Source: Bacteroidia bacterium
Lineage (GTDB): Bacteria > Bacteroidota > Bacteroidia > B-17B0 > Aurantibacillaceae
NCBI GenBank assembly: GCA_018000995.1
Contig: JAGNIU010000007.1
Location: forward strand, 1-64,000
Direction: 5' to 3'
Length of the DNA stretch: 64,000 nt
Part shown: in pieces, positions 1-64,000 of the stretch
Layout: each line of letters starts with the position of its first letter
Numbering within the stretch: position 1 is the first letter of the stretch
Made by a program: the position numbers and the translations under genes
Notes under the pieces: generated by a model
Databases searched by the model: none
Seen by the model: only the letters and a program-made list of their open reading frames with translations
What the model was told of the DNA's origin: nothing

Positions 1-47
1 AGCTTTTGGATAGGGATTTAAAACGATGCAGGTCTTGGGTTTGGAAC

Positions 48-88
48 AAAAAAAAGCTCCGAACATGAAACGGAGCTTTTTCTTTCTT
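48..88. terminator. GC hairpin (agctccg..cggagct) with flanking A/T runs; bidirectional rho-independent terminator
   Basis: Perfect 7-bp stem at 55-61/71-77 followed by TTTTCTTTCTT; A-run on the 5' side serves the minus-strand PspC gene ending at 255. Confidence 0.5.
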
Positions 89-254
89 AATTAAAATAAA
101 CCAACTACACGAATCTACAATCTTTATCTACTACACTTATAATACACTAAAGGTTCAAAAGGAACAATTTATTTTAAGACGTTTAAGTGCTTTTAAAAGT
201 TACAGAACCACATTTCTTTTTTATCTCTTCTGTCCCTTAAGTCTCTTCAATCCC

Positions 255-2129
255 TTATTTCTCTCCCTTTTCGCCCTTATCTCCCTTTTCTCCCTTTTCA
301 CCTTTTGTATTAATATGAATGCCTTCATTATTTATCTTCACATGTCCGTCTTTTGAGTTTACATGAATGCCATCTTTGTTTATGTTCACGTTTGCATCTT
401 TAGCTTCTACATTAATATCACCCGGAGGAACAGGAGGAGCAGGGTGTTCGATTGGAGGAAGATTATGTATGTTATCGTCTTCATCAATTTCTAAACCTTC
501 ACAATCAATACACTCTAAACCATTTGCACCCATTATCCAGCGACGGTTAACCATATCGCCGTCGTAAGTGTTGTGTGAATTTTCAATATCGTAAATGATA
601 TTACTTAAGCTTTTATCAAGGAATACTACTTTTCCTTTTGGAACTTTTAAGATCACTTCTATTTCCTGCACTCTGAATTTTTCATTAGCAGCCACAGTAA
701 AAATTTCGTTAAACTGTATTGTGCTATCACCCGGAGTTATTTTGTAAGTAATTGCTTTTGCTCTTTCAATTGCAGCGCGTTTATCTACACCACGTGCTTT
801 TTTAATTACATACAATTCAAATTTATCTCCTGAAGCTTCTAAAATATTTAAGCGGGCATAACCAACAATAAATTTGTTTGAACCTGCTTTTGCAACCACG
901 TAATCGCTATGGCGACGGTGAACTTTGCGGTGATTGCCTTCATCATCATAATCTTCAAGGTCTTCTTCGTTTACACCTAAGTGTTCGTACATTTCTTTAC
1001 CTGGCGCCATGCTCAAATAAATAGTGTCACGGTTTAAATTTAACTGTACAGGTTCTTTAACTTTTCCTACTTCATTAAAATCTTGTCCGGTTGTTATACC
1101 AACAAATAGTACAGTAATTAAACCAACTAACCACATGATTCCGGCAGAAATATTTAACCAACGATTACTATAGTGAATTTTGAATAATAATTTCACGCCA
1201 CCATAAATCATCATTAAGAAAGGAATACCGAAGAATAATACAATTCCAATTAATCCTAGGGTATAATGACTTCTCTCCATAAAGAAAATATTAATCCAAT
1301 CGTTCATTTCGGTATTGGCACCAACAATTGAGAAACCAAATACACTTGAAATTAATCCTAGCATAAACATCACACCAAAAATCAATAGTATTAAACCAAT
1401 TATTCTAGCGAAAAATTTAGTGAAGATGATTAGGAATTCTTTTATGAAGTTTCCCAATTTATCGAAGAAGTTTTGAGAATCATTTCTGAAGTCTTTGCTA
1501 TTGTTTCTGATATCGTCGCCATATTTTTTAGCGCGTTTCTTAAATTGTTCAGCTTCTTCCTTAACCGATTTACTTATATTATTGATGTCGATTTTTTCAC
1601 CTTTCATAGCTAATTTATCGGCTGTAGTTTTTGCTTCCGGAATAACAATCCATAAAATGATGTACACCCAAAGAGAAACACCACCGAAGAAAATTAAAAG
1701 GAACATAGCTAAGCGAATCCAAACGATATCAACATCAAAATAATTGGAGATACCTGAACACACACCACCAACAGCTTTACGGTCTGGATCACGGAACAAA
1801 CGTTTTTTAGTTGGCTCTGTGTTGTAGTCGTTTTCCGATTCTTCTTCTTGAGAAGATTCAGTGTGGCCTTCCATAAACTCTTCCGGTTTACCCATGGTTT
1901 CAATAACGGAATCCACATCGGCCATCAATACCACTTGTTTAATAGCACTGGTTTTACCTTGTAACATCTCTGCTATGCGCGCTTCAATATCGCTCATAAT
2001 TTCGCTGCCACCGTCGGTTTTACTGAAATATCCTTTTATGGTATTCAGGTATTTACTAAGCTTTTCAAAAGCATCTTCTTCAATATGGAAAATGATGCCG
2101 CTTATATTTATGGTAACTGTCTTATTCAT
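255..2129 (-). CDS. PspC-domain membrane protein with long C-terminal extracytoplasmic region and C-terminal GEK collagen-like repeats
   Basis: 624-aa ORF; PspC-like segment (RLFRDPDRKAVGGVCSGISNYFDVDIVWIRLAMFLL) followed by TM helices; ends with KGEKGEKGDKGEKGEK; immediately downstream of a PadR gene. Confidence 0.75.
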   Translation of the reverse strand: MNKTVTINISGIIFHIEEDAFEKLSKYLNTIKGYFSKTDGGSEIMSDIEARIAEMLQGKTSAIKQVVLMADVDSVIETMGKPEEFMEGHTESSQEEESENDYNTEPTKKRLFRDPDRKAVGGVCSGISNYFDVDIVWIRLAMFLLIFFGGVSLWVYIILWIVIPEAKTTADKLAMKGEKIDINNISKSVKEEAEQFKKRAKKYGDDIRNNSKDFRNDSQNFFDKLGNFIKEFLIIFTKFFARIIGLILLIFGVMFMLGLISSVFGFSIVGANTEMNDWINIFFMERSHYTLGLIGIVLFFGIPFLMMIYGGVKLLFKIHYSNRWLNISAGIMWLVGLITVLFVGITTGQDFNEVGKVKEPVQLNLNRDTIYLSMAPGKEMYEHLGVNEEDLEDYDDEGNHRKVHRRHSDYVVAKAGSNKFIVGYARLNILEASGDKFELYVIKKARGVDKRAAIERAKAITYKITPGDSTIQFNEIFTVAANEKFRVQEIEVILKVPKGKVVFLDKSLSNIIYDIENSHNTYDGDMVNRRWIMGANGLECIDCEGLEIDEDDNIHNLPPIEHPAPPVPPGDINVEAKDANVNINKDGIHVNSKDGHVKINNEGIHINTKGEKGEKGDKGEKGEK

Positions 2130-2161
2130 CTTGTTGTTTTTTAATATTTTTATTTATTTAA

Positions 2162-2491
2162 TTACGAAATAGTTTTGTTTACGATATCGGTTAACTCGAA
2201 CCACGATTGTTGAATTTCTTTTAAGTACTGCTCGCCAATTTCGGTGAGCTTGTAATACTTGCGGGGCGGACCCGATGTACTTTCTTCCCAACGGTAAGCA
2301 AGTAATCCGGTATTTTTTAATCGTGTTAACAGCGGGTAAAGGGTTCCTTCAACTACAACTAACTTTGTTTCTTTTAGCTTATCAATTATTTCGGTTGGAT
2401 AAGCGTCGCCTTTCGACAAGATAGAAAGTATGCATAGTTCAAGAACACCTTTTCGCATTTGGGCCTTTGTGTTCTCTGAATTTACTGACAT
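2162..2491 (-). CDS. PadR family transcriptional regulator
   Basis: 109 aa; winged-helix PadR signature (GDAYPTEIIDKL..EGTLYPLLTRLKNTGLL..YYKLTEIGEQYL). Confidence 0.85.
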   Translation of the reverse strand: MSVNSENTKAQMRKGVLELCILSILSKGDAYPTEIIDKLKETKLVVVEGTLYPLLTRLKNTGLLAYRWEESTSGPPRKYYKLTEIGEQYLKEIQQSWFELTDIVNKTIS

Positions 2492-2493
2492 AG

Positions 2494-2850
2494 TTAAATA
2501 GTTTTAAAGTTTAATACTACGCTGTAAGCAACATTTGCTTTTAGCTTATTTAAAGTTAATTGCGAAAATTGTTTTTCAATTTCAGCTTTCACGTTTTTGT
2601 TATCTGTTTTTGCTAAAACAAAGTTCACACTTCCGTTTTCTGATGTTGTAAAAACAACTTCAACTTTTTGCTCTTGATGTTGAACCGGTAAAATAAGTTT
2701 TGGAAACTTTACATGTTCCTTAATTGTTTTTCCTGTTTCAATTGAAATCTCGCTTCCATTACTTGCTTGTAATAAAAACGAGCCGAGTGTTAAGGCAACA
2801 AGAGCTGTTGCTTTAATTACTTTTCCTGTGATGTTTGTTGTCTTCTTCAT
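2494..2850 (-). CDS. hypothetical secreted protein (signal peptide), first gene of PadR-PspC operon
   Basis: 118 aa; N-terminal hydrophobic signal (ATALVALTLGSFLLQA); 3-bp gap to PadR gene. Confidence 0.5.
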   Translation of the reverse strand: MKKTTNITGKVIKATALVALTLGSFLLQASNGSEISIETGKTIKEHVKFPKLILPVQHQEQKVEVVFTTSENGSVNFVLAKTDNKNVKAEIEKQFSQLTLNKLKANVAYSVVLNFKTI

Positions 2851-3090
2851 TTTCTTTATTTAATTTTTTATATTTTTTTTAAATCAGGTCTCTTTTTCCA
2901 ATCTGAGCTTTTTAACCGTTCTGCAGGTTCAGTGTATAAGCTACTAGTTGGTGACACAAAGATAAGTGGTTAAAAAGGTATTATGCAACACATAGTACTA
3001 AAAAAGTATATAAGTAATTGAAAATCAATGAGAATAATTTTTTAGCAATCCCATAAAAAAGCGTAAATTTGTAATCTCTACAATAAAATA

Positions 3091-3882
3091 ATGCACGATT
3101 ACGGTCAAGATCTCAATCAATTACTCTCAATTCAAGGCATAATTAGCCTCTTCACCTTATCGGTTCTCGAAATAGTTTTAGGTATAGATAACATTATCTT
3201 CATTTCTATCATTGCCGATCGTCTGCCAAGAGCAAATCAACAAAAGGCCAGAAGAATTGGTTTGGTTCTAGCTTTAGTAGTACGATGTATTCTTTTATTC
3301 TCTATCGGATGGATTGCCTCCATGAAAGATCCTTTATTTCATTTAGGTATTTATGGTGTATCGGGTAGGGCTTTAATTTTATTTGTGGGCGGTGTATTCT
3401 TATTATACAAAACCTGGGGCGAGATTAAAGAAAAAATGAATGGCGTTGATCACGAAATAAATTCTAAAAAAGGAAGTGATACATTTCGCGCCATTGTATT
3501 GCAGATTGTATTAATTGACATCGTGTTCTCCTTCGATTCTATTTTAACGGCCGTGGGTTTATCCGGCAATATCATCATTATGATTTCGGCTGTTATCATA
3601 TCTATGATATTAATGATATTGTTCTCAGGTTATGTGGCTGAGTTCATTAATCGTAATCCGGGAATTAAAACAATAGCACTTTCTTTTTTATTGGTGATAG
3701 GCGGAGTTCTGTTAGCAGAATCGTTAGTTGATGCGTATAATACTACGGTTTCACACGAACATCACGTTGAGGTAAATAAAAATTACGCCTACGCTGCATT
3801 AGCGTTTGCCATGATGGTTGAACTCTTCAATATGCGTGAACATAAAATTAAACGCGATAAAGATTTTAAACAGGAAAACTAG
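3091..3882 (+). CDS. TerC family integral membrane protein
   Basis: 263 aa; multiple TM helices; GIDNIIFISIIADRLP motif typical of TerC/YjbE family. Confidence 0.8.
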   Translation: MHDYGQDLNQLLSIQGIISLFTLSVLEIVLGIDNIIFISIIADRLPRANQQKARRIGLVLALVVRCILLFSIGWIASMKDPLFHLGIYGVSGRALILFVGGVFLLYKTWGEIKEKMNGVDHEINSKKGSDTFRAIVLQIVLIDIVFSFDSILTAVGLSGNIIIMISAVIISMILMILFSGYVAEFINRNPGIKTIALSFLLVIGGVLLAESLVDAYNTTVSHEHHVEVNKNYAYAALAFAMMVELFNMREHKIKRDKDFKQEN

Positions 3883-4544
3883 TTTACCTTATCTAATTTC
3901 TTTTTAATATCATCCACCACTTTTTTCTGAGCATCTATTTCTGATTTCTTTTTGCTCTGACTGGCTTCGTTATCTTTTATATCGCTCTCTGCTTTTGAGA
4001 TTTTCTTTTTGTAATCTTCAATATCGTCCTTATACCCTTTGTTTTTTTTCTCAAGGTCTTTTTGATCACTTTCTAAACTACTAAAGATTTTTTCTGCTGC
4101 TGATACCTGATCTTTAATATTATCCTTTGTCATATCAATGGCAAATTCTTTCATCATTTTCTCAATGTAGTTGTATTTGTCTTTATCCGACGAAGTTAAA
4201 TAAGCGCCGCCTAAATCTACTGCTACACTCATGGTCACCGTTTTCTTTTCCTTGTCTTCATCAAACTTCGAGTAAATATCTACAGGATTATTACCCCAAT
4301 CTTTAATTAAAATATTATCGCCAAAAATCTCATCACCTTTCCACTTCACTTTTTCATCCTTAAAATCATTTAATTTACTTTTCCATTTAGTCATGGCTTT
4401 GTCTTTGTCACCCTCGTAAATTGTAGTAGTTAAACAATCGTGACTACCAGAAGAGAATTTCTCGTTCCCGCTTTTTACTTTTACTTCTTGTGCAAAAGAG
4501 AATGCTGTTAAGGCAATGAATGCTGAGGTAATAATTTTTTTCAT
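3879..4544 (-). CDS. hypothetical lysine-rich secreted/lipoprotein
   Basis: 221 aa; signal peptide (MKKIITSAFIALTAFSFAQ); charged, coiled-coil-like KD-rich C-terminus. Confidence 0.45.
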   Translation of the reverse strand: MKKIITSAFIALTAFSFAQEVKVKSGNEKFSSGSHDCLTTTIYEGDKDKAMTKWKSKLNDFKDEKVKWKGDEIFGDNILIKDWGNNPVDIYSKFDEDKEKKTVTMSVAVDLGGAYLTSSDKDKYNYIEKMMKEFAIDMTKDNIKDQVSAAEKIFSSLESDQKDLEKKNKGYKDDIEDYKKKISKAESDIKDNEASQSKKKSEIDAQKKVVDDIKKKLDKVN

Positions 4545-4590
4545 AGTTTCTTTTTTAAAATTAATAAATCGGTGACTGAGCTTGTCGAAG

Positions 4591-4830
4591 TCAGAACTCT
4601 ATATCCCAAACGCTTTTGCGTTTTTTGTAAAATGATGGCTTGAAATAATTTTTGTGCTCTAAAATAAAAGCCATGATAAAATAAATAATAATCGGACTGC
4701 CAAAGGTGAAAAACGAAAGGTAAATAAAGTACATGCGAATGTTGGTCGTTTTAATTCCCAACTTTTTTCCCCACCATTCACAAACCCCGAAGGCTTGTTG
4801 TTCAAACCAGGTTATAATTCGTCTTACCAT
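4591..4830 (-). CDS. small PspC-domain membrane protein
   Basis: 79 aa; PspC-like N-terminus (GVCEWWGKKLGIKTTNIRMYFIYLSFFTFGSPIIIYFIMAFIL) with one TM. Confidence 0.55.
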   Translation of the reverse strand: MVRRIITWFEQQAFGVCEWWGKKLGIKTTNIRMYFIYLSFFTFGSPIIIYFIMAFILEHKNYFKPSFYKKRKSVWDIEF

Positions 4831-4999
4831 ATTACAAATATATAAAAAAATGCGAGTTACGAACGACGATTGACGAATGAAAAATTAAGAATGCAGAATT
4901 AAATTTAGAATCCCGAAGGGATGGTATTATTATAGCGAACAGAAAAGTTAAGACAGTAAACCCCGACGGGGTGACATATTGGAGAACACGAGCATAGCA

Positions 5000-6292
5000 C
5001 TAATAATTTTGAGTGGAGGAATTATTTATCAATAGATCAGAAGCCACTCCGCAGTCTAAACACCGTGTATTTTTACAATAATTATCAAAAAGGGTAATTA
5101 AACCCTGACTTTCAGCCGCAGTTTTGAATTTTAAACCTGCTTTTGTAAAGTGACGCGTTTTAACATTATCCTCAAAAGGAAGATTTTCAAAACATTCAAC
5201 AGCGGCTTCAATAAATTTATCCTTCCCGGTTTGTTGTCCGTAAAAAAATAAAAACGGCGCCATGGTATTAATAATAATATTTTCGACTGAGTTTTTTCCT
5301 AAGCCTTTTAAAGTTCTCACTTCGGGTCCGTCTATTTTATAATGATTACTCCAATATCCTTCGTGTGGATGTGAAATAGCTTTACTTAAAGTTTCAACCG
5401 AATTAAAATCTTCCGGATTTCTAAATAACTCAGAACATTTATGAATCAGCATCGCAAATTGCCATAAACGTACGGTTGGAAAATTAGCTGGACGTAATCT
5501 CAAAAACTTCCAAAGACTAATATCCAACTCTTTTAATTTGTATTTATTTTTCAAAAACTCAAATTCGTTTTGTAATTGCTGAATATATTTTGATTTGTAG
5601 GATTTATTTAGAAATCCTGCCGTTCCATATAGTAAAGCTTCTAATTGTAATAGGTTTGATGAATGCTTTAATAAAACAGAAAGTGGTAAATGTTTCGCCA
5701 ATAGTTCAAAGGGTTCTGCATTTACTTTGAATCCAAAATTGCGTGCGAGCATTAAATATAGGGTCTGCGAAAAATCATTTCGTGTTGCCGCAAAAACATG
5801 CGCAGCGTATTCGGTTTTAGTTTCTAAACGTTCAACTAACATTCGTTGCAACCACGATTGCATTTTTAGAGCTTCAACATTTTTTATTTGTTTAGAGCAG
5901 GGTAGGGAGTTGGTAGAAGAAATTAAGGAGTTGTATTTTTTTATGACAGATGCATTCAAATAATTTTTCAATTCTAACACTTCCACATTATGTTTTGTGT
6001 TTTGAGCAATGGCTTTATCATATTTATAAACCACATGCAAAATTAAATTATTGTAAGCTTTATCATTTTCGTGTCCGTGTTTTAACCAATCGGAGGAATT
6101 CACGTGAATTTCTACATTACCAACGAGTGTAATACCATCCACTTCAATTTTGGCATTAAAAAAATCAGGTCCCGCGTCTTTATTTAATTCACCCTGATGA
6201 AAGAGTTTTAGTTTAGCGCCATTAACACTAACTAATTCCTGCGTTTTTAAAAGTTTGTAGTTCCAAATAAAATGCAACAACTCTTCTTTCAT
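5000..6292 (-). CDS. DUF2851 family protein
   Basis: 430 aa; N-terminus MKEELLHFIWNYKLL..GPDFFNAKIE..HVNSSDWLKHGH characteristic of Bacteroidetes DUF2851. Confidence 0.6.
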   Translation of the reverse strand: MKEELLHFIWNYKLLKTQELVSVNGAKLKLFHQGELNKDAGPDFFNAKIEVDGITLVGNVEIHVNSSDWLKHGHENDKAYNNLILHVVYKYDKAIAQNTKHNVEVLELKNYLNASVIKKYNSLISSTNSLPCSKQIKNVEALKMQSWLQRMLVERLETKTEYAAHVFAATRNDFSQTLYLMLARNFGFKVNAEPFELLAKHLPLSVLLKHSSNLLQLEALLYGTAGFLNKSYKSKYIQQLQNEFEFLKNKYKLKELDISLWKFLRLRPANFPTVRLWQFAMLIHKCSELFRNPEDFNSVETLSKAISHPHEGYWSNHYKIDGPEVRTLKGLGKNSVENIIINTMAPFLFFYGQQTGKDKFIEAAVECFENLPFEDNVKTRHFTKAGLKFKTAAESQGLITLFDNYCKNTRCLDCGVASDLLINNSSTQNY

Positions 6293-6295
6293 GAT

Positions 6296-7063
6296 TTATG
6301 CGTACCCTTTTATTTTATAAGCTAAATAGCCAATCCACTCGTGAATCAACATGTTTAAATTAGACAATGCTTCGGCATTCGGAAGAAAACAATGATCCCA
6401 ATCAAATCGCCTTGGACCACTCATGCGGTTCGTTAAATAAGGTGTAATGTTTGTAAATCCTGCTTTTTTAAAGGTAGCCAACGAACGTGGCATGTGAAAA
6501 GCAGAAGTCACTAAAAGAACTGAACCATTAAATTTTAAACTGTCTAATATTTTTTTTGAAAAGGAAGCATTTTCAAAAGTGTTTTTCGATTCATTTTCAA
6601 TTATTAAAAGTGAATCAGGAACATGAATGGTATTTAAATATTTTTTCACATAAGCACCTTCTTTGTGTGTGGGGTAACGGATACTTCCCGAACCGCCGGT
6701 AAACATAATTTGTTTTACTCTTCCTTTATAAAAAAGGTCAAGTGTTTGAAAAAGTCTGTCGCCACCGGAACCAAAGTTTAATCGGTTTTGGCGCTCATCA
6801 ATACTTCCAATACCTCCTAAAACAATAGCCATATCATATTTTTCAGAACTTAGATAATAATCAGGAGTAACAGGTTCCCAGGCGCGGGCTAATTCATCAA
6901 TAAAAAACGAATTGCAGCAAATATAAATTAGAGCAAGGGCAGAGATGAGTAGTTTCTTTTTTCTTTTTTCATCTTTGGTTTTTAAGACCCAAATAAGAAG
7001 CGCAAAGAACCACACCATAGGTGAGACCAAAAAAGTTAATACCTTAGATAAAAAGAAAAACAT
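6296..7063 (-). CDS. YdcF/ElyC/SanA (DUF218) family protein
   Basis: 255 aa; N-terminal TM; DUF218 core (AIVLGGIGSIDERQNR..FTGGSG). Confidence 0.7.
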   Translation of the reverse strand: MFFFLSKVLTFLVSPMVWFFALLIWVLKTKDEKRKKKLLISALALIYICCNSFFIDELARAWEPVTPDYYLSSEKYDMAIVLGGIGSIDERQNRLNFGSGGDRLFQTLDLFYKGRVKQIMFTGGSGSIRYPTHKEGAYVKKYLNTIHVPDSLLIIENESKNTFENASFSKKILDSLKFNGSVLLVTSAFHMPRSLATFKKAGFTNITPYLTNRMSGPRRFDWDHCFLPNAEALSNLNMLIHEWIGYLAYKIKGYA

Positions 7064-7129
7064 AATATCACGAAATTAGTGATTTTTTCCTTCGTGCTGA
7101 GCTTGTCGAAGCATAAGGATGATAAAACA

Positions 7130-8137
7130 ATGAAAAATATTTTTAAAACAACCTGGAACCTGCTATTATGGGCTTTACTATGCTTTTGTTCCATTTTTCA
7201 TGAAACAACGGTTTATTTGTTTCATCAGTCTGTCGGACAAATTTCTATTCTTGTAAATACGCAAAGTATAGAGAAGTATGAGTTAGAGAATGTTTTAAGC
7301 CAAAAACAAAAGCAAAGTTTAGAACTAATTGAAAGTATAAAAAACTATTCGGTAGATAGTTTGAGTTATAAACTCACAAAGAATTTCACTACTATTTACA
7401 ATCAAAATGACAAGCCAATTTTGTGGGTTATCAGCGCTTCTTCAAAGTACAAAATAGAACCATTTTATTGGAAATTCCCTGTTGTAGGAAGCGTTTCATA
7501 TAAAGGTTTCTTCGATAAACAAAAAGCTATTGCAGCAAAAAACAAATTGATTTGTGAGGGATACGATGTGGATTTACGTTCGGTTTCCGCTTGGTCGACA
7601 CTCGGTTGGTTTCGCGACCCTGTGTTAAGTAATATGCTGAGCAGAAGTAAAGGTCAGTTGTGTAATTTAATTTTCCATGAATTATTTCACGCCACTTATT
7701 ATGCAGAAAGTTCGGTAGATTATAATGAAAATCTAGCTTCTTTTATTGCACATAAAGCCACACAACAATTTTTGCGTACCGATTCAATGGAATTAAGAAA
7801 CTATCTTGAAAGTTATAACGATAATAAAATTATTGATACGCATATTACGGGTCAGTTGAAAAGCTTGAACCGTTTTTATGATAGTATTTCCGGTTTTTCT
7901 GACCAACGAAAAGGAGTGCTTAAATTGCAAAAGCTTTCTCAAATTTCAAGTTCTTTAAATAAGCTTCCGTTGGCTAACGCAGCGAGGGTAAAACCCATTC
8001 AAAATAATATTTTAGAGTTTAAAAACGCCTGGTTTGTTGATTTCGGTCAGTATAATAGCTTACAGGACTCCCTCGAAGAGGTTTTTAACAAAATTTATCA
8101 ATCCGATTTGGCAAAAATGGTACAATCTTTGAAATGA
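7130..8137 (+). CDS. predicted zinc-dependent aminopeptidase (HExxH metallopeptidase)
   Basis: ORF track start 7079 reads through an upstream repeat; better start at ATG 7130 (MKNIFKTTWNLLLWALL signal); HELFH motif; resembles Bacteroidetes predicted-aminopeptidase family. Confidence 0.6.
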   Translation: MKNIFKTTWNLLLWALLCFCSIFHETTVYLFHQSVGQISILVNTQSIEKYELENVLSQKQKQSLELIESIKNYSVDSLSYKLTKNFTTIYNQNDKPILWVISASSKYKIEPFYWKFPVVGSVSYKGFFDKQKAIAAKNKLICEGYDVDLRSVSAWSTLGWFRDPVLSNMLSRSKGQLCNLIFHELFHATYYAESSVDYNENLASFIAHKATQQFLRTDSMELRNYLESYNDNKIIDTHITGQLKSLNRFYDSISGFSDQRKGVLKLQKLSQISSSLNKLPLANAARVKPIQNNILEFKNAWFVDFGQYNSLQDSLEEVFNKIYQSDLAKMVQSLK

Positions 8138-8177
8138 AACCCTCTGTAAATAATAGCATTTAAAGTATATTTGATTT

Positions 8178-9707
8178 ATGAAGAAATTGATCCCCTTTTT
8201 ACTGGTATTTTTTGGTTTTCAAGCCGGTGCCCAGTACGCTTACGAGATAAAAATTAACGTTAAAGGCTTCCCCGATTCGGTAGCTTATCTTGCTAAATAC
8301 ACTTTTGGTAAGCAATATATTGTCGACACCTGCAAAACAGCATGGAAAGGAAATATTGTATTTAAAGGAAAAACTGAGTTGGATAAGGGAATGTATTTCT
8401 TAGCCAGTTTAGATAAAGAAGGAAAAGCCATTCACCGTTTCGATTTTGTTATTGATGACAGCTTTAAATTCGCGCTTACTTCTGATATGGCGGATTTACA
8501 ATACAATCTTAAAAGTGTAGGTTCAAAAGAGAATGAAGAATTTTTTAACTATGCGCGTTTCTATGTAGATAAAAACAAAGAATTTACCGGTTTAGCTCCT
8601 AAAACAAAGGGTATGAATAAAGCGGATTCAGCAAAGTTCATGCAAGACAAAGCAAAAACGTTTACCGAAGAGGTTGTAAAATTTGAAGCCGATTTTATTA
8701 AGAAGAATGAAGGTACTTTTTTAGGCGCTTGGTTAAATTTAAGAACTGAAAAGGAAGCGAAAACTTACCCTGCTGGTTTAAAAAACAGAAATGACAGTAC
8801 TATGTACCGCTTTAATTATTATAAAAGTCATTATTGGGATGGTGTAGATTTTAAAGATGGTAGAATTATTCGTAATCAGTTTTTTGATTCGAGGTTGAAA
8901 AAATATTTTGAGCAAATAGTTAATCAATTAGGTCCGGATACAGTAGCAAATGAAATCGATAAAATTTTATCGCAATGCGAGCCGGGCACTGAGTTATTTA
9001 ATTTCTTGTTTGTTCATTTTATGGTGGAGTACGAAAATCCAAAATTGGTTGGCTTCGATAAAGTGTTTGTGATGTTGGTAGATAAATACATTCGTACCGG
9101 TAAATCAGGAAAAATTTACGATGAAAAAACAACTACAAAAATTGTTGAGAAAGCCGATATCATCAAACCTTTATTAATTGGTTCAGTGGCACCTGATTTA
9201 TATATGATTGATACGGTGAATGCGAAAATTGTAAATAAAATGGGTTTTGATACTGCCTCTACAAGCGAATCGATTACGAAACTGTATTATAAAAATATGG
9301 ATAAGCTAGCACCGCTTTACAAAACTCTATCATCGGTACAAGCTAAATACATTGTGTTGGTGTTTTGGGATGTAGATTGTAGTCATTGTGTGACTGAAAT
9401 CCCGAAACTACTAGAAATTTATCACGATTTAAGAAAGACTGTAGACGTAAAAGTATTTTCGGTTTATACAGTGTATGAATTTGATAAATGGAGGAAATAC
9501 ATCATCGACAAAAAATTGGATTTCATAAATGTATATGACCCGGTTCATATAAATAATATAAAAACCAAATACGATATTTTCTCAACTCCAAAAGTGTATT
9601 TACTCGATAAAAACAAAATCATAAAGTCGAAACACATGCCGGTAGAAAAAATTACAGATTTAATAAAAGCGTTTGAAGAAGAAGAAAAGGCAAAGAAGCC
9701 AAAGTAA
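8178..9707 (+). CDS. DUF-domain + TlpA-like thioredoxin-fold thiol:disulfide oxidoreductase
   Basis: 509 aa; signal peptide; C-terminal thioredoxin fold with CxxC (VLVFWDVDCSHCV); tandem paralog of next gene. Confidence 0.65.
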   Translation: MKKLIPFLLVFFGFQAGAQYAYEIKINVKGFPDSVAYLAKYTFGKQYIVDTCKTAWKGNIVFKGKTELDKGMYFLASLDKEGKAIHRFDFVIDDSFKFALTSDMADLQYNLKSVGSKENEEFFNYARFYVDKNKEFTGLAPKTKGMNKADSAKFMQDKAKTFTEEVVKFEADFIKKNEGTFLGAWLNLRTEKEAKTYPAGLKNRNDSTMYRFNYYKSHYWDGVDFKDGRIIRNQFFDSRLKKYFEQIVNQLGPDTVANEIDKILSQCEPGTELFNFLFVHFMVEYENPKLVGFDKVFVMLVDKYIRTGKSGKIYDEKTTTKIVEKADIIKPLLIGSVAPDLYMIDTVNAKIVNKMGFDTASTSESITKLYYKNMDKLAPLYKTLSSVQAKYIVLVFWDVDCSHCVTEIPKLLEIYHDLRKTVDVKVFSVYTVYEFDKWRKYIIDKKLDFINVYDPVHINNIKTKYDIFSTPKVYLLDKNKIIKSKHMPVEKITDLIKAFEEEEKAKKPK

Positions 9708-9759
9708 TCGATTTTGTAAGTCTGACTGAATAATTAACTTTGTGTAGGAATTAAAATTT

Positions 9760-11262
9760 ATGAAAAAACTAGCAGTACTATTTTGTTTATTAACCGGAAC
9801 TTTAAGTTATTCTCAGGGCGGTTACGATATTAAAATTAATATTAAAGGTCTTAAAGACACAATGGTGTTTTTAGCGAAGTATAATTTTGATAAACAATAT
9901 ATTGTAGATACTTGTAAAAAAGTAATAAAGGGCAATGTTGTCTTCAAAGGGAAAAAGGATTTGGATAAAGGGGTTTACTTTTTGGTAAGTCAGGAAAAAA
10001 TAAGATACTTCGATTTTTTTGTAAACGAGAATACCAAACTTACCATCTCGAGTGATATGGCTGATATGGTGAATAGTTTAAAAGCTCCTGGCTCGAAAGA
10101 GAACGAGGATTTTTTTGGATACATTCAATTTATCACGAATAAAAACATTGAATTTGGCAAGGCAAAAGATCAAAGTAAAGGACTGAGCAAGCCCGATTCA
10201 ATTAAGTTCATGAGCGACAAAATGAAAGCGTTAAATGAAGCGGTTCTAAAATTTGACACCGATTATTTAAAGGCACACAAAGGACAATTGCTAGGGGATG
10301 TATTAAATTTAAAAACAGATAAAGAATTAAAAGATGTGCCTAAGGCAAGTAACGGTCGACCCGATAGCGTTGCTCAATACAAATACTATAAAGCACATTT
10401 TTGGGATGATGTGAATTTCAAGGATGACCGTTTATTGCGCACACCATTTTTCGCGGATAGAGTGAAGCGTTATTTTGACAGAGTAATTCTTCAAGTACCG
10501 GATACTATTTCGGTGGAGATTGATCGTATGATGAATCAGTGCGTACCGGGTAGCGACATGTACAAGTTTTTATTAGCCTATTTTATGCCAACCTACGAGC
10601 AAAGTAAAATTATGGGCTTCGATAGAGTATTCTGTAATTTGGTAGATAAATATGTGCGTACCGGTTTAGCAAAAGGCGTTTATGATGAGAAGACATCAGA
10701 AAAAATTATTGAACGCGTAGATATTTTGAAACCATTATTATTGGGTTCGCAAGCACCAGATTTATTAATGATTGATACAACTAATTCGAAAGCCGTAAAT
10801 AAAATGGGTTTTGATACAGCAAAAACAAGTCAAACCGTTACGAAGCTGTATTACGATAACGCACAAAAATTAACGTCCCTGTTTACCACTTTATATGGTG
10901 TTAAAGCAAAATATACCGTATTAGTATTTTGGGATGTAGATTGTGGACATTGTAAAACCGAAATGCCGAAGTTAGTAGATGCTTATAAAGCATTGAAGAA
11001 GAAGTTCGACGTAAAAGTATTTTGTGTGTATACGCAGCACGAATACGATAAATGGCGCAAATATTTAATTGAAAATAATCTTGGCGACTTTATAAATGTT
11101 TGGGACCCTGTTCATATCAATAACATTAAAACCAAGTATGATATTTTCTCAACGCCCGTAATTTATTTATTGGATAAAGATAAAATCATAAAAGCCAAAC
11201 GACTTTCGGTGGAGCAAGTGCCTGAGCTTATTAAAGCTTTAGATGCTCAGGAGAAAAAATAA
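9760..11262 (+). CDS. DUF-domain + TlpA-like thioredoxin-fold protein (paralog of 8178..9707)
   Basis: 500 aa; collinear with upstream paralog (YIVDTCK, HFMVEYE/YFMPTYE, FWDVDCGHC, KYDIFSTP). Confidence 0.65.
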   Translation: MKKLAVLFCLLTGTLSYSQGGYDIKINIKGLKDTMVFLAKYNFDKQYIVDTCKKVIKGNVVFKGKKDLDKGVYFLVSQEKIRYFDFFVNENTKLTISSDMADMVNSLKAPGSKENEDFFGYIQFITNKNIEFGKAKDQSKGLSKPDSIKFMSDKMKALNEAVLKFDTDYLKAHKGQLLGDVLNLKTDKELKDVPKASNGRPDSVAQYKYYKAHFWDDVNFKDDRLLRTPFFADRVKRYFDRVILQVPDTISVEIDRMMNQCVPGSDMYKFLLAYFMPTYEQSKIMGFDRVFCNLVDKYVRTGLAKGVYDEKTSEKIIERVDILKPLLLGSQAPDLLMIDTTNSKAVNKMGFDTAKTSQTVTKLYYDNAQKLTSLFTTLYGVKAKYTVLVFWDVDCGHCKTEMPKLVDAYKALKKKFDVKVFCVYTQHEYDKWRKYLIENNLGDFINVWDPVHINNIKTKYDIFSTPVIYLLDKDKIIKAKRLSVEQVPELIKALDAQEKK

Positions 11263-11284
11263 TTTTGACATTAGAACAAAAAAA

Positions 11285-11331
11285 CCTCGCCTGTCATCGT
11301 GAGCTTGACGAACGGCGAGGGCTTTTTTATT
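11285..11331 (+). terminator. rho-independent terminator after thioredoxin paralog
   Basis: cctcgcc..ggcgagg 7-bp stem then GCTTTTTTATT; loop contains a variant of the GTGAGCTTGACGAA repeat core. Confidence 0.6.
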
Positions 11332-11698
11332 AAATCCAATCCAATTTATTTTTGGTCAACTCCGATTCTGAATTATTTCCTGTATTTAATGTAGTGGCAG
11401 GTTCAAACAACATAATATGAACTTCTTTTTGGGCGGAGGGTTTGTGCTCAACGCCTTTTGGAATGATAACAAATTCGCCTTTGTTTATGTTCATCGTTTT
11501 ATCGCGGAGTTCCATTTTAAAACTTCCTTCTAAAACTAAAAACATCTCGTCTTCGTTATCATGTTTATGCCAAACAAATTCTCCAACAAACTTTGCCAAC
11601 TTAACATGTTGTCCGTTCAATTCACCCACAATGCGCGGATTCCAATGATCGGAGAAGAGTGCTAATTTATCTTTAATATTTATTTTATTGATTGACAT
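11330..11698 (-). CDS. cupin domain protein
   Basis: 122 aa; conserved cupin His motifs (WHKHDNEDEMFLVLEG..GVEHKP). Confidence 0.7.
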   Translation of the reverse strand: MSINKINIKDKLALFSDHWNPRIVGELNGQHVKLAKFVGEFVWHKHDNEDEMFLVLEGSFKMELRDKTMNINKGEFVIIPKGVEHKPSAQKEVHIMLFEPATTLNTGNNSESELTKNKLDWI

Positions 11699-11720
11699 TG
11701 TACATGTAAAAAAATCGGTT

Positions 11721-11799
11721 AAGTACGAATAACGAGGTACGATTGACGAGTAATGAAGTGCTAGTTGTCCTATTCTTCACTCGTACTTCGTCAATCGTA
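11721..11799. terminator. long imperfect palindrome (about 35-nt arms) flanked by T/A runs; bidirectional terminator after flotillin gene
   Basis: aagtacgaa..gtacgattgacgag / ctcgtacttcgtcaatcgtacttcgtactt inverted arms; T-run on both strands. Confidence 0.5.
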
Positions 11800-11807
11800 C
11801 TTCGTAC

Positions 11808-13730
11808 TTATTTTTTCTTCTCATCTGTCTTACCGCCATCTTCCACCATCTTTTTAGTGATGCCTTCTAATAGTTGCAAGCCAAGCAATCCGCTTATTGG
11901 TCCGTTAGCACCATCACCACCTCCGGTAATTAATACTTCAGGAATAATTTTGATGCGTTCTCTACCAATGGCTTCAGTCACTTTTAATTTCGTAAAGTTA
12001 TCTCCGCCCATTGCACTAACTGATAATTTATAAGCTTCAGCATTCGATTTACCAATGGCTAAAATCTTTTCAGCTTCTGCATTACCGGTTACAGATATTT
12101 TTTCTGCTTCAGCATTTGCTAAGGCTTTTACTTTTTCAGCTTCGGCGTTTGCAGTTACTTTTGTTTTTTCTGCATCAGCATTAGCAATTATTTTTAATCT
12201 GTCAGCTTCTGCTACCGAAGCAATTTTTACACTTTGTGCCTCACCGGTTGCTTTTTTTACTGCGGCATCTGCAATACGTTCAGAAATTAATACACCTTGA
12301 TCAGCTTTTACAATTTCCTTTTGCATATCTGCAACAGCCGTTTCTTTTTCTAAAGCCTGACGAGTTATCTCAGCACGTTTCTGAGTTTCGAAAGTTGTGT
12401 TTTGTTCTTCAGCAATTTTACGATCGGTTAATGTTTTCATTAAACTCTCTGGTGGAACGATATCTCCAATTAAAGTATCTACACCATTTACGTTATATTG
12501 ATCTAAAACTTCACTGATTCTTTTCTTAGCAGCATCTTGTCTTTCTTTACGTGAACTTAAGAAAGCAATTACATCACTGTCTTGCGCTGAGTTTCTAAAA
12601 TAGTTACCAATAGTTGGTTCTAAAACTTGTCCAACTAAATTTACCATGTTACCAAAACGTGCAATTACTTTCGGTGCCTCAGTGGTTGGTATATGAATAA
12701 TCTGACTCACATCTAAATTAAAAGGGAAACCATCTTTAGAACGAACAGTGATTGTACTTAAATGTTTATCTAATTGATGCGCCTCACTGCGTGCATTGGC
12801 CCAGTTTAAAACTAAGTTAGTTGTTGGCACTAATTCAACACGCATAATGTAAGTGTTGATTGGGTATTTACCCGGACCAAGCGGTTCAGCCCAAACACCT
12901 TTTTCACCTTTGCTTACAATGTTACCGTGTTTAAAATCGGTACCGCTTAAATCTTTTCCTTCCTGACCAACATAAGAAATAACAACTCCAACAGAACCAA
13001 TCGGAATCTCTGTCATTTTAATTTGTTCTACAGTAGCAAACCATGGATTTAGATAATAAGAACCCGCTAAAATAACTTGTGGCTGTAAACCTTTGTTACC
13101 GCTATTGTTTAAAAATCCATCCGTATCCTGAAAGTTGTTGTGTCCTGTAATGTTTTTACCGGCAATACTTCCTTCTTCAATTGGCATACCATCTAAAGTG
13201 GTAACAATTCCCACCATGTTTTCATTTACAGTAAACATATCTACAGTAAAAATCTCGAATAAAAAGGTATTGATACGGTAAGTTCCTGCAGTAATATGAG
13301 CACTTTGGCGACCTTTTCGTCCGCCTTTAGTCAGGAAAGCAACAGCATCCTGAAAACCATCGCATTCAACTTTGCGAGCTAAAATATGACCGGTTTCTAA
13401 TTCAGCACCATCTTTTGCCACTAATAAACCAATTTTTCCTTGAGGGATAATGGTTAAAGGTTGCATAGTAATTTCGTACTGCCAAATCCATTTCCAGAAG
13501 TAAATTCCCGGTGCTAAGGTTTGAGCCTGAAAACCGGCTTCACCCTCAACGGCAACAATTCGCCCGGGAGGAAGTTCAGATTTACCAAATAAAACAAACT
13601 TCTTGGTTACTAAACCAATTTTGTCTTCAGCAATGATAATGATACCAAATAGTCTGAAAAACAGTTTGTAAAAGATCAACACGAATACGGGGATTATAGT
13701 CCACCAGTAATTCACAATAAAATTCATCAT
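11808..13730 (-). CDS. flotillin / SPFH (band 7) domain protein, YqiK-like, with C-terminal A-E-A-E-K repeats
   Basis: 640 aa; N-terminal TM, SPFH domain, C-terminal tandem NAEAEKx repeats typical of bacterial flotillins. Confidence 0.8.
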   Translation of the reverse strand: MMNFIVNYWWTIIPVFVLIFYKLFFRLFGIIIIAEDKIGLVTKKFVLFGKSELPPGRIVAVEGEAGFQAQTLAPGIYFWKWIWQYEITMQPLTIIPQGKIGLLVAKDGAELETGHILARKVECDGFQDAVAFLTKGGRKGRQSAHITAGTYRINTFLFEIFTVDMFTVNENMVGIVTTLDGMPIEEGSIAGKNITGHNNFQDTDGFLNNSGNKGLQPQVILAGSYYLNPWFATVEQIKMTEIPIGSVGVVISYVGQEGKDLSGTDFKHGNIVSKGEKGVWAEPLGPGKYPINTYIMRVELVPTTNLVLNWANARSEAHQLDKHLSTITVRSKDGFPFNLDVSQIIHIPTTEAPKVIARFGNMVNLVGQVLEPTIGNYFRNSAQDSDVIAFLSSRKERQDAAKKRISEVLDQYNVNGVDTLIGDIVPPESLMKTLTDRKIAEEQNTTFETQKRAEITRQALEKETAVADMQKEIVKADQGVLISERIADAAVKKATGEAQSVKIASVAEADRLKIIANADAEKTKVTANAEAEKVKALANAEAEKISVTGNAEAEKILAIGKSNAEAYKLSVSAMGGDNFTKLKVTEAIGRERIKIIPEVLITGGGDGANGPISGLLGLQLLEGITKKMVEDGGKTDEKKK

Positions 13731-13881
13731 AGGTTTTAATTTTGATTAAATGTACTGGGCTTACCTATTCTGGCATAATAAACATATAAACAGATTTAGG
13801 GTGTTTTTAACACTTTTAGGTAGACAAACTATTATAAATAAATGTTAAAGTGTAACCCTTAGCATTAAATTTGCTTATATA

Positions 13882-15987
13882 TTGTTTGTGAATATGCGCC
13901 ACCTTTTACTTAGTTTATTAGTTTGTTTATGTTTCCCTCTTATTTCGCAAGATGAAGAAGAGGGGGAGAAAAAGTATTGTAAAGAAATTGATAAGAAACT
14001 CGAGAAATTATACTTAAAAGGTACCGACAAAAAAACGCCCAAACCCGAGCGCTTAAAATTCTTAAAACAATGTTTGGAAGAAGACCCTGATTTTGCAGAA
14101 GCCAATCTCCGCATGGGTTTTGAATATATTGTTCATGCCAAATTAGAGAGCAAATCCTTCATGCCTTGTGTTCCATATTTCATGAAAGCCATTGCGCAAT
14201 GTCCGGATATTCATTCTGAACCTTACTATTATATTGGATTTGCTTACTATGAAGAAACCAAATTTGATTCTTCAAATAAGTATCTCAATAAGTTTATCAA
14301 GTTTAGCAGCAATGATGAAAAGAAATTCGGTAAAGATTATAATTATGAATTATTCGCGGCGAAAGAAATGGTGAAGTCGGCTAAAAAAGAAGGGGAATTA
14401 AATAAGTTAATCGTTCCTTTCGAACCTAAATTAGTAACCGGTGTTTCGTCCGAACGCGATGAATACCTAGCTTACATTTCTCCCGATGATAGAAATTGTT
14501 TGTATGTACGTTTAATGCCAATCAACAATAAAAATGTTGTTTATCAATCCGACAAAGAGCAAGAAGTTTTTATGCGCTCAAGAAAAGATAACACGAATGT
14601 ATTTGATAAGGGTGAAGAAATGCCTTTCCCATTCAATGCTACAAATGATAATCAGGGCGGTTGTACCATCACCATGGATAATAAATATTTATACTTCGCG
14701 ATGATGCGCGATGAAGGTGGCGCGCAAAAAAATTGTGACATTTATGTCAGCAAAAATGTAGATGACGAATGGAAACCATTTAGTAAAGCACCATTTAATC
14801 ATCCGGTATATTGGGATTCGCAACCAACCGTTTCAGCTGATGGTAATACAATTATTTTCGCAAGCGACCGTCCGGGTGGATTTGGTGGTGTAGATCTTTA
14901 TCAATCCACTAAAGACCGTAAAACGGGAGTATGGGGACCGGCAATTAATCTCGGACCAAATGTAAACACGGCAGGTCATGAAAAAACGCCTTTCATTCAC
15001 ATGGATAGTAAAACACTTTATTTCTGTAGTGGTCCTGATAAAGCTGGTAATGGTGGTCATATGGGCTTTGGAGGTTTTGATATTTTTTATGTACGCAAGA
15101 ATGATAAAGGCGAATGGGGTGAAGTGAAGAATATTGGAAAACCAATTAATGGTCCGGGTGATGATACAGGATTTTTTGTAAGTACAGATGCACAAACAGG
15201 TTACTTTGTTTCTTTCGCAGGTGAAAAAGTAAGTAATTTGAAATCGGCAGGACGTTATGATTTGTATTCTTTTCCTCTCTATAAAGAGGCGCAACCTGAA
15301 GAGATGTCATTGACAGGAGGAAAAGCAGTGGATAAAGATGGTGAGCCAATTCGTGGGGCGCAAGTTGAAGTAAGAACCTTAGGAACTAACGAAAAAATAA
15401 AAACCTTAGTAGATTCTGTAAGTGGAGAATTTATGATGGCCATCAACACTAAAAAACACGAGAAGGTTGTTGTAAGTGTGAAGAAAGAAGGAATGGTTTA
15501 CAATTCGGCAGTTGTAGATGTGAAGCAAGCGGTTGCAGCCTTTACGGGTTCAACTAAAACAAATACTTCTCCAACCAAAACAGTAGAAGCAAGCTCAGAG
15601 CCTGTAAAACCAATTGTGATAACAATGGATTCGGTTAGAGTGGGAAGTTCATTCGTTATCAACGATATTTATTACAATAGTAATAGTGCTGATTTGAAAG
15701 ATGAATCGAAAAAGGTATTAGAAAGTTTTGCTTCCTATTTAAAAGAGAATCCGAAAATGATTATCGAAATACAAGGTCACACCGATAATGTTGGTGCTGC
15801 TGCGGCCAATCAGGCTTTATCTGCTAATCGTGCTTTTACAGTGAAGGCAACATTAGAAAGTTTTGGAATTAGCGGTGATAAAATTAAAGCAAAAGGATTT
15901 GGCGCAAGCAAACCCATAGCAGATAATTCATCCGAAAGCGGACGTGCAAAAAACAGAAGAACAGAATTTTTAATTGAAGAAAACTAA
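13882..15987 (+). CDS. OmpA-family protein with N-terminal TPR and TolB-like (PD40) beta-propeller repeats
   Basis: 701 aa; signal peptide; PD40-like repeats (SADGNTIIFASDRPGGFGGVDLYQS); C-terminal OmpA domain (NSADL..IQGHTDNVGAAAANQALSANRA..NRRTEF). Confidence 0.8.
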   Translation: MFVNMRHLLLSLLVCLCFPLISQDEEEGEKKYCKEIDKKLEKLYLKGTDKKTPKPERLKFLKQCLEEDPDFAEANLRMGFEYIVHAKLESKSFMPCVPYFMKAIAQCPDIHSEPYYYIGFAYYEETKFDSSNKYLNKFIKFSSNDEKKFGKDYNYELFAAKEMVKSAKKEGELNKLIVPFEPKLVTGVSSERDEYLAYISPDDRNCLYVRLMPINNKNVVYQSDKEQEVFMRSRKDNTNVFDKGEEMPFPFNATNDNQGGCTITMDNKYLYFAMMRDEGGAQKNCDIYVSKNVDDEWKPFSKAPFNHPVYWDSQPTVSADGNTIIFASDRPGGFGGVDLYQSTKDRKTGVWGPAINLGPNVNTAGHEKTPFIHMDSKTLYFCSGPDKAGNGGHMGFGGFDIFYVRKNDKGEWGEVKNIGKPINGPGDDTGFFVSTDAQTGYFVSFAGEKVSNLKSAGRYDLYSFPLYKEAQPEEMSLTGGKAVDKDGEPIRGAQVEVRTLGTNEKIKTLVDSVSGEFMMAINTKKHEKVVVSVKKEGMVYNSAVVDVKQAVAAFTGSTKTNTSPTKTVEASSEPVKPIVITMDSVRVGSSFVINDIYYNSNSADLKDESKKVLESFASYLKENPKMIIEIQGHTDNVGAAAANQALSANRAFTVKATLESFGISGDKIKAKGFGASKPIADNSSESGRAKNRRTEFLIEEN

Positions 15988-17099
15988 GCCAGAGCTTCGT
16001 TGATATCAGGCAATCTTCCTAATTTACGTAAAGCCACCATGTGAGCTTTCATCGCATCGTTGAAAGTTTTGTTTTCCAAATAAGGAACGCCATATTCTTC
16101 AGCAGTTGCTTTTACAATTTCAGCAACTTCAGGATAATGAACGTGACAAATAAGTGGAAACAAATGATGTTCTACCTGAAAATTTAAACCACCAACATAC
16201 CACGAAATCAATTTGCTTTTTCTTGAAAAATTAACAGTGGTATTCATTTGATGAATAGCCCAGTTGTTTTCTACAGTATTGTTGGCATCCGGTAAAGGAT
16301 AAGTGGTTCCATCAACGGTATGCGCTAATTGGAAAATGGTAGTTAAAACTAATCCTGCAATAAAATGCATGATTAAAAATCCGAAAATTAAAGGAAGAAT
16401 AGGAACGTGAAAAACAACAACAGGCAACACTAAAATATACATGAAGTATATTATTTTTTGTAGTGTCATTTTAATAAACGTTACTCTGTTTTGAGCCGGT
16501 GTGTTCGGGTTAACGCCGCGTTTTGTGTAATTAATAAACTGAATTAAATCTTTCAATAACACCCAGTATAAAGTTAAAATGCCATAAAAAAAGAAAGCAT
16601 AAACCCATTGAAATTTATGGTACCATTTTACATTGGTGTGAGGAGAAAAACGTAAAACTAATTTATCATCAATATCGTCATCCATGTGTACAATATTGGT
16701 GAATGTGTGATGTAATACGTTATGTTGAAGCTTCCAATTAAATACAGAGCCTCCCAATAAATTTAAAGTATGACCTAAAAGAGAATTTATTGTTTTGTTA
16801 GATGAATAAGCACCGTGATTAGCATCGTGCATTACGCTCATACCAATTCCTGCTAAAGCAAAGCCCATGATGGTCCACAATAGCATCGACATCCAAAACG
16901 AAGGCTGTATTAACAAAAACATTGCAAACGGAACTAAGTAAGCCGTTAACAAAATAATAGTCTTAATAACCATTGCTGCGTTAGCGTGTTTCGAAATATT
17001 TTTGTCTTTAAAATGTTTATCTACTCTTTGACGTAAGGCTGAAAAGAATTCGTTGCCTTTGCTACTGGTTGCGAACCTTATTGGTTTATGAGTTTTCAT
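15984..17099 (-). CDS. membrane fatty acid desaturase family protein
   Basis: 371 aa; three His boxes HDANH, HNVLHH, QVEHHLFP; multiple TM helices. Confidence 0.8.
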   Translation of the reverse strand: MKTHKPIRFATSSKGNEFFSALRQRVDKHFKDKNISKHANAAMVIKTIILLTAYLVPFAMFLLIQPSFWMSMLLWTIMGFALAGIGMSVMHDANHGAYSSNKTINSLLGHTLNLLGGSVFNWKLQHNVLHHTFTNIVHMDDDIDDKLVLRFSPHTNVKWYHKFQWVYAFFFYGILTLYWVLLKDLIQFINYTKRGVNPNTPAQNRVTFIKMTLQKIIYFMYILVLPVVVFHVPILPLIFGFLIMHFIAGLVLTTIFQLAHTVDGTTYPLPDANNTVENNWAIHQMNTTVNFSRKSKLISWYVGGLNFQVEHHLFPLICHVHYPEVAEIVKATAEEYGVPYLENKTFNDAMKAHMVALRKLGRLPDINEALA

Positions 17100-17124
17100 G
17101 GTAGCAAAGATACAAAATATATCT

Positions 17125-17724
17125 CTAATCGGCCTTCCGTCTAAAAATCAGAGCCTCAGTGTATCTGCGGTTACCTTCAGTATGATACATATCATAGCCT
17201 GCCTTAATCCACACGTTTTTGAACTGAGGATTTACATAAATAACGAAGATTTCGGAATTGGTTTTAGCTTGATAGGCTGTGATATTTTTCTCTACAAGTT
17301 CCATTACTTTATCAGAGAAGGGATTGAAGAAAAAGAAGACCGCTGAGTTTTCCGGAATAGAATAGGTGGTTGCGTTTTCACAAACAAACTTAAAATTACT
17401 TTCTTTTCGTTTTAGTAAATAGAGTTTAACGTTTTCGTTGGCGATGTCCACCAATTCTTTATCAAGTTCAACACCAATTAAATTATTGAAGCCTGCATGT
17501 TCTGCACAAAATAAAGGGCGGCCTTTACCGCTACCAATATCAATGAAGTTTTTATTTTTTAAGTATTCCGGCAGTTTTTTAAACAGTTCTGATAATACAA
17601 GGTAACTGGCACCTTGATAATGAAAATTATGGGTATCGTCCGATTTTTTTATCTGCATGGTTTTAATACCAAAAAGACGTTCATAACGGCCTTCATAACG
17701 GAGCATCTTAAAGGTTTTAAACAA
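17125..17724 (-). CDS. class I SAM-dependent methyltransferase
   Basis: 199 aa; motif I FIDIGSGKGRPLF. Confidence 0.6.
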   Translation of the reverse strand: MFKTFKMLRYEGRYERLFGIKTMQIKKSDDTHNFHYQGASYLVLSELFKKLPEYLKNKNFIDIGSGKGRPLFCAEHAGFNNLIGVELDKELVDIANENVKLYLLKRKESNFKFVCENATTYSIPENSAVFFFFNPFSDKVMELVEKNITAYQAKTNSEIFVIYVNPQFKNVWIKAGYDMYHTEGNRRYTEALIFRRKAD

Positions 17725-17835
17725 TCCTCTATAGTAAACTGATCGAAAAAAGTAAAATATGTATAAGAAAATGGTTTTCAGTTTTTGTATATTTGGAATT
17801 GGTTGTAAATTTAATCATTCAAACGTAGTTCTCCT

Positions 17836-20037
17836 ATGCAAATCGATCTTGAAGCTGAACGTAAAGAAATCCTAAACCGCTACAAAGCCCTTATTCAAGC
17901 CTGTAAGCGCCGCCTCGAAAAAGGCGATAAGGAAATGATACGTAAAGCTTTTGAAGTAGCTGTTGAATCTCACAAAGAAATGCGCCGCAAATCGGGCGAG
18001 CCTTACATTTATCACCCCATTGCTGTTGCTCATATTTGTGCTGAAGAAATTGGTTTAGGAGCCACTGCTATAGTCTGCGCTTTATTACACGATACAGTTG
18101 AGGATACAGATTTAACTTTAGAAGACATTAAAGGATTGTTCGGACCGAAAGTAGCGGCTATCATTGATGGTTTGACTAAAATTTCGGGTGTTATTGATCA
18201 ATCTTCTTCTATACAAGCAGAAAATTTCAGGAAGGTTTTATTAACGATGGCTGAGGATATACGGGTTATCCTTATAAAGTTAGCTGATCGTTTGCATAAC
18301 ATGCGCACGCTTGAACATATGAAGCGTGATAAGCAAATGAAAATTGCGAGTGAAACTTTGTATTTATATGCACCGCTTGCGCATCGTTTGGGATTGAACG
18401 CTATTAAATCTGAATTAGAAGATTTATCTTTAAAATATACCGACGAAAAAGGATTTGAGGAAATTGTAAACAAGTTAGAAGAAACAGAGCCGGAACGAAA
18501 AAAATTCATTCAAAAATTTATTGAGCCACTTAATGAAATTTTACAAGAGCAAGGTTTTAAATTTAAAATGTTCGGGCGACCAAAATCTATTTTTTCTATT
18601 TACAATAAAATAAAAAACAAAGGTGTCACCTTCGAAGAGATTTACGATTTGTTTGCGATTCGTATTGTTATTGATACACCGATCGATCAAGAGAAATCAG
18701 ATTGTTGGAAGGTATATTCTATCATTACGGATTTTTATCATCCGAGTCCGGATAGATTACGTGATTGGATTTCTACTCCTAAAAGTAATGGTTACGAAAG
18801 TTTGCATACCACTGTAATGGGTCCTGAAGGTAAATGGGTAGAGGTGCAAATCCGTACTGTGAGAATGGATGAATTAGCGGAAAAAGGTTATGCTGCCCAT
18901 TGGAAATACAAAGAATCAGCAGCTGAAAAAGAAAATAATTTAGAAGGTTGGTTAAGAAAAATAAGAGAGATGTTAGAAAATCCTGATGCTAACGCGTTAG
19001 AGTTTTTGGATGATTTTAAATTAAATTTATTTAGCGATGAGATTTTTGTCTTTACCCCAAAAGGTGATATGAAAACTTTACCAAGCGGCGCTACTGCTTT
19101 GGATTTTGCATTTGATATCCATACCAAAATTGGTGAGCATTGCATTGGGGCAAAAGTAAATCACAAATTGGTGCCACTGAGTTACGAAATTAAAAGTGGC
19201 GATCAGATTGAAATTCTCACCTCGAATAAGCAAACGCCAAAAGAAGATTGGATTGGTTATGTGATTACAGCACGTGCCAAATCGAAAATAAAAAATGCTT
19301 TAAAAGAGCAACGTAAGAAAGTAGCTGAAGAGGGAAAGGAAATTTTAGAGAAGAAATTTTACAAAGCTAAATTAGATTTTACTTTACAAAACGTAAACGA
19401 TTTTTGTAAGTTCCTGCATCTTCCAAATTCATTAGAATTATTTTACCGTGCAGCAGTTGGAAATGTAGACGTAAAAGAGATAAAAGATTTTATTAAGCAT
19501 AAAGAACATCCTGAAAAAACAGTTCGTAAAAAAACAGATTCCAAAAAAATTGAGCAATTAGTAAGCAGCGCCCGTGGTACCAGCGATATGTTGGTAATTG
19601 GCGATGACTTACAAAAACTCGATTACAAATTATCCAGTTGTTGCAATCCAATTCCGGGTGATGATGTGTTTGGTTTTATTTCGGTAGGAGAAGGTATTAA
19701 AATCCACAGGGTAAATTGTCCGAATGCTGTTAAATTATTGTCCAATTATGCTTACCGTGTAGTAAAAGCAAAATGGATGAACGAACATTTAATTTCATTC
19801 TTAGCCGGTATTAAAATTGTTGGTACCGATGAATTAGGTATCGTCAATAACATTACTAAAGTTATCTCCAACGAAAACAACATAAACATGCGTTCTATTA
19901 GTTTCGACACTGATGATGGTATTTTTGAAGGAACTATTATGATTTATGTTCACGATACTAAACATCTTAGTCACTTAATCGAGAAACTCAAAAAAGTGAA
20001 AGGTGTAAATAATGTCATCCGTATCGACGAGAAATAG
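17836..20037 (+). CDS. relA: bifunctional (p)ppGpp synthetase/hydrolase RelA/SpoT
   Basis: 733 aa; HD hydrolase domain, RelA/SpoT synthetase domain, TGS and C-terminal ACT regions. Confidence 0.95.
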   Translation: MQIDLEAERKEILNRYKALIQACKRRLEKGDKEMIRKAFEVAVESHKEMRRKSGEPYIYHPIAVAHICAEEIGLGATAIVCALLHDTVEDTDLTLEDIKGLFGPKVAAIIDGLTKISGVIDQSSSIQAENFRKVLLTMAEDIRVILIKLADRLHNMRTLEHMKRDKQMKIASETLYLYAPLAHRLGLNAIKSELEDLSLKYTDEKGFEEIVNKLEETEPERKKFIQKFIEPLNEILQEQGFKFKMFGRPKSIFSIYNKIKNKGVTFEEIYDLFAIRIVIDTPIDQEKSDCWKVYSIITDFYHPSPDRLRDWISTPKSNGYESLHTTVMGPEGKWVEVQIRTVRMDELAEKGYAAHWKYKESAAEKENNLEGWLRKIREMLENPDANALEFLDDFKLNLFSDEIFVFTPKGDMKTLPSGATALDFAFDIHTKIGEHCIGAKVNHKLVPLSYEIKSGDQIEILTSNKQTPKEDWIGYVITARAKSKIKNALKEQRKKVAEEGKEILEKKFYKAKLDFTLQNVNDFCKFLHLPNSLELFYRAAVGNVDVKEIKDFIKHKEHPEKTVRKKTDSKKIEQLVSSARGTSDMLVIGDDLQKLDYKLSSCCNPIPGDDVFGFISVGEGIKIHRVNCPNAVKLLSNYAYRVVKAKWMNEHLISFLAGIKIVGTDELGIVNNITKVISNENNINMRSISFDTDDGIFEGTIMIYVHDTKHLSHLIEKLKKVKGVNNVIRIDEK

Positions 20038-20066
20038 AGGTTTTCTCGTATTTTTGCCCTTTAATT

Positions 20067-21254
20067 ATGCAGGAGAAAGAAATAACCAAAGCTAAGTTCA
20101 AAGCACTTAAAACCTGCGTGCTTATTCCAACCTATAACAATGCCAAAACATTAGAGGCAGTTATATCTAAAACATTAGAATACTGTGATGAAGTAATTGT
20201 TGTGAATGATGGTTGTACAGATGAAACACCAAGTATAGTTTCAAAATTCAAATCCTTAATTGTAGTTACACATCCAAAAAATAAAGGTAAAGGAGTTGGT
20301 CTGCGTAACGGTTTTAAAAAAGCTGTTGAATTAGGCTTTGATTATGTTATTACTATTGATAGCGACGGACAACATTATCCTGAAGATTTTATTACGTTCT
20401 TAAATAAAATAGAGGAACAGCCGGGAAGTTTAATTATTGGCGCGCGTAATATGACGGTAGATAATGTTCCGGGTAAAAGTACATTCGGAAATAAGTTTAG
20501 TAATTTTTGGTTTTGGGTGGAGACGGGAATTAAATTACCTGATACGCAAAGTGGTTACCGTTTGTATCCTGTACAACGTTTAAAAAACATTTGGCTTTTT
20601 ACCACAAAATTTGAATTAGAGATCGAAGTGATTGTAAAAGCAGCGTGGCGTGGAATCCCTGTTATTTCTGTTCCTGTAAAAGTATATTACGCACCGCAAG
20701 GAGAAAGAGTAACGCATTTTCGTCCGGGAAAAGATTTTACACGCATTAGTTTTTTAAATACCTATTTAGTTTTACTCACCGCTTTATTTTGGAAACCGGT
20801 AATGTTGTTCCGTAGAATGACCGTCTCAAACTTTAAGAAACTTTGGAAGGAAGAGATTGTCGCGAAACATGAAAGCCCATTTGTAAAAGCAGCTTCTGTT
20901 GGATTAGGTTTCTTTTTTGGTATTGTTCCTATTTGGGGATTTCAATTTGCAACAGCTTTAATTGTAGCGCACTTATTAAAGTGGAATAAAGTTATAGTAG
21001 GATTAACAGCACAAATAAGTGTTCCGCCAATGATTCCGTTTATTTTGTATGGCAGTGTAAAAACAGGCGAATGGGTTTTGAATGAAGAAGTACATTTGAA
21101 TTTCAGTAAAATGTTAAGTATAGAAACATTAAATAATATTTATGTTTACTCTGTTGGGGCTTGTGTGTTATCAGTTGTTATGGCACTGGCGGGATTTGTT
21201 TTTACATACCTCTCCTTAAAAATATTCAGATATAAAGCTACAGGCACTGAATAA
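20067..21254 (+). CDS. family 2 glycosyltransferase fused to DUF2062 membrane domain
   Basis: 395 aa; GT2 N-terminus (VLIPTYNNAKTLE..VVNDGCTDET..DSDGQH) and C-terminal TM region. Confidence 0.75.
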   Translation: MQEKEITKAKFKALKTCVLIPTYNNAKTLEAVISKTLEYCDEVIVVNDGCTDETPSIVSKFKSLIVVTHPKNKGKGVGLRNGFKKAVELGFDYVITIDSDGQHYPEDFITFLNKIEEQPGSLIIGARNMTVDNVPGKSTFGNKFSNFWFWVETGIKLPDTQSGYRLYPVQRLKNIWLFTTKFELEIEVIVKAAWRGIPVISVPVKVYYAPQGERVTHFRPGKDFTRISFLNTYLVLLTALFWKPVMLFRRMTVSNFKKLWKEEIVAKHESPFVKAASVGLGFFFGIVPIWGFQFATALIVAHLLKWNKVIVGLTAQISVPPMIPFILYGSVKTGEWVLNEEVHLNFSKMLSIETLNNIYVYSVGACVLSVVMALAGFVFTYLSLKIFRYKATGTE

Positions 21255-21841
21255 TGGACTTACGTTATTTCGTCATATACAAACCTTACAAAATGGTATC
21301 TCAATTTGTGAGTTCTCATAAATTACGTTTGTTGTGTGATTTAGAATATGATTTCCCCGAAGGAACTAATGCTGTTGGTCGTTTAGATAACGACAGTGAA
21401 GGATTATTGATTTTAACTACCGATAAAAGTTTAGTAGGAAAATTAATGCATCCGGATAAAAAAAGAAGTAAGCGTTATGTGGTGCAGGTAGAGAAAGTAA
21501 TCACGGAAGAGAAATTAAATATTTTGCGAAACGGAATGGATATTTTAGTGAAAGGTAAAGGAACTTATCACACCAAAGAATGCGAAGTAAACATTATTGA
21601 AAAACCAAGTTATTTACCGGAGCGCGGACATACATTTAGAGAAAACTTGCCTCAAAGTTGGTTGGAGTTTGTTTTAAAGGAAGGTAAGAACCGTCAAATT
21701 CGTAAAATGTGTTCAGGTGTTAGGCACGATTGTAAACGCTTAATAAGAACGCATATTGAAGATTTGGATATTATTGGTTTTAAAGCCGGAGAAGTAAGAG
21801 AAATGGGACAGGAAGAATTATTTAAGAAATTAAATCTCTGA
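21254..21841 (+). CDS. RNA pseudouridine synthase (RsuA/RluE-like, no S4 domain)
   Basis: 195 aa; YFVIYKPYKMVSQF..VGRLDNDSEGLLILTTD..GKNRQIRKM catalytic-core motifs. Confidence 0.7.
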   Translation: MDLRYFVIYKPYKMVSQFVSSHKLRLLCDLEYDFPEGTNAVGRLDNDSEGLLILTTDKSLVGKLMHPDKKRSKRYVVQVEKVITEEKLNILRNGMDILVKGKGTYHTKECEVNIIEKPSYLPERGHTFRENLPQSWLEFVLKEGKNRQIRKMCSGVRHDCKRLIRTHIEDLDIIGFKAGEVREMGQEELFKKLNL

Positions 21842-21845
21842 TAAT

Positions 21846-22394
21846 TTATTTTTTATAAGGATAATTCCTGTTTTTAGGAATATTATTCACTATCATAGCT
21901 ATCACAAATAAAATCGCCACACCTGTCATTACCGGTGAAAGGATATAAGTGAATCCTAAATTTTTAATTTTTTCAGAACCAATATTAGCAATTAAAGCGG
22001 TTGCCCCACCGGGAGGATGCATCGTTTTTGTGATTTGCATCGCAACAATAGAAAGTGAAACAGAAAGAGCAGAAGACAGCCACAACATATCAGGAATCAT
22101 TTTATAAATACAAACTCCAATTATTGCCGAAATTAAATGCCCGCCAATTAAATTGCGAGGTTGTGCCAGCGGACTATTAGTCGCCCCAAATATTAAAACA
22201 GCGGTGGCGCCAAAAGAACCAATTAAGAAAATATTATCGTACTCGGTAAATTGTTTGCTTTGAATAAAACCTATGGCAGCAATTCCTAAAAAGGCACCTA
22301 TAAAAGTCCAGAGATGATCTAGTGGCTCAAGAAGCGTTTCTTTGTACACAACATATTTAGCAAGGCGGTAAGTCCGCTTAATTTTTTGCTTCAT
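21846..22394 (-). CDS. HPP family membrane protein
   Basis: 182 aa; 4 TM; MHPPGGATALIA motif. Confidence 0.75.
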   Translation of the reverse strand: MKQKIKRTYRLAKYVVYKETLLEPLDHLWTFIGAFLGIAAIGFIQSKQFTEYDNIFLIGSFGATAVLIFGATNSPLAQPRNLIGGHLISAIIGVCIYKMIPDMLWLSSALSVSLSIVAMQITKTMHPPGGATALIANIGSEKIKNLGFTYILSPVMTGVAILFVIAMIVNNIPKNRNYPYKK

Positions 22395-22412
22395 GTTGTA
22401 AAGGTACAGATT

Positions 22413-23165
22413 TTACTTTAGTCGTTTCACTTCTATCATCCAATCCCATGGATAAGGTTTTCCTAATCCTTTTGGTGGCGATGCAAATTCAGAATCCCAT
22501 CCAAATTCAATTTTCTTAATCGCCTCGATTGAGAAATTAGCGTTGTTAAATAAAGTATAAAGTTCTTGCAATAAATAATGTTTTGTGGGGTGACCATCAA
22601 TTGCCACAATTCCGTTTTGTACCCAATCTAAACTAAAATGTTTTGGATTGAGTTCGTCTTTCGGAATTTTATTAATCTTAACGCCATCTTTTTTATACAT
22701 TTTCAATAACTGCATAAATGCTAAAGAAGCAGATTCGTAAGAAGGAATAACAATAACAGCAGCACCGCCTTTTTTTAAACCACTTACTACAGTATTTAAA
22801 ATGGCGTAATTCTTTTTGTTATCATCACAAATAGCAACATTACAACAATAGGCAAAATCTACTTTAGGAATACTTTGCGGTTTGGTCAGGTCGCCTTGTT
22901 TTAAGGTAACGTTCTTTAATTTTAATTTAGCGGCTTGGTCTAATAACTTTTGCGAGATATCAATGCCAATCACGCTTTTAAAATTAGGAGCTAAAAAGGG
23001 TAGAGCATAACCGATACCGCAACCGAAATCAACAGCCGTTTTATTTTTACCAATATGTTTAGCAATGTGTTTTTTTACGACACCTTTTTTATCGGAATGC
23101 AATACGCTAAAAATTTCTTTATCGTAATTATAACCTACGGTATCCCAAACTATTTTCTCGTTCAT
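22413..23165 (-). CDS. class I SAM-dependent methyltransferase
   Basis: 250 aa; motif I VDFGCGIGY. Confidence 0.65.
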   Translation of the reverse strand: MNEKIVWDTVGYNYDKEIFSVLHSDKKGVVKKHIAKHIGKNKTAVDFGCGIGYALPFLAPNFKSVIGIDISQKLLDQAAKLKLKNVTLKQGDLTKPQSIPKVDFAYCCNVAICDDNKKNYAILNTVVSGLKKGGAAVIVIPSYESASLAFMQLLKMYKKDGVKINKIPKDELNPKHFSLDWVQNGIVAIDGHPTKHYLLQELYTLFNNANFSIEAIKKIEFGWDSEFASPPKGLGKPYPWDWMIEVKRLK

Positions 23166-23212
23166 AAAATATTATTGTTTTACTAAGGTAATAAAGTAAA
23201 TGAATTATGCAA

Positions 23213-23396
23213 AGGGAGAGAGGAGTTGAGTTTTAAACCTTCTGCAATCTAACCCCTCTAACATCCGCCTTTGGCGGATTAGGCTTTCTCCCCTTAAAAA
23301 AGGGGAGAAGTTTTTTTTGGAGTACGAATAAAATTCTCCCCCTTTTTTAAGGGGGAGTACCCGCAGGGGGAGGGGGTTAGTTTTTGAACTCAACCT
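23213..23396. repeat. GC-rich nested palindromic intergenic element (about 185 bp) with C5TT..AAG5 hairpins
   Basis: Outer imperfect IR ggagttgagtttt / aaaactcaacc; inner hairpins atccgcctttggcggat, ctccccttaaaaaaggggag, ctcccccttttttaagggggag; overlaps last codons and stop of GNAT gene. Confidence 0.65.
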
Positions 23397-23904
23397 TCTT
23401 TATCTGATAAATAAAGTTCAGATTAGAGTCCTCACCAAAATATTCTATTTCCTCTTCTGCAATTTTAACAGCACCAATTTTTTCAATAGCTCTTTGTGAA
23501 CGGATATTTTTTGCGCCAATATGAAATATCACATTATCTACAAACTGAAAAGCATATTGCATCATCAAGTGCTTACAACTTGGATTATATTTACCGCCCC
23601 AATGCGAGCGGGCGTAAAATGTATAACCAATAGCCACTGTACTTTTTTCTAAATCCCAATCATAAAAACGGGAACTGCCTATTGGCTCGTTGGTTTTTGC
23701 ATCGTAAATTAAAAATGCACCTTTGCTTTCTATCGCACCTTTAAAAAAGTTTTGAAATACTTCGCGTTGCCAGCGATTTTTGTTGGGATGTTGTTCCCAA
23801 ATTAATGGGTCGCTTGCTACTTTGTACAAAATTTCAAAATCAGTTTCTTTTAAAGGAACCAGTTTTACAAATTCATTTTCAAGTGTAGGTTGAATATTTT
23901 CCAA
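23377..23904 (-). CDS. GNAT family N-acetyltransferase (RimJ/RimL-like)
   Basis: 175 aa; acetyl-CoA binding region (IGAKNIRSQRAIEKIGA). Confidence 0.7.
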   Translation of the reverse strand: MENIQPTLENEFVKLVPLKETDFEILYKVASDPLIWEQHPNKNRWQREVFQNFFKGAIESKGAFLIYDAKTNEPIGSSRFYDWDLEKSTVAIGYTFYARSHWGGKYNPSCKHLMMQYAFQFVDNVIFHIGAKNIRSQRAIEKIGAVKIAEEEIEYFGEDSNLNFIYQIKKVEFKN

Positions 23905-23906
23905 TC

Positions 23907-24383
23907 TTATTTTTTCTTAATAGGTATCCAAATCTCTTCTTCAGAATCAGGATCGTTGTTTTTGTAGTTGGGGCCTAATATTTCAAAATGCGGACGGTTA
24001 TCTAAAGTGTATTCTGATTTTGGCAACCATTCTGAAAAAATATAATTAAAAATGCTTGAATCAGTATTTAAACCTTTGTAATGGAATACTGCATACAAAC
24101 CTTCGGGCAAATTAAATATTTCCATACCCTCAGGAATAGAATTGGAATCACTCACTTCCAATAATGCCCATTTTTCAAATTCGTTATTGGGATTAAAAGC
24201 TTTAAAATAATTGGCATCATAAGTTTGTAAAGAAAATAGATCACTGCCAATTACATTCTTAATTTCATTTCGTCTAAGCATAAAACTTTTCCATAGCTCG
24301 CCTGTTTTGTTATTGGCTAAGCTCATGGTAATGCGGTTACCAATTAAAGTTTTTGAAGAAAGTGATTTTATTTCAGGCTGCAT
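23907..24383 (-). CDS. GyrI-like small-molecule-binding domain protein
   Basis: 158 aa; fold pattern of AraC-effector/GyrI-like proteins; 3-bp gap to GNAT gene. Confidence 0.5.
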   Translation of the reverse strand: MQPEIKSLSSKTLIGNRITMSLANNKTGELWKSFMLRRNEIKNVIGSDLFSLQTYDANYFKAFNPNNEFEKWALLEVSDSNSIPEGMEIFNLPEGLYAVFHYKGLNTDSSIFNYIFSEWLPKSEYTLDNRPHFEILGPNYKNNDPDSEEEIWIPIKKK

Positions 24384-24417
24384 ACATTTGATTTAAATCA
24401 ATTCAAATGTAATAATT

Positions 24418-24606
24418 TTATTTTTTTCCCTTTGATTTGCCTTTTGTATGTCCGGGATTAGTAGTTGCAGGGTGATGAGGGTTATTCCTGTTTTTAGTCC
24501 AGCCTTTACGTTGTCCATTGTCTGTTCTAACAACTAAACAAGAGGTTTGGCTAAGCATAAGTGCTGCGGTAATGGTAATGCCTAGTATGGCTTTAAGTGC
24601 TTTCAT
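24418..24606 (-). CDS. small basic His/Pro-rich lipoprotein (hypothetical)
   Basis: 62 aa; lipoprotein signal (LMLSQTSC); short, so low confidence. Confidence 0.35.
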   Translation of the reverse strand: MKALKAILGITITAALMLSQTSCLVVRTDNGQRKGWTKNRNNPHHPATTNPGHTKGKSKGKK

Positions 24607-24760
24607 TAAAATGTTTTAGGTAATGTAAATGTGACTTAATTAAATGTAAGCAAAAGGAAGCACAACTCGGACTAATATAGACCGGGGGCATGAAAGGCTC
24701 GATGTAATTGTGTAAGTAAATAGAGTTTTTAGAGCTTTAAGACGAATAACCTATTATCAG

Positions 24761-25099
24761 TTATTTCAAAAATTCGCCATCTACAATTAATAGTCTAACA
24801 CCATTCTCTGAATAAGAACGATGAGAACTTAAATTATCAGATACCACATAACTTTCGCCTTTGTGGAGTTTTTGTTTCTCTCCGGTTTTTAATTCGGTAA
24901 TGAAATCTCCTTCTAAACAATGCACCACGTGACCTTTCTCACACCAATGGTCGGCTAAGTAACCTGCGCCATATTCTACAATACGAATTCTTAAACCGCC
25001 TAATTGAACGGTTTGCCAAGTGGAAGTTCCTGTTTCTCCTTTGTGTTCTGTTTTTTCGATGCTTGACCAGTCGATGGTTGTGAAGGGGATAGTTTTCAT
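24761..25099 (-). CDS. DHCW-motif cupin fold protein
   Basis: 112 aa; contains literal DHWCEKGHVVHC motif of the DHCW cupin family. Confidence 0.65.
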   Translation of the reverse strand: MKTIPFTTIDWSSIEKTEHKGETGTSTWQTVQLGGLRIRIVEYGAGYLADHWCEKGHVVHCLEGDFITELKTGEKQKLHKGESYVVSDNLSSHRSYSENGVRLLIVDGEFLK

Positions 25100-25111
25100 T
25101 GTAAATTTATT

Positions 25112-26071
25112 TTAGCAATAGCGTGCGTTATAAATGAACCAGATATTTAATACAAGATAAATAATTATTAGCAGATTGGAAGCGATTTTATCAAAACGCT
25201 GCATTTCTTCCACTTTATTTTTTTTAAGGAGTGATAAAGAAAATGCAGAACAAATCACAATAGCGAGGATAAAAAGCAAGGCCAACCCGTGAAGTGTGTC
25301 CACTAAGGTAAATGTAGTTGACTCCGGCAAGGCAGAATCCACAACATACTTATTACCAATAACACCAAATAAGGAACCAATGCTTAAACCAAAACGCGAT
25401 TCAATGCTATCACGGTGAATGAAGAAACACAGGAACGATAAAAGAACAGAAATAAACATTCCAATAAATAATTTAAGAAATAGCCACCAGGAATCTCTTT
25501 CGATGCCAATCTGCATTTTAAAGGCGCTGAATTTAGATTGAGGTTTTGCTAAGTCTTCATCTCCAAAACCGGTTTCATATTTTTTTTCGTAAGTAGTAAT
25601 ATTAAAGCTATCCGTAATAACACGCCAACCGGAAAGTGTCCATTTAGAATAATGTTGACCAACAGTATCTTCAACAAAAACTAAAGCATCTGAATCGTAT
25701 TGGGAATTCTCTATAGTAAATCTTAGTTTCTGTTTATCGAATGGGAAGTTGTCGATTTTCCAGGAGTCGCGCATAACACATTGCAGTTTCATCATCATGT
25801 AAATTCTGCCATCATCTAAAGTATCAATGGTGTAAAAAGATTTATCCACTTCTTTCGCCATTGGCACTTCCAAAAATTTAGAGAAATCAAATTCAACATT
25901 CCTGTATTTTAACCAAAGCCAAAGGTTAATAGTGTATTGTTTCTCTCTGAAATCAATATCGTGAATGCTATTGATATAAACACCAACAGTAACGGTATCC
26001 GGATGTTTAGCTTCTTTAGAGAAAGAGGATTGAAAAACGAATAGGAGTAAAAGAGAAAGTAATTTCTTCAT
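25112..26071 (-). CDS. prokaryotic pentameric ligand-gated ion channel (Cys-loop receptor family) homolog
   Basis: 319 aa; signal peptide; about 200-aa beta-rich ectodomain with VTVGVYINSIHDIDFREKQYTINLWLWL and FPFDKQKL (Cys-loop-equivalent motif); pre-M1 Arg; four TM helices with M3-M4 loop; size matches GLIC/ELIC. Confidence 0.7.
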   Translation of the reverse strand: MKKLLSLLLLFVFQSSFSKEAKHPDTVTVGVYINSIHDIDFREKQYTINLWLWLKYRNVEFDFSKFLEVPMAKEVDKSFYTIDTLDDGRIYMMMKLQCVMRDSWKIDNFPFDKQKLRFTIENSQYDSDALVFVEDTVGQHYSKWTLSGWRVITDSFNITTYEKKYETGFGDEDLAKPQSKFSAFKMQIGIERDSWWLFLKLFIGMFISVLLSFLCFFIHRDSIESRFGLSIGSLFGVIGNKYVVDSALPESTTFTLVDTLHGLALLFILAIVICSAFSLSLLKKNKVEEMQRFDKIASNLLIIIYLVLNIWFIYNARYC

Positions 26072-26086
26072 TTTTCGGGAACGCGA

Positions 26087-26827
26087 TTATTTTGTTTTTA
26101 TATAAATGTGTTTGATGTTTCTATTGCCGGTTTCACGTTGATCAATTTCGAAACGGTTTGTGCTTTTTATAAGGGGTAATAGTTTTGTAAAACCATAATT
26201 CCTCGGATCAAAATCAGTTTTCTTTTTCAAGATAAAACTTCCTAATTCTCCTAAAAAGGTCCAGCCGCTTTCGTCTGCTAAATCTATTACGCTTTCTGTT
26301 AATAATCGTATCAAAGCTTCATCAACTCTGTTTAAAGGAGCGCTTTCTGTTTTTACTTTATTTGGTTTGCCCGATTCTTTTGTCGCAGATTTAGCAGATT
26401 TCAGAATTTCTATATAAACAAATTTATCACAAGCTTTAATAAATGGTGAAGGTGTTTTTTTCTCACCAATGCCAATCACTTTCATGCCGGCTTCTCTTAA
26501 TCGTGTAGCGAGCCTTGTAAAATCACTGTCGCTCGACACTATACAAAAACCATCAACTTTTTCTGAATATAAAATATCCATCGCGTCAATTATCAGTGCA
26601 CTATCGCTTGAGTTCTTTCCTGTGGTGTAGCTGTATTGTTGAATAGGAGTGATGGCGTTTTCAAGCAACACATTTTTCCATCCTGAAAGAGTAGGGCGGG
26701 TCCAATCGGCGTAAATTCTTTTTATAGTGGGGGTTCCGCTTATTGCAATCTCTTCTAACATTTCTTTAATGTGAGAATAGGGTACATTATCAGCGTCAAT
26801 TAAAACAGCAAGGCGTAGGTCGGTCAT
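26087..26827 (-). CDS. NYN-domain (LabA-like) protein with C-terminal OST-HTH/LOTUS domain
   Basis: 246 aa; NYN PIN-like core (LAVLIDADNV..DSALIIDAMD..IVSSDSDFTRLATRLREAGMKVIGIG); C-terminal about 80-aa helical OST-HTH-like region. Confidence 0.75.
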   Translation of the reverse strand: MTDLRLAVLIDADNVPYSHIKEMLEEIAISGTPTIKRIYADWTRPTLSGWKNVLLENAITPIQQYSYTTGKNSSDSALIIDAMDILYSEKVDGFCIVSSDSDFTRLATRLREAGMKVIGIGEKKTPSPFIKACDKFVYIEILKSAKSATKESGKPNKVKTESAPLNRVDEALIRLLTESVIDLADESGWTFLGELGSFILKKKTDFDPRNYGFTKLLPLIKSTNRFEIDQRETGNRNIKHIYIKTK

Positions 26828-26936
26828 TTTCTTTAAATTTATTTCAGTTTCTAATAAGATTTAGAAGGTGAAGTTTAAAGATACGTCTTAAAGAGGCGGA
26901 TTGCAAATGGGTGACAATAGTAATATTCTTTAAAAT

Positions 26937-27692
26937 TTACCCGCCATGTCGGCCACAGCGACCCGTGGTTGTCATAGCTCTGCATTGTTCTGAGTCTCTG
27001 GATGTGTGTGATCTTGCATGCGGAGGAATATAATCGTAAGCAGAACAACGTCTTTTTGGTTTGCCTGCATCTAATGAGTCTTGTATATGCTTTAACCAAC
27101 GCATCCGTATTTCAGCACGTTTAGCTTTCATTAAAAGGGAATCTTTATATGTATCAAATCCCACCGTGTCGCTTACCTTACCATTACACACATCCCTGAA
27201 ATACGAAAACTGCCAACTAAGATTGTTGTCAGAATTAATTCTGTACGATTGAAATTTTTCTTCACACGCAGGATCTCCACTTCTGTAATTTCCATCTTCA
27301 GTTATACAATCACACATACTTGGTCCGGGTGAAGAAGTAAATACTTTCATCGGGTCGGCATTCAAAAGTTTAAATTGTTGTTCGGCGCCGGGTAGACAAA
27401 ACCATTCGCTTTTTATAAATTCATCATAGCTTGTAGTAGATGGAATGTTTTTTTCTTGCTGACGATAACGATATAATGAATACAACCAATTGTCCCACAA
27501 AGAAACGGTATCAACAGCCTCTTTATTTTTAATGAGGAACAAACCTAATTCACGATTGTAGCTAATGGAGTAGGGACCGGGCGCGGAACTTAATAATAAA
27601 TCATCGGCTGAGGGTTGGCTACAGGATACTAATAAAACAGAAACAAGAATTGAAAACTGTTTCAGAAATTTTGTGAAGGGGATTTTGTTCAT
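26937..27692 (-). CDS. hypothetical Cys-rich secreted lipoprotein
   Basis: 251 aa; lipoprotein signal (LLVSCSQP); many Cys in C-terminal half; no recognisable family. Confidence 0.4.
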   Translation of the reverse strand: MNKIPFTKFLKQFSILVSVLLVSCSQPSADDLLLSSAPGPYSISYNRELGLFLIKNKEAVDTVSLWDNWLYSLYRYRQQEKNIPSTTSYDEFIKSEWFCLPGAEQQFKLLNADPMKVFTSSPGPSMCDCITEDGNYRSGDPACEEKFQSYRINSDNNLSWQFSYFRDVCNGKVSDTVGFDTYKDSLLMKAKRAEIRMRWLKHIQDSLDAGKPKRRCSAYDYIPPHARSHTSRDSEQCRAMTTTGRCGRHGG

Positions 27693-27781
27693 TTAATGTT
27701 TCTGGTTTAAGGTTTCGTGTTTCTGTTTTAAGAATTTTGCCTATGAATTAGAAGTATGAATTTATACTAGTTAACGGTTTG

Positions 27782-27888
27782 CGGCTTGGCGTTGTGCGGG
27801 TTTTCGGAGAAGAATTTGTCGGCAAGACAAATGCTTATTTGGAAACCTGCACTTCATTTTACTTGAATACCCGCATAACGCCAAGCCG
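27782..27888. repeat. GC-rich 20-bp inverted repeat (cggcttggcgttgtgcgggt / acccgcataacgccaagccg) with inner hairpin
   Basis: 20/21 complementary arms separated by about 67 bp containing atttgtcggcaagacaaat hairpin; lies just 3' of the OLD-like gene. Confidence 0.55.
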
Positions 27889-27901
27889 TTGTTATGCCCA
27901 G

Positions 27902-29674
27902 TTATTTAAATTTTACAATATCATCTGTCGTTATTCCTTGGTCTGAACTTAAAGAAACTTCAAAAGCTGGTAAAAAGTCTACAGAAGATTCAATAGTCAA
28001 TTTGAAAGTGCTTTTATTCCAATCTAATGTCTTTAAAGAAAATAATTGATCAATTTTTAACTCTTGATATTTTGAAATTTTCGACAATGCCTCTGTACTT
28101 GCTGGTCTTTCCTCTAAAATAATGGATTGAATTTTGGCCAACACTTTAATAATTTCACTTCGCATAAATTTCGTATTATCAAAAGTGTCAAATATTATAG
28201 ATTGAATAAAAGCTAATAGTGTGGCATATCGCTTCTCTACATCAGCTCTGTCCTCAGTTTTTAGCAATTCATATTCAATATCAAATAATTTAATTTTTTC
28301 CTTGTCATCATCAGGACTTACTGGTGTCGATTGATAAAATGTTTCTAAGGAACCTGTCGGAATAATAAAAAATCCAGCTTTAGACAATATGGATATGGAA
28401 AATGAAGTGGAATCAACAAGCAAATCAATTACGGGATCTAATTTCGAATTTTGCAGTATGGCTTTTGTTAAGGCAGGATATTTATTTATTAATTCTAAAG
28501 TTAAGCTTTTCGAATTATCTGTTTTCTTTTTAATTCTGTAAAGATGAGGATATATATTATTTCCCGAATCAGTTGTTTTAAAATGCGCATCATCTACTTT
28601 TATCAATTCTTCTAATAAATTCCCTAAATTATCTCTAATATTTTTGCTAACATAATCTTGAATATTTGTTGCTATTGCTGAAAGTTCTTTAATTACGATT
28701 GGATGATTATTAAATTTGTCTAATAATTTACTTTCAATTAAACAGTCTAAGTCGCCAATGTAAAACGAAGGTTTAGCAATTGCTTGACAGAGTAAATGTA
28801 GGGTTGAAAAGTCATCCTTTCCTCCAGTTTCTACAATACTAAAATCATTTCTACTGATGTCAATATCGCATTTTTCTAGGACTTTCTTAAAGATTACTTT
28901 GTCACGAAATCCCTCACAAAAAACTACACCTTTTGAATGAACTAATAGCCACTTTTCGGAGTCAAGTCTAAGCAAACTTTTCTCTAAGTGTATTTTTTGT
29001 CCAGGTGTTAAAGTTGTGAAATCAGGTTTTGTTCCACCTAACACTTGCGGGTCAGAAAAAAAAGTTGCTTGTTCTAATTCCTCAATCGACTCAGGGGCAA
29101 AGAATATCGGTGAATGAGTCGCCAACCAAAATTCAATATTTTTTTCTTTTATAAGTCGAAGCATTTCATTTTTTAAAAATCTTTGGGCTTCTGGATGTAA
29201 CGAAAGTTCTGGTTCGTCAATAAAATATTTTTTAGATAAGCCTGAATTGATAAATGTCAAAATTATTAGCAACTCTCTAAGACCAGAGCTTTCACCTTCA
29301 AAATCGTATCGAGGAATCGACACTGTCTCAAAAAAATCATTGTCAAGTCCAGACGTTACCTTAAAATTTTGTGTTCGTTCAATAATTTCTAAGGAAAAAT
29401 TACGGCCAAGCTTTCTCGATAATATTTGAAACACAGTATATCTCAGTTTTGCGTTGTCTCGCAATAACGACATTGCAACTTGGTCGGGATGGGTTTTACT
29501 ATATTGTAAAAATTGCGAAGTAAATTCTTTGGTTTGAGAATCATTAAACTGTTTAACGTTGTTTGTTCTTTGTTTCGGAACATAAAACCCTCTATTGTCT
29601 TCACAAAGCTTACTAAGGGCTCTTGTCTTTCCAGTTCCATTTGGTCCAACTAAATAATGGATGTTTTTTTTCAT
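27902..29674 (-). CDS. ABC-type ATPase fused to TOPRIM-like (OLD family / DUF4435-like) nuclease domain; candidate anti-phage defence protein
   Basis: 590 aa; Walker A GPNGTGKT, signature-like ESSGLRELL, Walker B YFIDEPELSLHP, H-loop LATHSP; then VVFCEGFRDK..VETGGKDDF..YIGDLDCLIESK (E..DxD TOPRIM-like); about 250-aa helical C-terminus. Confidence 0.6.
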   Translation of the reverse strand: MKKNIHYLVGPNGTGKTRALSKLCEDNRGFYVPKQRTNNVKQFNDSQTKEFTSQFLQYSKTHPDQVAMSLLRDNAKLRYTVFQILSRKLGRNFSLEIIERTQNFKVTSGLDNDFFETVSIPRYDFEGESSGLRELLIILTFINSGLSKKYFIDEPELSLHPEAQRFLKNEMLRLIKEKNIEFWLATHSPIFFAPESIEELEQATFFSDPQVLGGTKPDFTTLTPGQKIHLEKSLLRLDSEKWLLVHSKGVVFCEGFRDKVIFKKVLEKCDIDISRNDFSIVETGGKDDFSTLHLLCQAIAKPSFYIGDLDCLIESKLLDKFNNHPIVIKELSAIATNIQDYVSKNIRDNLGNLLEELIKVDDAHFKTTDSGNNIYPHLYRIKKKTDNSKSLTLELINKYPALTKAILQNSKLDPVIDLLVDSTSFSISILSKAGFFIIPTGSLETFYQSTPVSPDDDKEKIKLFDIEYELLKTEDRADVEKRYATLLAFIQSIIFDTFDNTKFMRSEIIKVLAKIQSIILEERPASTEALSKISKYQELKIDQLFSLKTLDWNKSTFKLTIESSVDFLPAFEVSLSSDQGITTDDIVKFK

Positions 29675-29785
29675 TTTATTGTCTGTCTATATAATTGGGC
29701 ATAACTAGTGGATAAGCGCCACAAACAAATATTTACAAACGGTTATAAATATTTAAAGTGCTTTCCAATAATAAATATACAAAAT

Positions 29786-31012
29786 TTACTCCTCCTTTGG
29801 TTGTAGCTTATGGATTTTTTTAGTTCCGGCGTACATTTCGAATTTAAAGAGGCGGCATTCGAGAGAGCCGTTGAAGAGTGTTATTTTACGGGTAGGGCGG
29901 AGGCCAATATATTTTGCAGCTTCTAAATTAGACGTTATAATCCAACAGGTCCAACCACTAAAATCTTTTTTAAGTTTGTCGCCAATTTGTTTGTAGAAGG
30001 AAGCAATGTCTTCGTGTTTCATCCGCTCATCGTAAGGCGGGTTCAATAACACAGTGCCCATTGGTTTGTCAACCTTCATATCAAAAAAGGATTTGCGGCT
30101 GAATTGTATAGCGTCATCCACTTTTGCAACGGCAACATTTATTTTTGCAACGTTTAAACTTTTATCGGATAAATCGTTCGCTACAATATTCGGCATGTCT
30201 TCTTTAATGCGGCTTATTGCAGATTCGTAAATGGTATCGTATAATTTCTCGTCGTAATTTTTCCAACGCATGAAACCAAATTCTTTTCTGAAAATTCCCG
30301 CAGGAATATTTCCGGCAAACAATGCGGCTTCAATAGCTAAAGTTCCACTACCACACATACCATCAATCAAAGGTAAATGCGGTTGCCATCCTGAGATGAG
30401 TACAATTCCAGCTGCTAAAACTTCTTTAATCGGTGCTTCAATAATATCTTCACGGTAACCGCGCTTGTATAAAATATCGCCACTGCTATCTAAACTCACA
30501 CTCACATCATCTTTAAAAATGTGAACATAAATACGAAGCGTCGGCGCTTTTAAATCCACACTCGGACGTAAATCACCACTTATCTCTCTGAATCTATCGC
30601 AAATCGCATCTTTGGTTTTTTGCTCAACATATAAACTATGCTGAAAAAATTCCGAATTCGGTACACCTTCAACAGCGAGTGTATCCGTCACCTTCATAAA
30701 ATCATCCCAAGGAAATTTTTTAATACCGTCGTATAATTCCTGATCGCTCGTTGCTTTGAATTTGTAAATTGGAATCAAAACACGCAAAGCCACACGTGAA
30801 CATAAATTCACTTTGTACATGTAACCGATATCACCCTTTACAGAAACACCACGTTTAAATGGTTCAATGTCTTTACCGCCTAAACGTAATAATTCAGCTG
30901 CCAATACTTCTTCGAGTCCGAAAAAGGTTGTCACCTTCATTTCAAAATCGCCGGTAGTATTAAAATCGAAGTTTATTTTTTTGGGAGCAAGGTTTAGGTC
31001 GGGGGTATCCAT
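29786..31012 (-). CDS. THUMP-domain class I SAM-dependent RNA (m2G) methyltransferase, RlmL/RlmK N-terminal-like
   Basis: 408 aa; THUMP region then DGMCGSGTLAIEAAL (motif I) and NPPYDERM (motif IV). Confidence 0.75.
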   Translation of the reverse strand: MDTPDLNLAPKKINFDFNTTGDFEMKVTTFFGLEEVLAAELLRLGGKDIEPFKRGVSVKGDIGYMYKVNLCSRVALRVLIPIYKFKATSDQELYDGIKKFPWDDFMKVTDTLAVEGVPNSEFFQHSLYVEQKTKDAICDRFREISGDLRPSVDLKAPTLRIYVHIFKDDVSVSLDSSGDILYKRGYREDIIEAPIKEVLAAGIVLISGWQPHLPLIDGMCGSGTLAIEAALFAGNIPAGIFRKEFGFMRWKNYDEKLYDTIYESAISRIKEDMPNIVANDLSDKSLNVAKINVAVAKVDDAIQFSRKSFFDMKVDKPMGTVLLNPPYDERMKHEDIASFYKQIGDKLKKDFSGWTCWIITSNLEAAKYIGLRPTRKITLFNGSLECRLFKFEMYAGTKKIHKLQPKEE

Positions 31013-31058
31013 TGTTTTTGATTGAGGTGTAAAGGTAGGGAAATTTATGGAAAGTGGG

Positions 31059-31124
31059 GCTTCGGCTACGCTCAGCCACCACTATGTCTTACGGGCGCAC
31101 CGGTGCCTGAGCGGAGTCGAAGGC
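31059..31124. repeat. palindromic unit of GCTGAGC..GTCGAAG repeat family (variant copy)
   Basis: gcttcggctacgctcagcc .. cctgagcggagtcgaaggc inverted pair; read through by the spurious N-terminal extension of the 31047 ORF. Confidence 0.55.
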
Positions 31125-31160
31125 ACACTAGATATCTTAATTTTTCCTATATTCGATACG

Positions 31161-32585
31161 ATGAAAAGAATGTTTTTTGTATATACGATTTTGGTGCTGG
31201 TTTTTTTATCGCTTGATGTTAAAAGTAAGACCACTCAAGCGGAAATGGATAGTGTAAAAAACGTTTACAGTAATTCTAAAGATCAATACGTGCGTGCCAG
31301 AGCAATGAACTGGATTATTACGCATTACCAGCAACAGTACGATTCAGCTTATTATTATTTACAAGTGGCGGTGCAGGGTTTTAAGCTTAGCAATTATAAG
31401 TTTGGTGAGGCCTGGGCCAAGCATTCGTTTGGTATTTCTTGTGTTGAAAATGCACATTATGAAGACGCAAAAAAATATTTAAATGAGGCTATAGCTGAGT
31501 ACGCATCAATGGGAAATGATTCCATGATAGGGAAAGCAAAAATTAGAGTTGCATTCACACATTATTCTCAAGGTAATTATGAAGCTTCTATCAAAACTTA
31601 TCTTGAGGCTGTTGAGTCTGCACAAAAAGCTAAAGATCTTTATACAGAAGCCTGGGCTTATAATTTGTTGGGTCTGGTATTATATAATAAACCAACTCCT
31701 GATAACAAATTAGCACTGGAATACTATAATAAGTCGCTCGATATTCATAGGAAAAAGAATAATATACAGGGTTTTGGTATGGTGATGATGCGGATGGGTT
31801 CCGCTTATTCAAGACTTGGTGATGATGCCAACGCCATTTATTATTTAAACAGGGCCATGGCACTTGGTGATAGTTTAGAACAGGGTTTTCTGGTTAAGTG
31901 GACTTTGTCTGCCTATTCAAAATATTACATGGAGCGGAAAGACTATTTAAAATCGAACGAAATTGAAAAGCGCGCAAAATATTTATCACTTGATGCCGGT
32001 GATTTTCCGGGTGTAATTATTTCTTACAAAAATATAGCTTCAAATAATTATAATTTAAAAGATTATAAGTTGGCATTAGTAAACATTGACAGCGCATTAT
32101 ATTATAGTACAAAACATGGCGTTTTACAAAAGATTGATGAGATATATGAGATAAAATCCGACATCCATCATAAGCTCGGACAAACCGAAGAAGCTTTGGT
32201 TTGTTATAAGAGATCGGTAGCCTTACGTGATTCATTATTTTCGATTAAGAATAATAATAACATAAACGAATTACAAACCCGCTTTGAGACCAATGAAAAG
32301 GAAAAAGCAATTGAGTTATTGAATAGTGAAAAAGAAAGCGAGAGAAAAGTAAGAAATGTTTTATTGGGAGCATTCATTGTTGCGCTTCTATTGATTGCAT
32401 TAATTGTATTCGCACTAATTAAAATTAACAAGGCAAGAAAAGAAATTCAACATCAAAAAAAGATAGTCGATCAAAAACAAAAAGAAGTTATGGATTCGAT
32501 TAATTACGCCACACGAATTCAAAAAGCCTTAATGCCTACTGAGAAGTATATTGAGAAAATATTAAATAAGAATAGGAAAAATTGA
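31161..32585 (+). CDS. TPR-repeat membrane protein, truncated at onset of a SpoIIE/PP2C-type phosphatase domain
   Basis: Start at ATG 31161 (MKRMFFVYTILVLVFL signal); multiple TPRs; TM (LLGAFIVALLLIALIVFALI); coiled coil; ends ..INYATRIQKALMPTEKYIEKILNKNRKN right after the conserved I.YA.RIQ.A.LP entry motif. Confidence 0.55.
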   Translation: MKRMFFVYTILVLVFLSLDVKSKTTQAEMDSVKNVYSNSKDQYVRARAMNWIITHYQQQYDSAYYYLQVAVQGFKLSNYKFGEAWAKHSFGISCVENAHYEDAKKYLNEAIAEYASMGNDSMIGKAKIRVAFTHYSQGNYEASIKTYLEAVESAQKAKDLYTEAWAYNLLGLVLYNKPTPDNKLALEYYNKSLDIHRKKNNIQGFGMVMMRMGSAYSRLGDDANAIYYLNRAMALGDSLEQGFLVKWTLSAYSKYYMERKDYLKSNEIEKRAKYLSLDAGDFPGVIISYKNIASNNYNLKDYKLALVNIDSALYYSTKHGVLQKIDEIYEIKSDIHHKLGQTEEALVCYKRSVALRDSLFSIKNNNNINELQTRFETNEKEKAIELLNSEKESERKVRNVLLGAFIVALLLIALIVFALIKINKARKEIQHQKKIVDQKQKEVMDSINYATRIQKALMPTEKYIEKILNKNRKN

Positions 32586-32594
32586 TAGCGGCAC

Positions 32595-32657
32595 TTCGAC
32601 AAGCTCAGCGACCGCTTTGCTCGAGAGTAGTAATCCGGTGGCTGAGCTTGTCGAAGC
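32595..32657. repeat. palindromic unit of GCTGAGCTTGTCGAAGC repeat family (perfect 16-bp arms)
   Basis: cttcgacaagctcagc (32595-32610) and gctgagcttgtcgaagc (32641-32657) separated by 30 bp; between convergent genes. Confidence 0.7.
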
Positions 32658-32669
32658 CACTGGTTAAGG

Positions 32670-33089
32670 TTACTTCTCGTAAGCAGCAACCGCCTCTTTC
32701 CATGCAGATGGAATTTCAACAGTTTGTTTTATTTCGTAGTTAAAGCAAACTATGACGCTTTTTCCGTGCGCACACACCAGCTCTTCCTTACCTACTTTTT
32801 TTGTGATGAGATTGGAGATTTCGAAACTTTTTGTACCAAAAGAAGTTATTTTGGTGTAACAAAAGCATTCGTCATCCATATAGACAGGTTCTGAATAATC
32901 TATTTCAGTCTTTGCAAGAATCATACCTGTTTTGTTCCAGTCGTTTTTAATTAAGAGATCGTTGAAATACTTAACGCGCGCTGTTTCAAAATACGTAATG
33001 TGATTCGCATTGTTAACGTGACCTTGAATATCCACATCCTTGTAACGGATTTGAATTTGTAATTTGTGTTTGAAATCTTTTGGTTCCAT
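32670..33089 (-). CDS. acyl-CoA thioesterase (hotdog fold, YbgC/4HBT-like)
   Basis: Hotdog thioesterase motifs (YKDVDIQGHVNNANHITYFE); ORF track start 33116 lies inside the arm of the GC-rich palindrome; internal Met at 33089 (MEPKDF) more plausible. Confidence 0.65.
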   Translation of the reverse strand: MEPKDFKHKLQIQIRYKDVDIQGHVNNANHITYFETARVKYFNDLLIKNDWNKTGMILAKTEIDYSEPVYMDDECFCYTKITSFGTKSFEISNLITKKVGKEELVCAHGKSVIVCFNYEIKQTVEIPSAWKEAVAAYEK

Positions 33090-33110
33090 AATTTTATTTT
33101 TTTTCTTCGA

Positions 33111-33233
33111 GGACATCCCCCCGTCGGCGCCTTCGGCGGACGTCCCCCTTTGAAGGGGGAATGTGTTAGCGCTTAGGCATCGTGGTTATTCCCCCTTCGA
33201 AGGGGGACGTCACGCAGTGACGGGGGGATGTCC
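33111..33233. repeat. GC-rich nested palindromic element (123 bp) with C5-6TT..AAG5 hairpins
   Basis: Outer IR ggacatccccccgtc / gacggggggatgtcc; inner hairpins gtccccctttgaaggggga, ttcccccttcgaagggggac, gtcacgcagtgac. Confidence 0.7.
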
Positions 33234-33234
33234 T

Positions 33235-34212
33235 TTACGTTTGCCTATTCAATAAAGCATGCGCCATTTCTTCGAGGGCAATTTTCTTATCTGACTTTGC
33301 TTTTATATCGTGTAAATGTTTGATGGCTTGTTTAGTGTGTTTGTCGGCCTCTTGTTTGCAAAATGCTTTTATATTGAACTCATTATAAATTGACAAAACA
33401 CCTTGTACTTTTTTTGTGGCCTCGGTTTCTTTTAAGGCAGACAATAACTTTTCTTTTTTAGAAGCGCCTGCTAATTCAAAGGCTTTTAATAATAAGAATG
33501 TTTTTTTATTGGCGATGATATCGCCGCCCACTTGCTTTCCAAAATTTTCTCCTTCAGCGTAAGCATCCAATAAATCATCCATTAATTGAAACGCAATTCC
33601 TAAATGTTTTCCGAATTCGTAAATGTGATTCGCGTCATCAGGATGCGCTTCGGCGCAAATAGCTCCCATTTTTAAACTACAGCCTAAAAGAACTGCAGTT
33701 TTATTGGTAATCATGTGAATGTAATCAGCAACAGTAACTGAATCGCTGCTTTCAAAATTCATATCCTCTTGCTGACCTTCACAAACTTCAATTGCAGTTT
33801 TAGAAAATTCAGTCAATAATAATTTTAATTTTTGCGCTTCAGTATTTTTTAAAACATCAAAAGCTTTCACCAACATCACATCACCACTTAAAATAGCAAT
33901 ATCAGAATTCCATTTGCTGTGAACAGTTGCTTGTCCACGGCGCAAAGGGGCTTTATCTAAAATATCGTCGTGAATGAGCGAGAAATTATGAAACAACTCT
34001 ACACATAATGCAGCATCTAAAGCGTCGTCCGCTTTCTTGTCAAATAAATCACAAGCAATTAAAGCTAGAAGCGGGCGAATACGTTTTCCGCCAAGAGATA
34101 AAATATAATTTTCCGGGTCGTAAAGTTCGCGCGGTTGTTTTTTGTCCAGTCCTTTAATGTAATTATCAAGGTGCGCATTAAATAATTCTAATAAAGACTG
34201 ATAATTTTTCAC
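33235..34212 (-). CDS. polyprenyl diphosphate synthase (IspA/IspB family)
   Basis: 325 aa; two Asp-rich motifs LIHDDILDK and QLMDDLLD. Confidence 0.85.
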   Translation of the reverse strand: MKNYQSLLELFNAHLDNYIKGLDKKQPRELYDPENYILSLGGKRIRPLLALIACDLFDKKADDALDAALCVELFHNFSLIHDDILDKAPLRRGQATVHSKWNSDIAILSGDVMLVKAFDVLKNTEAQKLKLLLTEFSKTAIEVCEGQQEDMNFESSDSVTVADYIHMITNKTAVLLGCSLKMGAICAEAHPDDANHIYEFGKHLGIAFQLMDDLLDAYAEGENFGKQVGGDIIANKKTFLLLKAFELAGASKKEKLLSALKETEATKKVQGVLSIYNEFNIKAFCKQEADKHTKQAIKHLHDIKAKSDKKIALEEMAHALLNRQT

Positions 34213-34219
34213 AGGAGAA

Positions 34220-35080
34220 TTAATCTAATAAACCTAGTAAATAATTTCCGTAACCGCTTTTTGTCAATGGTTCTGCTACTTTGCGTAATTGTGCAGCATC
34301 GATGTATCCCATTGTGTAAGCTATCTCTTCTATACAACCAATTTTAAGGGATTGACGTTCTTCAATAATTTGCACGAATTGTCCGGCTTGCATTAAAGAG
34401 GCAAATGTTCCTGTATCTAACCAAGCAGTTCCGCGATCCATGATGGATACTTTTAATTTACCGCGTTTTAAATATTCTTTATTCACATCGGTAATTTCGT
34501 ATTCACCGCGCGGAGATGGTTTTAATTCTTTCGCAATTTTCACAACTTCGTTATCGTAAAAATATAAACCCGGTACTGCGTAATTTGATTTTGGATTTTT
34601 TGGTTTTTCTTCAATCGATAAAGCTTTATTGTCTTTATCAAATTCAACTACACCATAACGCTCAGGATCGCTAACATGATAAGCAAATACAACACCGCCG
34701 TCAGGATTAGAAATAGTTTGCAGCATTCGTCCAAGACCAACACCGTAAAAAATATTATCTCCTAAAATTAAAGCGACTTTATCGTTACCAATAAATTTTT
34801 CGCCTAATACAAAAGCTTGGGCTAAACCATTCGGTACTTCTTGTACCTGGTAAGAAAATTTACAACCGATTTGTTCACCTGTTCCCAATAGTTTTTGGAA
34901 ATTAGGTAAATCGTGTGGCGTTGAAATAATTAATATTTCGTTTATCCCCGACATCATCAAAACTGACAATGGATAATAAATCATTGGTTTATCGTAAACG
35001 GGCATCATTTGCTTGCTCATGGCAAGTGTAAGAGGATGTAAACGTGTACCGGATCCGCCGGCTAAAATTATACCTTTCAT
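34220..35080 (-). CDS. rfbA: glucose-1-phosphate thymidylyltransferase
   Basis: 286 aa; [19 protein letters not shown]-terminus and RmlA-fold motifs. Confidence 0.9.
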
Positions 35081-35177
35081 ATGTATTTTGTTTGTTTCTT
35101 GGTAGCCATATGGAATAGCCAGTTATATTTATTTTGTTTAGATAAGGAGAACATGGCTATTTCATAGTGTGATAAAA

Positions 35178-37595
35178 TTATTCAAATTTTTTGTCATCTT
35201 CAAATTCGGCATCTTCAAGGGCTTCGCCTAGTTCGGATTTACTTTCAATGAAGTCTTTGCCTGTTAAACGTTTCTCTAATGATAATAGGAAGGCTGGTAA
35301 TAAAACTAAATTGGCGCAATAGGCCACAATGAGGGTGAAGGAAATTAAAATGCCTAAGGCCTGAGTTCCTCCAAAACCCGAAAGCGCAAACATCCCAAAT
35401 CCAAAAAATAAAACGATTGCTGTATAAATCATACTCACACCGGTTTCGCTGATGGTTAATTTAACGGCATCAGAAATACTGCGTTTATTCTTTTTAATTT
35501 CGTAACGGTATTTGGTGAGGAAGTACAAAGTACCATCCGATGAAATACCAAATGCAATACTAAATACTAAAATGGTGCTTGGTTTAAGAGGAATTCCCAA
35601 ATAACCCATAACACCCGCTGTAATTAATAGCGCTACCAAACTAGGAATGGTAGAAATTAAAATCATACGGAAAGACGTAAATAAAGTGAGCATTAATAGT
35701 GCAATTAAAACGATAGCAAGAACAACACTTTCAATTAAATTATTTATTAAGAAATCGTTACCTTTTAAAAACATAATGCTGTTTCCGGTAATACGGATAT
35801 CATATTGTTCTTCTTTCGGCAGCCATTGTTTTGCCTCATCATCGTAATTGAAAATCGAGTCAATACGCGGTTTTAATTCTTTAGTCAATTCTTTTACACG
35901 AACCGAGCCCGCGTCTTTCATTTGCACACTTATGCGGGTGTAACGTTTGGTGCTATCAACAAAGGGACGAATCTGCGATTGTTTTTCTTTTTCTTCCTTA
36001 ATGTAATCGGCTAATATTTTTAAGTCGGTTACCGATGGCATTCTGTAATCTTTTTCCTCACCACCTTTATAAGATTGATTTAAAAATTTCACAACCTCCA
36101 CTAAGGAAATTGGTCGCGATAACTCAGGGTAATGCGCTAATAATTTTTGTACACGATTAATACGATACAAAGCGCGACCGGAATTTTTAATAATGCCATT
36201 TTCTTTTTTGGTGTCAATGGTAATTTCAAAAGGTAATACACCGCCAAATTTTTCTTCGAAATATTTTAAATCGGTAATGAGGACATCTGTTTTCGGAATA
36301 TCATCCACCACAAAACCAAAGGCACGTATTTTTAAAGCACCAATAAAGCAAACAACAACTAGTGTAGTTACTGTAATGTAAATGGCTTTACGGTTATTTA
36401 CAGTGATGGTCGCAATTTTATCTAATGATTTTCTTAAACCTTTTCCATCTAAATGTTTTAACTGACGTTTATTCGGGATTGGCAGATAACTAAAGATGAT
36501 TGGAATTAATATTAACGAGAAAGCAAAAGTGGCCATCACACTAATAGAAGCTACTAATCCGAATTCAAATAAGATTTGATTTTTTGTAGCGCAAAATACT
36601 GCGAAACCAATAGAAGTGGTGATATTAGCGAAGAATAAAGAAACGGTTGAACGTTGTATGGCAATGTGAAGCGCTGCCATTTTAGAAATACCTCTTGCTA
36701 TTTCGGTGTGATATTTATTTAGAATTAAAATGCAATTCGGTACGCCAATTACAATAATAAGTGGTGGTATTAATCCGGAGAGAACAGTGAGTTTATAGCC
36801 GAAGAGAACGGTTGTTCCCAATGAAGTTATTACACCCATCACCACCACAATTAACGAGAAAATCATTGGTGGCATGGAACGGAAGAAAACAATTAGGATT
36901 AATGCAGTAACTAGTAAAGCAATTAGTAAAAAGAAAATCATCTCGTGCGAAATTTTGCGCATGATGATGGTACGAATGTAAGGTAAGCCCGAATAATGCA
37001 CTTCGATATTAGTGGCTTTAGAAAAACTATCAACTACCGCACGGATATTATCTACAATATCTAAACGGTTCTTAGTATTCAAATCTTTCTCGTAAAAGGT
37101 AACGAGCATCGAGGTACAATTGGTTTTGCGGTCGAACACATAGCCTTCGTAAAATTTCAGACTATTTATTTTTAACCATAAGTCTTCCAATTCACCCTGA
37201 GTTGTAGGATTGGAACCTTTCAATGGTTTGAATTCGAATTTGCCTAATGAGTCGTTTAATATAATATCGTTTAAACGTGCAACAGAGAGAACGTTTTTTA
37301 TACCCGCTAAATTTTTAAGATCATCACCAGCTTTAGCCCAAGCCTGAAAATTATTAAGCGTGTTTAATTCATCTTTTTTAATTCCTATTACTAGAATTGT
37401 GCCGTCTTGTCCGAATTTCTCTTTAAAAAAATCGTAATCAATACTGGCGGTATCTGTTGATGGTAAAAGGCGGGGGTTGTTGAACGTAATTTGAACTTTT
37501 GATCCAAAATAACCCATAACAACCGTAACGGCCACTAAGGTAAATAGCAGACTTAGTCGGTACTTTAATATGAAATATGCCAGTTTTTTAAGCAT
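35178..37595 (-). CDS. MMPL/RND-superfamily membrane exporter (12 TM, two periplasmic loops)
   Basis: 805 aa; two 6-TM bundles each preceded by a large soluble loop; SSD-like MMPL/HpnN-like architecture. Confidence 0.7.
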   Translation of the reverse strand: MLKKLAYFILKYRLSLLFTLVAVTVVMGYFGSKVQITFNNPRLLPSTDTASIDYDFFKEKFGQDGTILVIGIKKDELNTLNNFQAWAKAGDDLKNLAGIKNVLSVARLNDIILNDSLGKFEFKPLKGSNPTTQGELEDLWLKINSLKFYEGYVFDRKTNCTSMLVTFYEKDLNTKNRLDIVDNIRAVVDSFSKATNIEVHYSGLPYIRTIIMRKISHEMIFFLLIALLVTALILIVFFRSMPPMIFSLIVVVMGVITSLGTTVLFGYKLTVLSGLIPPLIIVIGVPNCILILNKYHTEIARGISKMAALHIAIQRSTVSLFFANITTSIGFAVFCATKNQILFEFGLVASISVMATFAFSLILIPIIFSYLPIPNKRQLKHLDGKGLRKSLDKIATITVNNRKAIYITVTTLVVVCFIGALKIRAFGFVVDDIPKTDVLITDLKYFEEKFGGVLPFEITIDTKKENGIIKNSGRALYRINRVQKLLAHYPELSRPISLVEVVKFLNQSYKGGEEKDYRMPSVTDLKILADYIKEEKEKQSQIRPFVDSTKRYTRISVQMKDAGSVRVKELTKELKPRIDSIFNYDDEAKQWLPKEEQYDIRITGNSIMFLKGNDFLINNLIESVVLAIVLIALLMLTLFTSFRMILISTIPSLVALLITAGVMGYLGIPLKPSTILVFSIAFGISSDGTLYFLTKYRYEIKKNKRSISDAVKLTISETGVSMIYTAIVLFFGFGMFALSGFGGTQALGILISFTLIVAYCANLVLLPAFLLSLEKRLTGKDFIESKSELGEALEDAEFEDDKKFE

Positions 37596-37711
37596 TGTGG
37601 CTAAAAGGGTGAATTTAGTTAAAATACCCCACCTTAAAAAACATATTTTATCAATATAAATGCGGGTTTATTTTTTTAGTATTCAAATGCTGAGTAATTT
37701 TACATCCCATA

Positions 37712-38776
37712 ATGGAAAACGCTACTTTACCCAATTCTAACAAAGCAATTATACGATGGCTGTTAACAGGATGTGTTCTTGTTTACATAATGGTTGTTGT
37801 TGGTTGTTTAACACGTCTTACCCATTCGGGATTATCAATTACTGATTGGAATTTTATGGGCTCAATGCCGCCTTTGAGTCAGGATGATTGGTTTGAGCGT
37901 TTTCAGAAGTATCAGACTAGCCCCGAATTTATTTACAAGAATAGCAGTATGAGTATGGAAGAATTTAAATCCATATTCTGGTGGGAATATATTCACCGTT
38001 CGATTGGAAATACCATGATGGGCGTTTTCTTAATTGGGTTCATTTGGTTTTTGATAAAGAAAAAATTTGATAAACCGATGTTATGGAAAGCTATTTTTCT
38101 TTTTGTGTTAGGAGGCTTTCAAGGCTTAATTGGTTGGTGGATGGTAAAGAGTGGATTGGTAAAAAATCCGAATGTATCGCATTATAGATTAGCCATTCAT
38201 TTAATGAGTGCTTTTAGTGTTTTTGCGTTTACGTTTTGGTTTGCTTTGCAATTAATTTATCCGAAAGAAAATGTGGTTGAACATGAGGGCAAAAAACTGC
38301 GCAACGCCACTTTAATTTTATTTGCTGTTTTGATTTTACAAATTATTTATGGTGCTTTTGTTGCGGGATTAAAAGCGGGATTATTTTATCCTACTTGGCC
38401 TAAGATGGGAGCTGAATGGTTTCCTGAGGATACAATTATGATAGAGGATTCATTCATAAAAAACTTTTTAGAAGTAGGAGCGGGTGTACAATTTATGCAC
38501 CGTACCATTGCGTTTTTAGTTGTGGCTTGCGTGGCTTGGTTATGGAATAAATCTTCCAAATTAAATTTAACTAAGCAACAAAACTTAGGTATTAATTTAT
38601 TAATTTTTGGAGTTACTATTCAATTTATGCTGGGGATATTTACTTTATTGTATCAAGTGCCAGTTGCATTAGGAGCTTTACATCAAACAGGTGCTTTCTT
38701 TTTATTCGCCACTTGTATTTATTTGTTGTTCCATCTTAATTTGACCCCTCGGCAAGCTCAGGATGACAGAAAGTAA
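37712..38776 (+). CDS. ctaA: heme A synthase (COX15/CtaA family)
   Basis: 354 aa; 8 TM; conserved His residues in TM helices; C-terminal tail (LNLTPRQAQDDRK) is read from a repeat-family copy. Confidence 0.75.
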   Translation: MENATLPNSNKAIIRWLLTGCVLVYIMVVVGCLTRLTHSGLSITDWNFMGSMPPLSQDDWFERFQKYQTSPEFIYKNSSMSMEEFKSIFWWEYIHRSIGNTMMGVFLIGFIWFLIKKKFDKPMLWKAIFLFVLGGFQGLIGWWMVKSGLVKNPNVSHYRLAIHLMSAFSVFAFTFWFALQLIYPKENVVEHEGKKLRNATLILFAVLILQIIYGAFVAGLKAGLFYPTWPKMGAEWFPEDTIMIEDSFIKNFLEVGAGVQFMHRTIAFLVVACVAWLWNKSSKLNLTKQQNLGINLLIFGVTIQFMLGIFTLLYQVPVALGALHQTGAFFLFATCIYLLFHLNLTPRQAQDDRK

Positions 38777-39695
38777 CGAGACTAATATTTTCCCACCTAA
38801 GCCGGTATTGGCTGAAACGCAGCGTAATAATGTTACGCGTTCGATGTTCAGTTTGTTATTGTATGGCGTGTTGTTTTATTTTTTGTTTGATAGAAATATC
38901 GCTTACATCGCAGCTTTATTGGTGGTATTATTAATTCATGAGTTCGGACATTTCTTCGCCATGAAATTATATAATTATCAGAATGTAAAATTGTTTATTG
39001 TGCCCTTGTTAGGTGCTTTTGTAAGTGGAAAAAAGCAAAGCGTTTCGCAAAAGCAAATGAGCATAATTATTTTAGCCGGACCAATACCGGGAATTATTAT
39101 TGGAACGGTTTTGTACATCGTTAATCATTCTCATCCAAACGAGACTGTAAAAATGTTAGCTAACTTTTTTATTATTATCAATATTTTTAATTTTTTGCCC
39201 ATTTATCCTTTAGATGGCGGACGATTGTTAGAGAATTTATTCATTAATAATAATCATGGTATCCGTTTAGTATTTACTATTTTATCTATTTTGTGTTTTA
39301 TAACCTATATTACTTTAAGTGGAAATATCATTATGGTAATAATTCCGGCTATTATGATTTTTGAGTTAATTAATGAAATTAAAAATCAAAAGATTCGTGA
39401 TTATTTGGATGGCGAAAGAATAGAGTATCATACTGAGTATGGTGATTTACCGGATAAAAATTATTGGTTAATCCGCGATTGTATTTTATTCTCGTTTCAA
39501 AAAAAATATAATGGCGTACAACCTGGTTTGCATCAATACAGCGTGATTGAACCGATGTTGATGACGCATGTAATAAAGGTGTTACGACCAAATTTTAGCA
39601 ATGATTTAAGTGTTTTTCAAAAAGTACTTTTTCTGCTGATTTACGCCTATTTTCTAATTGGTATTCCCATTACATTGTTTATAATGTATTATTAA
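38763..39695 (+). CDS. site-2 protease family (peptidase M50-like) membrane metalloprotease
   Basis: 310 aa; intramembrane HEFGH motif and LDGGRL motif. Confidence 0.7.
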   Translation: MTESNETNIFPPKPVLAETQRNNVTRSMFSLLLYGVLFYFLFDRNIAYIAALLVVLLIHEFGHFFAMKLYNYQNVKLFIVPLLGAFVSGKKQSVSQKQMSIIILAGPIPGIIIGTVLYIVNHSHPNETVKMLANFFIIINIFNFLPIYPLDGGRLLENLFINNNHGIRLVFTILSILCFITYITLSGNIIMVIIPAIMIFELINEIKNQKIRDYLDGERIEYHTEYGDLPDKNYWLIRDCILFSFQKKYNGVQPGLHQYSVIEPMLMTHVIKVLRPNFSNDLSVFQKVLFLLIYAYFLIGIPITLFIMYY

Positions 39696-39794
39696 GCCCG
39701 CTTATTGAACAAATAAACGGTAAACCCCCATTTTAAGGGAGTTCTTTTCTCGAAAATTTATTTATATTTGGTTCAAACAAATTAAAATTTAATT

Positions 39795-41276
39795 ATGTCA
39801 GTTTGGAGAGTAAAACCTGTTTCGGCGTTTGAAGCCGACATGAAAAAGAGCGATTTAAAACGCGTTCTAACAAAATGGGGATTAACATCGTTAGGTATTG
39901 GTGCTATTATTGGTGGAGGTATTTTTACCTTAACCGGTATTGCGGCTGCCGATTATGCCGGTCCCGCTTTAGCTTTATCATTCGTTATTGCAGGTATTGG
40001 TTGTTTATTCGCGTCCTTGTGTTATGCTGAGTTTGCTTCTGTATTACCTGTTGAAGGATCAGCTTATGCTTATGCTTACGGAACAGTTGGTGAATTATTC
40101 GCATGGTTTATTGGCTGGAATTTAATTTTAGAATACATGATGGGCGCAACCACAGTGGCTGTAGCCTGGAGTGGATACTTTTGTAAACTATTGCATTTGT
40201 TTGGTATTGATGTCCCCATTCATTTAAGTAATGATATGGCCACTGCTACCGAAAAGTGTTTGGCAGCAGGCTTAGATGCCCCAAGTTTCGCATTTAACAT
40301 TCCTGCTTTTATTATTACATGGATTGTGACTGCGATTTTAGTAAAAGGTATTAAAGAAGCTGCTCGTACAAACAACGTCATAGTTGTAGTTAAAATTGCC
40401 GTTGTATTATTTGTAATTATTGTTGGTGCGTTTTATATCAATACTGAAAATTGGACACCGTTCATTCCGGATAAACAAAGTATAATTGGTGAAGATGGTT
40501 CTGAAACTTTTAAATTTGGTTTTGGAGGTGTTTTAACTGCTGCTACAATTGTATTCTTTGCTTATATCGGTTTCGATGCTGTATCAACTCAAGCTGGTGA
40601 AGCTATTAATCCTAAAAAGGATGTTCCTTTCGCTATTATCGCTTCATTAGTAATTTGTACTGTGCTATACATTCTGGTATCATTAGTATTAACAGGAATG
40701 GTAAAATACGATCAGTTAGATAAAGCTGCGCCGGTTGCTTCTGCATTCTCCGGTATAGGAATTAATTGGGCTGTATTTATTATTACAATTGCTGCCACTG
40801 CAGGTTTAACATCGGTAATGTTAGTGATGATGTTAGGACAAACGCGTGTATTCTTAGGAATGGCAAAGGATGGTTTATTGCCGTTTGGTTTGTTTGGTAA
40901 ATTACACGATACATTTAAAACGCCATACAGAAGTACTATCTTAATAGGTGCAATTATTTCTATTGTCGCATCTGTTACACCAATCAGTAGAATTTCGGAA
41001 ATGTGTAGTATGGGAACATTATTAGCATTTGCGATGGTGTGTGTGGCTGTAATGATTTTAAGAAAGAAAAAACCTGAGTTAGAAAGACCATACAGAACTC
41101 CTGCTGTTTATGTAGTAGGATCATTAGGTGTTGCGTTCAATATCTTCTTAATGTGTTTTGTAAGAAAAGAAACTTGGATCGCCTTCATGGTTTGGGGAGC
41201 AATCGGAATTATTGTTTACTTCTTGTATAGTAAACGACATAGTAATTTGAATAACTCACACAAGGAAGGTTTATAA
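39795..41276 (+). CDS. APC-family amino acid permease (cationic amino acid transporter-like)
   Basis: 493 aa; 12-13 TM; N-terminal GAIIGGGIF motif typical of amino acid permeases. Confidence 0.85.
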   Translation: MSVWRVKPVSAFEADMKKSDLKRVLTKWGLTSLGIGAIIGGGIFTLTGIAAADYAGPALALSFVIAGIGCLFASLCYAEFASVLPVEGSAYAYAYGTVGELFAWFIGWNLILEYMMGATTVAVAWSGYFCKLLHLFGIDVPIHLSNDMATATEKCLAAGLDAPSFAFNIPAFIITWIVTAILVKGIKEAARTNNVIVVVKIAVVLFVIIVGAFYINTENWTPFIPDKQSIIGEDGSETFKFGFGGVLTAATIVFFAYIGFDAVSTQAGEAINPKKDVPFAIIASLVICTVLYILVSLVLTGMVKYDQLDKAAPVASAFSGIGINWAVFIITIAATAGLTSVMLVMMLGQTRVFLGMAKDGLLPFGLFGKLHDTFKTPYRSTILIGAIISIVASVTPISRISEMCSMGTLLAFAMVCVAVMILRKKKPELERPYRTPAVYVVGSLGVAFNIFLMCFVRKETWIAFMVWGAIGIIVYFLYSKRHSNLNNSHKEGL

Positions 41277-41292
41277 TTAAAAGGATAAACAA

Positions 41293-41326
41293 AAAACCCT
41301 GAAGGACTCCTTCAGGGTTTTTTTAT
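41293..41326 (+). terminator. rho-independent terminator after amino acid permease
   Basis: ccctgaagg / ccttcaggg 9-bp stem, 3-nt loop, then TTTTTTTATT. Confidence 0.8.
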
Positions 41327-41350
41327 TATCATGATGAGCTTACCGAATCA

Positions 41351-41809
41351 TTAAGCTTCTTCTAAATCCCGTTCGCTGGGTTCAAAAATAAATTGCTTGG
41401 CTAAAACAATAACGGTAGCGCCAATAGATTGTTCAATTATCTGCCAGAAAAAATCAGTAATTAAATAAGTGGAAGTCATGTTTTGTGTAAACGAAATATG
41501 CAACACAGTCATAATTGCAAACAAGCTTACTCCAACTATAACTGCCGAAATAAATCCGCGTAATAAAATGTTATCAAAAAACTGGAGAATTTTTGTTTCG
41601 AAAACGCGGTATAAAATGTAAGAGATAACTAAATAAGCAAAGGCTGAAAGACAAGCAAACCAAATTAAAGGAAATTGAATTTGCTTGAAATCATTTAATA
41701 TAACGCCATGCCAAACGAAGAAAGCTACATACATAGCAATGGCGCCAAGTATCCAACTGAGAAAAAACCGTAATGTATAACGCATGTGTCTAAGTACTAT
41801 ACGGTGCAA
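41351..41809 (-). CDS. hypothetical integral membrane protein
   Basis: 152 aa; 4 predicted TM helices. Confidence 0.45.
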   Translation of the reverse strand: MHRIVLRHMRYTLRFFLSWILGAIAMYVAFFVWHGVILNDFKQIQFPLIWFACLSAFAYLVISYILYRVFETKILQFFDNILLRGFISAVIVGVSLFAIMTVLHISFTQNMTSTYLITDFFWQIIEQSIGATVIVLAKQFIFEPSERDLEEA

Positions 41810-41874
41810 ATGTACTCAATATAAAAAAAGTGAGCAATTAAAGCTTGTATATTTTTGTTAATCAGATAGTTATG

Positions 41875-42849
41875 TTACTCTATATTGAAGAATAATTGCT
41901 CTTCTTTTGCTTTAGCGTGGTGGTAATAAATGATGATTTCTTTGCCGGATTTAGTCTTCGCAAATAACTCGTAGCATTTACCATTAAAGAAGCAATTTAA
42001 AACTACGACAGAAATATCCGCTTCCTTTTTTGCGCAATCGCTAAATTGGTTGGGACGTAACAAGGCCCGTTTTTTATTTTTGAAGTGAGTTGAAGTTTTT
42101 TCGAAATCTAAATGTTCAATCACATTATAGTCGCCTAATATTTTTGCAATTTTTAAATTCTTTGGTTTGTAGTAAACTTGTTCCTTACTTCCAATTTGCG
42201 CAATTTTTCCACTTACTACTACTGCAATTCTATCAGCATACTTTAAAGCTTCTTCGGCCTGATGCGTAATTAGAATTACGCCGCAATGTTTTTTTTGCGC
42301 TTCGTGAATTATGAAATCAAATAATTTATCTTTTAGTATTTTATCCAGATTACTAAATGGCTCATCTAACAATAATAATTTAGGAAAAGAAGTTAAAGCC
42401 CGAGCAATAGCAACCCGCTGTTTTTGTCCGGATGATAAATTTTTCGCTTTTAAATGTTTAATGCTCTCCAATTCCAACAACTTTAAAATTTTACGGCTAC
42501 GTTTTTCTTTGTATTCATCCGTAAAGCCAATCAGCATGTCTTTAATGTTTTCTTCTACACTGTGATTATCTAAAACATAATAATCTTGACTCACCAACTT
42601 CATATCCGGATAACCGGGAATTAAATTGTAAGAGGGACCTAATACTTTTTGTTTATTGAAAATGATTTCGCCTTCGGTAATATCTTCTAAACCATAAACG
42701 CATTTCACTAGTGTAGTTTTTCCTTCTCCGCTGGGGCCAAGTAAAGCTAATACTTCGCCATCGTTAACTTCAAACGATACGTTGGTGATACCTGTAAATG
42801 CGGTTTGGTTTTTGTAATTAAAGGATATGTTTTTAACCTTAAGCAGAAT
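41875..42849 (-). CDS. ABC transporter ATP-binding protein with C-terminal TOBE-like extension; non-canonical start
   Basis: ORF track begins at GTG 42708, but the in-frame upstream stretch encodes LKVKNISFNYKN..LALLGPSGEGKTTL (Walker A) with no ATG back to the stop at 42853; signature LSSGQKQRVAIARAL, Walker B LLLLDEPFSNLD. Confidence 0.7.
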   Translation of the reverse strand: MLLKVKNISFNYKNQTAFTGITNVSFEVNDGEVLALLGPSGEGKTTLVKCVYGLEDITEGEIIFNKQKVLGPSYNLIPGYPDMKLVSQDYYVLDNHSVEENIKDMLIGFTDEYKEKRSRKILKLLELESIKHLKAKNLSSGQKQRVAIARALTSFPKLLLLDEPFSNLDKILKDKLFDFIIHEAQKKHCGVILITHQAEEALKYADRIAVVVSGKIAQIGSKEQVYYKPKNLKIAKILGDYNVIEHLDFEKTSTHFKNKKRALLRPNQFSDCAKKEADISVVVLNCFFNGKCYELFAKTKSGKEIIIYYHHAKAKEEQLFFNIE

Positions 42850-43691
42850 TAATTACGAAACAGAGTGAGGTAGCTTTTTAATTTATAACTTTTTCCATCG
42901 AAGCCGGTAGCTTCTAAAACGTAGAAATAAGTACCTGGTTCGCAAAGCATGCCGCTGGTTGTGTAACCATCCCAAAATCCATTCACAGTTTCCCAACCAT
43001 AAACAAAATTTCCGAAGCGGGTGTACACATTTACCTTCATCTCTTTAATTCCTCTTGCAATTGGTTTAAAAATATCATTAATACCATCTGCGTTAGGCGT
43101 AAAAATATTTGGTAAGGTTATCCCTGAAGAGTCTGATAAATAAAAAGCGTAACTCGAAATGGTTGAACAGCCATTCAAATTCATCGCCACTAAATTAACT
43201 GTGTAAGCGCCACTAGCTGAATAATTATGCGAAGCGTTTGCTGTTGTATAAGTTGTAGCCGTTTCACTAAAAGTCCATAAGTAACCATCAGCATTGGTAG
43301 AAAAATTAGTAAGGTCGATTTGATTAGGAAAACCAACTGAAGTTAAGCTTGCCGAAAACATAGACGATGGAGAAATACCTATAGAAACAGAACTTGCTGT
43401 AGTTACAGTTCCGGATGCGTTTGAAACGGTTAAGGATACAGAATAAATCCCTGCATTTGTAAAAGTAATTCCTGTTGATGGTTGATTTGTGCTTAATACA
43501 AAATTAACACCATTAGCCGGACTAACTGTCCACGAATAAGCAGTAGGGGTATTAGTAGTTAAAGAGTTAAAAATGAGAGACTGCTGAGTACAAAGTATAC
43601 CTGTAGGCGGAACGATGGTAGCAGTTGGTGCCTGACCAAAAGCAGTAATGCCAATTAGTATGGATACACTTAAATAGAGCTTTCTTAACAC
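42849..43691 (-). CDS. secreted repeat protein with T9SS type-B C-terminal sorting domain
   Basis: 280 aa; signal peptide; Thr/Ser-rich Ig/PKD-like repeats; C-terminus IFTPNADGINDIF..YFYVL matches gliding-motility C-terminal domain. Confidence 0.75.
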   Translation of the reverse strand: MLRKLYLSVSILIGITAFGQAPTATIVPPTGILCTQQSLIFNSLTTNTPTAYSWTVSPANGVNFVLSTNQPSTGITFTNAGIYSVSLTVSNASGTVTTASSVSIGISPSSMFSASLTSVGFPNQIDLTNFSTNADGYLWTFSETATTYTTANASHNYSASGAYTVNLVAMNLNGCSTISSYAFYLSDSSGITLPNIFTPNADGINDIFKPIARGIKEMKVNVYTRFGNFVYGWETVNGFWDGYTTSGMLCEPGTYFYVLEATGFDGKSYKLKSYLTLFRN

Positions 43692-43692
43692 A

Positions 43693-44766
43693 TCATAAAT
43701 TTACTAAAAAATTTAACGTATCAACTCCGTCGGCATACTCAGTAATAACAGGCTGTTGTGAATAACCAAAAGGCACGAAGCCAGGTCCTTTTCCAACAAT
43801 ACACTGGATGTTTTCCTTATTTTCTTCCAAATACTGTTTTACTTCAGTTTCCGAATCAAATTCCTGGTAATAAAGCACCGAAACAGGCGAAAACAAACCT
43901 TTATCCTCTTTAATAATCAGAAAATTATTATCTAAAAACTTATCTAAATTCAATAAGTAAATCGCCCTGTTATAATCGTAATTATTACCGTATTTTTTAT
44001 TGTCCACCGCAAATTTGTAATCGAAAACAGCTTCAAAAACAGGATCGAAAACAAAGCCTTTTGGTACCAATAATTTGGAAACATTACGACACCCTAATCC
44101 AAAATAAAGAAATATATCGCGACCTAAATTCTTTAAATCTTCGAGGCTTTCTTTTCCGGTGATAACAGCGACAGAGGTTCTGTTTTTACGGATAATGTTC
44201 GGATATTTCCCGAAATAATATTGAAAATGACTTGCGGTATTATTAGTGCCTGTTGCAATAACGGCATCAAAATTAACAAGCTTTGCTTCACTGAATTTTA
44301 TGTTTTCTCCAAGCGAAGGTTCGTAATGTTCAAGTAATTTAATAAAGAAAGGCATCAACACATTATCATCTGATGACAGTTTTAAAAGGACTTTATGTCC
44401 GCTTAATAACACACACAATAAATCATGAAAGCCAACCATTGGAATGTTGCCAGCCATAATAATGGCCACCGTTTTTTGTTGTTTAGGCTCAGGAATGTTT
44501 TTAGCGAAATCAGCAATTGATTTCTCATCTAACATGGCTGAAATATTAAGTAGGGCTTCCTTCACAAAATCCTTAATAAACCAGCCGTTATAAATAAGAG
44601 CGGTATCTATAAGTTGGTCAAGTCCTTGGTGCAAACCTTTCTCTTTTTCATCCCAATTGTCGTTAAAATGCTGCTTAATAAACAAACCGCATTTAACAAA
44701 AGCTGCTTTTCTCGTTTCCAAATTCATAATTACGTAGTATATTTGTGGTCTGTTTAAGAATTGCAA
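43693..44766 (-). CDS. acyl-CoA reductase (LuxC-like) family protein
   Basis: 357 aa; [10 protein letters not shown] catalytic-Cys region; adjacent ferredoxin as in Flavobacteria. Confidence 0.55.
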
Positions 44767-44777
44767 AACTAAGTAAA

Positions 44778-45128
44778 ATGGCTATTATAATTACAGATGA
44801 ATGCATTAATTGTGGGGCTTGCGAACCTGAATGTCCGAATAATGCAATATATGAAGGGGGAGCAGAGTGGAGATTTGCCGACGGAACCGGCGTAAAAGGG
44901 ATGTTTAAAGGAAAGAATTCAGGTATTGAAGCTAATGCAGAGGATCCTCAAACACCTGTGTCAATGGATTTATATTTCATTGTTTCTGATAAATGTACGG
45001 AGTGTGTTGGTTTTCACGACGAACCTCAATGCGCGGCTGTTTGTCCGGTTGACTGTTGCATTAAAGACGACGGTAACGTAGAAAACGAAGAAGAGCTTTT
45101 AAAGAAAAAAGAATCATTGCACCTATAA
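44778..45128 (+). CDS. 4Fe-4S dicluster ferredoxin
   Basis: Start at ATG 44778 ([20 protein letters not shown]); second cluster [17 protein letters not shown]. Confidence 0.85.
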
Positions 45129-45138
45129 TATTGAATTT

Positions 45139-45501
45139 ATGAAACTACAATTTATTACCATACTATCTGTTTTAGCAATTTTTGCTTTTTCTTGTAAATC
45201 AAAAAAAGCAGGTGGTAGCACAACTGAAGATTTATATACACCGGGGGAAGCTCAACTAAAAGCTATTCAAGTGAAATTTGCAGATGCAACTGCGGCAACT
45301 TTAAAAGAAGGTTACGATGTTTACATGGGACCATGTACTAATTGTCATGGTAAGAAAAACATGTACAAACACTCTGAAGCTGATTGGCAAAAGGATATTA
45401 ACCGTATGGCACCTAAGGCAAAAATTACCGATGTACAAAAGGATGCGCTTTGGAAATACGTATTATCAATGCGTTTAGCTAAAGGAACTCCGGCCAACTA
45501 A
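45139..45501 (+). CDS. small c-type cytochrome lipoprotein
   Basis: 120 aa; lipoprotein signal (AIFAFSCKS); single CxxCH heme motif (CTNCHG). Confidence 0.7.
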   Translation: MKLQFITILSVLAIFAFSCKSKKAGGSTTEDLYTPGEAQLKAIQVKFADATAATLKEGYDVYMGPCTNCHGKKNMYKHSEADWQKDINRMAPKAKITDVQKDALWKYVLSMRLAKGTPAN

Positions 45502-45564
45502 AACCCAAAACATTATTATATTTAATTAATGGCGGGTTGTTAGCCCGCTAAGTAAAAAACTATT

Positions 45565-46896
45565 GTGAAAACTTTAACCAATAAACAACATATAAAAGAA
45601 ACTGTTCTTTTGTCGCTACCACTTGTGGCTACACAAATTGGCTATGTGTTTACGGGTATGGCCGACAATTATTTTTTGGGTCAGATCGGTAAAACAGAAT
45701 TAGCAGCCGGTGTTTCTGCCAATGGCATTTTTGTTTTGCTATTGGTGTTTTGTATTGGCATGAGTTATTCGGCCACGCCATTAGTTTCTTCGGCTCATGT
45801 AAATGGAAATTTAGAACGGAAAGCTTTGTTGTTTAAAAATTCATTGTTCTTAAATACAACAGTTGCAACTCTTGCGTTCCTGATCATGTTTTTTTTAAGT
45901 CCTTTAATGGATTATATGCAACAACCAGCAGATGTTGTCGCTTTATCGAAACCATTTTTTAATGTATTAGTGTTTTCGATGATACCTGTTTCATTATTTT
46001 TTACTTGTAAGCAATATGCCGAAGGATTAAGTAATACAAAGGCGGCGATGTACATTAGTATTATTGGTAACGTATTAAATATTATTTTAAACTATGCTTT
46101 AATATATGGTAAATGGGGTTTACCTGAGATGGGCTATATGGGTTCGGCATGGGCTTCATTTATTGCGCGTAGTTTTATGGGCATTTCTTTTTTGTGGTAT
46201 GTGTTTTATAATCCACAAACCAACGACATAAAATTATTTTTCAAAAAAGTAAAAATAGGGGGTGAAGCTTTAAAATCACTTTGGAAAATTGGGATTAATT
46301 CCGGTATGCAATTTACATTTGAAGTAGCGGCTTTTGTTATTGCTTTATTTATGGCGGGAAAATTTGGGAAAGAACAAATCGACGCCCATGGCATTGCTAT
46401 TACGTTGGCATCATTCACTTACATGTTCGCGAGTGGAATCAGTAGCGCTTCAACCATTCGTGTAAGTAATTTTATGGCTGAAAATAATAAAGTGGAATTA
46501 AAGAAGGCAGGGAATATGGCGGTGTTATTAGTATTAGCTTGTATGGGATTTTTCGCCATATTATTTATGGCATTTAGGAATGTACTTCCAGGTTTTTTTA
46601 CTGATGATAAAGCAATTATAGATTTAACATCGAGTTTACTTTTAATTGCGGCCGTATTTCAATTATTCGATGGATTGCAAGTGACTTCTATTGGCATGTT
46701 ACGCGGAATGGAAGATGTAAAATTTCCAACCTACATTACATTAATTGGGTATTGGGTTTTAGCATTACCACTCGCATACGTTTTAGGTTTTGTCTGCAAG
46801 ATGGAAGTGATTGGTATTTGGTGGGCGCTGACGTTTAGTCTCGTATTTGTGGGAGTGATTCTTTATTGGAGATTTCGTTCTTTAACGAAGGGATAA
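45565..46896 (+). CDS. MATE family efflux transporter
   Basis: 443 aa; 12 TM; typical MATE/NorM repeats. Confidence 0.85.
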   Translation: MKTLTNKQHIKETVLLSLPLVATQIGYVFTGMADNYFLGQIGKTELAAGVSANGIFVLLLVFCIGMSYSATPLVSSAHVNGNLERKALLFKNSLFLNTTVATLAFLIMFFLSPLMDYMQQPADVVALSKPFFNVLVFSMIPVSLFFTCKQYAEGLSNTKAAMYISIIGNVLNIILNYALIYGKWGLPEMGYMGSAWASFIARSFMGISFLWYVFYNPQTNDIKLFFKKVKIGGEALKSLWKIGINSGMQFTFEVAAFVIALFMAGKFGKEQIDAHGIAITLASFTYMFASGISSASTIRVSNFMAENNKVELKKAGNMAVLLVLACMGFFAILFMAFRNVLPGFFTDDKAIIDLTSSLLLIAAVFQLFDGLQVTSIGMLRGMEDVKFPTYITLIGYWVLALPLAYVLGFVCKMEVIGIWWALTFSLVFVGVILYWRFRSLTKG

Positions 46897-46952
46897 TTTG
46901 ACAATTAGTCAATTTGACAATGGTTTTGACTTTTTACTTCTAACTTTTCACT

Positions 46953-48800
46953 TTACTTAAAACTCTGCATATCGCAAAGCTTTTTATAGATGCCGTTTTG
47001 AGCGATTAGTTGATTGTGATTACCACGCTCTGCGATTTCGCCGTATTGTAATACAATTATTTCATCAGCATTTGCAATCGTGCTTAAACGGTGTGCAATA
47101 ACAATACTGGTTCTGTTTTGCATTAAATTACTTAACGCATCTTGCACTAATTTTTCACTTTCAGTATCCAATGCTGAGGTGGCTTCATCTAAAATTAATA
47201 TCGGTGGATTTTTTAATACCGCCCGGGCGATGCTTAAACGTTGTCTTTGACCACCACTTAATTTTCCGCCACGATCGCCAATGTTGGTATCGTAACCATC
47301 GGGTAGGGCAACAATAAAATCGTGTGCGTTCGCAATTTTAGCGGCTTTAATAACATCTTCTTTCGAGGAAGTGTTAATACCAAAAGCAATATTATTAAAG
47401 ACGGTATCATTGAACAAAATACTTTCTTGCGATACCATTCCAATTAAACCACGCAGTTCTTTTATTTTTAAATCTTTTAAGTTTACGGAGTCGATTAATA
47501 ATTCCCCTTCATCCACATCATAAAAACGAGGCACCATATCCGCTAAAGTAGTTTTACCACTTCCGCTTTGCCCAACCAATGCAATAGTTTTTCCTTTGGG
47601 GATAACAAGATTAATCTTCCTTAAAACATAACCTGAATCGCCTTTACGATAAGCAAACGACACATTTTTAAATTCGATTTGAGAATTAAATCCTGAAACA
47701 GTTTTTGCGTTTTCTTTTTCAATGATATTAATTTCCGCATCTAATATTTTTGCAATACGTTCTTCAGAAGCAATACCTTTTTGAATGTTATTATAAGCTT
47801 GTGTGATTTGTTTAATGGGAGGAACGATTTGTGAAGCCACTGCAAAATAACCAATAAACGCAGCCGCACTTAAAACTCCCGATTCTGATAATACCATATT
47901 CCCACCAATAAAAAGTATCAGCATTAAAATGCCAACTACAACTACTTCACTAATAGGAGAAGTTAAGTCTGTTTTGCGATACACTTTTACCGATTGGTTA
48001 TAAAATTCCTGATTCGTTTTATCAAATTTATTTTTAATGTAAGTTTCTCCTGTAAACGCTTTGATGATTTTTAAACCACCAAGGGTTTCTTCCATTATGT
48101 TGAACAGATTTCCTAAAATTTCTTTGCTCTTTCTGGCGTTGCGTTTTAAACTTTTTCCAATTACTGCGACAATAATTCCCGCCACCGGTAAAAATAAAAG
48201 AACGTACAATGTTAAGTAACCGCTGATGGAAATCAACATCGACAAAGAAATAATAATGGTTAAGGGTTCTCTGAAAATTAATTCTAAGGTTTGCATGATG
48301 CTCCATTCAATTTCCTGCACATCGCTGGTCATACGGCTCATGATATCACCTTTGCGTTCGTCACTATAATACGATAAAGGAAGATTCAATGTTTTTGAAA
48401 GTAATTTGTTTCTCAAATCGCGAACTACACCGTTACGGATAGGCGCTACAAAATACATGGCCAGATAACGGAACAAATTCTTGAAAAACACAAGCACAAA
48501 TACCATTATGCAAATGAAAAACAGAGCTTCTGCTTTCCCTGAATTAATAATAAACGAAGCCATGGTACGGTTAAATTCAGAAACAAAGTAATCGGTACTT
48601 AACGAAAAAGCCCGTACAGGCTCTCTTAATACTTTCAGGTAATCGGCTGTGTCTTTTTTGAATAGTAAGTCCATAAAAGGCATAACCAATGCTAATGAAA
48701 CTACCGAGAAAACAGAGAAGAGAATATTGAAAAAAATATTGAGGGAGGCATAGCCCCAATAACCCTTAACATATTTTAATACGGAGAATAATTTACCCAT
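46953..48800 (-). CDS. ABC transporter permease/ATPase fusion (MsbA-like exporter)
   Basis: 615 aa; 6-TM domain then NBD with GQSGSGKTT, LSGGQRQRLSIARA, ILILDEATSALD. Confidence 0.85.
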   Translation of the reverse strand: MGKLFSVLKYVKGYWGYASLNIFFNILFSVFSVVSLALVMPFMDLLFKKDTADYLKVLREPVRAFSLSTDYFVSEFNRTMASFIINSGKAEALFFICIMVFVLVFFKNLFRYLAMYFVAPIRNGVVRDLRNKLLSKTLNLPLSYYSDERKGDIMSRMTSDVQEIEWSIMQTLELIFREPLTIIISLSMLISISGYLTLYVLLFLPVAGIIVAVIGKSLKRNARKSKEILGNLFNIMEETLGGLKIIKAFTGETYIKNKFDKTNQEFYNQSVKVYRKTDLTSPISEVVVVGILMLILFIGGNMVLSESGVLSAAAFIGYFAVASQIVPPIKQITQAYNNIQKGIASEERIAKILDAEINIIEKENAKTVSGFNSQIEFKNVSFAYRKGDSGYVLRKINLVIPKGKTIALVGQSGSGKTTLADMVPRFYDVDEGELLIDSVNLKDLKIKELRGLIGMVSQESILFNDTVFNNIAFGINTSSKEDVIKAAKIANAHDFIVALPDGYDTNIGDRGGKLSGGQRQRLSIARAVLKNPPILILDEATSALDTESEKLVQDALSNLMQNRTSIVIAHRLSTIANADEIIVLQYGEIAERGNHNQLIAQNGIYKKLCDMQSFK

Positions 48801-48852
48801 AATGACACAACGAAGATAACAACAAATTATTATAAAATTCTCACTATCTTTA

Positions 48853-48941
48853 CCCTGTTGGATTAGAACATCAAATTGAAAAAAATCCTACGGGGCTTCC
48901 CTGTTGGATTAGAGTATTAAATTTAAAAAAATCCTACAGGG
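48853..48941. promoter_or_regulatory. two tandem 43-bp imperfect palindromes in msbA-like/rbfA divergent intergenic region
   Basis: ccctgttggattag-N16-aaatcctacgggg (48853-48895) and ccctgttggattag-N16-aatcctacaggg (48899-48941); ends 8 bp before rbfA ATG. Confidence 0.5.
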
Positions 48942-48949
48942 TAAACCCA

Positions 48950-49288
48950 ATGGAAAGCGTAAGGCAGCAAAAGGTAAATAAGCTGGTTCAAAAAGAACTG
49001 GCAGAAATCTTCAGAAGCGAATCGAAAAACCTTTTTGGAGGTGCGTTTATTACTGTTACTCAAACAAGGGTTAGTCCTGATTTAGGGATTGCTAAAGTGT
49101 ACATCAGTATTATGGCCACTAAGGATAGACAAGCTATTTTTAATTTGGTGCAGGAAGAAAAAGCAGCTATCCGTAAACGTTTAGGTAATTTGGTTGGGAA
49201 ACAATTAAGAGTTGTTCCTGATTTGGTTTTCTTTATTGATGACTCTTTGGATTACGCAATGAAAATAGAGGAGCTCTTAAAAAAATAG
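48950..49288 (+). CDS. rbfA: ribosome-binding factor A
   Basis: 112 aa; KH-like RbfA family (RVSPDLGIAKVYIS). Confidence 0.9.
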   Translation: MESVRQQKVNKLVQKELAEIFRSESKNLFGGAFITVTQTRVSPDLGIAKVYISIMATKDRQAIFNLVQEEKAAIRKRLGNLVGKQLRVVPDLVFFIDDSLDYAMKIEELLKK

Positions 49289-49355
49289 CCACTAAATCAC
49301 AAAGGCACAAAACCCCACAAAACTATATTTAGTGAAATTTTGAGCTTTAGAGTTT

Positions 49356-50597
49356 TTGTGGCAAAAAATAGATTTGAATTTATCTTTTCACATAGCTAGG
49401 CGTTATCTGGTTTCAAAAAAATCGAATAACGCCATTAATATTATTAGTTGGATAAGCATTGTGGCTATTGCTTTAACCACAGCCGCTCTTGTTATTATTT
49501 TATCGGCTATGAATGGTTTAACTGGTGTGGTAGCTAATTTATATAACGCTATTGAGCCTGATATTAAAATAATGCCCGCGACAGGTAAGTTTTTTGTAGC
49601 GGATGAAAATTTCACAGCTAAAGTCAAATCGACGGAGGGTGTTAATCAAATTTCAAGTTGTATTAGTGATAATGCTTTAATGAAGAGTGGCGATAAACAA
49701 GCTATCATCATGATTAAAGGCGTTGATGATAATTTTAAAACCGTTACGCATTTTGATTCTGTAATTAAAGAAGGAACGTTTCAATTAAAAAATGGCAAAG
49801 ACCGCTTTGCTGTTTTTGGAAGAGGCGTTGCGAATAATTTAGGAATAAACATCAATAACCTTATTGAGCAAATTGCAATTTACAGTCCGAAAAGGGGACA
49901 AGAAGAAAGTTTAAATCCGGAAGATAATTTTAACCAAAAATATGTTTTTCCGTCTGGGACCTTTTCTTTGAATGATGATTTTGATTTTAAATATGTAATT
50001 GTAGATATTGATTTGGCCCGCGAATTATTGGATTGTACCAATGAGGTTTCTTCAGTGGAAATCAGTTTAAATAAAGGCGCAGATTTAGATGATGTGCAGG
50101 AGCAATTGGCTTCGACGCTCGGCGATAAATTTATCATCAAAAATCGTTACCAATTAAACGATGTCTTATTTAAAACCTTAGAGTCAGAAAAACTTTGGAC
50201 GTTTATTATCCTCGCTTTCATTTTAATCATCGCCACCTTTAATATTATTGGGGCCTTAACGATGTTGATTATTGAAAAGAAGAAGGATATTAAAACCTTG
50301 TATTGCATGGGTGCCGACAATACCTTAATCAGCCGCATATTTATGGGCGAAGGTTTTTTAATTACAGCAATAGGAGCGGGGATAGGCTTAACTCTTGGTT
50401 TAATAGTTTGTCTGTTACAAATGAAATTCCATTTTGTGGAGTTTAACGACCAATACGTCATCCCATATTACCCGATTGATTTACAGGTAAAAGATTTTGT
50501 TTGGATAATCGGTCTTATAATGTTAATTGGTTTTTTCGCCGCTCTTTATCCTGTAAGAGTATTTACACGAAATGATTTTGTGCACAATAATAATTAG
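49356..50597 (+). CDS. FtsX-like ABC transporter permease (LolC/LolE-like)
   Basis: 413 aa; N-terminal TM, large periplasmic domain, C-terminal 3-TM FtsX domain. Confidence 0.8.
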   Translation: MWQKIDLNLSFHIARRYLVSKKSNNAINIISWISIVAIALTTAALVIILSAMNGLTGVVANLYNAIEPDIKIMPATGKFFVADENFTAKVKSTEGVNQISSCISDNALMKSGDKQAIIMIKGVDDNFKTVTHFDSVIKEGTFQLKNGKDRFAVFGRGVANNLGININNLIEQIAIYSPKRGQEESLNPEDNFNQKYVFPSGTFSLNDDFDFKYVIVDIDLARELLDCTNEVSSVEISLNKGADLDDVQEQLASTLGDKFIIKNRYQLNDVLFKTLESEKLWTFIILAFILIIATFNIIGALTMLIIEKKKDIKTLYCMGADNTLISRIFMGEGFLITAIGAGIGLTLGLIVCLLQMKFHFVEFNDQYVIPYYPIDLQVKDFVWIIGLIMLIGFFAALYPVRVFTRNDFVHNNN

Positions 50598-50747
50598 ATT
50601 ATTCATTCTTCGTATTGGTAGTAAATATACTGTACCATACGATAGTACTTGGGGGGTGTCCCGAACTTGGCAAGTAATATTATTATCTGTGCTGGTTCTA
50701 CTTATTCTAAGAGTTTGGTGGGGCTGGAATCGAAAAAAGTAAATAAT

Positions 50748-52346
50748 TTACCTACTCACCACAATCTTCGAATTCCTAATTAATTTATCGCCTTCGTAAA
50801 CTCTAGCAAAATAGGTGCCGGCTGAAAGTTGTTTTAGGTCTATATCAAAATTATTTTTCCCTTCAAATTTTAAAACTTCTTTTCCTTCTACATTAATTAT
50901 AGAAATACTAATTGATTTTATTTTTTCATCCTTAACACTAATTTTCAATTTATCGGAAGTAGGGTTTGGGTAAACCAAAACTGAAGGCGCATCTTCTCCG
51001 TTCAATAAAATGGGTTCTAATCCTAATCCAGTTGCAATAGAAGTTTTCGCGAAATAAATATTTAGTTTCCCTGTTCTCACATCACCCCAAGTGGCGTAGA
51101 TTGTATCGTTCACTAATTCACAACTTAAAAAATCATTCCCATCTTGTGTAAGAACTGTATCGTGCGCCGCTGAAATATTAGTTAAGCGTATATTGCTTTG
51201 AAAGCTTGCGCCATTGTTTAAGGATACCGAACAATAAATATCGGATGGTTGGTAAAAACCTGTTCCTGTCCCATTACGTTTATCTCTCCATACTACCAAT
51301 AATTTATTATTCTTACTGTAAGTAGCCCAAACTAAATCCTGCGCTTTTCCATTCGATAAAGCATCATCGTTTACTCTTACAGGCGCATTCCAATTTATAC
51401 CTCCGTTATTGGTTGTGGTAACATAAACATCAGGGTCGCCAGCTTGATGTCCAACATAACACGCGGCAAGTTGAGAGGCGTTATTCGGATTCGCTGCTAA
51501 ATTGTATCCTAGCTTATAATGATTTGGTCCGGGTACTGAAGTTGGATTTACAATTAAATCGTATCTGCTAAAGGTCCCACCTTTATTATACGACTTAGCA
51601 AAAAATATTTTCGGAAAAACAGATTGTGATGGAACATAACTTGGATACGCCATACAAACAGCTCCATCTGCAGCAACACATAGAGCAGCCATAGGCGCAG
51701 CAATTGCAGAACCAATTAAATAACCGGTTGTATCGGTGTAACGATAATTACTCCAAATGGCACCGCTATCAGATGATGATTTAAAATACGAACGATTGGG
51801 TACTGTAATCCACGGCGCAGGTTTTGTTGTCATATAAAACATTCCTTGTGTTGTAGTGGTTGAATTATCTACAGCTAACCAAGGACGGTCTAATGGTATT
51901 TTTGTTGGGTCTTCAGTATTTGCATTCCATGCTCTTGTTGGAACCGACCAATTAACGCCACCATTTATTGAATGCGTAATATATACTCCTCCTGAGTCAG
52001 GTGTTTTTCTATAATCAATATAAGATAAGTACACTGTTCCGTTTTTACGGAATGCCATGGAAGGATCGGCTGAACCCCATGTTGGAGACATATGTGGTTG
52101 ATTAAACGGACTCCCCCAAGTTGCGCCGCCATCGAAACTTACTTTTGTTTTTATAGTTGCTTTCAAACCTGTTGTTAAATCAGCTGCTATCCATGCAATC
52201 ACAATGTTATTGGGATTGGTAGGGTTTATGGCCATATAAGGCTCGCCACCAAAAACAGTAGTATTGGATACATTAATATTAGATATCTGCGCGTAGCAAG
52301 TAAAAGTGCTAAGAAAGATAAAAACGGAAAGTAAAGTTTTTTTCAT
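50748..52346 (-). CDS. secreted protein with T9SS type-A C-terminal sorting domain (BNR/sialidase-like beta-propeller suspected)
   Basis: 532 aa; signal peptide; C-terminus LVYPNPTSDKLKISV..GTYFARV matches Por-secretion type-A CTD. Confidence 0.7.
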   Translation of the reverse strand: MKKTLLSVFIFLSTFTCYAQISNINVSNTTVFGGEPYMAINPTNPNNIVIAWIAADLTTGLKATIKTKVSFDGGATWGSPFNQPHMSPTWGSADPSMAFRKNGTVYLSYIDYRKTPDSGGVYITHSINGGVNWSVPTRAWNANTEDPTKIPLDRPWLAVDNSTTTTQGMFYMTTKPAPWITVPNRSYFKSSSDSGAIWSNYRYTDTTGYLIGSAIAAPMAALCVAADGAVCMAYPSYVPSQSVFPKIFFAKSYNKGGTFSRYDLIVNPTSVPGPNHYKLGYNLAANPNNASQLAACYVGHQAGDPDVYVTTTNNGGINWNAPVRVNDDALSNGKAQDLVWATYSKNNKLLVVWRDKRNGTGTGFYQPSDIYCSVSLNNGASFQSNIRLTNISAAHDTVLTQDGNDFLSCELVNDTIYATWGDVRTGKLNIYFAKTSIATGLGLEPILLNGEDAPSVLVYPNPTSDKLKISVKDEKIKSISISIINVEGKEVLKFEGKNNFDIDLKQLSAGTYFARVYEGDKLIRNSKIVVSR

Positions 52347-52399
52347 GCAAAAGGTTTTTATTTTGACTACTACTAATAAAGATAGTTTAATGGAATGAA

Positions 52400-52440
52400 A
52401 ATAAAAAACCCGAAATTTTTTAGGTTTCGGGTTTCGTTGT
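52400..52440 (-). terminator. rho-independent terminator downstream of dnaA
   Basis: aacccgaaa / tttcgggtt stem with T-run on minus strand. Confidence 0.7.
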
Positions 52441-52456
52441 CAGTTATTTGATTTGG

Positions 52457-53893
52457 TTAGTTGCTAATGCTGATTTTCTTTTCTAATTCTTCGATATAAG
52501 CTTTAAAGCGTTTATCAGTATCCATTAAGTTATTTACTGTGCGACAAGCGTGTAATACTGTTGCGTGATCTTTACCACCGCAATGCATACCGATTGTAGC
52601 TAAAGATGATTTAGTCATGTTCTTAGCAAAATACATTGCTATCTGACGAGCTTGAACCACTTCACGTTTACGTGTTTTTGATTTCATGGTATCAATAGCT
52701 AAATCAAAATAATCGCAAACCACTTTCTGGATATAATCAATTGATACTTCGCGAGCAGTACTCTTCACGAATTTATCAATCATGTTCTTAGCTAATTCTA
52801 AAGTGATAGTTTTCTTGTTTAAAGAAGACTGAGCTAATAAAGAGATTAAAGCACCTTCTAATTCGCGAACGTTTGAAGTGATGCTATAAGCTAAATATTC
52901 AACAACTTCTTTTGGTAACTGAATACCTTCGTTGTAAATCTTCTTCTCTAAAATAGCAATACGGGTTTCTAAGCCCGGAGCTTGTAAGTCTGCACTAAGT
53001 CCCCATTTGAAACGGCTCAGTAAACGTTGCTCAATTCCTTGAATGTCTACCGGTGCACGATCAGCAGTTAAAATAACTTGCTTACCTAATTGGTGTAAGT
53101 GATTAAAGATATGGAAGAACACATCTTGTGTTTTATCCTTACCTGCAAAATATTGTACATCGTCAATAATCAACACATCAATCATTTGATAGAAGTGAAC
53201 GAAATCGTTTTGGTTATTGTTACGGATACTCTCGATGAATTGAGTAATGAATTTTTCTGATTGAACGTAAAGAACAGTTTTGTTCGGGTGATGTTTCTTT
53301 ACTTCGATACCGATTGCTTGAGCTAAGTGAGTTTTTCCTAAACCAACACCACCATAAATTAATAATGGGTTAAAAGCGTTTCCGCCTGGTTTTTGAGCAA
53401 CTGCGAAACCGGCGCTGCGAGCTAAACGGTTACAATCACCTTCTACAAAATTATCAAAGCTATAGTTAGGATTTAATTGAGATTCAACCTGAACCTTTTT
53501 TAAACCCGGAATTACAAATGGATTTTTAATTGGATTTGCGCTCACATCAATTGGCATTGAAACATGAGGGTTCTTCAAATTTGTGTTAATGTTCGGTAAT
53601 TTAAAAGTAATAGGTGTTTCTGTTTTGCCTGTTCCATTATCCATGATAATGTTGTACTCTAATCTTCCTTCTGCACCAAGTTCTTTACGAATAACTTTTT
53701 TAATAAGCGTGATGTAATGCTCTTCAAGCCATTCGTAAAAAAATTGTGAAGGAACCTGGATGGTTAGAATACTTTCAGCAAGCTTAACAGGTTTAATTGG
53801 ATCAAACCATGTCTTGAAGTTCTGTGGACTTACATTATCTTTCACAACCTCTAAACAATTGCTCCAAATCTGTTCTGCTGTTTTCTCCTTCAT
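52457..53893 (-). CDS. dnaA: chromosomal replication initiator protein DnaA
   Basis: 478 aa; N-terminal domain I, AAA+ core (GGVGLGKTHL, DDVQ Walker B), C-terminal DnaA-box binding domain. Confidence 0.97.
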   Translation of the reverse strand: MKEKTAEQIWSNCLEVVKDNVSPQNFKTWFDPIKPVKLAESILTIQVPSQFFYEWLEEHYITLIKKVIRKELGAEGRLEYNIIMDNGTGKTETPITFKLPNINTNLKNPHVSMPIDVSANPIKNPFVIPGLKKVQVESQLNPNYSFDNFVEGDCNRLARSAGFAVAQKPGGNAFNPLLIYGGVGLGKTHLAQAIGIEVKKHHPNKTVLYVQSEKFITQFIESIRNNNQNDFVHFYQMIDVLIIDDVQYFAGKDKTQDVFFHIFNHLHQLGKQVILTADRAPVDIQGIEQRLLSRFKWGLSADLQAPGLETRIAILEKKIYNEGIQLPKEVVEYLAYSITSNVRELEGALISLLAQSSLNKKTITLELAKNMIDKFVKSTAREVSIDYIQKVVCDYFDLAIDTMKSKTRKREVVQARQIAMYFAKNMTKSSLATIGMHCGGKDHATVLHACRTVNNLMDTDKRFKAYIEELEKKISISN

Positions 53894-54040
53894 AATTGTA
53901 AATAAGTTTTAATAGTTTGTATATAGTGGGATAAAATGATATTAACGTGTAATTGTTTGTAAATATACATTGTTTATTTATTTACGCAACAAATCCCGGA
54001 AAAATAAATTTTGGAAAAAATTTCGATTTTGTTTGGATAT

Positions 54041-54973
54041 TTAAATATTTTGTTTATCCCCCTTTTGTAAGAGCTTTTCTCCTCTGTCAGAGAATAAAAT
54101 ATCAATACGTCCCAACCAAATTCCGGCCCAACCAACTTGTGTAATTAAAGTTTGTTTTCCAACTGAATTTGTGGTAATTACAGGTTCATTGAGGAAGGTA
54201 TGCGTGTGACCACCAATTACTAAATCGATATTTTTCGTTTGAGGAACTAATGTTACATCACTTATTTTCGACGAATCATATTTGTAACCTAAGTGACTCA
54301 GGCATACAATGTAATCGCAATTCATATTATGTTTTAAATGATGGGCGGTTGAATTAGCACAATCAACCGGATGATTGTATTTCACGTTTCCATAGAGGTG
54401 TTTTGGCACAAGTCCCTCTAGCTCAACACCAATTCCAAATACGCCAATCTTCAATCCGCTCTTACTAAAGATCTTGAATGGTAAAATTTTTCCGTTAAGT
54501 TCTGTATCCGAAAAATTATAATTGCAATTGATGAATGGAAATGATGCATGAGGCATTTGTTTCAAAATATTTTCAATACCCATATCAAAATCATGATTTC
54601 CCAATGTGGCAGCATCGTAACCCATTTGGCTCATCAGCTTGAATTCCAACTCGCCATGATAATAATTGAAATAGGGTGTACCCTGAAAAATATCACCGGC
54701 ATCCAATAATAAAATATTTTCTTCCTCTTTCCGAATTTGTTTTATTAGAGCCGCACGTTTTGCAAATCCGCCTTGTCCGGGATACTTTGGATCATTATCC
54801 GGAAAGGGCTCAATACGACTGTGCTGATCATTTGTATAAAGAATCGTGAGCTTTTTTATTTTTTCTTTCTTCACCAAATCATTGGCAATACCATTAAACC
54901 CCGATAGTGCAATTGTACCACCGACAAAGTATTTTAAAAAGTCGCGCCTATTTTGAAATTTTAATTCTTCCAA
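54041..54973 (-). CDS. calcineurin-like metallophosphoesterase (UshA N-terminal-domain-like) with Tat signal
   Basis: 310 aa; twin-arginine motif NRRDFLKY; GNHDFD phosphoesterase motif. Confidence 0.75.
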   Translation of the reverse strand: MEELKFQNRRDFLKYFVGGTIALSGFNGIANDLVKKEKIKKLTILYTNDQHSRIEPFPDNDPKYPGQGGFAKRAALIKQIRKEEENILLLDAGDIFQGTPYFNYYHGELEFKLMSQMGYDAATLGNHDFDMGIENILKQMPHASFPFINCNYNFSDTELNGKILPFKIFSKSGLKIGVFGIGVELEGLVPKHLYGNVKYNHPVDCANSTAHHLKHNMNCDYIVCLSHLGYKYDSSKISDVTLVPQTKNIDLVIGGHTHTFLNEPVITTNSVGKQTLITQVGWAGIWLGRIDILFSDRGEKLLQKGDKQNI

Positions 54974-55691
54974 GTCGTGTAGGTTTAATTGTTATGTTAT
55001 TTTTTGTTAATGATTCGCAATAGTTAATTATAGCATCTCTTAGTTTTACACCTGTAGTTTCATAAGAAATTGGCTTTCCAAAAAAATGACAATTGTCACC
55101 GCCCATTGCTAAATAATCGGTTGTTACAATTTTGTAAGTTTTATTTAAATCAAGGGGAGAGCCGTAAACAAGAATGTTTTCTGCTAGTTTATCTTTCACA
55201 TCCATTGCTAAATTATAGCTGATTAATCTATTTTCTTTTAACATGCCATCAATACTTTCTTTTAGTTTTTGCCCGCTTAAAGTCAAAATCACAATCTCAT
55301 TATCGAATGGCATTACCTCGAAGATATTACCTTTTGTGATTTCGCCTTTGGGTAAATTATTTCGTAATCCTCCACGGTTTATAAATAAAATGCAGTTTCC
55401 CGCTAGTTGAGTTTTTTTGATATTTATGAATTCTTCGGTGGATTGGAGCACAAAGTTTCCCAATGAAGATTCGAAACCGTCTCTTGTTAAACTGCTGTCG
55501 CTTTGAGCGATTACAGTTTTCATTTCCTTATCCAATCCCGATTTGTACGGAAGCACGTTTAAATTGGTTATAGAGTCGTTTTTAGCTGTTTTTAGCTCGT
55601 AATGGGATGGTTTTGTCTCCGAAACATGATAATGGCTCTTACAGGCGCTTAAAATAACCAGGAATAAACAGTATCTTAAAAGCCGTATCAT
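54948..55691 (-). CDS. 5'-nucleotidase C-terminal-domain lipoprotein
   Basis: 247 aa; lipoprotein signal (ILSACKS); overlaps following metallophosphoesterase gene by 26 nt. Confidence 0.65.
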   Translation of the reverse strand: MIRLLRYCLFLVILSACKSHYHVSETKPSHYELKTAKNDSITNLNVLPYKSGLDKEMKTVIAQSDSSLTRDGFESSLGNFVLQSTEEFINIKKTQLAGNCILFINRGGLRNNLPKGEITKGNIFEVMPFDNEIVILTLSGQKLKESIDGMLKENRLISYNLAMDVKDKLAENILVYGSPLDLNKTYKIVTTDYLAMGGDNCHFFGKPISYETTGVKLRDAIINYCESLTKNNITIKPTRLGRIKISK

Positions 55692-55725
55692 TTATAAAAA
55701 TTATATTTGCTAAAAATACTATTTT

Positions 55726-56136
55726 ATGATTAAAGCTGAGGTTAAATTAAGGGTAAGATATGGTGAAACCGACCAAATGGGTTATGCCTATTATGGGGTT
55801 TACGCTCAGTATTACGAGGTAGGTAGGGTAGAAACCATGCGTGTTTTGGGTTTTAGTTATAAGGATGTGGAAGCCAAAGGAATTTTAATGCCGGTGAGTG
55901 AATACAGTGTTAATTACAAAAAACCGGCTTATTACGATGATGAAATTACCATTGTAACAACAGTTAAAGAAATGCCAGCCGGTGCGCGAATTACTTTTAA
56001 TTATGAATGTTATAACGAGCAAAAAGAATTATTAAACACTGGTATTGTTGTTCTGGTTTTCATCGATAAAGCTAAAAATAAGCCATGTGCAGCTCCTGAT
56101 TGGTTCGTTTCGGCAGCCCAAAAATATTTTAAATAA
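55726..56136 (+). CDS. acyl-CoA thioesterase (YbgC/4HBT hotdog family)
   Basis: 136 aa; RVRYGETDQMGYAYYGVYAQYYEVGR motif. Confidence 0.75.
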   Translation: MIKAEVKLRVRYGETDQMGYAYYGVYAQYYEVGRVETMRVLGFSYKDVEAKGILMPVSEYSVNYKKPAYYDDEITIVTTVKEMPAGARITFNYECYNEQKELLNTGIVVLVFIDKAKNKPCAAPDWFVSAAQKYFK

Positions 56137-56176
56137 ATAGGCTTAAAATCGTTAAATTCGCATCTCTTAATTTACA

Positions 56177-57316
56177 ATGACAACAGCTACAAAAAAAATT
56201 CAAATGGTTGATCTCAAAGGTCAGTATTTGAAAATAAAAAATGAAGTGGATGCAGCAATTGCTCAGGTTATCGATACCACCACTTTTATTAATGGTCCTG
56301 CCGTAAAAGAATTTCAGGCAGACATGGAAAAGTACTTAAACGTAAAACATGTTATTCCATGTGCTAATGGTACAGATGCTTTACAAATAGCAATGATGGC
56401 TTTAGATTTAAAACCGGGTGATGAAGTTATTACCGCAAGTTTTACTTATGTAGCCACTGCTGAAGTTATTGGTTTATTAGGATTGAAACCTGTTTTAGTT
56501 GATGTTTATCCGGATACATTCGATATCAATATTGAAGCTGTAGAAAAAGCTATTACACCAAAAACAAAAGCAATTGTGCCTGTTCATTTATTCGGACAAT
56601 GTGCCGATATGGAAAGAATAATGGCGCTTGCTAAAAAACATAATTTATTTGTGATTGAAGACGTAGCTCAAGCAATTGGAGCTGATTACACTTTCAGTGA
56701 TGGAAAGAAAGTTAAAGCTGGAACTATCGGAACCATTGGTTGTACTTCGTTTTTCCCAAGTAAAAATTTAGGTTGTTACGGTGATGGTGGCGCCATGTAT
56801 ACCAACGATTCTGATTTAGCAGCTAAAATGAAAATGATTTCGCATCACGGACAAAGTGTACAATATGTTCACGATGTATTAGGTGTGAATTCCAGACTAG
56901 ATACAATTCAGGCAGCCATTTTAAAAATTAAATTACAGCATTTAGATGAGTATGCAGCAGCAAGAAATAAAGTAGCAGCGTATTACGATAAAGCATTTGC
57001 AAATCATCCAAAATTAAAAACACCGAAGCGCGTAAAAAATTCAACACATGTTTTTCACCAATATACTTTACAACTAAATGGTGTTGACAGAACAGCGTTG
57101 AGAGAATTTTTAACTACGAAAGGAGTTCCGGCAATGATTTATTATCCAATCCCATTGCACATGCAAAAGGCGTATAAAGATGATAAATACAAAGCAGGTG
57201 ATTTTCCAGTAACAGAAAAATTATGTGCTAGTGTCTTATCATTGCCAATGCACACCGAGTTAGACGAAGAAACTTTAAAATACATTACAGATTCTGTTTT
57301 AGAATTCTGCAAGTAA
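56177..57316 (+). CDS. DegT/DnrJ/EryC1/StrS family PLP-dependent sugar aminotransferase
   Basis: 379 aa; fold-type I aminotransferase with conserved Lys region. Confidence 0.85.
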   Translation: MTTATKKIQMVDLKGQYLKIKNEVDAAIAQVIDTTTFINGPAVKEFQADMEKYLNVKHVIPCANGTDALQIAMMALDLKPGDEVITASFTYVATAEVIGLLGLKPVLVDVYPDTFDINIEAVEKAITPKTKAIVPVHLFGQCADMERIMALAKKHNLFVIEDVAQAIGADYTFSDGKKVKAGTIGTIGCTSFFPSKNLGCYGDGGAMYTNDSDLAAKMKMISHHGQSVQYVHDVLGVNSRLDTIQAAILKIKLQHLDEYAAARNKVAAYYDKAFANHPKLKTPKRVKNSTHVFHQYTLQLNGVDRTALREFLTTKGVPAMIYYPIPLHMQKAYKDDKYKAGDFPVTEKLCASVLSLPMHTELDEETLKYITDSVLEFCK

Positions 57317-57350
57317 TAATTAGACAATTCGGCAATTTGATAATTCGATA

Positions 57351-57725
57351 ATGAAGAACAAGAATGATAACCCAATTTTAAAATTGACTTTTGAGTTTTC
57401 ATTGGAGGTTATTAAGTATGTTGAGATATTAGAAGAGAAAAAGAAATATGTAATAGCAAAGCAATTATTAAAATCAGCAACCTCTGTAGGTGCTAATGTA
57501 AGGGAAGCTCAGAACGCGGAGAGTAAACCTGATTTTATTCATAAAATGAAGATTGCGTGTAAAGAAGCAGATGAAACATTGTATTGGTTAGAATTATGTA
57601 ATGCAGCTGATAATTATCCAACAAGCAAAGAATTGGAAGAAAAAATATTTATAATAATAAAGGTCCTTTCAAAAATAGTTGGATCTTCAAAAACCAGAGC
57701 TAAAATTGTCGAATTGTCGAATTAA
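57351..57725 (+). CDS. four-helix-bundle protein (23S rRNA intervening-sequence protein family)
   Basis: 124 aa; [10 protein letters not shown] and [13 protein letters not shown] motifs. Confidence 0.8.
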
Positions 57726-57745
57726 TTAATTATCGAATTGAATTT

Positions 57746-59068
57746 ATGAAAATTGCTATTGTAGGTACGGGATATGTTGGTTTAGTAACAGGAACTTGTT
57801 TTTCAGAAGTAGGTGTTGATGTTACATGTGTTGACATTGACCAAAAGAAAATTGATAATCTGAATAAAGGAATCCTTCCAATCTACGAACCGGGATTAGA
57901 AGAAATGGTTGTGCGCAATGCTCATAAACATCGTTTGCATTTTTCTACTTCCTTAAAAGATAGTATTAAAGATGCTGAGGTTGTTTTTATTGCTGTGGGA
58001 ACTCCTCCGGATGAAGATGGTTCTGCAGATTTAAAATATGTATTAGGAGTGGCAAGTTCTATTGGTGAGCACATGACACATCCTTTGGTGGTTGTTACAA
58101 AGTCAACTGTTCCAGTTACAACGGCAGAGAAAGTTAGAAAGGCATTACAAACTGCTTTAGATAAACGCGGCGTGAAAATGGATTTTTATGTAGCCTCAAA
58201 TCCTGAGTTCTTAAAAGAAGGTGCCGCTATAGAAGATTTCATGAAGCCTGATCGTATCGTTGTTGGTACTGATAGAGTAGAGGCAGAAGAGATTATGAAA
58301 AAATTATACAAACCATTTTTAATGAACGGACATCCTATTATTTTTATGGATATCCCTTCGGCAGAAATGACAAAATACGCAGCCAATGCAATGCTCGCTA
58401 CAAAAATTAGTTTCATGAATGATGTGGCTAATTTATGTGAGATTATGGGCGCAGATGTAAATATGGTGCGTAAAGGAATTGGAAGCGATACCCGTATCGG
58501 ACAAAAATTTATTTATCCCGGTGTTGGTTATGGTGGAAGTTGTTTCCCTAAGGATGTAAAAGCTTTAATCAAAACGGCGAAGGAACAAGGGTACGATATG
58601 CGTATCTTAAACGCTGTTGAAGATGTGAATGAAGCTCAAAAAGAAGTTCTCTTTAATAAAGTAAAAACACATTTTAAGGGCGATTTAAAAGGAAAGAAAT
58701 TTGCATTATGGGGATTATCCTTTAAACCAAAAACGGATGATATGCGCGAAGCACCATCATTAGTTATCATAGAAAAATTACTAAAAGCAGGAGCTTCAGT
58801 TGTAGCTTATGATCCTGTCGCTATGCACGAAGCACAACGCATTTTAGGAGATACCATCAAGTACACTGAAGAATTAAATGATTCGTTGGATGGTGCAGAT
58901 GCTTTATTGATTATTACAGAATGGCCTGAGTTCCGCGTTCCTGATTTTGACGAATTAGAAAAACGAATGAAAGCGAAAGTGTTGTTCGACGGAAGAAATA
59001 TTTTTGACCCGGCTGAAATGAAAAAAATGGGTTACAGTTATTATTGTATTGGTGTAAAGACAAATTAA
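57746..59068 (+). CDS. ugd: UDP-glucose 6-dehydrogenase
   Basis: 440 aa; [19 protein letters not shown]-binding N-terminus; catalytic Cys region GGSCFPKD. Confidence 0.92.
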
Positions 59069-59070
59069 TT

Positions 59071-60045
59071 ATGCAAAAAAGAGTTTTAATTACAGGAGCA
59101 GCAGGTTTTTTAGGTTCACATTTGTGCGACCGATTTATTAAAGAAGGAATGCGTGTTGTTGCCATGGATAATTTAATTACCGGCGACTTAAAAAACATTG
59201 AACACCTTTTTAAATTGGAACAGTTTGAATTCTATCATCACGATGTAAGTAAATTCATTCACGTTCCGGGCGAAATTGATTATATCATGCACTTCGCTTC
59301 ACCGGCGAGTCCAATTGATTATTTAAAAATTCCTATCCAAACTTTAAAAGTTTCTTCATTAGGAACTCATAATGTTTTAGGTTTAGCACGCGTGAAAAAA
59401 GCAAGAGTTTTAGTTGCTTCTACAAGTGAAGTTTATGGTGATCCACACGTTCATCCTCAACCGGAAGAGTATTGGGGACATGTAAACACTGTTGGTCCAC
59501 GCGGTTGTTACGATGAAGCAAAACGTTTTATGGAGGCTATGACAATGGCATACCATAACGTACATAATGTTGAAACGCGTATTGTAAGAATATTTAATAC
59601 TTATGGTCCAAGAATGCGACTTAATGACGGACGTGTATTGCCTGCATTTATTGGTCAAGCTTTACGTGGTGAAGATTTAACGATGTTTGGTGATGGTTCA
59701 CAAACAAGAAGTTTTTGTTATGTGAGCGATTTAGTAGATGGTATTTACAAATTATTAATGAGTGATTATCATTTACCGGTAAACATTGGTAACCCAAGTG
59801 AAATTTCTATAAAGGAATTTGGTGAGGAGATTTTGAAATTAACGGGCGCGAAACAAAAATTAATTTCATTGCCATTACCTAAAGACGATCCTAAGCAACG
59901 TCAACCCGATATTACTAAAGCAAAAGCCATTTTAGGCTGGGAGCCAAAAGTAAACAGAGCAGAAGGTTTGAAAATCACCTTCGATTATTTTAAATCTTTG
60001 TCGAAGGATGAGCTTTCGAAAACTGAGCACAGACAATTTAGTTAG
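59071..60045 (+). CDS. UDP-glucuronate decarboxylase (UDP-xylose synthase-type SDR)
   Basis: Start at ATG 59071 ([18 protein letters not shown]); YDEAKR catalytic motif; UXS/ArnA-C-terminal family. Confidence 0.88.
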
Positions 60046-60570
60046 GTGTTGAGGTCTTTATTAGTGATATCGTTTTTTGTTGCTGTTGTTTTTTCAAACG
60101 CACAAGGGGATTCAAAATATAAATACAGCAAATCTTTATTGGAAGGGAAATGGTATGTTGTAGGAACTAATTTCCCTATGTGGCTAGATGCAAAGAATAC
60201 TGACCCTAATTTCAATTACACAAATTTCAGAGAGAAAAAAGGGATTTTGGTATTTGATGATTGTGTGATGTATTCCAAAAACAAAAAGCCAAAACAAATT
60301 AAGGGTACAGATAAACAAAAAAAATCAGACGAATTGAAATTTGCCTGGAGAGGAAAAGGTTTGCTTGGCTTATTTAAAAGTAATTGGCGTGTAATTGCAA
60401 GCGACAAAGAAGGAAGATGGATTGCAATTTATTCTACCAAAACTTTAGTAAGTCCTGAAGGTGTTGATATTATGGCCCGCAAAAAGAGTTTATCAGAAAA
60501 GGAAATAAGAGAAATTATTGAGCACTTGGATAAAACTTACATTAAGAAACCAATCGAGATTTTAAAATGA
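60046..60570 (+). CDS. hypothetical secreted protein (lipocalin-like?)
   Basis: 174 aa; signal peptide (LLVISFFVAVVFSNAQG). Confidence 0.4.
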   Translation: MLRSLLVISFFVAVVFSNAQGDSKYKYSKSLLEGKWYVVGTNFPMWLDAKNTDPNFNYTNFREKKGILVFDDCVMYSKNKKPKQIKGTDKQKKSDELKFAWRGKGLLGLFKSNWRVIASDKEGRWIAIYSTKTLVSPEGVDIMARKKSLSEKEIREIIEHLDKTYIKKPIEILK

Positions 60571-60842
60571 CACGCCACTACGATATAATTGTGAAAGGTA
60601 AAGTGCAGGGCGTGGCTTTCCGTTTTTCCACACATCATAAAGCTATTAAACTGGGTTTAGTTGGCCTTGTTAAAAATATGCCAGATAGATCTGTGTTTAT
60701 TGAAGCGGAAGGCGATGAGGAAGCTATTAATAAATTGATTGAGTGGTGTTATTACGGTCCGCCTAAAGCTAAAGTTACAGAGGTAAATGCTACTGAAAGT
60801 GAAGTAAAAGGGTACAAGACCTTCGAGCTTAAACGACTTTAA
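60567..60842 (+). CDS. acylphosphatase
   Basis: 91 aa; VQGVAFRFST signature, 4-bp overlap with upstream gene. Confidence 0.85.
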   Translation: MTRHYDIIVKGKVQGVAFRFSTHHKAIKLGLVGLVKNMPDRSVFIEAEGDEEAINKLIEWCYYGPPKAKVTEVNATESEVKGYKTFELKRL

Positions 60843-60917
60843 TTATTAAACATTGCTTGTTTAATAGTTTACTATTCCCATCTAACAAACCCTTTTAAGC
60901 CTTGTAACTTTGTTACA

Positions 60918-61487
60918 ATGAACTTCGATTACTTTAACTGGATAATTTTACCGCTTCTTATTTTTGTGTCGCGTTTGGCGGATGTTTCTTTAGCAACGCT
61001 TCGTCATATTTTTGTTTCTAAAGGTTACAAAACTTTAGTTCCTGTTCTTGGTTTTTTTGAAGTATTGATTTGGTTAATCGCTATCCGTCAAATTTTTAAT
61101 AATGTAGATAATATTGCTTGTTACCTTGCCTGGGCCGGTGGTTTTAGCGCCGGAACTTATTTAGGCATGTATCTCGAGGAAAAAATGGCATTAGGTATGC
61201 AAATCATACGCGTTATCACTAATGATGATACAGATAAATTGGTGGAAGCATTTCGTAAATGTCAACAAGGGATTACGGTGGTAAACGGACAAGGTGCAAT
61301 GGGTCCGGTAAAAATAATTTTCACAGTTGTTAAACGTACTAACAAAACGGAAATTATTAAATTAATTGAAGAGCATTCTCCCAATGCTTTTTATTCTGTA
61401 GAAGAAGTAAAAAATTCGGAGCACGGGGTATTTAGAAATTCAAAAGATGTTTCTGTGCTAAAGCGGATGTTGTCTTTATCTAAATAA
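60918..61487 (+). CDS. DUF2179 (YitT C-terminal-like) membrane protein
   Basis: 189 aa; N-terminal TM helices; C-terminal DUF2179-like region. Confidence 0.55.
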   Translation: MNFDYFNWIILPLLIFVSRLADVSLATLRHIFVSKGYKTLVPVLGFFEVLIWLIAIRQIFNNVDNIACYLAWAGGFSAGTYLGMYLEEKMALGMQIIRVITNDDTDKLVEAFRKCQQGITVVNGQGAMGPVKIIFTVVKRTNKTEIIKLIEEHSPNAFYSVEEVKNSEHGVFRNSKDVSVLKRMLSLSK

Positions 61488-62462
61488 AGTTATTTGTCCT
61501 GTACGTGGTGTTTTCTTGCCCGTATTTTTCTCAACAGTTTCTATTCGGTAAATGTAAATATCATCAGGACATAAATTGCCTTTATATCTACCATCCCATT
61601 TTGCGTTAACGTTATTGGTGGTGAAAACTGTATTGTCCCAGCGGTCTTCAATAGTTAAACTGTAATAACTATAATCACAAGTTAATACCGGAAAAAAGTA
61701 ATCATTCTTTCCGTCTTCATTTGGGGTAAAGCTGTTTGGAATTAAAATTTCGCAATCGCAGGCTTTTAGTTTTACTTTAACGCTGTCGACAGTTATGCCG
61801 CAGGTTTTACTTTCGGTTTTAACCCAATAAACGCCTTCTTTATAGGGAATAATACTGTTTGAAGTGGAGCCGTTGTTCCAAACAATTTTACTTCCTGCGG
61901 CGGGTTTAATACTTAGTACTTTGCTGTCATCGCTCATACAAAAAGTTGCTTCATGACCAAAATTAGGAGTCGAGGCTTTGTAAAAGCTTACATTAGTTGT
62001 GTTGGTGATGGCGCAACCATGGTTGTTTATTTTTACAGTGTATTTTCCGGGCGTTTCAACACGAATTCTGGAAGTGGTTTCATCAGTGCTCCAAGTGTAA
62101 GTGTAGGAAGGGTTTTTTATTCCAATAAGTGCACTGCTGCTATTACAAATTAAAGTATCGGTTAATTTAAGTTTCGGTTTTTCGTAATACTTAACAAAGC
62201 AACTATCTGTGTAAACATTATTATTGCTGTTAATGCGGAGATAATATTTTCCTTCTTCACGTGCGGGTAAAACCTTGTAATTATCTTTTATTGATGTTGG
62301 TGTGCGCCAGTGATAAGAAGCTGTTTTAGCAAACGTATTGCTTTTCCCCTCTAAAAAAGCGGTATCCCCTTTACAAATACCAATGGTATCCGGTAAAAGA
62401 TTAAGTTGCGCTTTTGTTAAGAACGAGAACAGGATAAATAAATATGTAAAACCTTTTTTCAG
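61476..62462 (-). CDS. secreted protein with T9SS type-B C-terminal sorting domain; apparent non-ATG (CTG) start
   Basis: ORF track shows only last 153 aa; my translation upstream of 61937 is open to 62462 and begins L-KKGFTYLFILFSFLTKAQ (signal peptide) with no ATG; C-terminus IPNSFTPNEDGKNDYFFPV. Confidence 0.6.
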   Translation of the reverse strand: MKKGFTYLFILFSFLTKAQLNLLPDTIGICKGDTAFLEGKSNTFAKTASYHWRTPTSIKDNYKVLPAREEGKYYLRINSNNNVYTDSCFVKYYEKPKLKLTDTLICNSSSALIGIKNPSYTYTWSTDETTSRIRVETPGKYTVKINNHGCAITNTTNVSFYKASTPNFGHEATFCMSDDSKVLSIKPAAGSKIVWNNGSTSNSIIPYKEGVYWVKTESKTCGITVDSVKVKLKACDCEILIPNSFTPNEDGKNDYFFPVLTCDYSYYSLTIEDRWDNTVFTTNNVNAKWDGRYKGNLCPDDIYIYRIETVEKNTGKKTPRTGQITLFR

Positions 62463-62463
62463 T

Positions 62464-64000
62464 TTAAAGTTCTAATGTTATAGTAATGATAGTGCCGTGG
62501 TGATTTGGATTTAATACACTTTTATCTTCCATCTTCACGTGTTGTTTTTTGTTGTACATCTTTGAATTCAATTCCAAAATATTAGAAATAGTTGATGTTC
62601 CTAATGATTTATGGCTGCTCTTAGCATGTTCTTTGGCTTTTATTAAACCAATACCATCATCCTCAATAATGATTAGCAATTCGTTCTTTTTATTTTTCTT
62701 GAAACTAATTCTCAAGGTACCATGTTCGTGCTTTGGTAAAATACCGTGTATGATTGAATTTTCGGCGTGTGGCTGAATTATCATATTAGGAATAGAAATT
62801 TCATCAATATTCAACGCATCATCCACCTCAATTTTAAAGTCAAATTTATTTTTAAAACGTTCTTTCTCTAAATCCAGATAATAATTTAATCTAACAATTT
62901 CATCACGTAAGGTAATTTGGCGTTGCGCCGCTTTTTCAATAATCATTCGTATTAAGCGCGAAAACTTTGCCAAATACTCACTCGCCATTAAACTATTATT
63001 GGTATTAATATAGTTTTGTATGGAAGTTAAGGAGTTAAAAATAAAATGCGGACTCAACAAAGAGTTCATAGCCTGGTGTTTTAACAGATTAATTTGTTGT
63101 TCATCTTCAATTCGTTTCTTGGCTTTCTTTTTAACATTTTTTACCCAGAAATAACTAAGTACTATAATCAAAAATAATGCCGCAATAGTTACAAGAATAT
63201 AAAGCCAGGCAGTTTCCTTAAAGGATTCCTCTTTTTCAATATCTACTATAACCGGAGCGCTCCAGTTAATGTTATCTACTGAGGTAATGATTTGGATACT
63301 GTGTTTTCCACTTTCAACAGAGGCTAAAAGCAATTCAAAATCTGTGAAAGGTGTAAAACTACCTTTGTCTTTTTTGTATTTAAAATACTGCTTGTTTGGT
63401 TTATTAAATATCGGACTCGAGAACTTAATCGTTAGGTTATCCTGAGAGGCTTTCAGTTTTAGGAGTCCTGGTGTATAAGGAATTTCCTCCCCATCAATTT
63501 GGTAATAGGTTATCTTAACACCATCCGGTTTAAATCTGTTTTCAATTAATTCTTTAGTATTGGCAACCGAAATACCTCTGTCGGTTGCTATACAGGCTGT
63601 TTGTCCGTTAAACACTATATCGTTAATAGTATTCGATAATAAGCCGCAAGATTTGCTGTATTTGGTAATAGGGTTTAAATCCATATCACACATAAATAAA
63701 CCATTTAAAGTTGCGAGCCAAATATGATTATCGTAAGCTTTTATTTTTTTAACGGCACTCAGCTTAATTGAATTTGAACTAATAAGCAATTCAGTAATTA
63801 GTTTTTTGTCTTCGTAAATACTAAAACCACCTTCGTGGGCAATGTAAATTTTGTTGTTTATTAAACTTAGGTGGTTCACCGGAAAATTAAATGCCGTGTC
63901 ATTTAAATTCTCGTATTTATGTGTGCTTAAATCAGCAATCGTTAAACCGTTGGAATTACCAATGAATAATAAGTTCTCCTTAATTAACATGGCGTTAATT
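62464..64000 (-). CDS. sensor histidine kinase (LytS/YehU-type His_kinase domain), N-terminus beyond window end
   Basis: 508+ aa; periplasmic beta-propeller/Y_Y_Y-like region, one TM, then HQAMNSLLSPHFIFNSL His-kinase box and HATPase_c. Confidence 0.8.
   Translation of the reverse strand, partial: INAMLIKENLLFIGNSNGLTIADLSTHKYENLNDTAFNFPVNHLSLINNKIYIAHEGGFSIYEDKKLITELLISSNSIKLSAVKKIKAYDNHIWLATLNGLFMCDMDLNPITKYSKSCGLLSNTINDIVFNGQTACIATDRGISVANTKELIENRFKPDGVKITYYQIDGEEIPYTPGLLKLKASQDNLTIKFSSPIFNKPNKQYFKYKKDKGSFTPFTDFELLLASVESGKHSIQIITSVDNINWSAPVIVDIEKEESFKETAWLYILVTIAALFLIIVLSYFWVKNVKKKAKKRIEDEQQINLLKHQAMNSLLSPHFIFNSLTSIQNYINTNNSLMASEYLAKFSRLIRMIIEKAAQRQITLRDEIVRLNYYLDLEKERFKNKFDFKIEVDDALNIDEISIPNMIIQPHAENSIIHGILPKHEHGTLRISFKKNKKNELLIIIEDDGIGLIKAKEHAKSSHKSLGTSTISNILELNSKMYNKKQHVKMEDKSVLNPNHHGTIITITLEL

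Follow-up and report, generated by a model that had tools for sequence, protein, structure and literature searches.

Paired palindromic elements at gene boundaries in a Bacteroidia bacterium: probable inserted members of a cross-phylum repeat family associated with DUF559 endonuclease genes

The 64,000-nucleotide stretch of DNA from a Bacteroidia bacterium analysed here (the window) contains two large nested palindromes, E1 (23218-23400) and E2 (33111-33233), at the places given in a preliminary description, each between co-directional genes. Both are very probably inserted members of a mobile repeat family that is found across phyla. The best reading of them, which is held here with moderate confidence, is that they are gene-less, REPIN/MITE-like derivatives of a palindromic element associated with DUF559, a Vsr-like, EDxHD-type PD-(D/E)XK endonuclease. 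The two elements are not the loose collections of hairpins initially described, but share one ordered architecture, an inverted doublet of a module of about 45 nt (M), arranged as rc(M)-spacer-M. The module consists of an invariant TCCCCCTT-loop-AAGGGGGA hairpin, a short hairpin with a stem of 3-6 bp and variable sequence on a GCA triloop, and a distal G5(A)T or GAGGGGGT run. As E1 and E2 are inverted doublets, the outer stem consists of their distal C5 and G5 runs. Arms of C/G runs, previously attributed to the inner hairpins in general, were found in two of the four in each element, the other two being short triloops (GCC-TTY-GGC and C-GCA-G). The parts of E1, with the gene that it adjoins, are as follows (R1 is the covariance model).

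23218-23400: E1, whole element
23218..23233, plus strand: outer stem, left arm, GAGAGGAGTTGAGTTT, paired with 23385-23400 in the RNA fold
23250..23309, minus strand: left half, rc(M); R1 match at 23260-23309 (minus strand), 13.6 bits, E 0.015
23250-23258: left half, TAACCCCTC
23263-23279: left half, triloop hairpin ATCCGCC-TTT-GGCGGAT
23286-23309: left half, hairpin TTCTCCCCTT-AAAA-AAGGGGAGAA
23310..23333, strand not applicable: spacer, GTTTTTTTTGGAGTACGAATAAAA, with a T-run after the adjoining hairpin on both strands
23334..23381, plus strand: right half, M; R1 match, 53.2 bits, E 2e-15
Within 23334..23381, plus strand: right half, hairpin TTCTCCCCCTT-TTTT-AAGGGGGAG
23360-23368: right half, triloop hairpin CCC-GCA-GGG
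23370-23379: right half, GAGGGGGTTA
23385..23400, plus strand: outer stem, right arm (RNA fold)
23377..23904, minus strand: GNAT acetyltransferase gene (Pfam PF13302), with an ortholog in L115

Those of E2 and its surroundings are:

33111-33233: E2, whole element
33111..33163, minus strand: left half, rc(M); R1 match at 33112-33163 (minus strand), 25.8 bits, E 1.6e-6
33111-33125: left half, GGACATCCCCCCGTC
33126-33139: left half, hairpin GGCGCC-TTC-GGCG
33139-33162: left half, hairpin GACGTCCCCCTT-TG-AAGGGGGAAT
33163..33187: spacer, GTGTTAGCGCTTAGGCATCGTGGTT
33187..33233, plus strand: right half, M; R1 match, 45.4 bits, E 7e-13; RNA and DNA folds
33188-33211: right half, hairpin ATTCCCCCTT-CG-AAGGGGGACGTC
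33208-33222: right half, triloop hairpin CGTCAC-GCA-GTGACG
33219-33233: right half, GACGGGGGGATGTCC
32670..33089, minus strand: 4HBT thioesterase gene, downstream of E2
33090..33110, minus strand: leader of 21 nt, A-rich (TCGAAGAAAAAAAATAAAATT on the gene strand), separating E2 from the thioesterase ATG at 33089
33102..33112, plus strand: left copy of an 11-nt direct repeat, TTTCTTCGAGG (1/500 shuffles)
33267-33277: right copy of this repeat, inside the polyprenyl synthase gene
33235..34212, minus strand: polyprenyl synthase gene, upstream of E2

The strong structure ascribed to the elements was confirmed, as both fold far better than shuffled sequences, whether as RNA (E1, -83.5 kcal/mol, z -5.7; E2, -93.5 kcal/mol, z -9.6) or as DNA (z -5.2 and -9.5, respectively). 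Four hairpins of the form CCCC(C)TT..AAGGGG(G) are present in E1 and E2 and no others in the 64 kb, with 0.06 expected. An independent assembly of SRR11088415 contains E2 whole and E1 up to a contig end, both 100% identical, so the elements are not the artefacts of one assembler. Their ends are terminal inverted repeats of the kind seen in MITEs, non-coding and less than about 300 bp in length: 16-nt outer arms and 9-10-nt inner arms in E1, and in E2 a perfect 15-bp inverted repeat (33111-33125 and 33219-33233). A TTGAAC.CAAC tail like that of the E1 left arm also follows a single module in L064, and the outer arm of E1 can thus be regarded as an extension of the module in this lineage.

Comparison with relatives indicates that the elements are lineage-specific insertions, because the flanking genes of the relatives are 0-5 nt apart or the element is absent. 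The final 7 codons (KKVEFKN) of the GNAT gene and its stop codon, on the minus strand at 23377-23397, come from E1, as had been noticed; the L115 ortholog has 15 different codons instead, and E1 replaced the 3' end of the gene, about 65 nt including these codons. At E2, the polyprenyl synthase gene ends in ..NRQT* in the window and in ..NRQF* in relatives, in which the thioesterase gene abuts or overlaps it; the gap between the two genes is 145 nt in the window, versus 0-5 nt in L113 and L115 (88-89% protein identity). No E1/E2-type hairpin was found in 20 kb of either relative, and the gene order around the elements is the same in L115 without them, consistent with the initial proposal of structure-forming elements inserted at gene boundaries. 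The supposed overlap of E2 with the thioesterase start does not hold: the orthologs start at the ATG at 33089 (MEPKDFKH...), 21 nt outside E2, and the ATG at 33116 inside E2 is the start of the longest ORF only. The 21-nt leader has no counterpart at the junctions of L113, L114 and L115, and would, on this comparison, have arrived with or after the insertion of E2. The 11-nt repeat pair encloses E2 and the final 11 codons of the polyprenyl synthase gene; it is offset, rather than abutting E2, and is a weak candidate for a trace of target duplication. No abutting target-site duplication of fixed length was found, and flanking direct repeats were not enriched across the family.

The module was detected in 98 loci from many phyla in one scan of species-representative genomes, with about 1-2 (about 1.4) expected by chance, and 48/82 unique pattern matches have a closed small hairpin and a G-run. 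The covariance model gave 282 matches in 746 kb of loci. With filters off, it found only four modules in the 64-kb window, all of them inside E1 and E2, and did not recover the degenerate fragments previously proposed at 39725-39740 and 50649-50666; the 12-mer at 50650 has two mismatches, and chance alone would give about 1.1 matches of this kind. Over 44-60 nt, the right half of E1 matches modules in L064, L069, L070 and L052 with 90-98% identity. In another MAG of the Sphingobacteriaceae, a doublet at an unrelated locus is homologous to the full E1 doublet (77.6% over 134 nt), hairpin 1 having compensatory changes. The triloop stem shows compensatory changes (ATCCGCC/GGCGGAT in E1, TTTTGCC/GGCAAAA in the L101 doublet). 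In the small-hairpin stem, 191 cells changed on both sides, versus 63 in shuffles (0/500 shuffles reach 191), and a single position may be UA (28), CG (27), GC (25) or AU (6). The interpretation of the palindromes as structured repeats therefore stands: further copies are many, and in the small hairpin the sequence varies but the structure is retained. Modules occur singly, as doublets in both relative orientations (14 -+ and 17 +- among close pairs in pattern loci) and in tandem arrays. REPIN-like doublets were found in L101, L034, L079, L061 and L042 (four in tandem) in addition to E1 and E2, a module lies in-frame within rplC in L086, and Dialister, Alistipes and a Bacteroidota MAG have several copies per genome. 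Homologous copies at unrelated loci and in other phyla bear out the suggested MITE-like character, although near-identical modules across phyla could reflect shared functional constraint instead of transfer.

DUF559 is the sole gene family recurring beside modules across taxa (98 clustered loci), and in a subset of loci a DUF559 gene of about 115 aa has a pair of inverted modules as its terminal inverted repeats. In L102, exact inverted ends of about 34 bp flank this gene, the start and stop of which abut modules, the stop overlapping AAATCCCCC; L107 has an array in which one full DUF559 gene and internally deleted remnants lie between modules. All 26 over-long DUF559 protein calls (26/26) run through modules (e.g. 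..SPPLEKGGRGDL.. and ..ESPSVPL..). In metagenomic DUF559 loci, M(+) is present at most 110 nt upstream in 41/80 and M(-) downstream in 27/75, and a correctly oriented module lies within 110 nt on either side in 49/80 (61%), versus 6/792 background windows (0.8%). Upstream modules are correctly oriented in 41/80 loci and inverted in 13/80. L318 lacks, at the syntenic site, the M-DUF559-rc(M) unit found in L102, and L317 is without a DUF559 gene at the equivalent place; modules and an imperfect host duplication of about 77 nt border the insert. This presence/absence polymorphism at a conserved host site was observed for the DUF559 unit at one locus only. D52, E63, D65, H69 and D78 are invariant in the DUF559 alignment, as in the D / E-x-D / H / D core of the Vsr fold. 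The protein matches PF04480 and PF18741 in Pfam and, as a profile, the PDB entries 3hrl (E 5.5e-29) and 3r3p (E 2.4e-4), the latter being the homing endonuclease I-Bth0305I, with which, and with Vsr, DUF559 has been grouped (PMC3424549; PMC9403480). The order rc(M)-spacer-M of E1 and E2 is opposite to that of the gene-bearing form, M-gene-rc(M); modules adjoining DUF559 mostly lack the GCA-triloop hairpin (R1 at most 35 bits), and modules of the E1/E2 type are found beside DUF559 in three loci only (L019, L062 and L096). The window, which is the part of the source genome covered by the analysis, has no DUF559 gene and no modules beyond the four in E1 and E2. The same association would result from homing of DUF559 genes into hairpins already present, or from a role of the modules simply as expression signals of the DUF559 gene.

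The first of these possibilities forms part of an unlikely alternative, in which the modules are REP-like repeats spread by a RAYT/IS200-type Y1 transposase, an unknown transposase or host recombination, and DUF559 genes are unrelated selfish genes preferentially homing into hairpins or surviving within them. Like REPs and REPINs (Bertels & Rainey 2011, PMC3116915, PMC3337134; Di Nocera et al. 2013, PMC3733652), the modules are short GC-rich palindromes dispersed in intergenic DNA, occurring as singletons, inverted doublets and clusters; some copies lie inside genes, the doublet appears to be the spreading unit, and a small enzyme gene may be found between two inverted units. Single modules, doublets inverted both ways and clusters match the organisation of REPs, BIMEs and REPINs (PMC3116915; PMC3733652), and modules vastly outnumber DUF559 genes, which were present in only 1/120 module-bearing viral loci. 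The CGTC/GACG foot of the E2 hairpins recalls the CGTC-tagged REPs, reported without a dedicated transposase (PMC3733652), but it is absent from E1 and from GAG-type modules, and no GTAG tag was found at module ends. A REP is a single hairpin with a GTAG tag, whereas the module has two hairpins and a distal G-run, and its sequence is common to many phyla, REP families usually being lineage-specific and vertically inherited. No RAYT (IS200/IS605-like Y1 transposase) gene flanked by modules was found in the pattern loci, where DUF559, rather than an HUH/Y1 transposase, is the only recurrent flanked gene. The absence of any other recurrent family near modules, the abutment of DUF559 genes with modules and the specific orientation of the latter all weigh against the REP-like alternative.

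Convergent, non-mobile host cis-regulatory structures (intrinsic terminators, mRNA 3'-end stabilisers or intercistronic attenuators) are improbable. The location of both elements between co-directional genes, their extreme fold energies and the T-run after each inner hairpin of E1, one per strand in a terminator pattern scan, would suit such a role. E2 has no U-tail in either direction, however, and in close relatives the genes at the orthologous junctions abut or overlap and the elements are absent. Homology rather than convergence is favoured by the ordered architecture of several parts and by the existence of copies at unrelated loci with 90-98% identity, and copies also lie inside ORFs, as in rplC. 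A terminator or attenuator role is possible for E1 alone, not as a property of the family. Very improbable is a trans-acting structured small RNA, also suggested earlier as a dedicated sRNA gene, or a riboswitch-like sensor. The multi-stem junction and covarying stems are compatible with such an RNA, but the Rfam scan of the window and 18 module-bearing loci gave no relevant match at the gathering score (below threshold, generic hairpins only). The elements are nearly symmetric on both strands and have no promoter-like site specific to them; half-modules, arrays and copies read in-frame cannot be reconciled with a single RNA gene, and the spacer, the sole non-palindromic part, is not kept between copies in one genome (L008, L034, L077, L088).

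An integron-like cassette array with the doublets as attC-like recombination sites can practically be dismissed: attC sites are imperfect palindromes of 60-140 bp, and E1 and E2 resemble them in being imperfect palindromes of 120-185 bp at gene (3') ends that fold as single strands, near Cass2/GyrI-like and GNAT genes (typical cassette cargo), with AAAC...GTTT at the inner edge of the E1 outer stem and a cassette-like alternation of DUF559 genes and doublets in L107, but inspection of E2 revealed no RYYYAAC/GTTRRRY core sites (R/L boxes), E1 has only AAAC...GTTT, no integrase or recombinase was found among the genes scanned around the elements, the window has no cassette periodicity, such sites do not bound each of the intervening genes, and L115 has the same gene order without the elements.

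Rickettsia palindromic elements are likewise readable in-frame, as E1 is at the GNAT C-terminus and the L086 module in rplC, but their sequences are unrelated and their hosts different, and no gene is known to be associated with them. The likeness to MITEs such as Correia, ERIC and Nezha (PMC10969869) is closer: these are non-coding, shorter than 300 bp, strongly folding, have terminal inverted repeats, insert at gene boundaries and can supply codons or stop codons. E1 and E2 differ in being built of a repeated sub-module and in lacking a short, fixed target-site duplication, and no DDE-transposase parent with matching ends was seen, the gene-bearing copies encoding DUF559, not a known transposase. 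Small free-standing Vsr-like/EDxHD homing endonuclease genes, including those in 'fractured genes' (PMC2677866), are also present or absent at a conserved locus from one genome to another; by sequence, the catalytic domain of I-Bth0305I (PMC3239194) is matched by the DUF559 profile, and a hairpin lies directly 5' of the start codon in both DUF559 units and known genes (PMC2677866). Known examples, however, lie within group I introns of phages or separate the two halves of a split intein, and have not been reported with inverted terminal hairpin modules or abundant gene-less derivatives.

Under the DUF559-associated explanation, a doublet inserted between co-transcribed genes would give a very stable transcript hairpin (about -84 to -94 kcal/mol as RNA), and the central hairpins of E1, each with a T-run, would look like a bidirectional terminator, E2 having no such tail. 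We found no description in the literature of the selfish-DNA system to which the combination of module and DUF559 points. In this system, M-DUF559-rc(M) would be the autonomous form. That DUF559 is the enzyme propagating the modules is a tentative proposal: the endonuclease may nick or cut module hairpins, cruciforms or target sites, and repair by copying from another copy would then result in a homing-like spread of modules. Singles and doublets without the gene, E1 and E2 among them, would be its relics or its non-autonomous derivatives, in a relation like that of REPs and REPINs to RAYT genes.

Both elements proposed in the preliminary description were found where it had placed them, in a window with a G+C content of about 35%:

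23218-23400: E1, GC-rich nested palindrome between a GNAT gene and a methyltransferase gene, co-directional on the minus strand
33111-33233: E2, GC-rich nested palindrome between a polyprenyl synthase gene and a 4HBT thioesterase gene, co-directional on the minus strand

The 64 kb contain four CCCC(C)TT..AAGGGG(G) hairpins (expectation 0.06), all of them inside E1 or E2, and E2 is by far the GC-richest 40-nt stretch of the window. Both elements are predicted to fold stably. A contig of the NCBI MAG GCA_020050275.1 matches the window at 99.99% identity, and the nearest protein homologs of the window come from MAGs annotated as Bacteroidia or Sphingobacteriaceae. In an independent Logan assembly (SRR11088415), E2 is intact and 100% identical to the window. 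Another of its contigs, corresponding to positions 22377-23363 (L003, 100% identical), terminates within the GCA-triloop hairpin of E1.

Predicted folding of the two elements
E1: RNA fold -83.5 kcal/mol; RNA z-score -5.7; DNA z-score -5.2
E2: RNA fold -93.5 kcal/mol; RNA z-score -9.6; DNA z-score -9.5

Order of parts common to E1 and E2 (plus strand)
Part 1: C-rich outer arm, TAACCCCTC in E1 and GGACATCCCCCCGTC in E2
Part 2: short hairpin with a 3-nt loop, GCC-TTY-GGC
Part 3: hairpin, C4-5TT..AAG4-5
Part 4: spacer, 24-25 nt
Part 5: hairpin, TCCCCCTT..AAGGGGGA
Part 6: short hairpin, stem closed by a GCA triloop
Part 7: G-rich outer arm

The left half has the design of the reverse complement of the right half, so each element is an inverted doublet, rc(M)-spacer-M, built from a module (M) of about 45 nt that comprises a C5/G5 hairpin, a short GCA-triloop hairpin and a distal G-run. 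Only E1 has an extra outer stem (23218-23233 pairing with 23385-23400), the right arm of which also lies 3' of a single module in L064, from another Sphingobacteriaceae MAG. When the whole window was searched with a covariance model of M, with filters off, exactly four modules were recovered, two per element. The 'degenerate fragments' listed earlier at 39725 and 50649 are thus not members of the family; they were undetected by the model, and the 12-mer match at 50650 is no better than expected by chance. The Rfam scan suggested at that stage, applied at the gathering score and at permissive E-values to the window, E1, E2 and 18 related module loci, matched no family and returned nothing beyond generic hairpin or miRNA-like background.

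Comparison with syntenic loci in relatives shows E1 and E2 to be insertions. In L113/L114 and L115, the polyprenyl synthases of which are 88-89% identical to that of the window, the synthase and thioesterase genes are 5 nt apart or overlap (TAATG), whereas 145 nt separate them in the window, taken up by E2 and an A-rich leader of 21 nt. The synthase gene also differs from its counterparts in the relatives in its last codon and stop. E2 had been described as overlapping the annotated thioesterase start, but the gene begins, like its orthologs, at ATG 33089, outside the element, and not at ATG 33116 within it. At the other junction, GNAT homology to L115 stops at ..NLNFIYQI and resumes just past E1; about 65 nt of the orthologous region, including 15 codons, have been replaced by the element, which, as had been proposed, provides the last codons and stop of the gene (new C-terminus KKVEFKN). 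No such hairpins are present in the 20 kb of syntenic DNA of either relative. Given that the sites are element-free in relatives, both insertions are recent and lineage-specific. Two operon junctions have been remodelled recently: one gene has lost and replaced its C-terminus, and a formerly abutting gene pair is now split by a hairpin of about -94 kcal/mol. The new GNAT C-terminus, the stable intercistronic hairpin and the terminator-like look, a pattern displayed by E1 and not by E2, are plausibly side effects rather than the reason for the elements. An 11-nt direct repeat (TTTCTTCGAGG) brackets E2 together with the last 11 synthase codons (reached in 1 of 500 shuffles), but is given little weight because the family as a whole shows no enrichment of flanking repeats.

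Other features of the region were also noted. The closest relative (L116, synthase 94% identical) carries a different, palindrome-rich insert of about 230 nt at the junction occupied by E2 (L116 1627-1860), and this junction looks like a place where insertions land repeatedly or are tolerated. Between E1 and E2, a 4.7-kb block (about 25100-29800) stands where L115 has only about 0.7 kb with two small ORFs; it encodes an OLD-family nuclease (AAA_15/AAA_21 plus TOPRIM, 27902-29674), a 251-aa ORF, an NYN/OST-HTH protein and a 319-aa ORF, and looks like a small, variable, defence-like island. Two more large inverted repeats are of unrelated sequence: one with 24-nt arms (CGGCTTGGCGTTGTGCGGGTTTTC) and a 59-nt loop (27782-27888) lies between the nuclease gene and the 251-aa ORF, and one with 38-nt GTACGA-rich arms and a 15-nt loop is found at 11720-11810. 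Another family of GC-rich hairpins, presumably the 'first family' of the preliminary description, occurs at 11282-11325, 31049-31136 and 32584-32656 (CTTCGACAAGCTCAGC and GCTACGCTCAGCC are examples of its motifs); one of its copies overlaps a TPR ORF at its start (31047), and another is situated between this gene and that of the thioesterase. A comparable hairpin (GGTGCC-TTCGACAAGCTCAG-GCACC) is located directly upstream of the module in L064.

The module is widespread, multi-copy and structurally constrained. A single scan of a species-representative genome collection with the pattern TCCCCCTT-N2-6-AAGGGGGA-N5-CGCAG, in which pairing of the bases flanking CGCAG was not demanded, yielded 98 loci (103 matches), versus about 1.4 expected in random sequence. 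The hosts include Bacteroidota (Bacteroidales, Sphingobacteriaceae, Flavobacteriales), Ignavibacteria, Clostridia, Negativicutes, Hydrogenedentota, Planctomycetota, Chloroflexota, Acidimicrobiia, Cyanobacteria, Proteobacteria and several CPR lineages, and several genomes contain multiple copies. In 48 of the 82 unique matches, the small hairpin is closed and a G-run follows it; the remainder are, in part, reverse-oriented modules with a chance CGCAG. Two flavours can be distinguished, E1-like modules ending in GAGGGGGT and E2-like modules ending in GGGGGAT. The covariance model found 282 matches in the 746 kb of pattern loci. In its alignment the C5/G5 hairpin shows almost no variation, in part a result of the way in which matches were ascertained, and the stem of the small hairpin varies freely yet stays paired (at one position: UA 28, CG 27, GC 25, AU 6). 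Both sides of a pair had changed in 191 cells, versus 63 in shuffles, none of the 500 shuffles reaching the observed value, and this covariation collapses in slid controls. Modules occur alone, as singles of about 45 nt, or as doublets in both relative orientations (14 close pairs -+, 17 +-). The complete E1 doublet has a homologous doublet as counterpart in another Sphingobacteriaceae MAG, at an unrelated locus (77.6% over 134 nt), in which the triloop hairpin shows compensatory changes. In a Clostridiales MAG (L042 3609-4080), four doublets of about 120 bp form a tandem array directly 3' of a P-type ATPase gene; their modules are near-identical, hairpin 1 of the first unit differing from that of the later units. 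In a collection of viral contigs (IMG/VR), the pattern hairpin followed by G5AT was found at 120 loci at least, with up to five or six copies per contig. BLAST searches of E1 and E2 against the PLSDB plasmids gave no match.

Some loci are more complex. In a Candidatus Zambryskibacteria MAG (L086 1440-1520), a module lies in frame within rplC and is translated as ..PTNLPLAKGEVPQAEGV..; this gene, encoding ribosomal protein L3, is located between rpsJ and rplD, and the predicted protein has only 152 aa, as if the module had replaced an internal segment, which could be real or an assembly problem. Loci of Alistipes/Rikenellaceae MAGs (L021, L024, L029, L048, L063, L066, L067 and L081) provide eight or more copies of a repeat that is longer (>150 nt) and has conserved flanks on both sides of a ATTCCCCCTAAA-TCCCCCTTTGACAAAGGGGGA module; the sequences suggest that these gut bacteria contain a larger composite repeat. 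On a Dialister chromosome (NZ_CP181256.1; L046 6260-7040 and L051 6030-6850), modules recur every 360-430 nt or so in complex arrays, together with GC-rich hairpins of other types (GCGCCGCAGGC and GGCGCCAGCCGC, for example).

When all ORFs of the 98 pattern loci were clustered, the sole family recurring beside modules across taxa (L017, L019, L059, L062, L096) was a DUF559 protein of about 115 aa; the 64-kb window has no DUF559 gene. A database search with one such protein retrieved 4222 homologs at E <= 1e-10, with PF04480 and PF18741, many of them on very short contigs (0.5-2 kb). Among the matches listed, those of about 127-163 aa carried extensions that were translated modules in all 26 cases examined (e.g. 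..SPPLEKGGRGDL-M.., ..ESPSVPL.., ..IPLSPPLRKGE). At many DUF559 genes, the inverted ends consist of this module. In L102, TCCCCCTTTGTAAAAGGGGGA-cgaa-GGGGGATTT is followed after 11 nt by the ATG, and the stop codon overlaps AAATCCCCC-tcaa-TCCCCCTTTACTAAAGGGGGA, the two ends constituting terminal inverted repeats of about 34 bp with one hairpin in each. An array at L107 consists of a full DUF559 gene, a 3' remnant and a 26-nt remnant of the first plus last codons, each between modules, with spacers of about 100 nt. The association was quantified at 80 DUF559 loci from metagenomes, with a cut-off of 110 nt for the distance to the module.

Modules beside DUF559 genes (orientation relative to the gene)
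M(+) up to 110 nt upstream: 41 of 80
M(-) up to 110 nt downstream: 27 of 75
Either upstream M(+) or downstream M(-): 49 of 80
Wrong orientation, upstream: 13 of 80
Wrong orientation, downstream: 8 of 75
Background windows with a module: 6 of 792

At least one M-DUF559-rc(M) unit is itself an insertion: in an empty-site comparison at one locus, L317 and L318 are syntenic with L102 but lack the DUF559 gene, the extra segment of L102 being the unit plus about 90 nt. This unit is flanked by an imperfect duplication (81%) of about 77 nt (2387-2462 and 2993-3071, reverse complement) copying the promoter and first 18 or so codons of a host kinase gene, which therefore stays intact. The duplication recalls integrative elements carrying a copy of the end of their target, or co-conversion tracts in homing. 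Residues D, E-x-D, H and D are invariant in the DUF559 alignment, and the profile matches PDB 3hrl (E 5.5e-29) and the homing endonuclease I-Bth0305I (3r3p, E 2.4e-4), in agreement with the published grouping of DUF559 with Vsr and EDxHD homing endonucleases (PMC3424549, PMC9403480, PMC3239194). Hairpins just upstream of start codons have been described for free-standing Vsr-like homing endonuclease genes (PMC2677866).

We tentatively propose, at rather less than even odds, that modules and DUF559 genes together constitute an undescribed, cross-phylum type of selfish DNA, in which a Vsr-like endonuclease gene bounded by structured inverted modules maintains large populations of gene-less singles and doublets like E1 and E2 in bacterial genomes and viral-collection contigs. 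DUF559 might propagate modules, for example by nicking specific structures or sites, with subsequent copy-repair, and E1 and E2 would then be non-autonomous derivatives. Modules greatly outnumber DUF559 genes, with only one such gene in the 120 viral-collection loci listed; the modules adjoining DUF559 usually have no GCA-triloop hairpin, and those of E1 and E2 are paired the opposite way round from the gene-bearing unit. Most of the data would be explained just as well by reverse causality, in which DUF559 homes into hairpins; the orientation-dependence of the link (41 correct versus 13 wrong upstream) is a point against it. The nearest analogue in mode of working is the REP/REPIN-RAYT system (PMC3116915, PMC3733652), from which this family differs in lacking the GTAG tag and in its enzyme class; if the proposed partnership with DUF559 is real, it would be a PD-(D/E)XK counterpart of that of REP and RAYT. 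A dedicated enzyme is known only for GTAG-type REPs, other families being reported without one (PMC3733652). The elements also fall outside the MITEs, one of the initial suggestions, in that no short target-site duplication of fixed length and no transposase-encoding parent were found. On inspection for integron attC core sites, E2 shows none and E1 only AAAC...GTTT in its outer stem, and there is no integrase among the genes scanned around the elements. Prompted by the 77-nt L102 and 11-nt E2 repeats, a general long target duplication was considered and rejected, flanking repeats being no more frequent than in controls. The distal G5AT is not simply a Shine-Dalgarno site: modules placed 4-12 nt upstream of an ORF start make up only 7-17% of the total, and DUF559 starts lie anywhere from 2 to 85 nt from the module. 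Bacteria of the source phylum are generally independent of Shine-Dalgarno pairing. The only literature match for the hairpin string, to Synechococcus CRISPR repeats, is incidental, because the modules show no repeat-spacer periodicity.

Few non-coding features of bacterial genomes are as common as interspersed palindromic repeats. The family described here is one of this kind, with a different, Vsr-like, associated gene; no account of the module or its DUF559 link was found in the searchable literature, which is incomplete, so an earlier description is possible. Short-read assemblies tend to break at modules, as in the L003 contig ending in E1 and the many DUF559 homologs on short contigs. Modules may fragment metagenome assemblies and inflate the number of 'hypothetical protein' calls with ..PL.KGG.. 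motifs; gene calls are corrupted, in that many DUF559 and hypothetical proteins carry read-through of this type. The family spans CPR bacteria, Clostridia, Bacteroidota, Chloroflexota and Planctomycetota, plus viral-collection contigs. Its orientation-dependent link to DUF559 provides this large family, whose function is unknown, with one that can be tested and suggests a transposase-independent way for hairpin repeats to spread; the selfish-DNA reading, if true, would give the large DUF559 family a role.

Follow-up and report, generated by a model that had tools for sequence, protein, structure and literature searches.

The locus examined here raises the question of whether a gene for a ligand-gated ion channel of the pentameric kind (pLGIC), closely packed between genes for an NYN+OST-HTH protein and a cupin, belongs to a functional system together with its neighbors, or whether the packing is what gene turnover has left behind. 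The sequence-only reading of the window, i.e., the whole 64,000-nt stretch of DNA that was analyzed, had proposed that the channel and the NYN+OST-HTH protein might form a sensor-effector or abortive-infection-like pair beside an OLD-like defense candidate. Our analysis makes it very likely that the gene encodes a pLGIC of a Bacteroidota clade, and that its packing with the NYN+OST-HTH and cupin genes is a by-product of gene turnover rather than a functional system. The features discussed below are collected in Table 1.

Table 1. Position, strand and basis of assignment of the features in and around the channel gene (numbering from the first letter of the window)
Feature	Position	Strand	Basis
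DHCW-motif cupin, 112 aa, downstream backbone gene	24761..25099	-	NCBIfam NF038084
Channel subunit, Cys-less (Pro-loop) pLGIC, 319 aa	25112..26071	-	Pfam, PDB searches, AF2, Foldseek
Predicted Sec signal peptide of channel, residues 1-19, MKKLLSLLLLFVFQSSFSK	26015..26071	-	sequence, AF2, family alignment
Periplasmic beta-sandwich ligand-binding domain, residues 24-193	25493..26002	-	DSSP, family conservation, GLIC ECD alignment
Pro-loop F109-P110-F111-D112, invariant	25736-25747	-	family conservation
Transmembrane domain M1-M4, helices 195-217, 220-247, 256-283, 287-318	25118..25489	-	AF2
Pore helix M2	25331-25414	-	AF2 helices; ungapped GlyR M2 alignment; 33-member column counts
NYN (LabA/DUF88, LK-nuclease) + OST-HTH/LOTUS, 246 aa, upstream neighbor	26087..26827	-	Pfam
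Cys-rich lipoprotein, lineage-restricted, 251 aa	26937..27692	-	lipobox L-V-S-C24
OLD-like ATPase-TOPRIM, variable-slot cargo next to rlmL	27902..29674	-	Pfam, PADLOC
Variable slot between rlmL (29786-31012) and backbone cupin	25100..29785	-	seven related haplotypes compared

The identification of the 319-aa ORF as a prokaryotic pLGIC, from which the earlier proposal started, is fully supported by Pfam, by sequence matches in the PDB and by the predicted fold. For PF02931 (Neur_chan_LBD) the ORF scores 31.7 bits, above the gathering threshold of 26, and the same domain is precomputed for nearly all listed homologs. In the PDB, phmmer matched it to a GLIC-GlyR chimera (2.4e-11); phmmer and profile searches together retrieved GLIC, GlyR, GABA-A and GluCl, and GLIC was aligned over its full length in the profile search (profile positions 22-312, E ~1e-9). 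The structural comparison that had been suggested as a check agrees with this, as Foldseek with the AF2 monomer model (pLDDT 80) matched GlyR alpha1 with an E-value of 1.3e-20 and a TM-score of 0.79. Full-length matches to GlyR, GABA-A and GluCl had TM-scores of 0.74-0.80 at only 14-20% sequence identity, and chains of these three receptors make up the 50 listed of the 1,105 matches at E<=1e-3. Scores against the curated subfamily models, NF033918 LGIC_1 of NCBIfam (58.8 bits, cutoff 500) and TIGR00860 LIC (63.8 bits, cutoff 280.2), are far below their cutoffs, and the channel is placed within the pLGIC superfamily but outside the LGIC_1 and LIC subfamilies. The family is large, with 2,916 homologous clusters; the clade to which the channel belongs is Bacteroidota-wide and present in at least 529 species genomes, in which its only NCBI label is 'hypothetical protein'. 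No match was found in phage genomes, a plasmid/chromid search returned only distant homologs (25-32% identical) on Azospirillum and Streptomyces replicons, and no paralog was found in the window.

All of the architectural elements that had been read from the sequence are present, namely a signal peptide, a beta-rich ectodomain, a cysteine-less FPFDKQ motif, a pre-M1 Arg, M1-M3, a short M3-M4 loop and M4. The beta1-beta2 motif is there as well, although it had been written with slightly wrong spacing, the actual string being VTVGVYINSIHDIDFREKQYTINLWLWL. The signal peptide is kept across the family alignment, and the AF2 model has, at the N-terminus, a helix (residues 2-14) and then a low-pLDDT linker (15-21), before the DSSP strands of the ectodomain (25-193). 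Invariant residues of the ligand-binding domain include W51/W53 in loop D, E121-N122-S123 together with Y125 in loop B, and Y165-x-T167-x-F169-G170 in loop C. FPFDKQ corresponds to residues 109-114, and Leu116 takes the place of the second Cys-loop cysteine. The four Pro-loop residues and the pre-M1 Arg, R192, are invariant in 33 out of 33 family members, and the Asp of the Pro-loop would pair with Arg192 in a salt bridge. With the register set by aligning it to GlyR without gaps, M2 carries Asp/Glu at -2', Arg226 at 0', Gly at 6', Phe235 at 9', Gly at 13', Tyr at 16' and Asp at 19'. Both R226 and F235 are invariant among the 33 members, as are 6' Gly and 16' Tyr, and 13' Gly is found in 32 of them. 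A Phe at 9' is a variant found in 13% of pLGICs (PMC4795631).

Comparison with known channels places these features in context. Like GLIC, the proton-gated channel of Gloeobacter violaceus, the protein is a core-only subunit (~317 aa in the comparison) with signal peptide, ECD and four TM helices, a very short M3-M4 loop, a Cys-less Pro-loop of the form (F/Y)PxD, a pre-M1 Arg and an acidic M2 -2' position. However, GLIC is only a remote match (single-sequence phmmer E ~1e-4); the ECD of our channel has lost sequence around beta2-beta3 and loop A and is thus the shorter of the two, and its pore has Phe rather than Ile at 9', Arg rather than Asn at 0', and Gly at both 6' and 13'. The best matches in both structure and sequence are GlyR alpha, GABA-A and GluCl (TM 0.79, E 1e-20; sequence E 4e-10), whose M1-M3 can be aligned to ours with no gap, the 0' Arg and the 'LP' motif between M2 and M3 being shared. 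The channel differs from them in lacking the Cys-loop disulfide, the N-terminal helix and the long intracellular loop, in having Asp/Glu at -2' instead of the Pro-Ala of anion-selective channels, and in having Phe instead of Leu at 9'. ELIC, sTeLIC, DeCLIC and the other prokaryotic pLGICs (Tasneem et al. 2004, Jaiteh et al. 2016) are of the same superfamily; they are sporadic, laterally transferred, often lost and presumed to be homopentamers (PMC549065, PMC4795631), in which our channel resembles them, but it is not fused to any PBP, Cache, MCP-N or N-terminal domain and has no PBP-II or Cache operon partner beside it.

How the channel might work can be proposed from these residues. The subunit would assemble into homopentamers of the inner membrane and bind a small periplasmic ligand at the subunit interfaces; aromatic and polar residues in loops B, C and D are invariant. 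Binding would then be coupled through the interface of Pro-loop and pre-M1 region to the opening of the M2-lined pore, whose hydrophobic gate may be the invariant 9' Phe; the channel does carry the coupling elements of the superfamily, i.e., the FPFD Pro-loop, Arg192 and the M2 0' Arg. With acidic residues ringing the pore at -2' and 19', the channel may be cation-selective, and the strong conservation of loops B and C suggests a small molecule, not protons, as the ligand.

The identities previously given to the neighboring genes were also borne out, each ORF lying on the minus strand where it had been placed. The upstream gene scores 137.1 bits for the NYN domain (threshold 24.2; 8e-40) and 66.4 bits for OST-HTH (threshold 23.8; 2e-18) in Pfam, and its sequence shows two acidic motifs, IDADN and SSDSDF. 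It has exactly the stereotyped architecture of LK-nuclease + OST-HTH proteins (Anantharaman et al. 2010), with no notable difference, and for such bacterial proteins no conserved neighborhoods have been reported (PMC2848206). Its best 120 homolog clusters are 78-100% identical, and it is an independent, housekeeping-type RNase; it has no signal peptide and is expected to be cytoplasmic. The cupin covers positions 2-106 of the 106 in NF038084 with 164.6 bits (cutoff 70; 5.8e-49). The lipoprotein has eight more conserved Cys besides Cys24 and a conserved C-terminus, with homologs in only three clusters among 5.8e9 proteins. The OLD-like gene has matches to OLD-like_TOPRIM (40 bits vs 23.2) and AAA_15 (36.8 vs 32.1) in Pfam, and to the Old, GajA, PtuA and AriA models of PADLOC, all at 1e-10 to 1e-13, with no one subtype singled out; its GC3 of 0.23 is the lowest in the region.

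The tight packing of the NYN, channel and cupin genes is confirmed, with spacers of 15 nt from the NYN stop to the channel start and 12 nt from the channel stop to the cupin start (16 and 13 bp had been counted), and judged by this spacing it is plausible that the three genes are co-transcribed in this genome. The lipoprotein gene, which had been thought to start the same transcription unit, has a hairpin of the terminator type at its stop (26941-26961) and 109 nt between it and the NYN gene; it probably forms a transcription unit of its own. Promoter and terminator scans were uninformative for operon structure: a sigma-70-type scan gave 19 matches where 20.5 were expected, i.e., chance level, and the Bacteroidetes -7 motif TAnnTTTG was neither enriched nor present in the relevant intergenic gaps. 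Between 22000 and 32000, Rfam gave no match above threshold, its miRNA-like hits being to a generic hairpin.

A search for NYN-pLGIC pairs across Bacteroidetes had been named in advance as a check on the proposed module, and their absence from related genomes as its refutation. We surveyed the neighborhoods of channel orthologs 53-83% identical to ours at 160 loci (80 from genomes and 80 from metagenomes) of more than 1,000 detectable, using all 15 window proteins as tblastn queries. An NYN gene was adjacent to the channel in 0 of the 160. When neighbors within 5 kb were clustered, none occurred in more than 8 out of 80 loci; furthermore, the 288 immediate neighbors fell into 198 clusters, the commonest being found in 7 out of 163 loci, and only 57 of the 288 were on the same strand and within 100 bp. 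At these loci the channel family has no conserved neighbor at all. A Dph6-like ATP pyrophosphatase, which lies beside the channel in two close relatives, was considered as a partner and rejected, as it is on opposite sides in the two, and neither the window nor any other locus has it.

The close relatives indicate how the packing could have come about. Between rlmL and a stable backbone of cupin-GyrI-GNAT lies a variable slot, which in this genome holds the OLD-like, lipoprotein, NYN and channel genes. The cupin is 81-94% identical in every related haplotype with DNA, whether the channel is present or not. One haplotype (L081) has the Dph6-like gene, the channel (90%) and the cupin, without NYN; in two others (L084/L085) NYN (95%) is joined to the cupin (94%) by TAATG, and the channel is missing, the difference from L084 being a clean 987-bp indel. 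NYN is likewise found without the channel in the P0130 contig and in L086. The P0127 contig has NYN, the channel and then the Dph6-like gene where the cupin would be; this is the single recurrence of the NYN-channel pair, and since it is on a contig of the same lineage (NYN 96% identical), it counts as one evolutionary event together with ours. In L167-L170 a lipoprotein homolog occupies the slot and the cupin is present; NYN, the channel and OLD are all missing. None of the related haplotypes has the OLD-like gene, not even the one that shares the NYN-channel pair, and L084 has GmrSD in its position. NYN, channel, cupin, lipoprotein and OLD thus occur in every partial combination, assorting independently in close relatives. 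The NYN-channel-cupin packing is very likely a lineage-specific by-product of gene turnover in the slot between rlmL and cupin-GyrI-GNAT, and the OLD-like gene a separate cargo of the slot.

Other explanations deserve consideration. It would be tempting to regard the channel and the cupin as a functional pair, in which, for example, the cupin makes or consumes the channel ligand, given that the window, L001 and L081 all have the cupin immediately after the channel, and that one Chitinophagaceae MAG (L063), which is unrelated, has a cupin of 68% identity upstream of a channel of 57% identity. We nevertheless consider this very unlikely. In L063 the order is reversed and the gap is 240 bp; the cupin is absent from 158 out of 160 other channel loci, and one independent recurrence in ~160 loci is near chance (by a rough estimate ~0.1 would be expected). 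Moreover, a signal peptide is missing from the cupin, although the ligand site lies in the periplasm, no cupin follows the channel in the P0127 contig, and in L084/L085 and L167-L170 the cupin keeps its backbone position without the channel. It was rejected as a partner on this last ground, being a backbone gene that is there whether or not the channel is.

A second idea is that the NYN-channel(-cupin) unit was assembled recently in this lineage and is a module being born, in which, for example, ion or membrane-potential signaling by the channel would be coupled to RNA turnover by NYN+OST-HTH. Such lineage-specific coupling is kept as a reading because the pair recurs in the sister contig and co-transcription is likely, but we judge it most unlikely. 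A milder reading of the same kind would take the Bacteroidota clade, with its Gly/Phe/Tyr pattern in M2, as a functionally distinct chemoreceptor channel with one conserved ligand.

The broader proposal, in which NYN+OST-HTH is joined by the channel, and optionally by the cupin, in a sensor-effector or abortive-infection system tied to the OLD-like gene, the channel sensing or executing membrane depolarization and the NYN RNase degrading RNA, did not survive and is extremely improbable. Several points are suggestive: the genes are co-directional and separated by the short spacers given above, the pair recurs in the same-lineage contig, the OLD-like gene is 1.8 kb upstream, and GmrSD in the slot of L084 shows that the neighborhood does attract defense genes. 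There is also a precedent in CorA-NrN of type III CRISPR (III-B in Bacteroides fragilis), where a pentameric membrane channel lies next to a nuclease/phosphodiesterase in a Bacteroidota defense locus (PMC10600005). However, the linkage of CorA and NrN is kept across taxa and is sometimes a fusion, while NYN and the pLGIC are unlinked outside one lineage; CorA senses a cytoplasmic nucleotide signal and is found in cas loci, while the ligand domain of the pLGIC faces the periplasm and no signal-generating enzyme is nearby. The 0 out of 160 loci with an adjacent NYN argue against a module, as do the near-identical relatives with each gene alone (L081 for the channel; L084/L085 and the P0130 contig for NYN). 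In addition, NYN, at 78-96% identity over hundreds of clusters, is far too conserved for a typical defense effector, and NYN-type proteins were already known to lack conserved neighborhoods. The two products are also expected in different compartments, the ligand domain of the channel in the periplasm and NYN in the cytoplasm. PADLOC matched only the OLD-like gene, with no model for NYN, channel, cupin or lipoprotein, and the channel was found in no phage and, on plasmids, only as distant homologs. The OLD-like gene does stand beside the locus, as had been noted, but its absence from every related haplotype speaks against a link to the channel.

Finally, an integron-like cassette array (CALIN or sedentary integron) spanning the whole slot, with the channel as a mobile gene cassette, is exceedingly unlikely: co-oriented small variable genes of cassette-type classes (GNAT, GyrI/Cass2, cupin, orphans), gene-precise indels, a 107-nt imperfect inverted-repeat element (27782-27888) and a hairpin (23287-23356) would fit, but the 12-15-nt junctions are too short for attC sites, the two hairpins share no sequence relationship, mismatches are needed to fit the ends of the 107-nt element to R''/R' cores and the element is absent from 170 out of 170 related loci, and the idea was rejected upon hairpin inspection, which found no attC-like junction hairpins in the related haplotypes L081, L167 and L169, and there is no integrase in any of the listed loci.

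Thus, the channel is an uncharacterized, stand-alone member of a Bacteroidota-wide clade of a known superfamily, in an ordinary, non-conserved gene context. A signaling or defense module of channel and nuclease would have mattered if true; as it stands, the locus is a cautionary example of genes in a variable slot that are packed like an operon and can so be mistaken for a functional module. The channel clade itself is large, tightly conserved and entirely uncharacterized, it includes culturable Mucilaginibacter, and its conserved binding loops and unusual Gly/Phe/Tyr-lined M2 make it more useful. The in vivo role is known for no bacterial pLGIC (PMC4795631), and a clade present in genetically tractable soil bacteria could help with this question.

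We found that the 319-aa ORF is a genuine pentameric ligand-gated ion channel (pLGIC). In addition to its Pfam match, a phmmer comparison with PDB sequences returned a GLIC-GlyR chimera (2.4e-11), GlyR alpha subunits (~1e-10 to 1e-9), GABA-A, GluCl and GLIC (~1e-4), and the channel family profile aligned with GLIC over profile positions 22-312 (~1e-9). In the AlphaFold2 model, built from a 33-sequence alignment (mean pLDDT 80, pTM 0.62), a signal helix at the N-terminus is followed by a beta-rich domain (residues 25-193) and then by four long helices. When this model was compared with the PDB by Foldseek, 1,105 matches were obtained at E<=1e-3, the best 50 of which were all GlyR, GABA-A or GluCl chains, with GlyR alpha1 at the top (E 1.3e-20, TM 0.79). 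These results bear out the assignment made in a sequence-only reading of this DNA. For the curated NCBIfam LGIC_1 and TIGR LIC subfamilies the protein scored far under the cutoffs, and it therefore belongs to a divergent branch of the superfamily outside those subfamilies.

Conservation was scored over 33 family members whose identity to the window protein ranges from 59 to 90%. Among these, the Pro-loop (F109-P110-F111-D112 and Q114), pre-M1 R192, W51 and W53 of the loop D region, E68 and P70 of the loop A region, E121-N122-S123 of loop B (with Y125 nearly so), Y165, T167, F169 and G170 of loop C, and G138 and H140 of loop F are invariant. Because Leu116 takes the place of the second Cys-loop cysteine, the channel is without the Cys-loop disulfide. 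The cysteine-less FPFDKQ loop and pre-M1 arginine recognized earlier both stand. In the pore register taken from an ungapped alignment to GlyR M2, Arg226 (0'), Gly (6'), Phe235 (9') and Tyr (16') are invariant, 13' is Gly in 32/33, 2' varies among Ser, Asn, Gly and Thr, and both -2' and 19' are Asp or Glu (acidic in 33/33). Among pLGICs, 13% have Phe at 9' and 79% a basic residue at 0' (PMC4795631). Since the -2' and 19' rings are acidic, the channel is, on sequence grounds, probably cation-selective. It would form an inner-membrane homopentamer with the ligand domain on the periplasmic side; the strong conservation of loop B, C and D residues suggests that it binds a small ligand, and gating may proceed via the Pro-loop/pre-M1 interface.

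The protein database holds 2,916 clusters homologous to the channel, the best 120 of which show 58-100% identity, and every homolog with a named source is annotated as a hypothetical protein. Relatives were detected in 529 GTDB species genomes, and nearly every one listed belongs to Bacteroidota, with Mucilaginibacter, Ferruginibacter, Chitinophagaceae and Flavobacteriales MAGs among them. Clustering at 50% identity reduces the clade to about one representative, which an exhaustive search of such representatives places in a continuum of core-only homologs of ~320 aa, 233 of them reaching E<=1e-30 and 2,391 reaching E<=1e-3; it is a tight clade within a known radiation. Three contigs labelled Rhizobium sp., Methylophilus rhizosphaerae and Comamonas sp. 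MAGs (L010, L012, L025) carry channel orthologs 67-72% identical, which probably reflects mis-binning or mislabelling of Bacteroidota contigs and not cross-phylum transfer. Distant homologs (25-32% identity, 77-85% query coverage), hypothetical proteins where annotated, are encoded on Azospirillum megaplasmids/chromids and Streptomyces plasmids.

All genes named in the sequence-only reading were recovered where it had placed them, and window proteins are 100% identical to Bacteroidia MAG proteins (locus tags KA163_05310, KA163_05320). The NYN and channel genes are 15 nt apart, and the channel and cupin genes 12 nt. That the lipoprotein starts the same transcription unit, as had been claimed, is doubtful, since 109 nt separate it from the NYN gene and its stop is overlapped by a terminator-like hairpin.

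Genes and sequence elements at the channel locus
Feature	Coordinates	Strand	Evidence or description
GC-rich hairpin	23287-23356		arms 28-30 nt, directly 3' of the GNAT gene
62-aa ORF	24418-24606		signal/lipobox-like N-terminus (…LMLSQTSC), very basic Pro/His/Lys-rich tail
DHCW cupin	24761-25099	minus	NCBIfam NF038084, 164.6 bits vs cutoff 70
Slot	25100-29785		variable interval between rlmL and backbone cupin
Channel, 319 aa	25112-26071	minus	Pfam Neur_chan_LBD, 31.7 bits vs threshold 26
NYN+OST-HTH	26087-26827	minus	Pfam 8e-40 (NYN) and 2e-18 (OST-HTH)
Lipoprotein	26937-27692	minus	lipobox Cys24 + 8 further conserved Cys
Terminator-like hairpin	26941-26961		
107-nt element	27782-27888		24-nt terminal inverted repeats (GGCTTGGCGTTGTGCGGG), 1 mismatch between arms; -45.8 kcal/mol (z = -5.0)
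18-nt inverted repeat	27891-27908 and 29688-29705		GTTATGCCCAGTTATTTA / TATATAATTGGGCATAAC
OLD-like ATPase-TOPRIM	27902-29674	minus	Pfam + PADLOC

In this Bacteroidia lineage the slot is a hypervariable interval of co-oriented genes, with seven different contents in seven haplotypes. These share a backbone of rlmL, slot, cupin, (130 aa), GyrI-like, GNAT, methyltransferase, HPP, RluE, glycosyltransferase and RelA, and in every haplotype for which there is DNA the slot is followed by the cupin, at 81-94% identity. Alignment of the junction in window 25100-26086 with L084 6738-6741 revealed a clean, codon-precise 987-bp insertion in the window, made up of the channel and its two spacers, between the NYN TAA and the cupin ATG; in L084 the NYN stop and cupin start overlap as TAATG. 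The haplotype contents and this junction therefore indicate that NYN, channel, lipoprotein and OLD assort independently. Other slot cassettes likewise differ by whole genes among near-identical genomes, and a more distant NYN (84%) has unrelated surroundings in L086.

Slot contents of the window and its closest relatives
Locus or contig	Slot content
Window	OLD, lipoprotein, NYN, channel
L081 (channel 90%, RlmL 97%)	262 aa, 149 aa, 213 aa, Dph6-like, channel; without NYN
L084/L085 (NYN 95%, cupin 94%)	GmrSD, four unknowns, NYN; without channel
P0127 (NYN 96%)	eight other genes, NYN, channel, Dph6-like, 114 aa, pentapeptide protein
P0130 (NYN 94%)	175 aa, 58 aa, NYN, 114 aa, 189 aa; without channel
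L167/L168	avidin-like, OsmC, lipoprotein (79%), 114 aa, 388 aa
L169/L170	six other genes, DUF4180, lipoprotein (61%)

Across its family, the channel is a stand-alone gene without a conserved partner. All 15 proteins encoded at 17.8-32.6 kb of the window were used as queries against 160 loci, out of 529 or more channel-bearing genomes: 80 genome loci (channel 55-83% identical, flanks up to 8 kb) and 80 further metagenome loci (53-73% identical). No cluster of neighbours within 5 kb of the channel occurred in more than 8 of 80 loci. When 163 channel loci were pooled, their 288 immediate neighbours fell into 198 clusters, the largest of which, a response-regulator receiver, was found at 7/163 loci, on either side and either strand; 57/288 neighbours were on the same strand within 100 bp.

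A functional pair of channel and cupin is contradicted by the haplotype comparison, from which it follows that the cupin is a backbone gene and no channel partner. The two adjoin in 2/80 genome loci, L001, which is of the same lineage, and L063 (1114-2649), an unrelated Chitinophagaceae MAG, where a DHCW cupin (68%) lies on the same strand, across a 240-bp gap, upstream of a 57%-identical channel; L063 is the sole independent recurrence of this proximity in the 160 loci. NYN, cupin, lipoprotein and OLD were found at 0/80 metagenome loci, and lipoprotein and OLD at none of the 80 genome loci.

The proposal that NYN and channel form a sensor-effector or abortive-infection module is contradicted by the co-occurrence data: the NYN gene adjoins the channel in 0/160 loci, and it turned up once in the 80 genome loci (L020, ~8 kb from the channel). 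PADLOC gave no match to NYN, channel, cupin or lipoprotein, and the channel was not found in phages. The predicted topology also argues against such a module, as the ligand domain would be periplasmic whereas the RNase is expected in the cytoplasm. CorA-NrN is a genuine channel-plus-nuclease defence pair, conserved and sometimes fused across taxa, that senses a cytoplasmic signal (PMC10600005); in contrast, the window pair lacks conserved linkage, and its channel would carry a periplasmic ligand domain. The NYN+OST-HTH protein is extremely conserved, with >8,000 matches and 78-100% identity over the top 120 clusters. It also carries acidic motifs of the kind that an active NYN nuclease should have. 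Its architecture is exactly that of the bacterial proteins described by Anantharaman et al., who reported them to be without conserved gene neighbourhoods and to act probably as stand-alone RNA-degradation enzymes (PMC2848206). An integron-like array was rejected: the junctions leave no room for attC, the sister haplotypes L081, L167 and L169 have no junction hairpins, and the loci listed contain no integrase.

The lipoprotein is a near-orphan (3 clusters in 5.8 billion proteins), whose homologs lie in the same slot in all cases. Despite this status it is real, since its nine cysteines and its basic, strictly conserved C-terminus, EQCRAMTT(T/S)GRC(G/R)RHGG, are retained. The OLD-like gene, with the lowest GC3 of the region (0.23), sits in the rlmL-proximal position where L084 has GmrSD, and plausibly represents a defence gene that was acquired independently; defence genes occupy this position in 2/7 haplotypes. 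The 18-nt inverted repeat brackets the OLD-like ORF almost exactly, and may represent inserted-cassette ends or chance. The 107-nt element, located downstream of the OLD stop and upstream of the lipoprotein start, matches no Rfam family and has no other copy in the window or 170 related loci; it may be a terminator, the scar of an insertion or a MITE-like relic. For the GC-rich hairpin after GNAT, Rfam gave only sub-threshold miRNA-like matches, and in the equivalent place L084 (9263-9391) has an inverted-repeat element of 129 nt that differs from it. The 62-aa ORF has no family match; L001 carries a 50%-identical copy after the cupin region.

Prokaryotic pLGICs have been known since 2004 as sporadic, laterally transferred and often lost genes, some of them linked to PBP or Cache sensors by fusion or gene adjacency (PMC549065), and the in vivo role is known for none (PMC4795631). 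Unlike the sensor-linked forms, the window channel is core-only and has neither kind of partner. The protein, like its clade, is new and uncharacterised within a known superfamily, and its context is ordinary and not conserved. The main remaining value of the finding is that a conserved channel clade in culturable Bacteroidota could serve studies of bacterial pLGIC physiology.

Follow-up and report, generated by a model that had tools for sequence, protein, structure and literature searches.

A predicted Class 1 OLD nuclease as the probable sole cargo of an integron-like cassette next to rlmL in a Bacteroidota genome

The OLD nucleases encoded by single genes are the least understood class of this family. 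Described examples of Class 1 OLD proteins are P2 Old, the OLD protein of Thermus scotoductus (TsOLD, PDB entry 6p74), the Vc OLD protein of Vibrio cholerae and YbjD of E. coli. Phage replication is blocked by Vc OLD, a nickase that depends on both of its active sites (PMC12392090), while Cran1 represents an archaeal OLD class that is not defensive (PMC12796447). The dimerization domain of the OLD ATPases is situated between the Walker A and the signature motif, and the TOPRIM domain of GajA, the Class 2 OLD protein of the Gabija system, has a helical insert (PMC10568477). With regard to gene capture, extrahelical bases are the main determinant of strand choice in the attC sites of integrons (PMC2727003), and the rAID-1 clusters of Bacteroidales consist of a 5' tyrosine recombinase of the XerD family followed by co-directional low-GC genes with repetitive, integron-like spacers (10.1101/471110).

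The window examined here, by which we mean the whole stretch of 64 kb, contained a gene for a protein of 590 amino acids. We consider it probable that this gene encodes a Class 1 OLD enzyme and is the sole cargo of an integron-like cassette that was moved by a tyrosine recombinase, the latter probably XerD-like. The open reading frame called on the window and the domains assigned to its product are as follows.

27902..29674, minus strand: open reading frame of 590 amino acids for a stand-alone OLD-family ATPase-TOPRIM protein (Pfam, PDB sequence and fold searches)
29075..29674, minus strand: compact ABC-type ATPase, amino acids 1 to 200 (AAA_15 alignment, invariant motifs)
28343..28936, minus strand: TOPRIM domain, amino acids 247 to 444 (Pfam, invariant residues, TsOLD alignment)
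27905..28342, minus strand: lineage-specific C-terminal module, amino acids 445 to 590

The initial annotation had described an ABC-type ATPase followed by a TOPRIM-like segment with an E..DxD signature, and the comparison with 28 homologs agreed with this description. The N-terminal ATPase motifs were retained without exception, including Walker A (GPNGTGKT, positions 10 to 17), a signature-like motif (ESSGLRE, 128 to 134), Walker B (IDEPE, 152 to 156), the LHP sequence and the H-loop (THSP, 186 to 189). Equally invariant were the TOPRIM residues FCEG (E254), D258, GG284-285 and DLD (308 to 310, with D308 and D310), which comprise the catalytic glutamate and the DxD motif of a C-terminal TOPRIM domain and lie in a region that could be aligned to positions 374 to 432 of TsOLD. 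Matches past the Pfam cut-offs were obtained for OLD-like_TOPRIM (PF20469, E = 5.7e-10 at positions 247 to 310), AAA_15 (4.7e-09) and AAA_21 (7.3e-09). The prediction that the protein belongs to the OLD family and not to the transporters was borne out by the Pfam, PDB and fold searches: a transporter, SMC or RecF protein was rejected because the ABC_tran model gave an E-value of only 0.2 and because OLD proteins were the only ones that aligned across both domains. We therefore classify the protein as an OLD-family ATPase-TOPRIM protein and predicted nuclease.

The overall fold resembled that of solved OLD proteins. TsOLD was the top match in the PDB sequence search and among the best structural matches, with an identity of only 13% to 19% in the structural alignments. 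GajA, which shares the ATPase-TOPRIM fold, gave the largest structurally aligned span of all matches (338 residues), and several GajA models in PADLOC matched from Walker B through the TOPRIM domain. The protein had also been likened to a fused PARIS system, with AriA and AriB in one polypeptide, which would cleave tRNA and not DNA. This we regard as extremely improbable, since the AriA matches were limited to the shared ABC core at positions 126 to 191 and no match to DUF4435/AriB was found in Pfam down to E = 1. Furthermore, positions 230 to 590, which contain the TOPRIM domain and the C-terminal part, matched only GajA, weakly (1.2e-4, PADLOC), the TOPRIM match in Pfam was to the OLD-like model, and the closest PDB relative was the Class 1 protein TsOLD.

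Compared to the described OLD proteins, the predicted architecture was unusual in three respects. The first concerns the ATPase, which lacked the dimerization domain that is inserted after Walker A and ahead of the signature motif in TsOLD and GajA. The distance from Walker A to Walker B was about 140 amino acids versus about 245 in TsOLD, i.e. about 105 fewer, and positions 36 to 191 of the protein aligned to positions 208 to 373 of the 374 positions in the AAA_15 profile, so that about 170 profile positions were left without a counterpart. Since the missing insertion of about 105 to 170 residues mediates dimerization in TsOLD and GajA, regulation may differ in the variant described here. The second is a helical insert of about 120 amino acids (positions 311 to 432) that interrupts the TOPRIM domain and, like the C-terminal module, distinguishes the protein from the Class 1 proteins. 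The insert was followed by a predicted strand at positions 435 to 437 and by the invariant residues G441 and E444, which we read as the putative last strand of the TOPRIM domain. The third is the module of about 145 residues at positions 445 to 590, predicted to fold into a helical bundle and a small four-stranded β unit, with no relatives recognizable outside the family; for the C-terminal 271 amino acids as a whole, relatives were found only within the protein's own small family. A helical tail of about 250 amino acids that had initially been left unassigned is without assignment in Pfam also here, but the stretch after the DxD motif includes the helical insert and the putative last TOPRIM strand.

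The protein is rare, with 46 matches in 5.8 billion sequences, and belongs to a small, divergent OLD subfamily centered on Bacteroidota. By homology, the N-terminal ABC-type ATPase would control a TOPRIM nuclease of the two-metal type at the C-terminus, and the putative enzyme would most likely have a protective function, in which the replicating DNA of phages is nicked or degraded, as has been demonstrated for other Class 1 OLD proteins. The C-terminal module may have taken on a role in oligomerization or sensing. A variant that lacks the dimerization insert and has a private C-terminal module would make it possible to test which parts of OLD proteins are needed for assembly and activation.

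None of the genes for the partners of multi-gene systems was located adjacent to the OLD gene. In the window, and likewise in ten further settings of homologs, no helicase related to UvrD, PcrA or Rep, as in the GajB component of Gabija, was encoded next to it, in agreement with the suggestion that a GajB-like partner is absent, nor was a reverse transcriptase or ncRNA of a retron, or AriB. The protein was assigned to Class 1 by context because of the absence of a helicase, reverse transcriptase or AriB partner. The neighbors differed in all ten of the further settings, which included a tyrosine integrase beside trmE, a restriction-modification (RM) system, an IS66 element, and a region with genes for DRT, RelA_SpoT/PLD and HepT-MNT. 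The OLD gene is thus a solo, mobile gene. No phage matches were identified, and the only plasmid matches were solo genes in Acinetobacter and Synechocystis with identities of about 23%, for which reason a phage or plasmid origin was rejected. A metagenome scan with the OLD alignment recovered at least 3 distant loci, with no additional cassettes among the matches listed. The proposal that the gene is part of a defense island could not be upheld: the neighboring genes in the window, for a lipoprotein and for NYN/OST-HTH, ligand-gated-channel-like, cupin-like, GyrI-like and GNAT proteins, gave no matches to defense models, and the window contains one cassette. The DNA-wide Rfam scan of the 64-kb window also produced no match.

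The sequence that follows the OLD gene on the minus strand and the boundary that precedes it contained the elements listed below.

27765..27903, minus strand: attC-like site with R'' box, GC-rich stem of 20 to 24 bp, variable loop, spacer CAAACC and R' GTTAAC (covariance model, covariation)
27891..27900, minus strand: R'' box TGGGCATAAC, overlapping the stop codon region (exact complement of the 5' boundary)
27865..27888, minus strand: 5' arm of the hairpin, L''-like (repeat search, covariation)
27782..27805, minus strand: 3' arm of the hairpin, L'-like (repeat search, covariation)
27770..27775, minus strand: R' core GTTAAC with the probable crossover G|TT
27775..29704, minus strand: putative cassette with a length of 1,930 bp, which begins with the TT of the 5' GTT core and ends with the G of the 3' GTT core
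29696..29705, minus strand: 5' boundary GTTATGCCCA, corresponding to the R' box rebuilt in the putative circle; the similarity to gene-less relatives ends after GTTA
29706..29785, minus strand: conserved spacer 3' of rlmL, ending ...GGCGCTTATCCACTA, common to loci L008 and L009 up to the junction
29786..31012, minus strand: RlmL-like rRNA methyltransferase gene, syntenic in relatives, anchor of the insertion site (profile search, synteny)

The GC-rich inverted repeat that had been noted after the gene was confirmed. Its arms of 24 nucleotides were 92% complementary and separated by 59 nucleotides, and the folding z-score was -5.0 for RNA and -5.5 and -6.9 for DNA. A 19-mer of the repeat occurred at these two places only, where 0.01 occurrences would be expected, and no further copies of the repeat were found in the 64-kb window. 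However, the repeat is not readily explained as an insertion scar, as had been suggested. When the arms of six sites were registered by hand, because a MAFFT alignment of all six misplaced the sites with long loops, compensatory changes were counted at 17 of the 20 stem positions, and 87% of the stem pairs were Watson-Crick pairs in register versus 22% to 33% in the controls with a shifted register. Four sites of similar length served to construct a covariance model, which identified the site in the window with a score of 124.5 bits (E = 7e-30), which was the only significant match on the cassette strand; the one other match in the window was to the same palindrome on the plus strand (24 bits, E = 0.0005). 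The model also recovered independent sites in loci L030 and L043 with scores of 108 to 118 bits. In addition, the R'' box TGGGCATAAC was the exact reverse complement of the 10-mer GTTATGCCCA at the 5' boundary. The inverted repeat is thus most likely a conserved and covarying attC-like recombination site of an integron-like cassette of 1.9 kb.

A similar organization was seen elsewhere. The same site layout was identified 3' of OLD homologs in unrelated contexts in L006 and L040, while the site was decayed or absent next to the homologs in L001, L004, L005 and L031 to L034. Cassettes with the same layout but with other cargo contained genes for DRT (L032), PD-DExK and PDC-S15 (L030) and HigBA (L043). 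The cargo in L040 also included an HNH gene, and a gene for a PemK toxin was located further along the same run of co-directional genes. The cassettes were delimited at G|TT, with a 5' end complementary to their own R'' box; the complement was exact over 10 bp in the window, L006, L009 and L040, and comprised 9 to 10 bp in L030, L032 and L043. A motif of about 25 nucleotides, GTTAnnnnnnAtTwtAAAAAGACa, was conserved at the 5' ends of the cassettes. A reading in which the hairpin is no more than a terminator or an mRNA-stabilizing element, the gene an ordinary one acquired by horizontal transfer and the match of the 10-mers a coincidence is in our view very improbable. The hairpin is indeed strong and located 2 to about 130 nucleotides beyond the stop codon, as would be expected, but it was not called in the terminator scan and has no T-run. 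Moreover, in at least 6 cassettes of differing sequence the outer boxes and the boundary 5' of the gene were exactly complementary, sites of the same family were located behind unrelated genes, and the similarity between genomes ended exactly at GTTA.

The last of these observations was made at the junction next to rlmL. The rRNA methyltransferase gene that had been predicted on the other side of the OLD gene was verified as an RlmL-like gene (RlmL_1st, THUMP and UPF0020 domains) located immediately upstream, and the gene order IspA-thioesterase-rlmL...112aa-GyrI-GNAT-MTase was conserved in six relatives. The OLD gene was present in none of the six, including the closest, as expected for an accessory gene next to a conserved one. 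L008 and L009 had the flank in common with the window up to ...CCACTA|GTTA and diverged directly beyond. At this junction, L009 contained a GmrSD gene (HEC-06, E = 6e-190), which was bracketed by GTTATAGGCA / TGCCTATAAC and also associated with a GC-rich hairpin of 20 bp and the sequence CAAAC-GTTAGT. The OLD cassette is thus replaced at the same base by another defense cassette, and close relatives differ in what occupies this one junction, an OLD nuclease in one case and in the other a GmrSD restriction enzyme, each on a cassette with a similar folded site. This makes the locus a clean natural case of defense-gene exchange at single-base resolution. The possibility that the region from 24.4 to 29.7 kb is an indel had been raised. 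Variation among the relatives was indeed seen from rlmL to the conserved gene for the 112-aa protein, but the OLD gene arrived as a unit of its own of 1,930 bp, with a GC content of 32.3% versus 34.9% for the window.

These data also bear on whether the protein could be a housekeeping ATPase involved in repairing DNA or in the cell cycle, similar to Cran1, which we consider quite improbable. Cran1 is a precedent for OLD-family proteins that are not defensive (PMC12796447), and the defense activity is deduced from homology. However, a housekeeping function is difficult to reconcile with a gene that is absent from all six of the syntenic relatives and rare in sequence collections, that moves on a cassette between unrelated contexts in which DRT, RM, toxin-antitoxin or integrase genes are found nearby, and that is exchanged for a GmrSD restriction gene in a sister genome. 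The gene immediately follows rlmL in the same orientation and may be expressed by read-through transcription.

In the mechanism that we propose, the hairpin would be the folded recombination site of the cassette, organized as R''-stem-loop-stem-R', and a tyrosine recombinase encoded elsewhere would have inserted the cassette, probably as a circle, at the G|TT core located 80 nucleotides 3' of rlmL. The recombinase would probably be XerD-like, of the type that heads related arrays. In the 64-kb window, tblastn searches with IntI1 and a Bacteroidota integrase as probes detected no gene for any recombinase. Truncated genes for XerD-like recombinases were located directly upstream of two arrays and in the same orientation, with a pseudogene in L040 to L042 and an open reading frame of 174 amino acids in L043, both of which were N-terminally truncated or pseudogenized. 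These fragments matched TIGR02249 on two stretches, to the exclusion of the IntI-specific insertion, with XerA/C/D scoring equally well.

An alternative to this mechanism is that the element is a true integron cassette, with the hairpin serving as the attC site for a canonical IntI encoded elsewhere in the genome, so that it would be a single attC site without an integrase of its own (SALIN), and that the XerD-like fragments are incidental. Similarities are numerous: an open reading frame followed by an imperfect palindrome with the layout R''-L''...L'-R', AAC/GTT cores, a G|TT crossover, an R'' box complementary to the 5' end of the cassette, a variable loop, and co-directional arrays of small open reading frames that include toxin-antitoxin genes and defense cargo (PMC2727003; 10.1101/2024.07.02.601686). 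Integrons have been reported in Bacteroidota and are known to carry defense cassettes (PMC8618304; 10.1101/2024.07.02.601686; 10.1101/2024.07.02.601719), and the bottom strand folded better in five of the six sites, albeit by just 0.4 to 4 kcal/mol. We nevertheless consider a true integron unlikely. The stem arms were of equal length with mismatches only, among them an A.C mismatch conserved at position 14 of the stem, which reads G.T on the opposite strand, whereas the L stem of an attC site has two or three extrahelical bases; the spacers were asymmetric (1 to 2 versus 4 to 6 nucleotides) and the R boxes comprised 10 bp. In the window, the cassette stood alone and was located at a chromosomal site and not at attI, and the 5' motif of about 25 nucleotides is foreign to classical cassettes. 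Searches of the window and of more than 40 loci gave no IntI integrase, and the recombinases at the heads of the arrays, the only ones located next to them, lacked the IntI-specific domain. Furthermore, integrons are very rare in the reference genomes of Bacteroidetes (10.1101/2022.02.28.482270).

A related arrangement, also described from the phylum Bacteroidota, is that of the rAID-1 clusters, whose defining features are a recombinase with an identity of 44% or more to BF9343_RS08045 and T6SS immunity genes as cargo. A comparable layout, with a 5' XerD-like recombinase, at least two co-directional low-GC genes and repetitive spacers, was observed in L040 to L042 and in L043. The recombinases examined here are truncated, however, and the cargo is of the anti-phage type (OLD, GmrSD/HEC-06, DRT, PDC-S15, nucleases and toxin-antitoxin systems), while the window contained a single cassette and no recombinase.

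Returning to a XerD-like recombinase as the probable agent, we tentatively raise the possibility that the cassettes represent a distinct integron-like capture system in environmental Bacteroidota. Such a system would be characterized by the 5' motif of about 25 nucleotides, a hairpin of about 140 nucleotides without extrahelical bases, the G|TT crossover, XerD-like recombinases without the IntI domain and mainly anti-phage cargo that is swapped at fixed chromosomal sites, among them the one behind rlmL. The OLD subfamily, without the dimerization insert in its ATPase and with its private C-terminal module, would be a nuclease adapted to cassettes that is assembled or triggered in a manner of its own. 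Should the recombinase be XerD-like and not IntI, integron-type gene capture and the storage of phage defenses would extend to a phylum with few classical integrons. A link to the rAID-1 arrays of the gut Bacteroidales would then be established as well, and the cassettes could serve as a practical guide to new defense genes in Bacteroidota metagenomes.

Neither the empty junction CCACTAG|TTAACTAGT (...GGCGCTTATCCACTAG|TTAACTAGTATAAATTC) nor the circular junction ...CAAACCG|TTATGCCCAATTAT (...GCCAAGCCGCAAACCG|TTATGCCCAATTATATAGAC) was found in the loci compared. The spacer on the rlmL side was considered as a degenerate attC site and dropped due to a weak consensus fold (-5 kcal/mol) without covariation. 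The DNA beyond the R' core was read as the chromosomal target, because it lacked the conserved 5' motif of the cassettes, and it was also noted that CCACTAGTTAACTAGT is the putative target sequence.

The minus-strand ORF at 27902..29674 encodes a protein of 590 amino acids, which the initial annotation had described as an OLD-type or fused PARIS (AriA-AriB)-like ATPase-TOPRIM nuclease rather than a transporter. In an alignment of 28 homologues with identities of 24% to 83%, the motifs of both domains were present and invariant: Walker A (G10, N12, G13, G15, K16), E128, G131 and E134 of the signature-like ESSGLRE, Walker B IDEPE (152-156), LHP and the H-loop THSP (186-189), followed in the second domain by E254, D258, G284-G285 and D308-L-D310. 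Among the Pfam profiles, OLD-like_TOPRIM matched aa 247-310 (5.7e-10) and, like AAA_15 and AAA_21, scored above its curated cut-off, whereas ABC_tran reached only E=0.2 and no DUF4435/AriB signal was found. A family profile searched against all PDB sequences identified the Thermus scotoductus Class 1 OLD nuclease 6p74 at 1.8e-19, with an alignment from Walker B through DxD; the PtuA and AriA ATPases came after it and were restricted to the ABC core. The best Foldseek matches of the AlphaFold model (pLDDT 88, pTM 0.77) were 6p74, GajA and the retron-Eco8 OLD, and the top PADLOC models were PtuA, AriA, Old and GajA at about 1e-13, with GajA as the sole, weak match when aa 230-590 were searched alone. 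Because of these PDB, Foldseek and PADLOC matches and the absence of DUF4435/AriB, we conclude that the protein is an OLD-family ATPase-TOPRIM enzyme; transporter, SMC/RecF and fused PARIS identities were rejected.

The dimerization domain of TsOLD and GajA is formed by an insertion in the ATPase (PMC10568477), of which the 590-aa protein has no recognizable counterpart. AAA_15 profile positions 208-373 of 374 cover aa 36-191, and the distance from Walker A to Walker B is about 140 amino acids versus about 245 in TsOLD, which indicates from sequence that the insertion is missing. In the alignment and the AlphaFold model, a helical segment of about 120 amino acids lies C-terminal to DxD, followed by a strand (435-437) with an invariant G441xxE444, which we read as the final TOPRIM strand, and then by helices and a small beta unit. 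When aa 320-590 were searched against 1.84 billion representative proteins, only 11 were matched, nine at E<=1e-14 and three weakly; the nine comprised three named family members and otherwise shorter proteins or fragments. The family is small, with 36 full-length relatives at E <= 1e-114 before the matches drop to 1e-18, mostly from Bacteroidota with a few Dehalococcoidia-like sequences. This OLD subfamily has a domain architecture that is new.

No relatives were found among the phages searched. Distant solo relatives (about 23% identity, aa 8-468) were found on small Acinetobacter and Synechocystis plasmids, namely Acinetobacter lwoffii pAVAci84 (L047, 3911-5773) and the 119-kb plasmid of Synechocystis 6803. 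Each of these small, mobilizable plasmids carries a solo gene ("AAA family ATPase", about 620 aa) with the same compact ATPase-TOPRIM layout; one of the two genes adjoins a BrnT toxin gene.

By analogy with P2 Old, TsOLD and Vc OLD (PMC10568477, PMC12392090), the ABC head would bind and hydrolyse ATP and in this way gate a TOPRIM nuclease of the two-metal type, which would nick or degrade phage DNA and so stop replication. E254, D258, D308, D310 and E444 form the candidate catalytic set, and K460, judging solely from its invariance, is a possible general acid or stabilizer. The private C-terminal module may stand in for the missing insert by providing oligomerization or a surface that senses the trigger. 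The gene may be expressed by read-through from rlmL, as first-position integron cassettes are.

The initial annotation had raised the possibility of an indel downstream of the rlmL-like gene. Among 24 loci fetched with the rlmL-like protein as anchor, the order IspA-thioesterase-(TPR)-rlmL ... 112-aa protein-GyrI-like-GNAT-methyltransferase was kept in 6 (L007, L009, L011, L012, L028 and L029; rlmL identity 80% to 98%). The OLD gene was absent from all 6, and the interval between rlmL and the 112-aa gene was different in each. The GC content of the OLD gene was 31.2% versus 34.9% in the surroundings, and that of the inferred cassette (27775..29704, minus strand) was the sixth lowest among 311 same-size windows. 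The flanking genes differed in all ten further homologue settings, none of which contained an adjacent helicase:

Behind ligA
Adhaeribacter, flanked by metabolic genes
Chryseobacterium, beside a tyrosine integrase and trmE
L006, between a divergent radical-SAM gene and uncharacterized genes
L031, immediately behind a dehydrogenase E1-type gene
Beside a methylase/NgoFVII-type restriction pair
Beside IS66
Immediately behind a gene with a faint HEPN/AbiU2 match (E 3e-5, below the Pfam cut-off)
L032, within a run of DRT, RelA_SpoT/PLD and HepT-MNT genes
L040, first in an array that includes HNH and PemK genes

The OLD gene is thus a mobile, solitary gene. Since none of its neighbours in the window matched a defence model, the label "defence island" given to the locus does not apply. 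The window also encodes a 319-aa protein (25112-26071, minus strand) that weakly matches Neur_chan_LBD (pentameric ligand-gated channel) and has transmembrane helices at its C-terminus. Its gene is flanked by the NYN/OST-HTH gene and the conserved 112-aa gene and is absent at the equivalent place in L009 and L028.

The GC-rich inverted repeat reported behind the gene is real, with arms of 24 nt that are 92% complementary (27782-27805 and 27865-27888), a hairpin fold that stands out from shuffled sequences (z -5.0 as RNA; -5.5 and -6.9 as DNA) and no further copies of the arm sequence in the window. The initial description of the locus was thus confirmed in these respects. The repeat contains no T-run and was not called by the terminator scan. 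The 10-mer GTTATGCCCA is located at 29696-29705 of the minus strand, 21 nt before the ATG, and its exact complement TGGGCATAAC begins 2 nt past the stop codon, so that the ORF is flanked at both ends by exact inverted 10-mers; TGGGCATAAC is followed by the hairpin, the spacer CAAACC and GTTAAC. The sequence behind rlmL is common to the window, L008 and L009 up to ...ATCCACTA|GTTA, past which L008 and L009 depart from the window and from one another. When the two flanks are joined, CCACTAG|TTAACTAGT is restored, with a perfect palindrome of 14 bp inside it. Because outer boxes and stem arms in the order R''-L''...L'-R' and a crossover at G|TT are hallmarks of integron cassettes (PMC2727003), the repeat is most likely a recombination site of a kind shared with other cassettes, and the readings as an insertion scar or a terminator were rejected.

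On the strand of the cassette, a covariance model based on four sites found exactly one site in the window (27765-27903, 124.5 bits); the same palindrome scored 24 bits on the plus strand (E 0.0005), and the best score elsewhere was 13 bits (E 0.27). Independent sites were recovered in L030 (108 and 51 bits), L043 (118 and 32 bits), L040 and L031. Other GC-rich intergenic palindromes in the window, of different sequence and all scoring <= 11 bits, do not match this model and may be REP-like elements or terminators. They lie at 33139-33211, 32594-32656 (related copy at 4566-4591), 23290-23354 and 48853-48941; examples are GACGTCCCCCTTTGAAGGGGGAAT, whose arms are 96% complementary, and a tandem pair of palindromic units of 43 nt each. 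A 158-nt direct repeat with 73% identity (9519-9676 and 11086-11243, 1,567 nt apart) probably derives from tandem paralogous genes.

In the sister genome L009, whose rlmL is 93% identical, a GmrSD cassette is located exactly at the OLD junction. It encodes a 555-aa GmrSD_N/GmrSD_C protein of the GmrSD restriction type (L009:11369-13036; PADLOC HEC-06, 6e-190). The first bases of this cassette are GTTATAGGCA, and its end consists of TGCCTATAAC, a GC-rich inverted repeat of 20 bp and CAAAC-GTTAGT. The same site architecture was found behind OLD homologues whose surroundings are unrelated (L006, L040-L042) and behind other cargo: a DRT reverse transcriptase in L032 (Drt6/Drt4, 2e-154), a PDC-S15 protein (2e-89) and a PD-(D/E)xK nuclease in L030, HNH in L040, with a PemK toxin gene further along the same co-directional run, and HigB/HigA as a pair in L043. 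The first 9 to 10 bases are, in most cassettes, the exact complement of the cassette's own R'' box. Single-gene OLD nucleases and integron-like arrays in Bacteroidales are already known, as are integron cassettes that carry defence genes (10.1101/2024.07.02.601686; 10.1101/2024.07.02.601719). New features are the explicit structure of this site family, the defence-type genes that it carries in environmental Bacteroidota, and the substitution, precise to the base, of GmrSD for OLD between sister genomes. The co-directional defence-type run at L032:3700-14000, with cassette sites between some genes, holds the DRT, a split RelA_SpoT-like gene, a PLD and helicase-associated-domain protein, an OLD homologue and a HepT/MNT pair.

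Across six sites, compensatory double changes occurred at 17 of 20 stem positions, and pairing was 87% Watson-Crick in register versus 22% to 33% when register-shifted. An A.C mismatch, which reads G.T on the complementary strand, was kept at stem position 14 in 5 of the 6 sites as registered; in the window, where the spacer is 1 nt longer, it is at position 13 (27877/27794). It may have a role in strand choice, by analogy with the extrahelical bases of attC. The cassette 5' ends share a motif of about 25 nt after the GTT core, GTTAnnnnnnAtTwtAAAAAGACa, with copies at these and other positions:

Window 29680-29705, minus strand
L009:13227-13250
L032:6806-6830
L043:2505-2530

To our knowledge, classical integron cassettes do not carry this motif, which might serve the recombinase as a second binding site or act as an expression signal. 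The motif is missing from the sequence past the window's site (27765-27903), as expected if that sequence is the chromosomal target.

No recombinase gene was found in the window. In L040-L042 the OLD homologue forms the first cassette, and about 100 nt upstream of it, in the same orientation, lies a pseudogenized C-terminal fragment of a tyrosine recombinase. Its L043 counterpart, of 174 aa, comes before an array in which the model has two hits. A co-directional array headed by a recombinase and containing integron-like intergenic repeats is the arrangement described for rAID-1 clusters of Bacteroidales (10.1101/471110). The fragments score about equally against XerA, XerC, XerD and "integron integrase", and the integron-integrase profile matches them in two stretches, leaving out the IntI-specific insertion. 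The hairpin sites, unlike attC, are without extrahelical bases; in 5 of 6 sites the non-coding strand has only a slight folding advantage. For these reasons we call the element integron-like; the favoured agent is a trans-acting recombinase of the XerD-like kind, and the main rival is a canonical IntI.

The best 120 database relatives of the fragments (P0047-P0166) were all 82 to 202 amino acids long. This XerD-like family is seen almost solely as short forms that begin near the start of the catalytic domain, including genes on contigs of 0.1 to 8 Mb, and may represent either recurrent truncations or functional catalytic-domain-only proteins. Such forms head the cassette arrays at L040:9547-9880 and L043:358-882, the latter fused behind a truncated AEP-TOTE gene.
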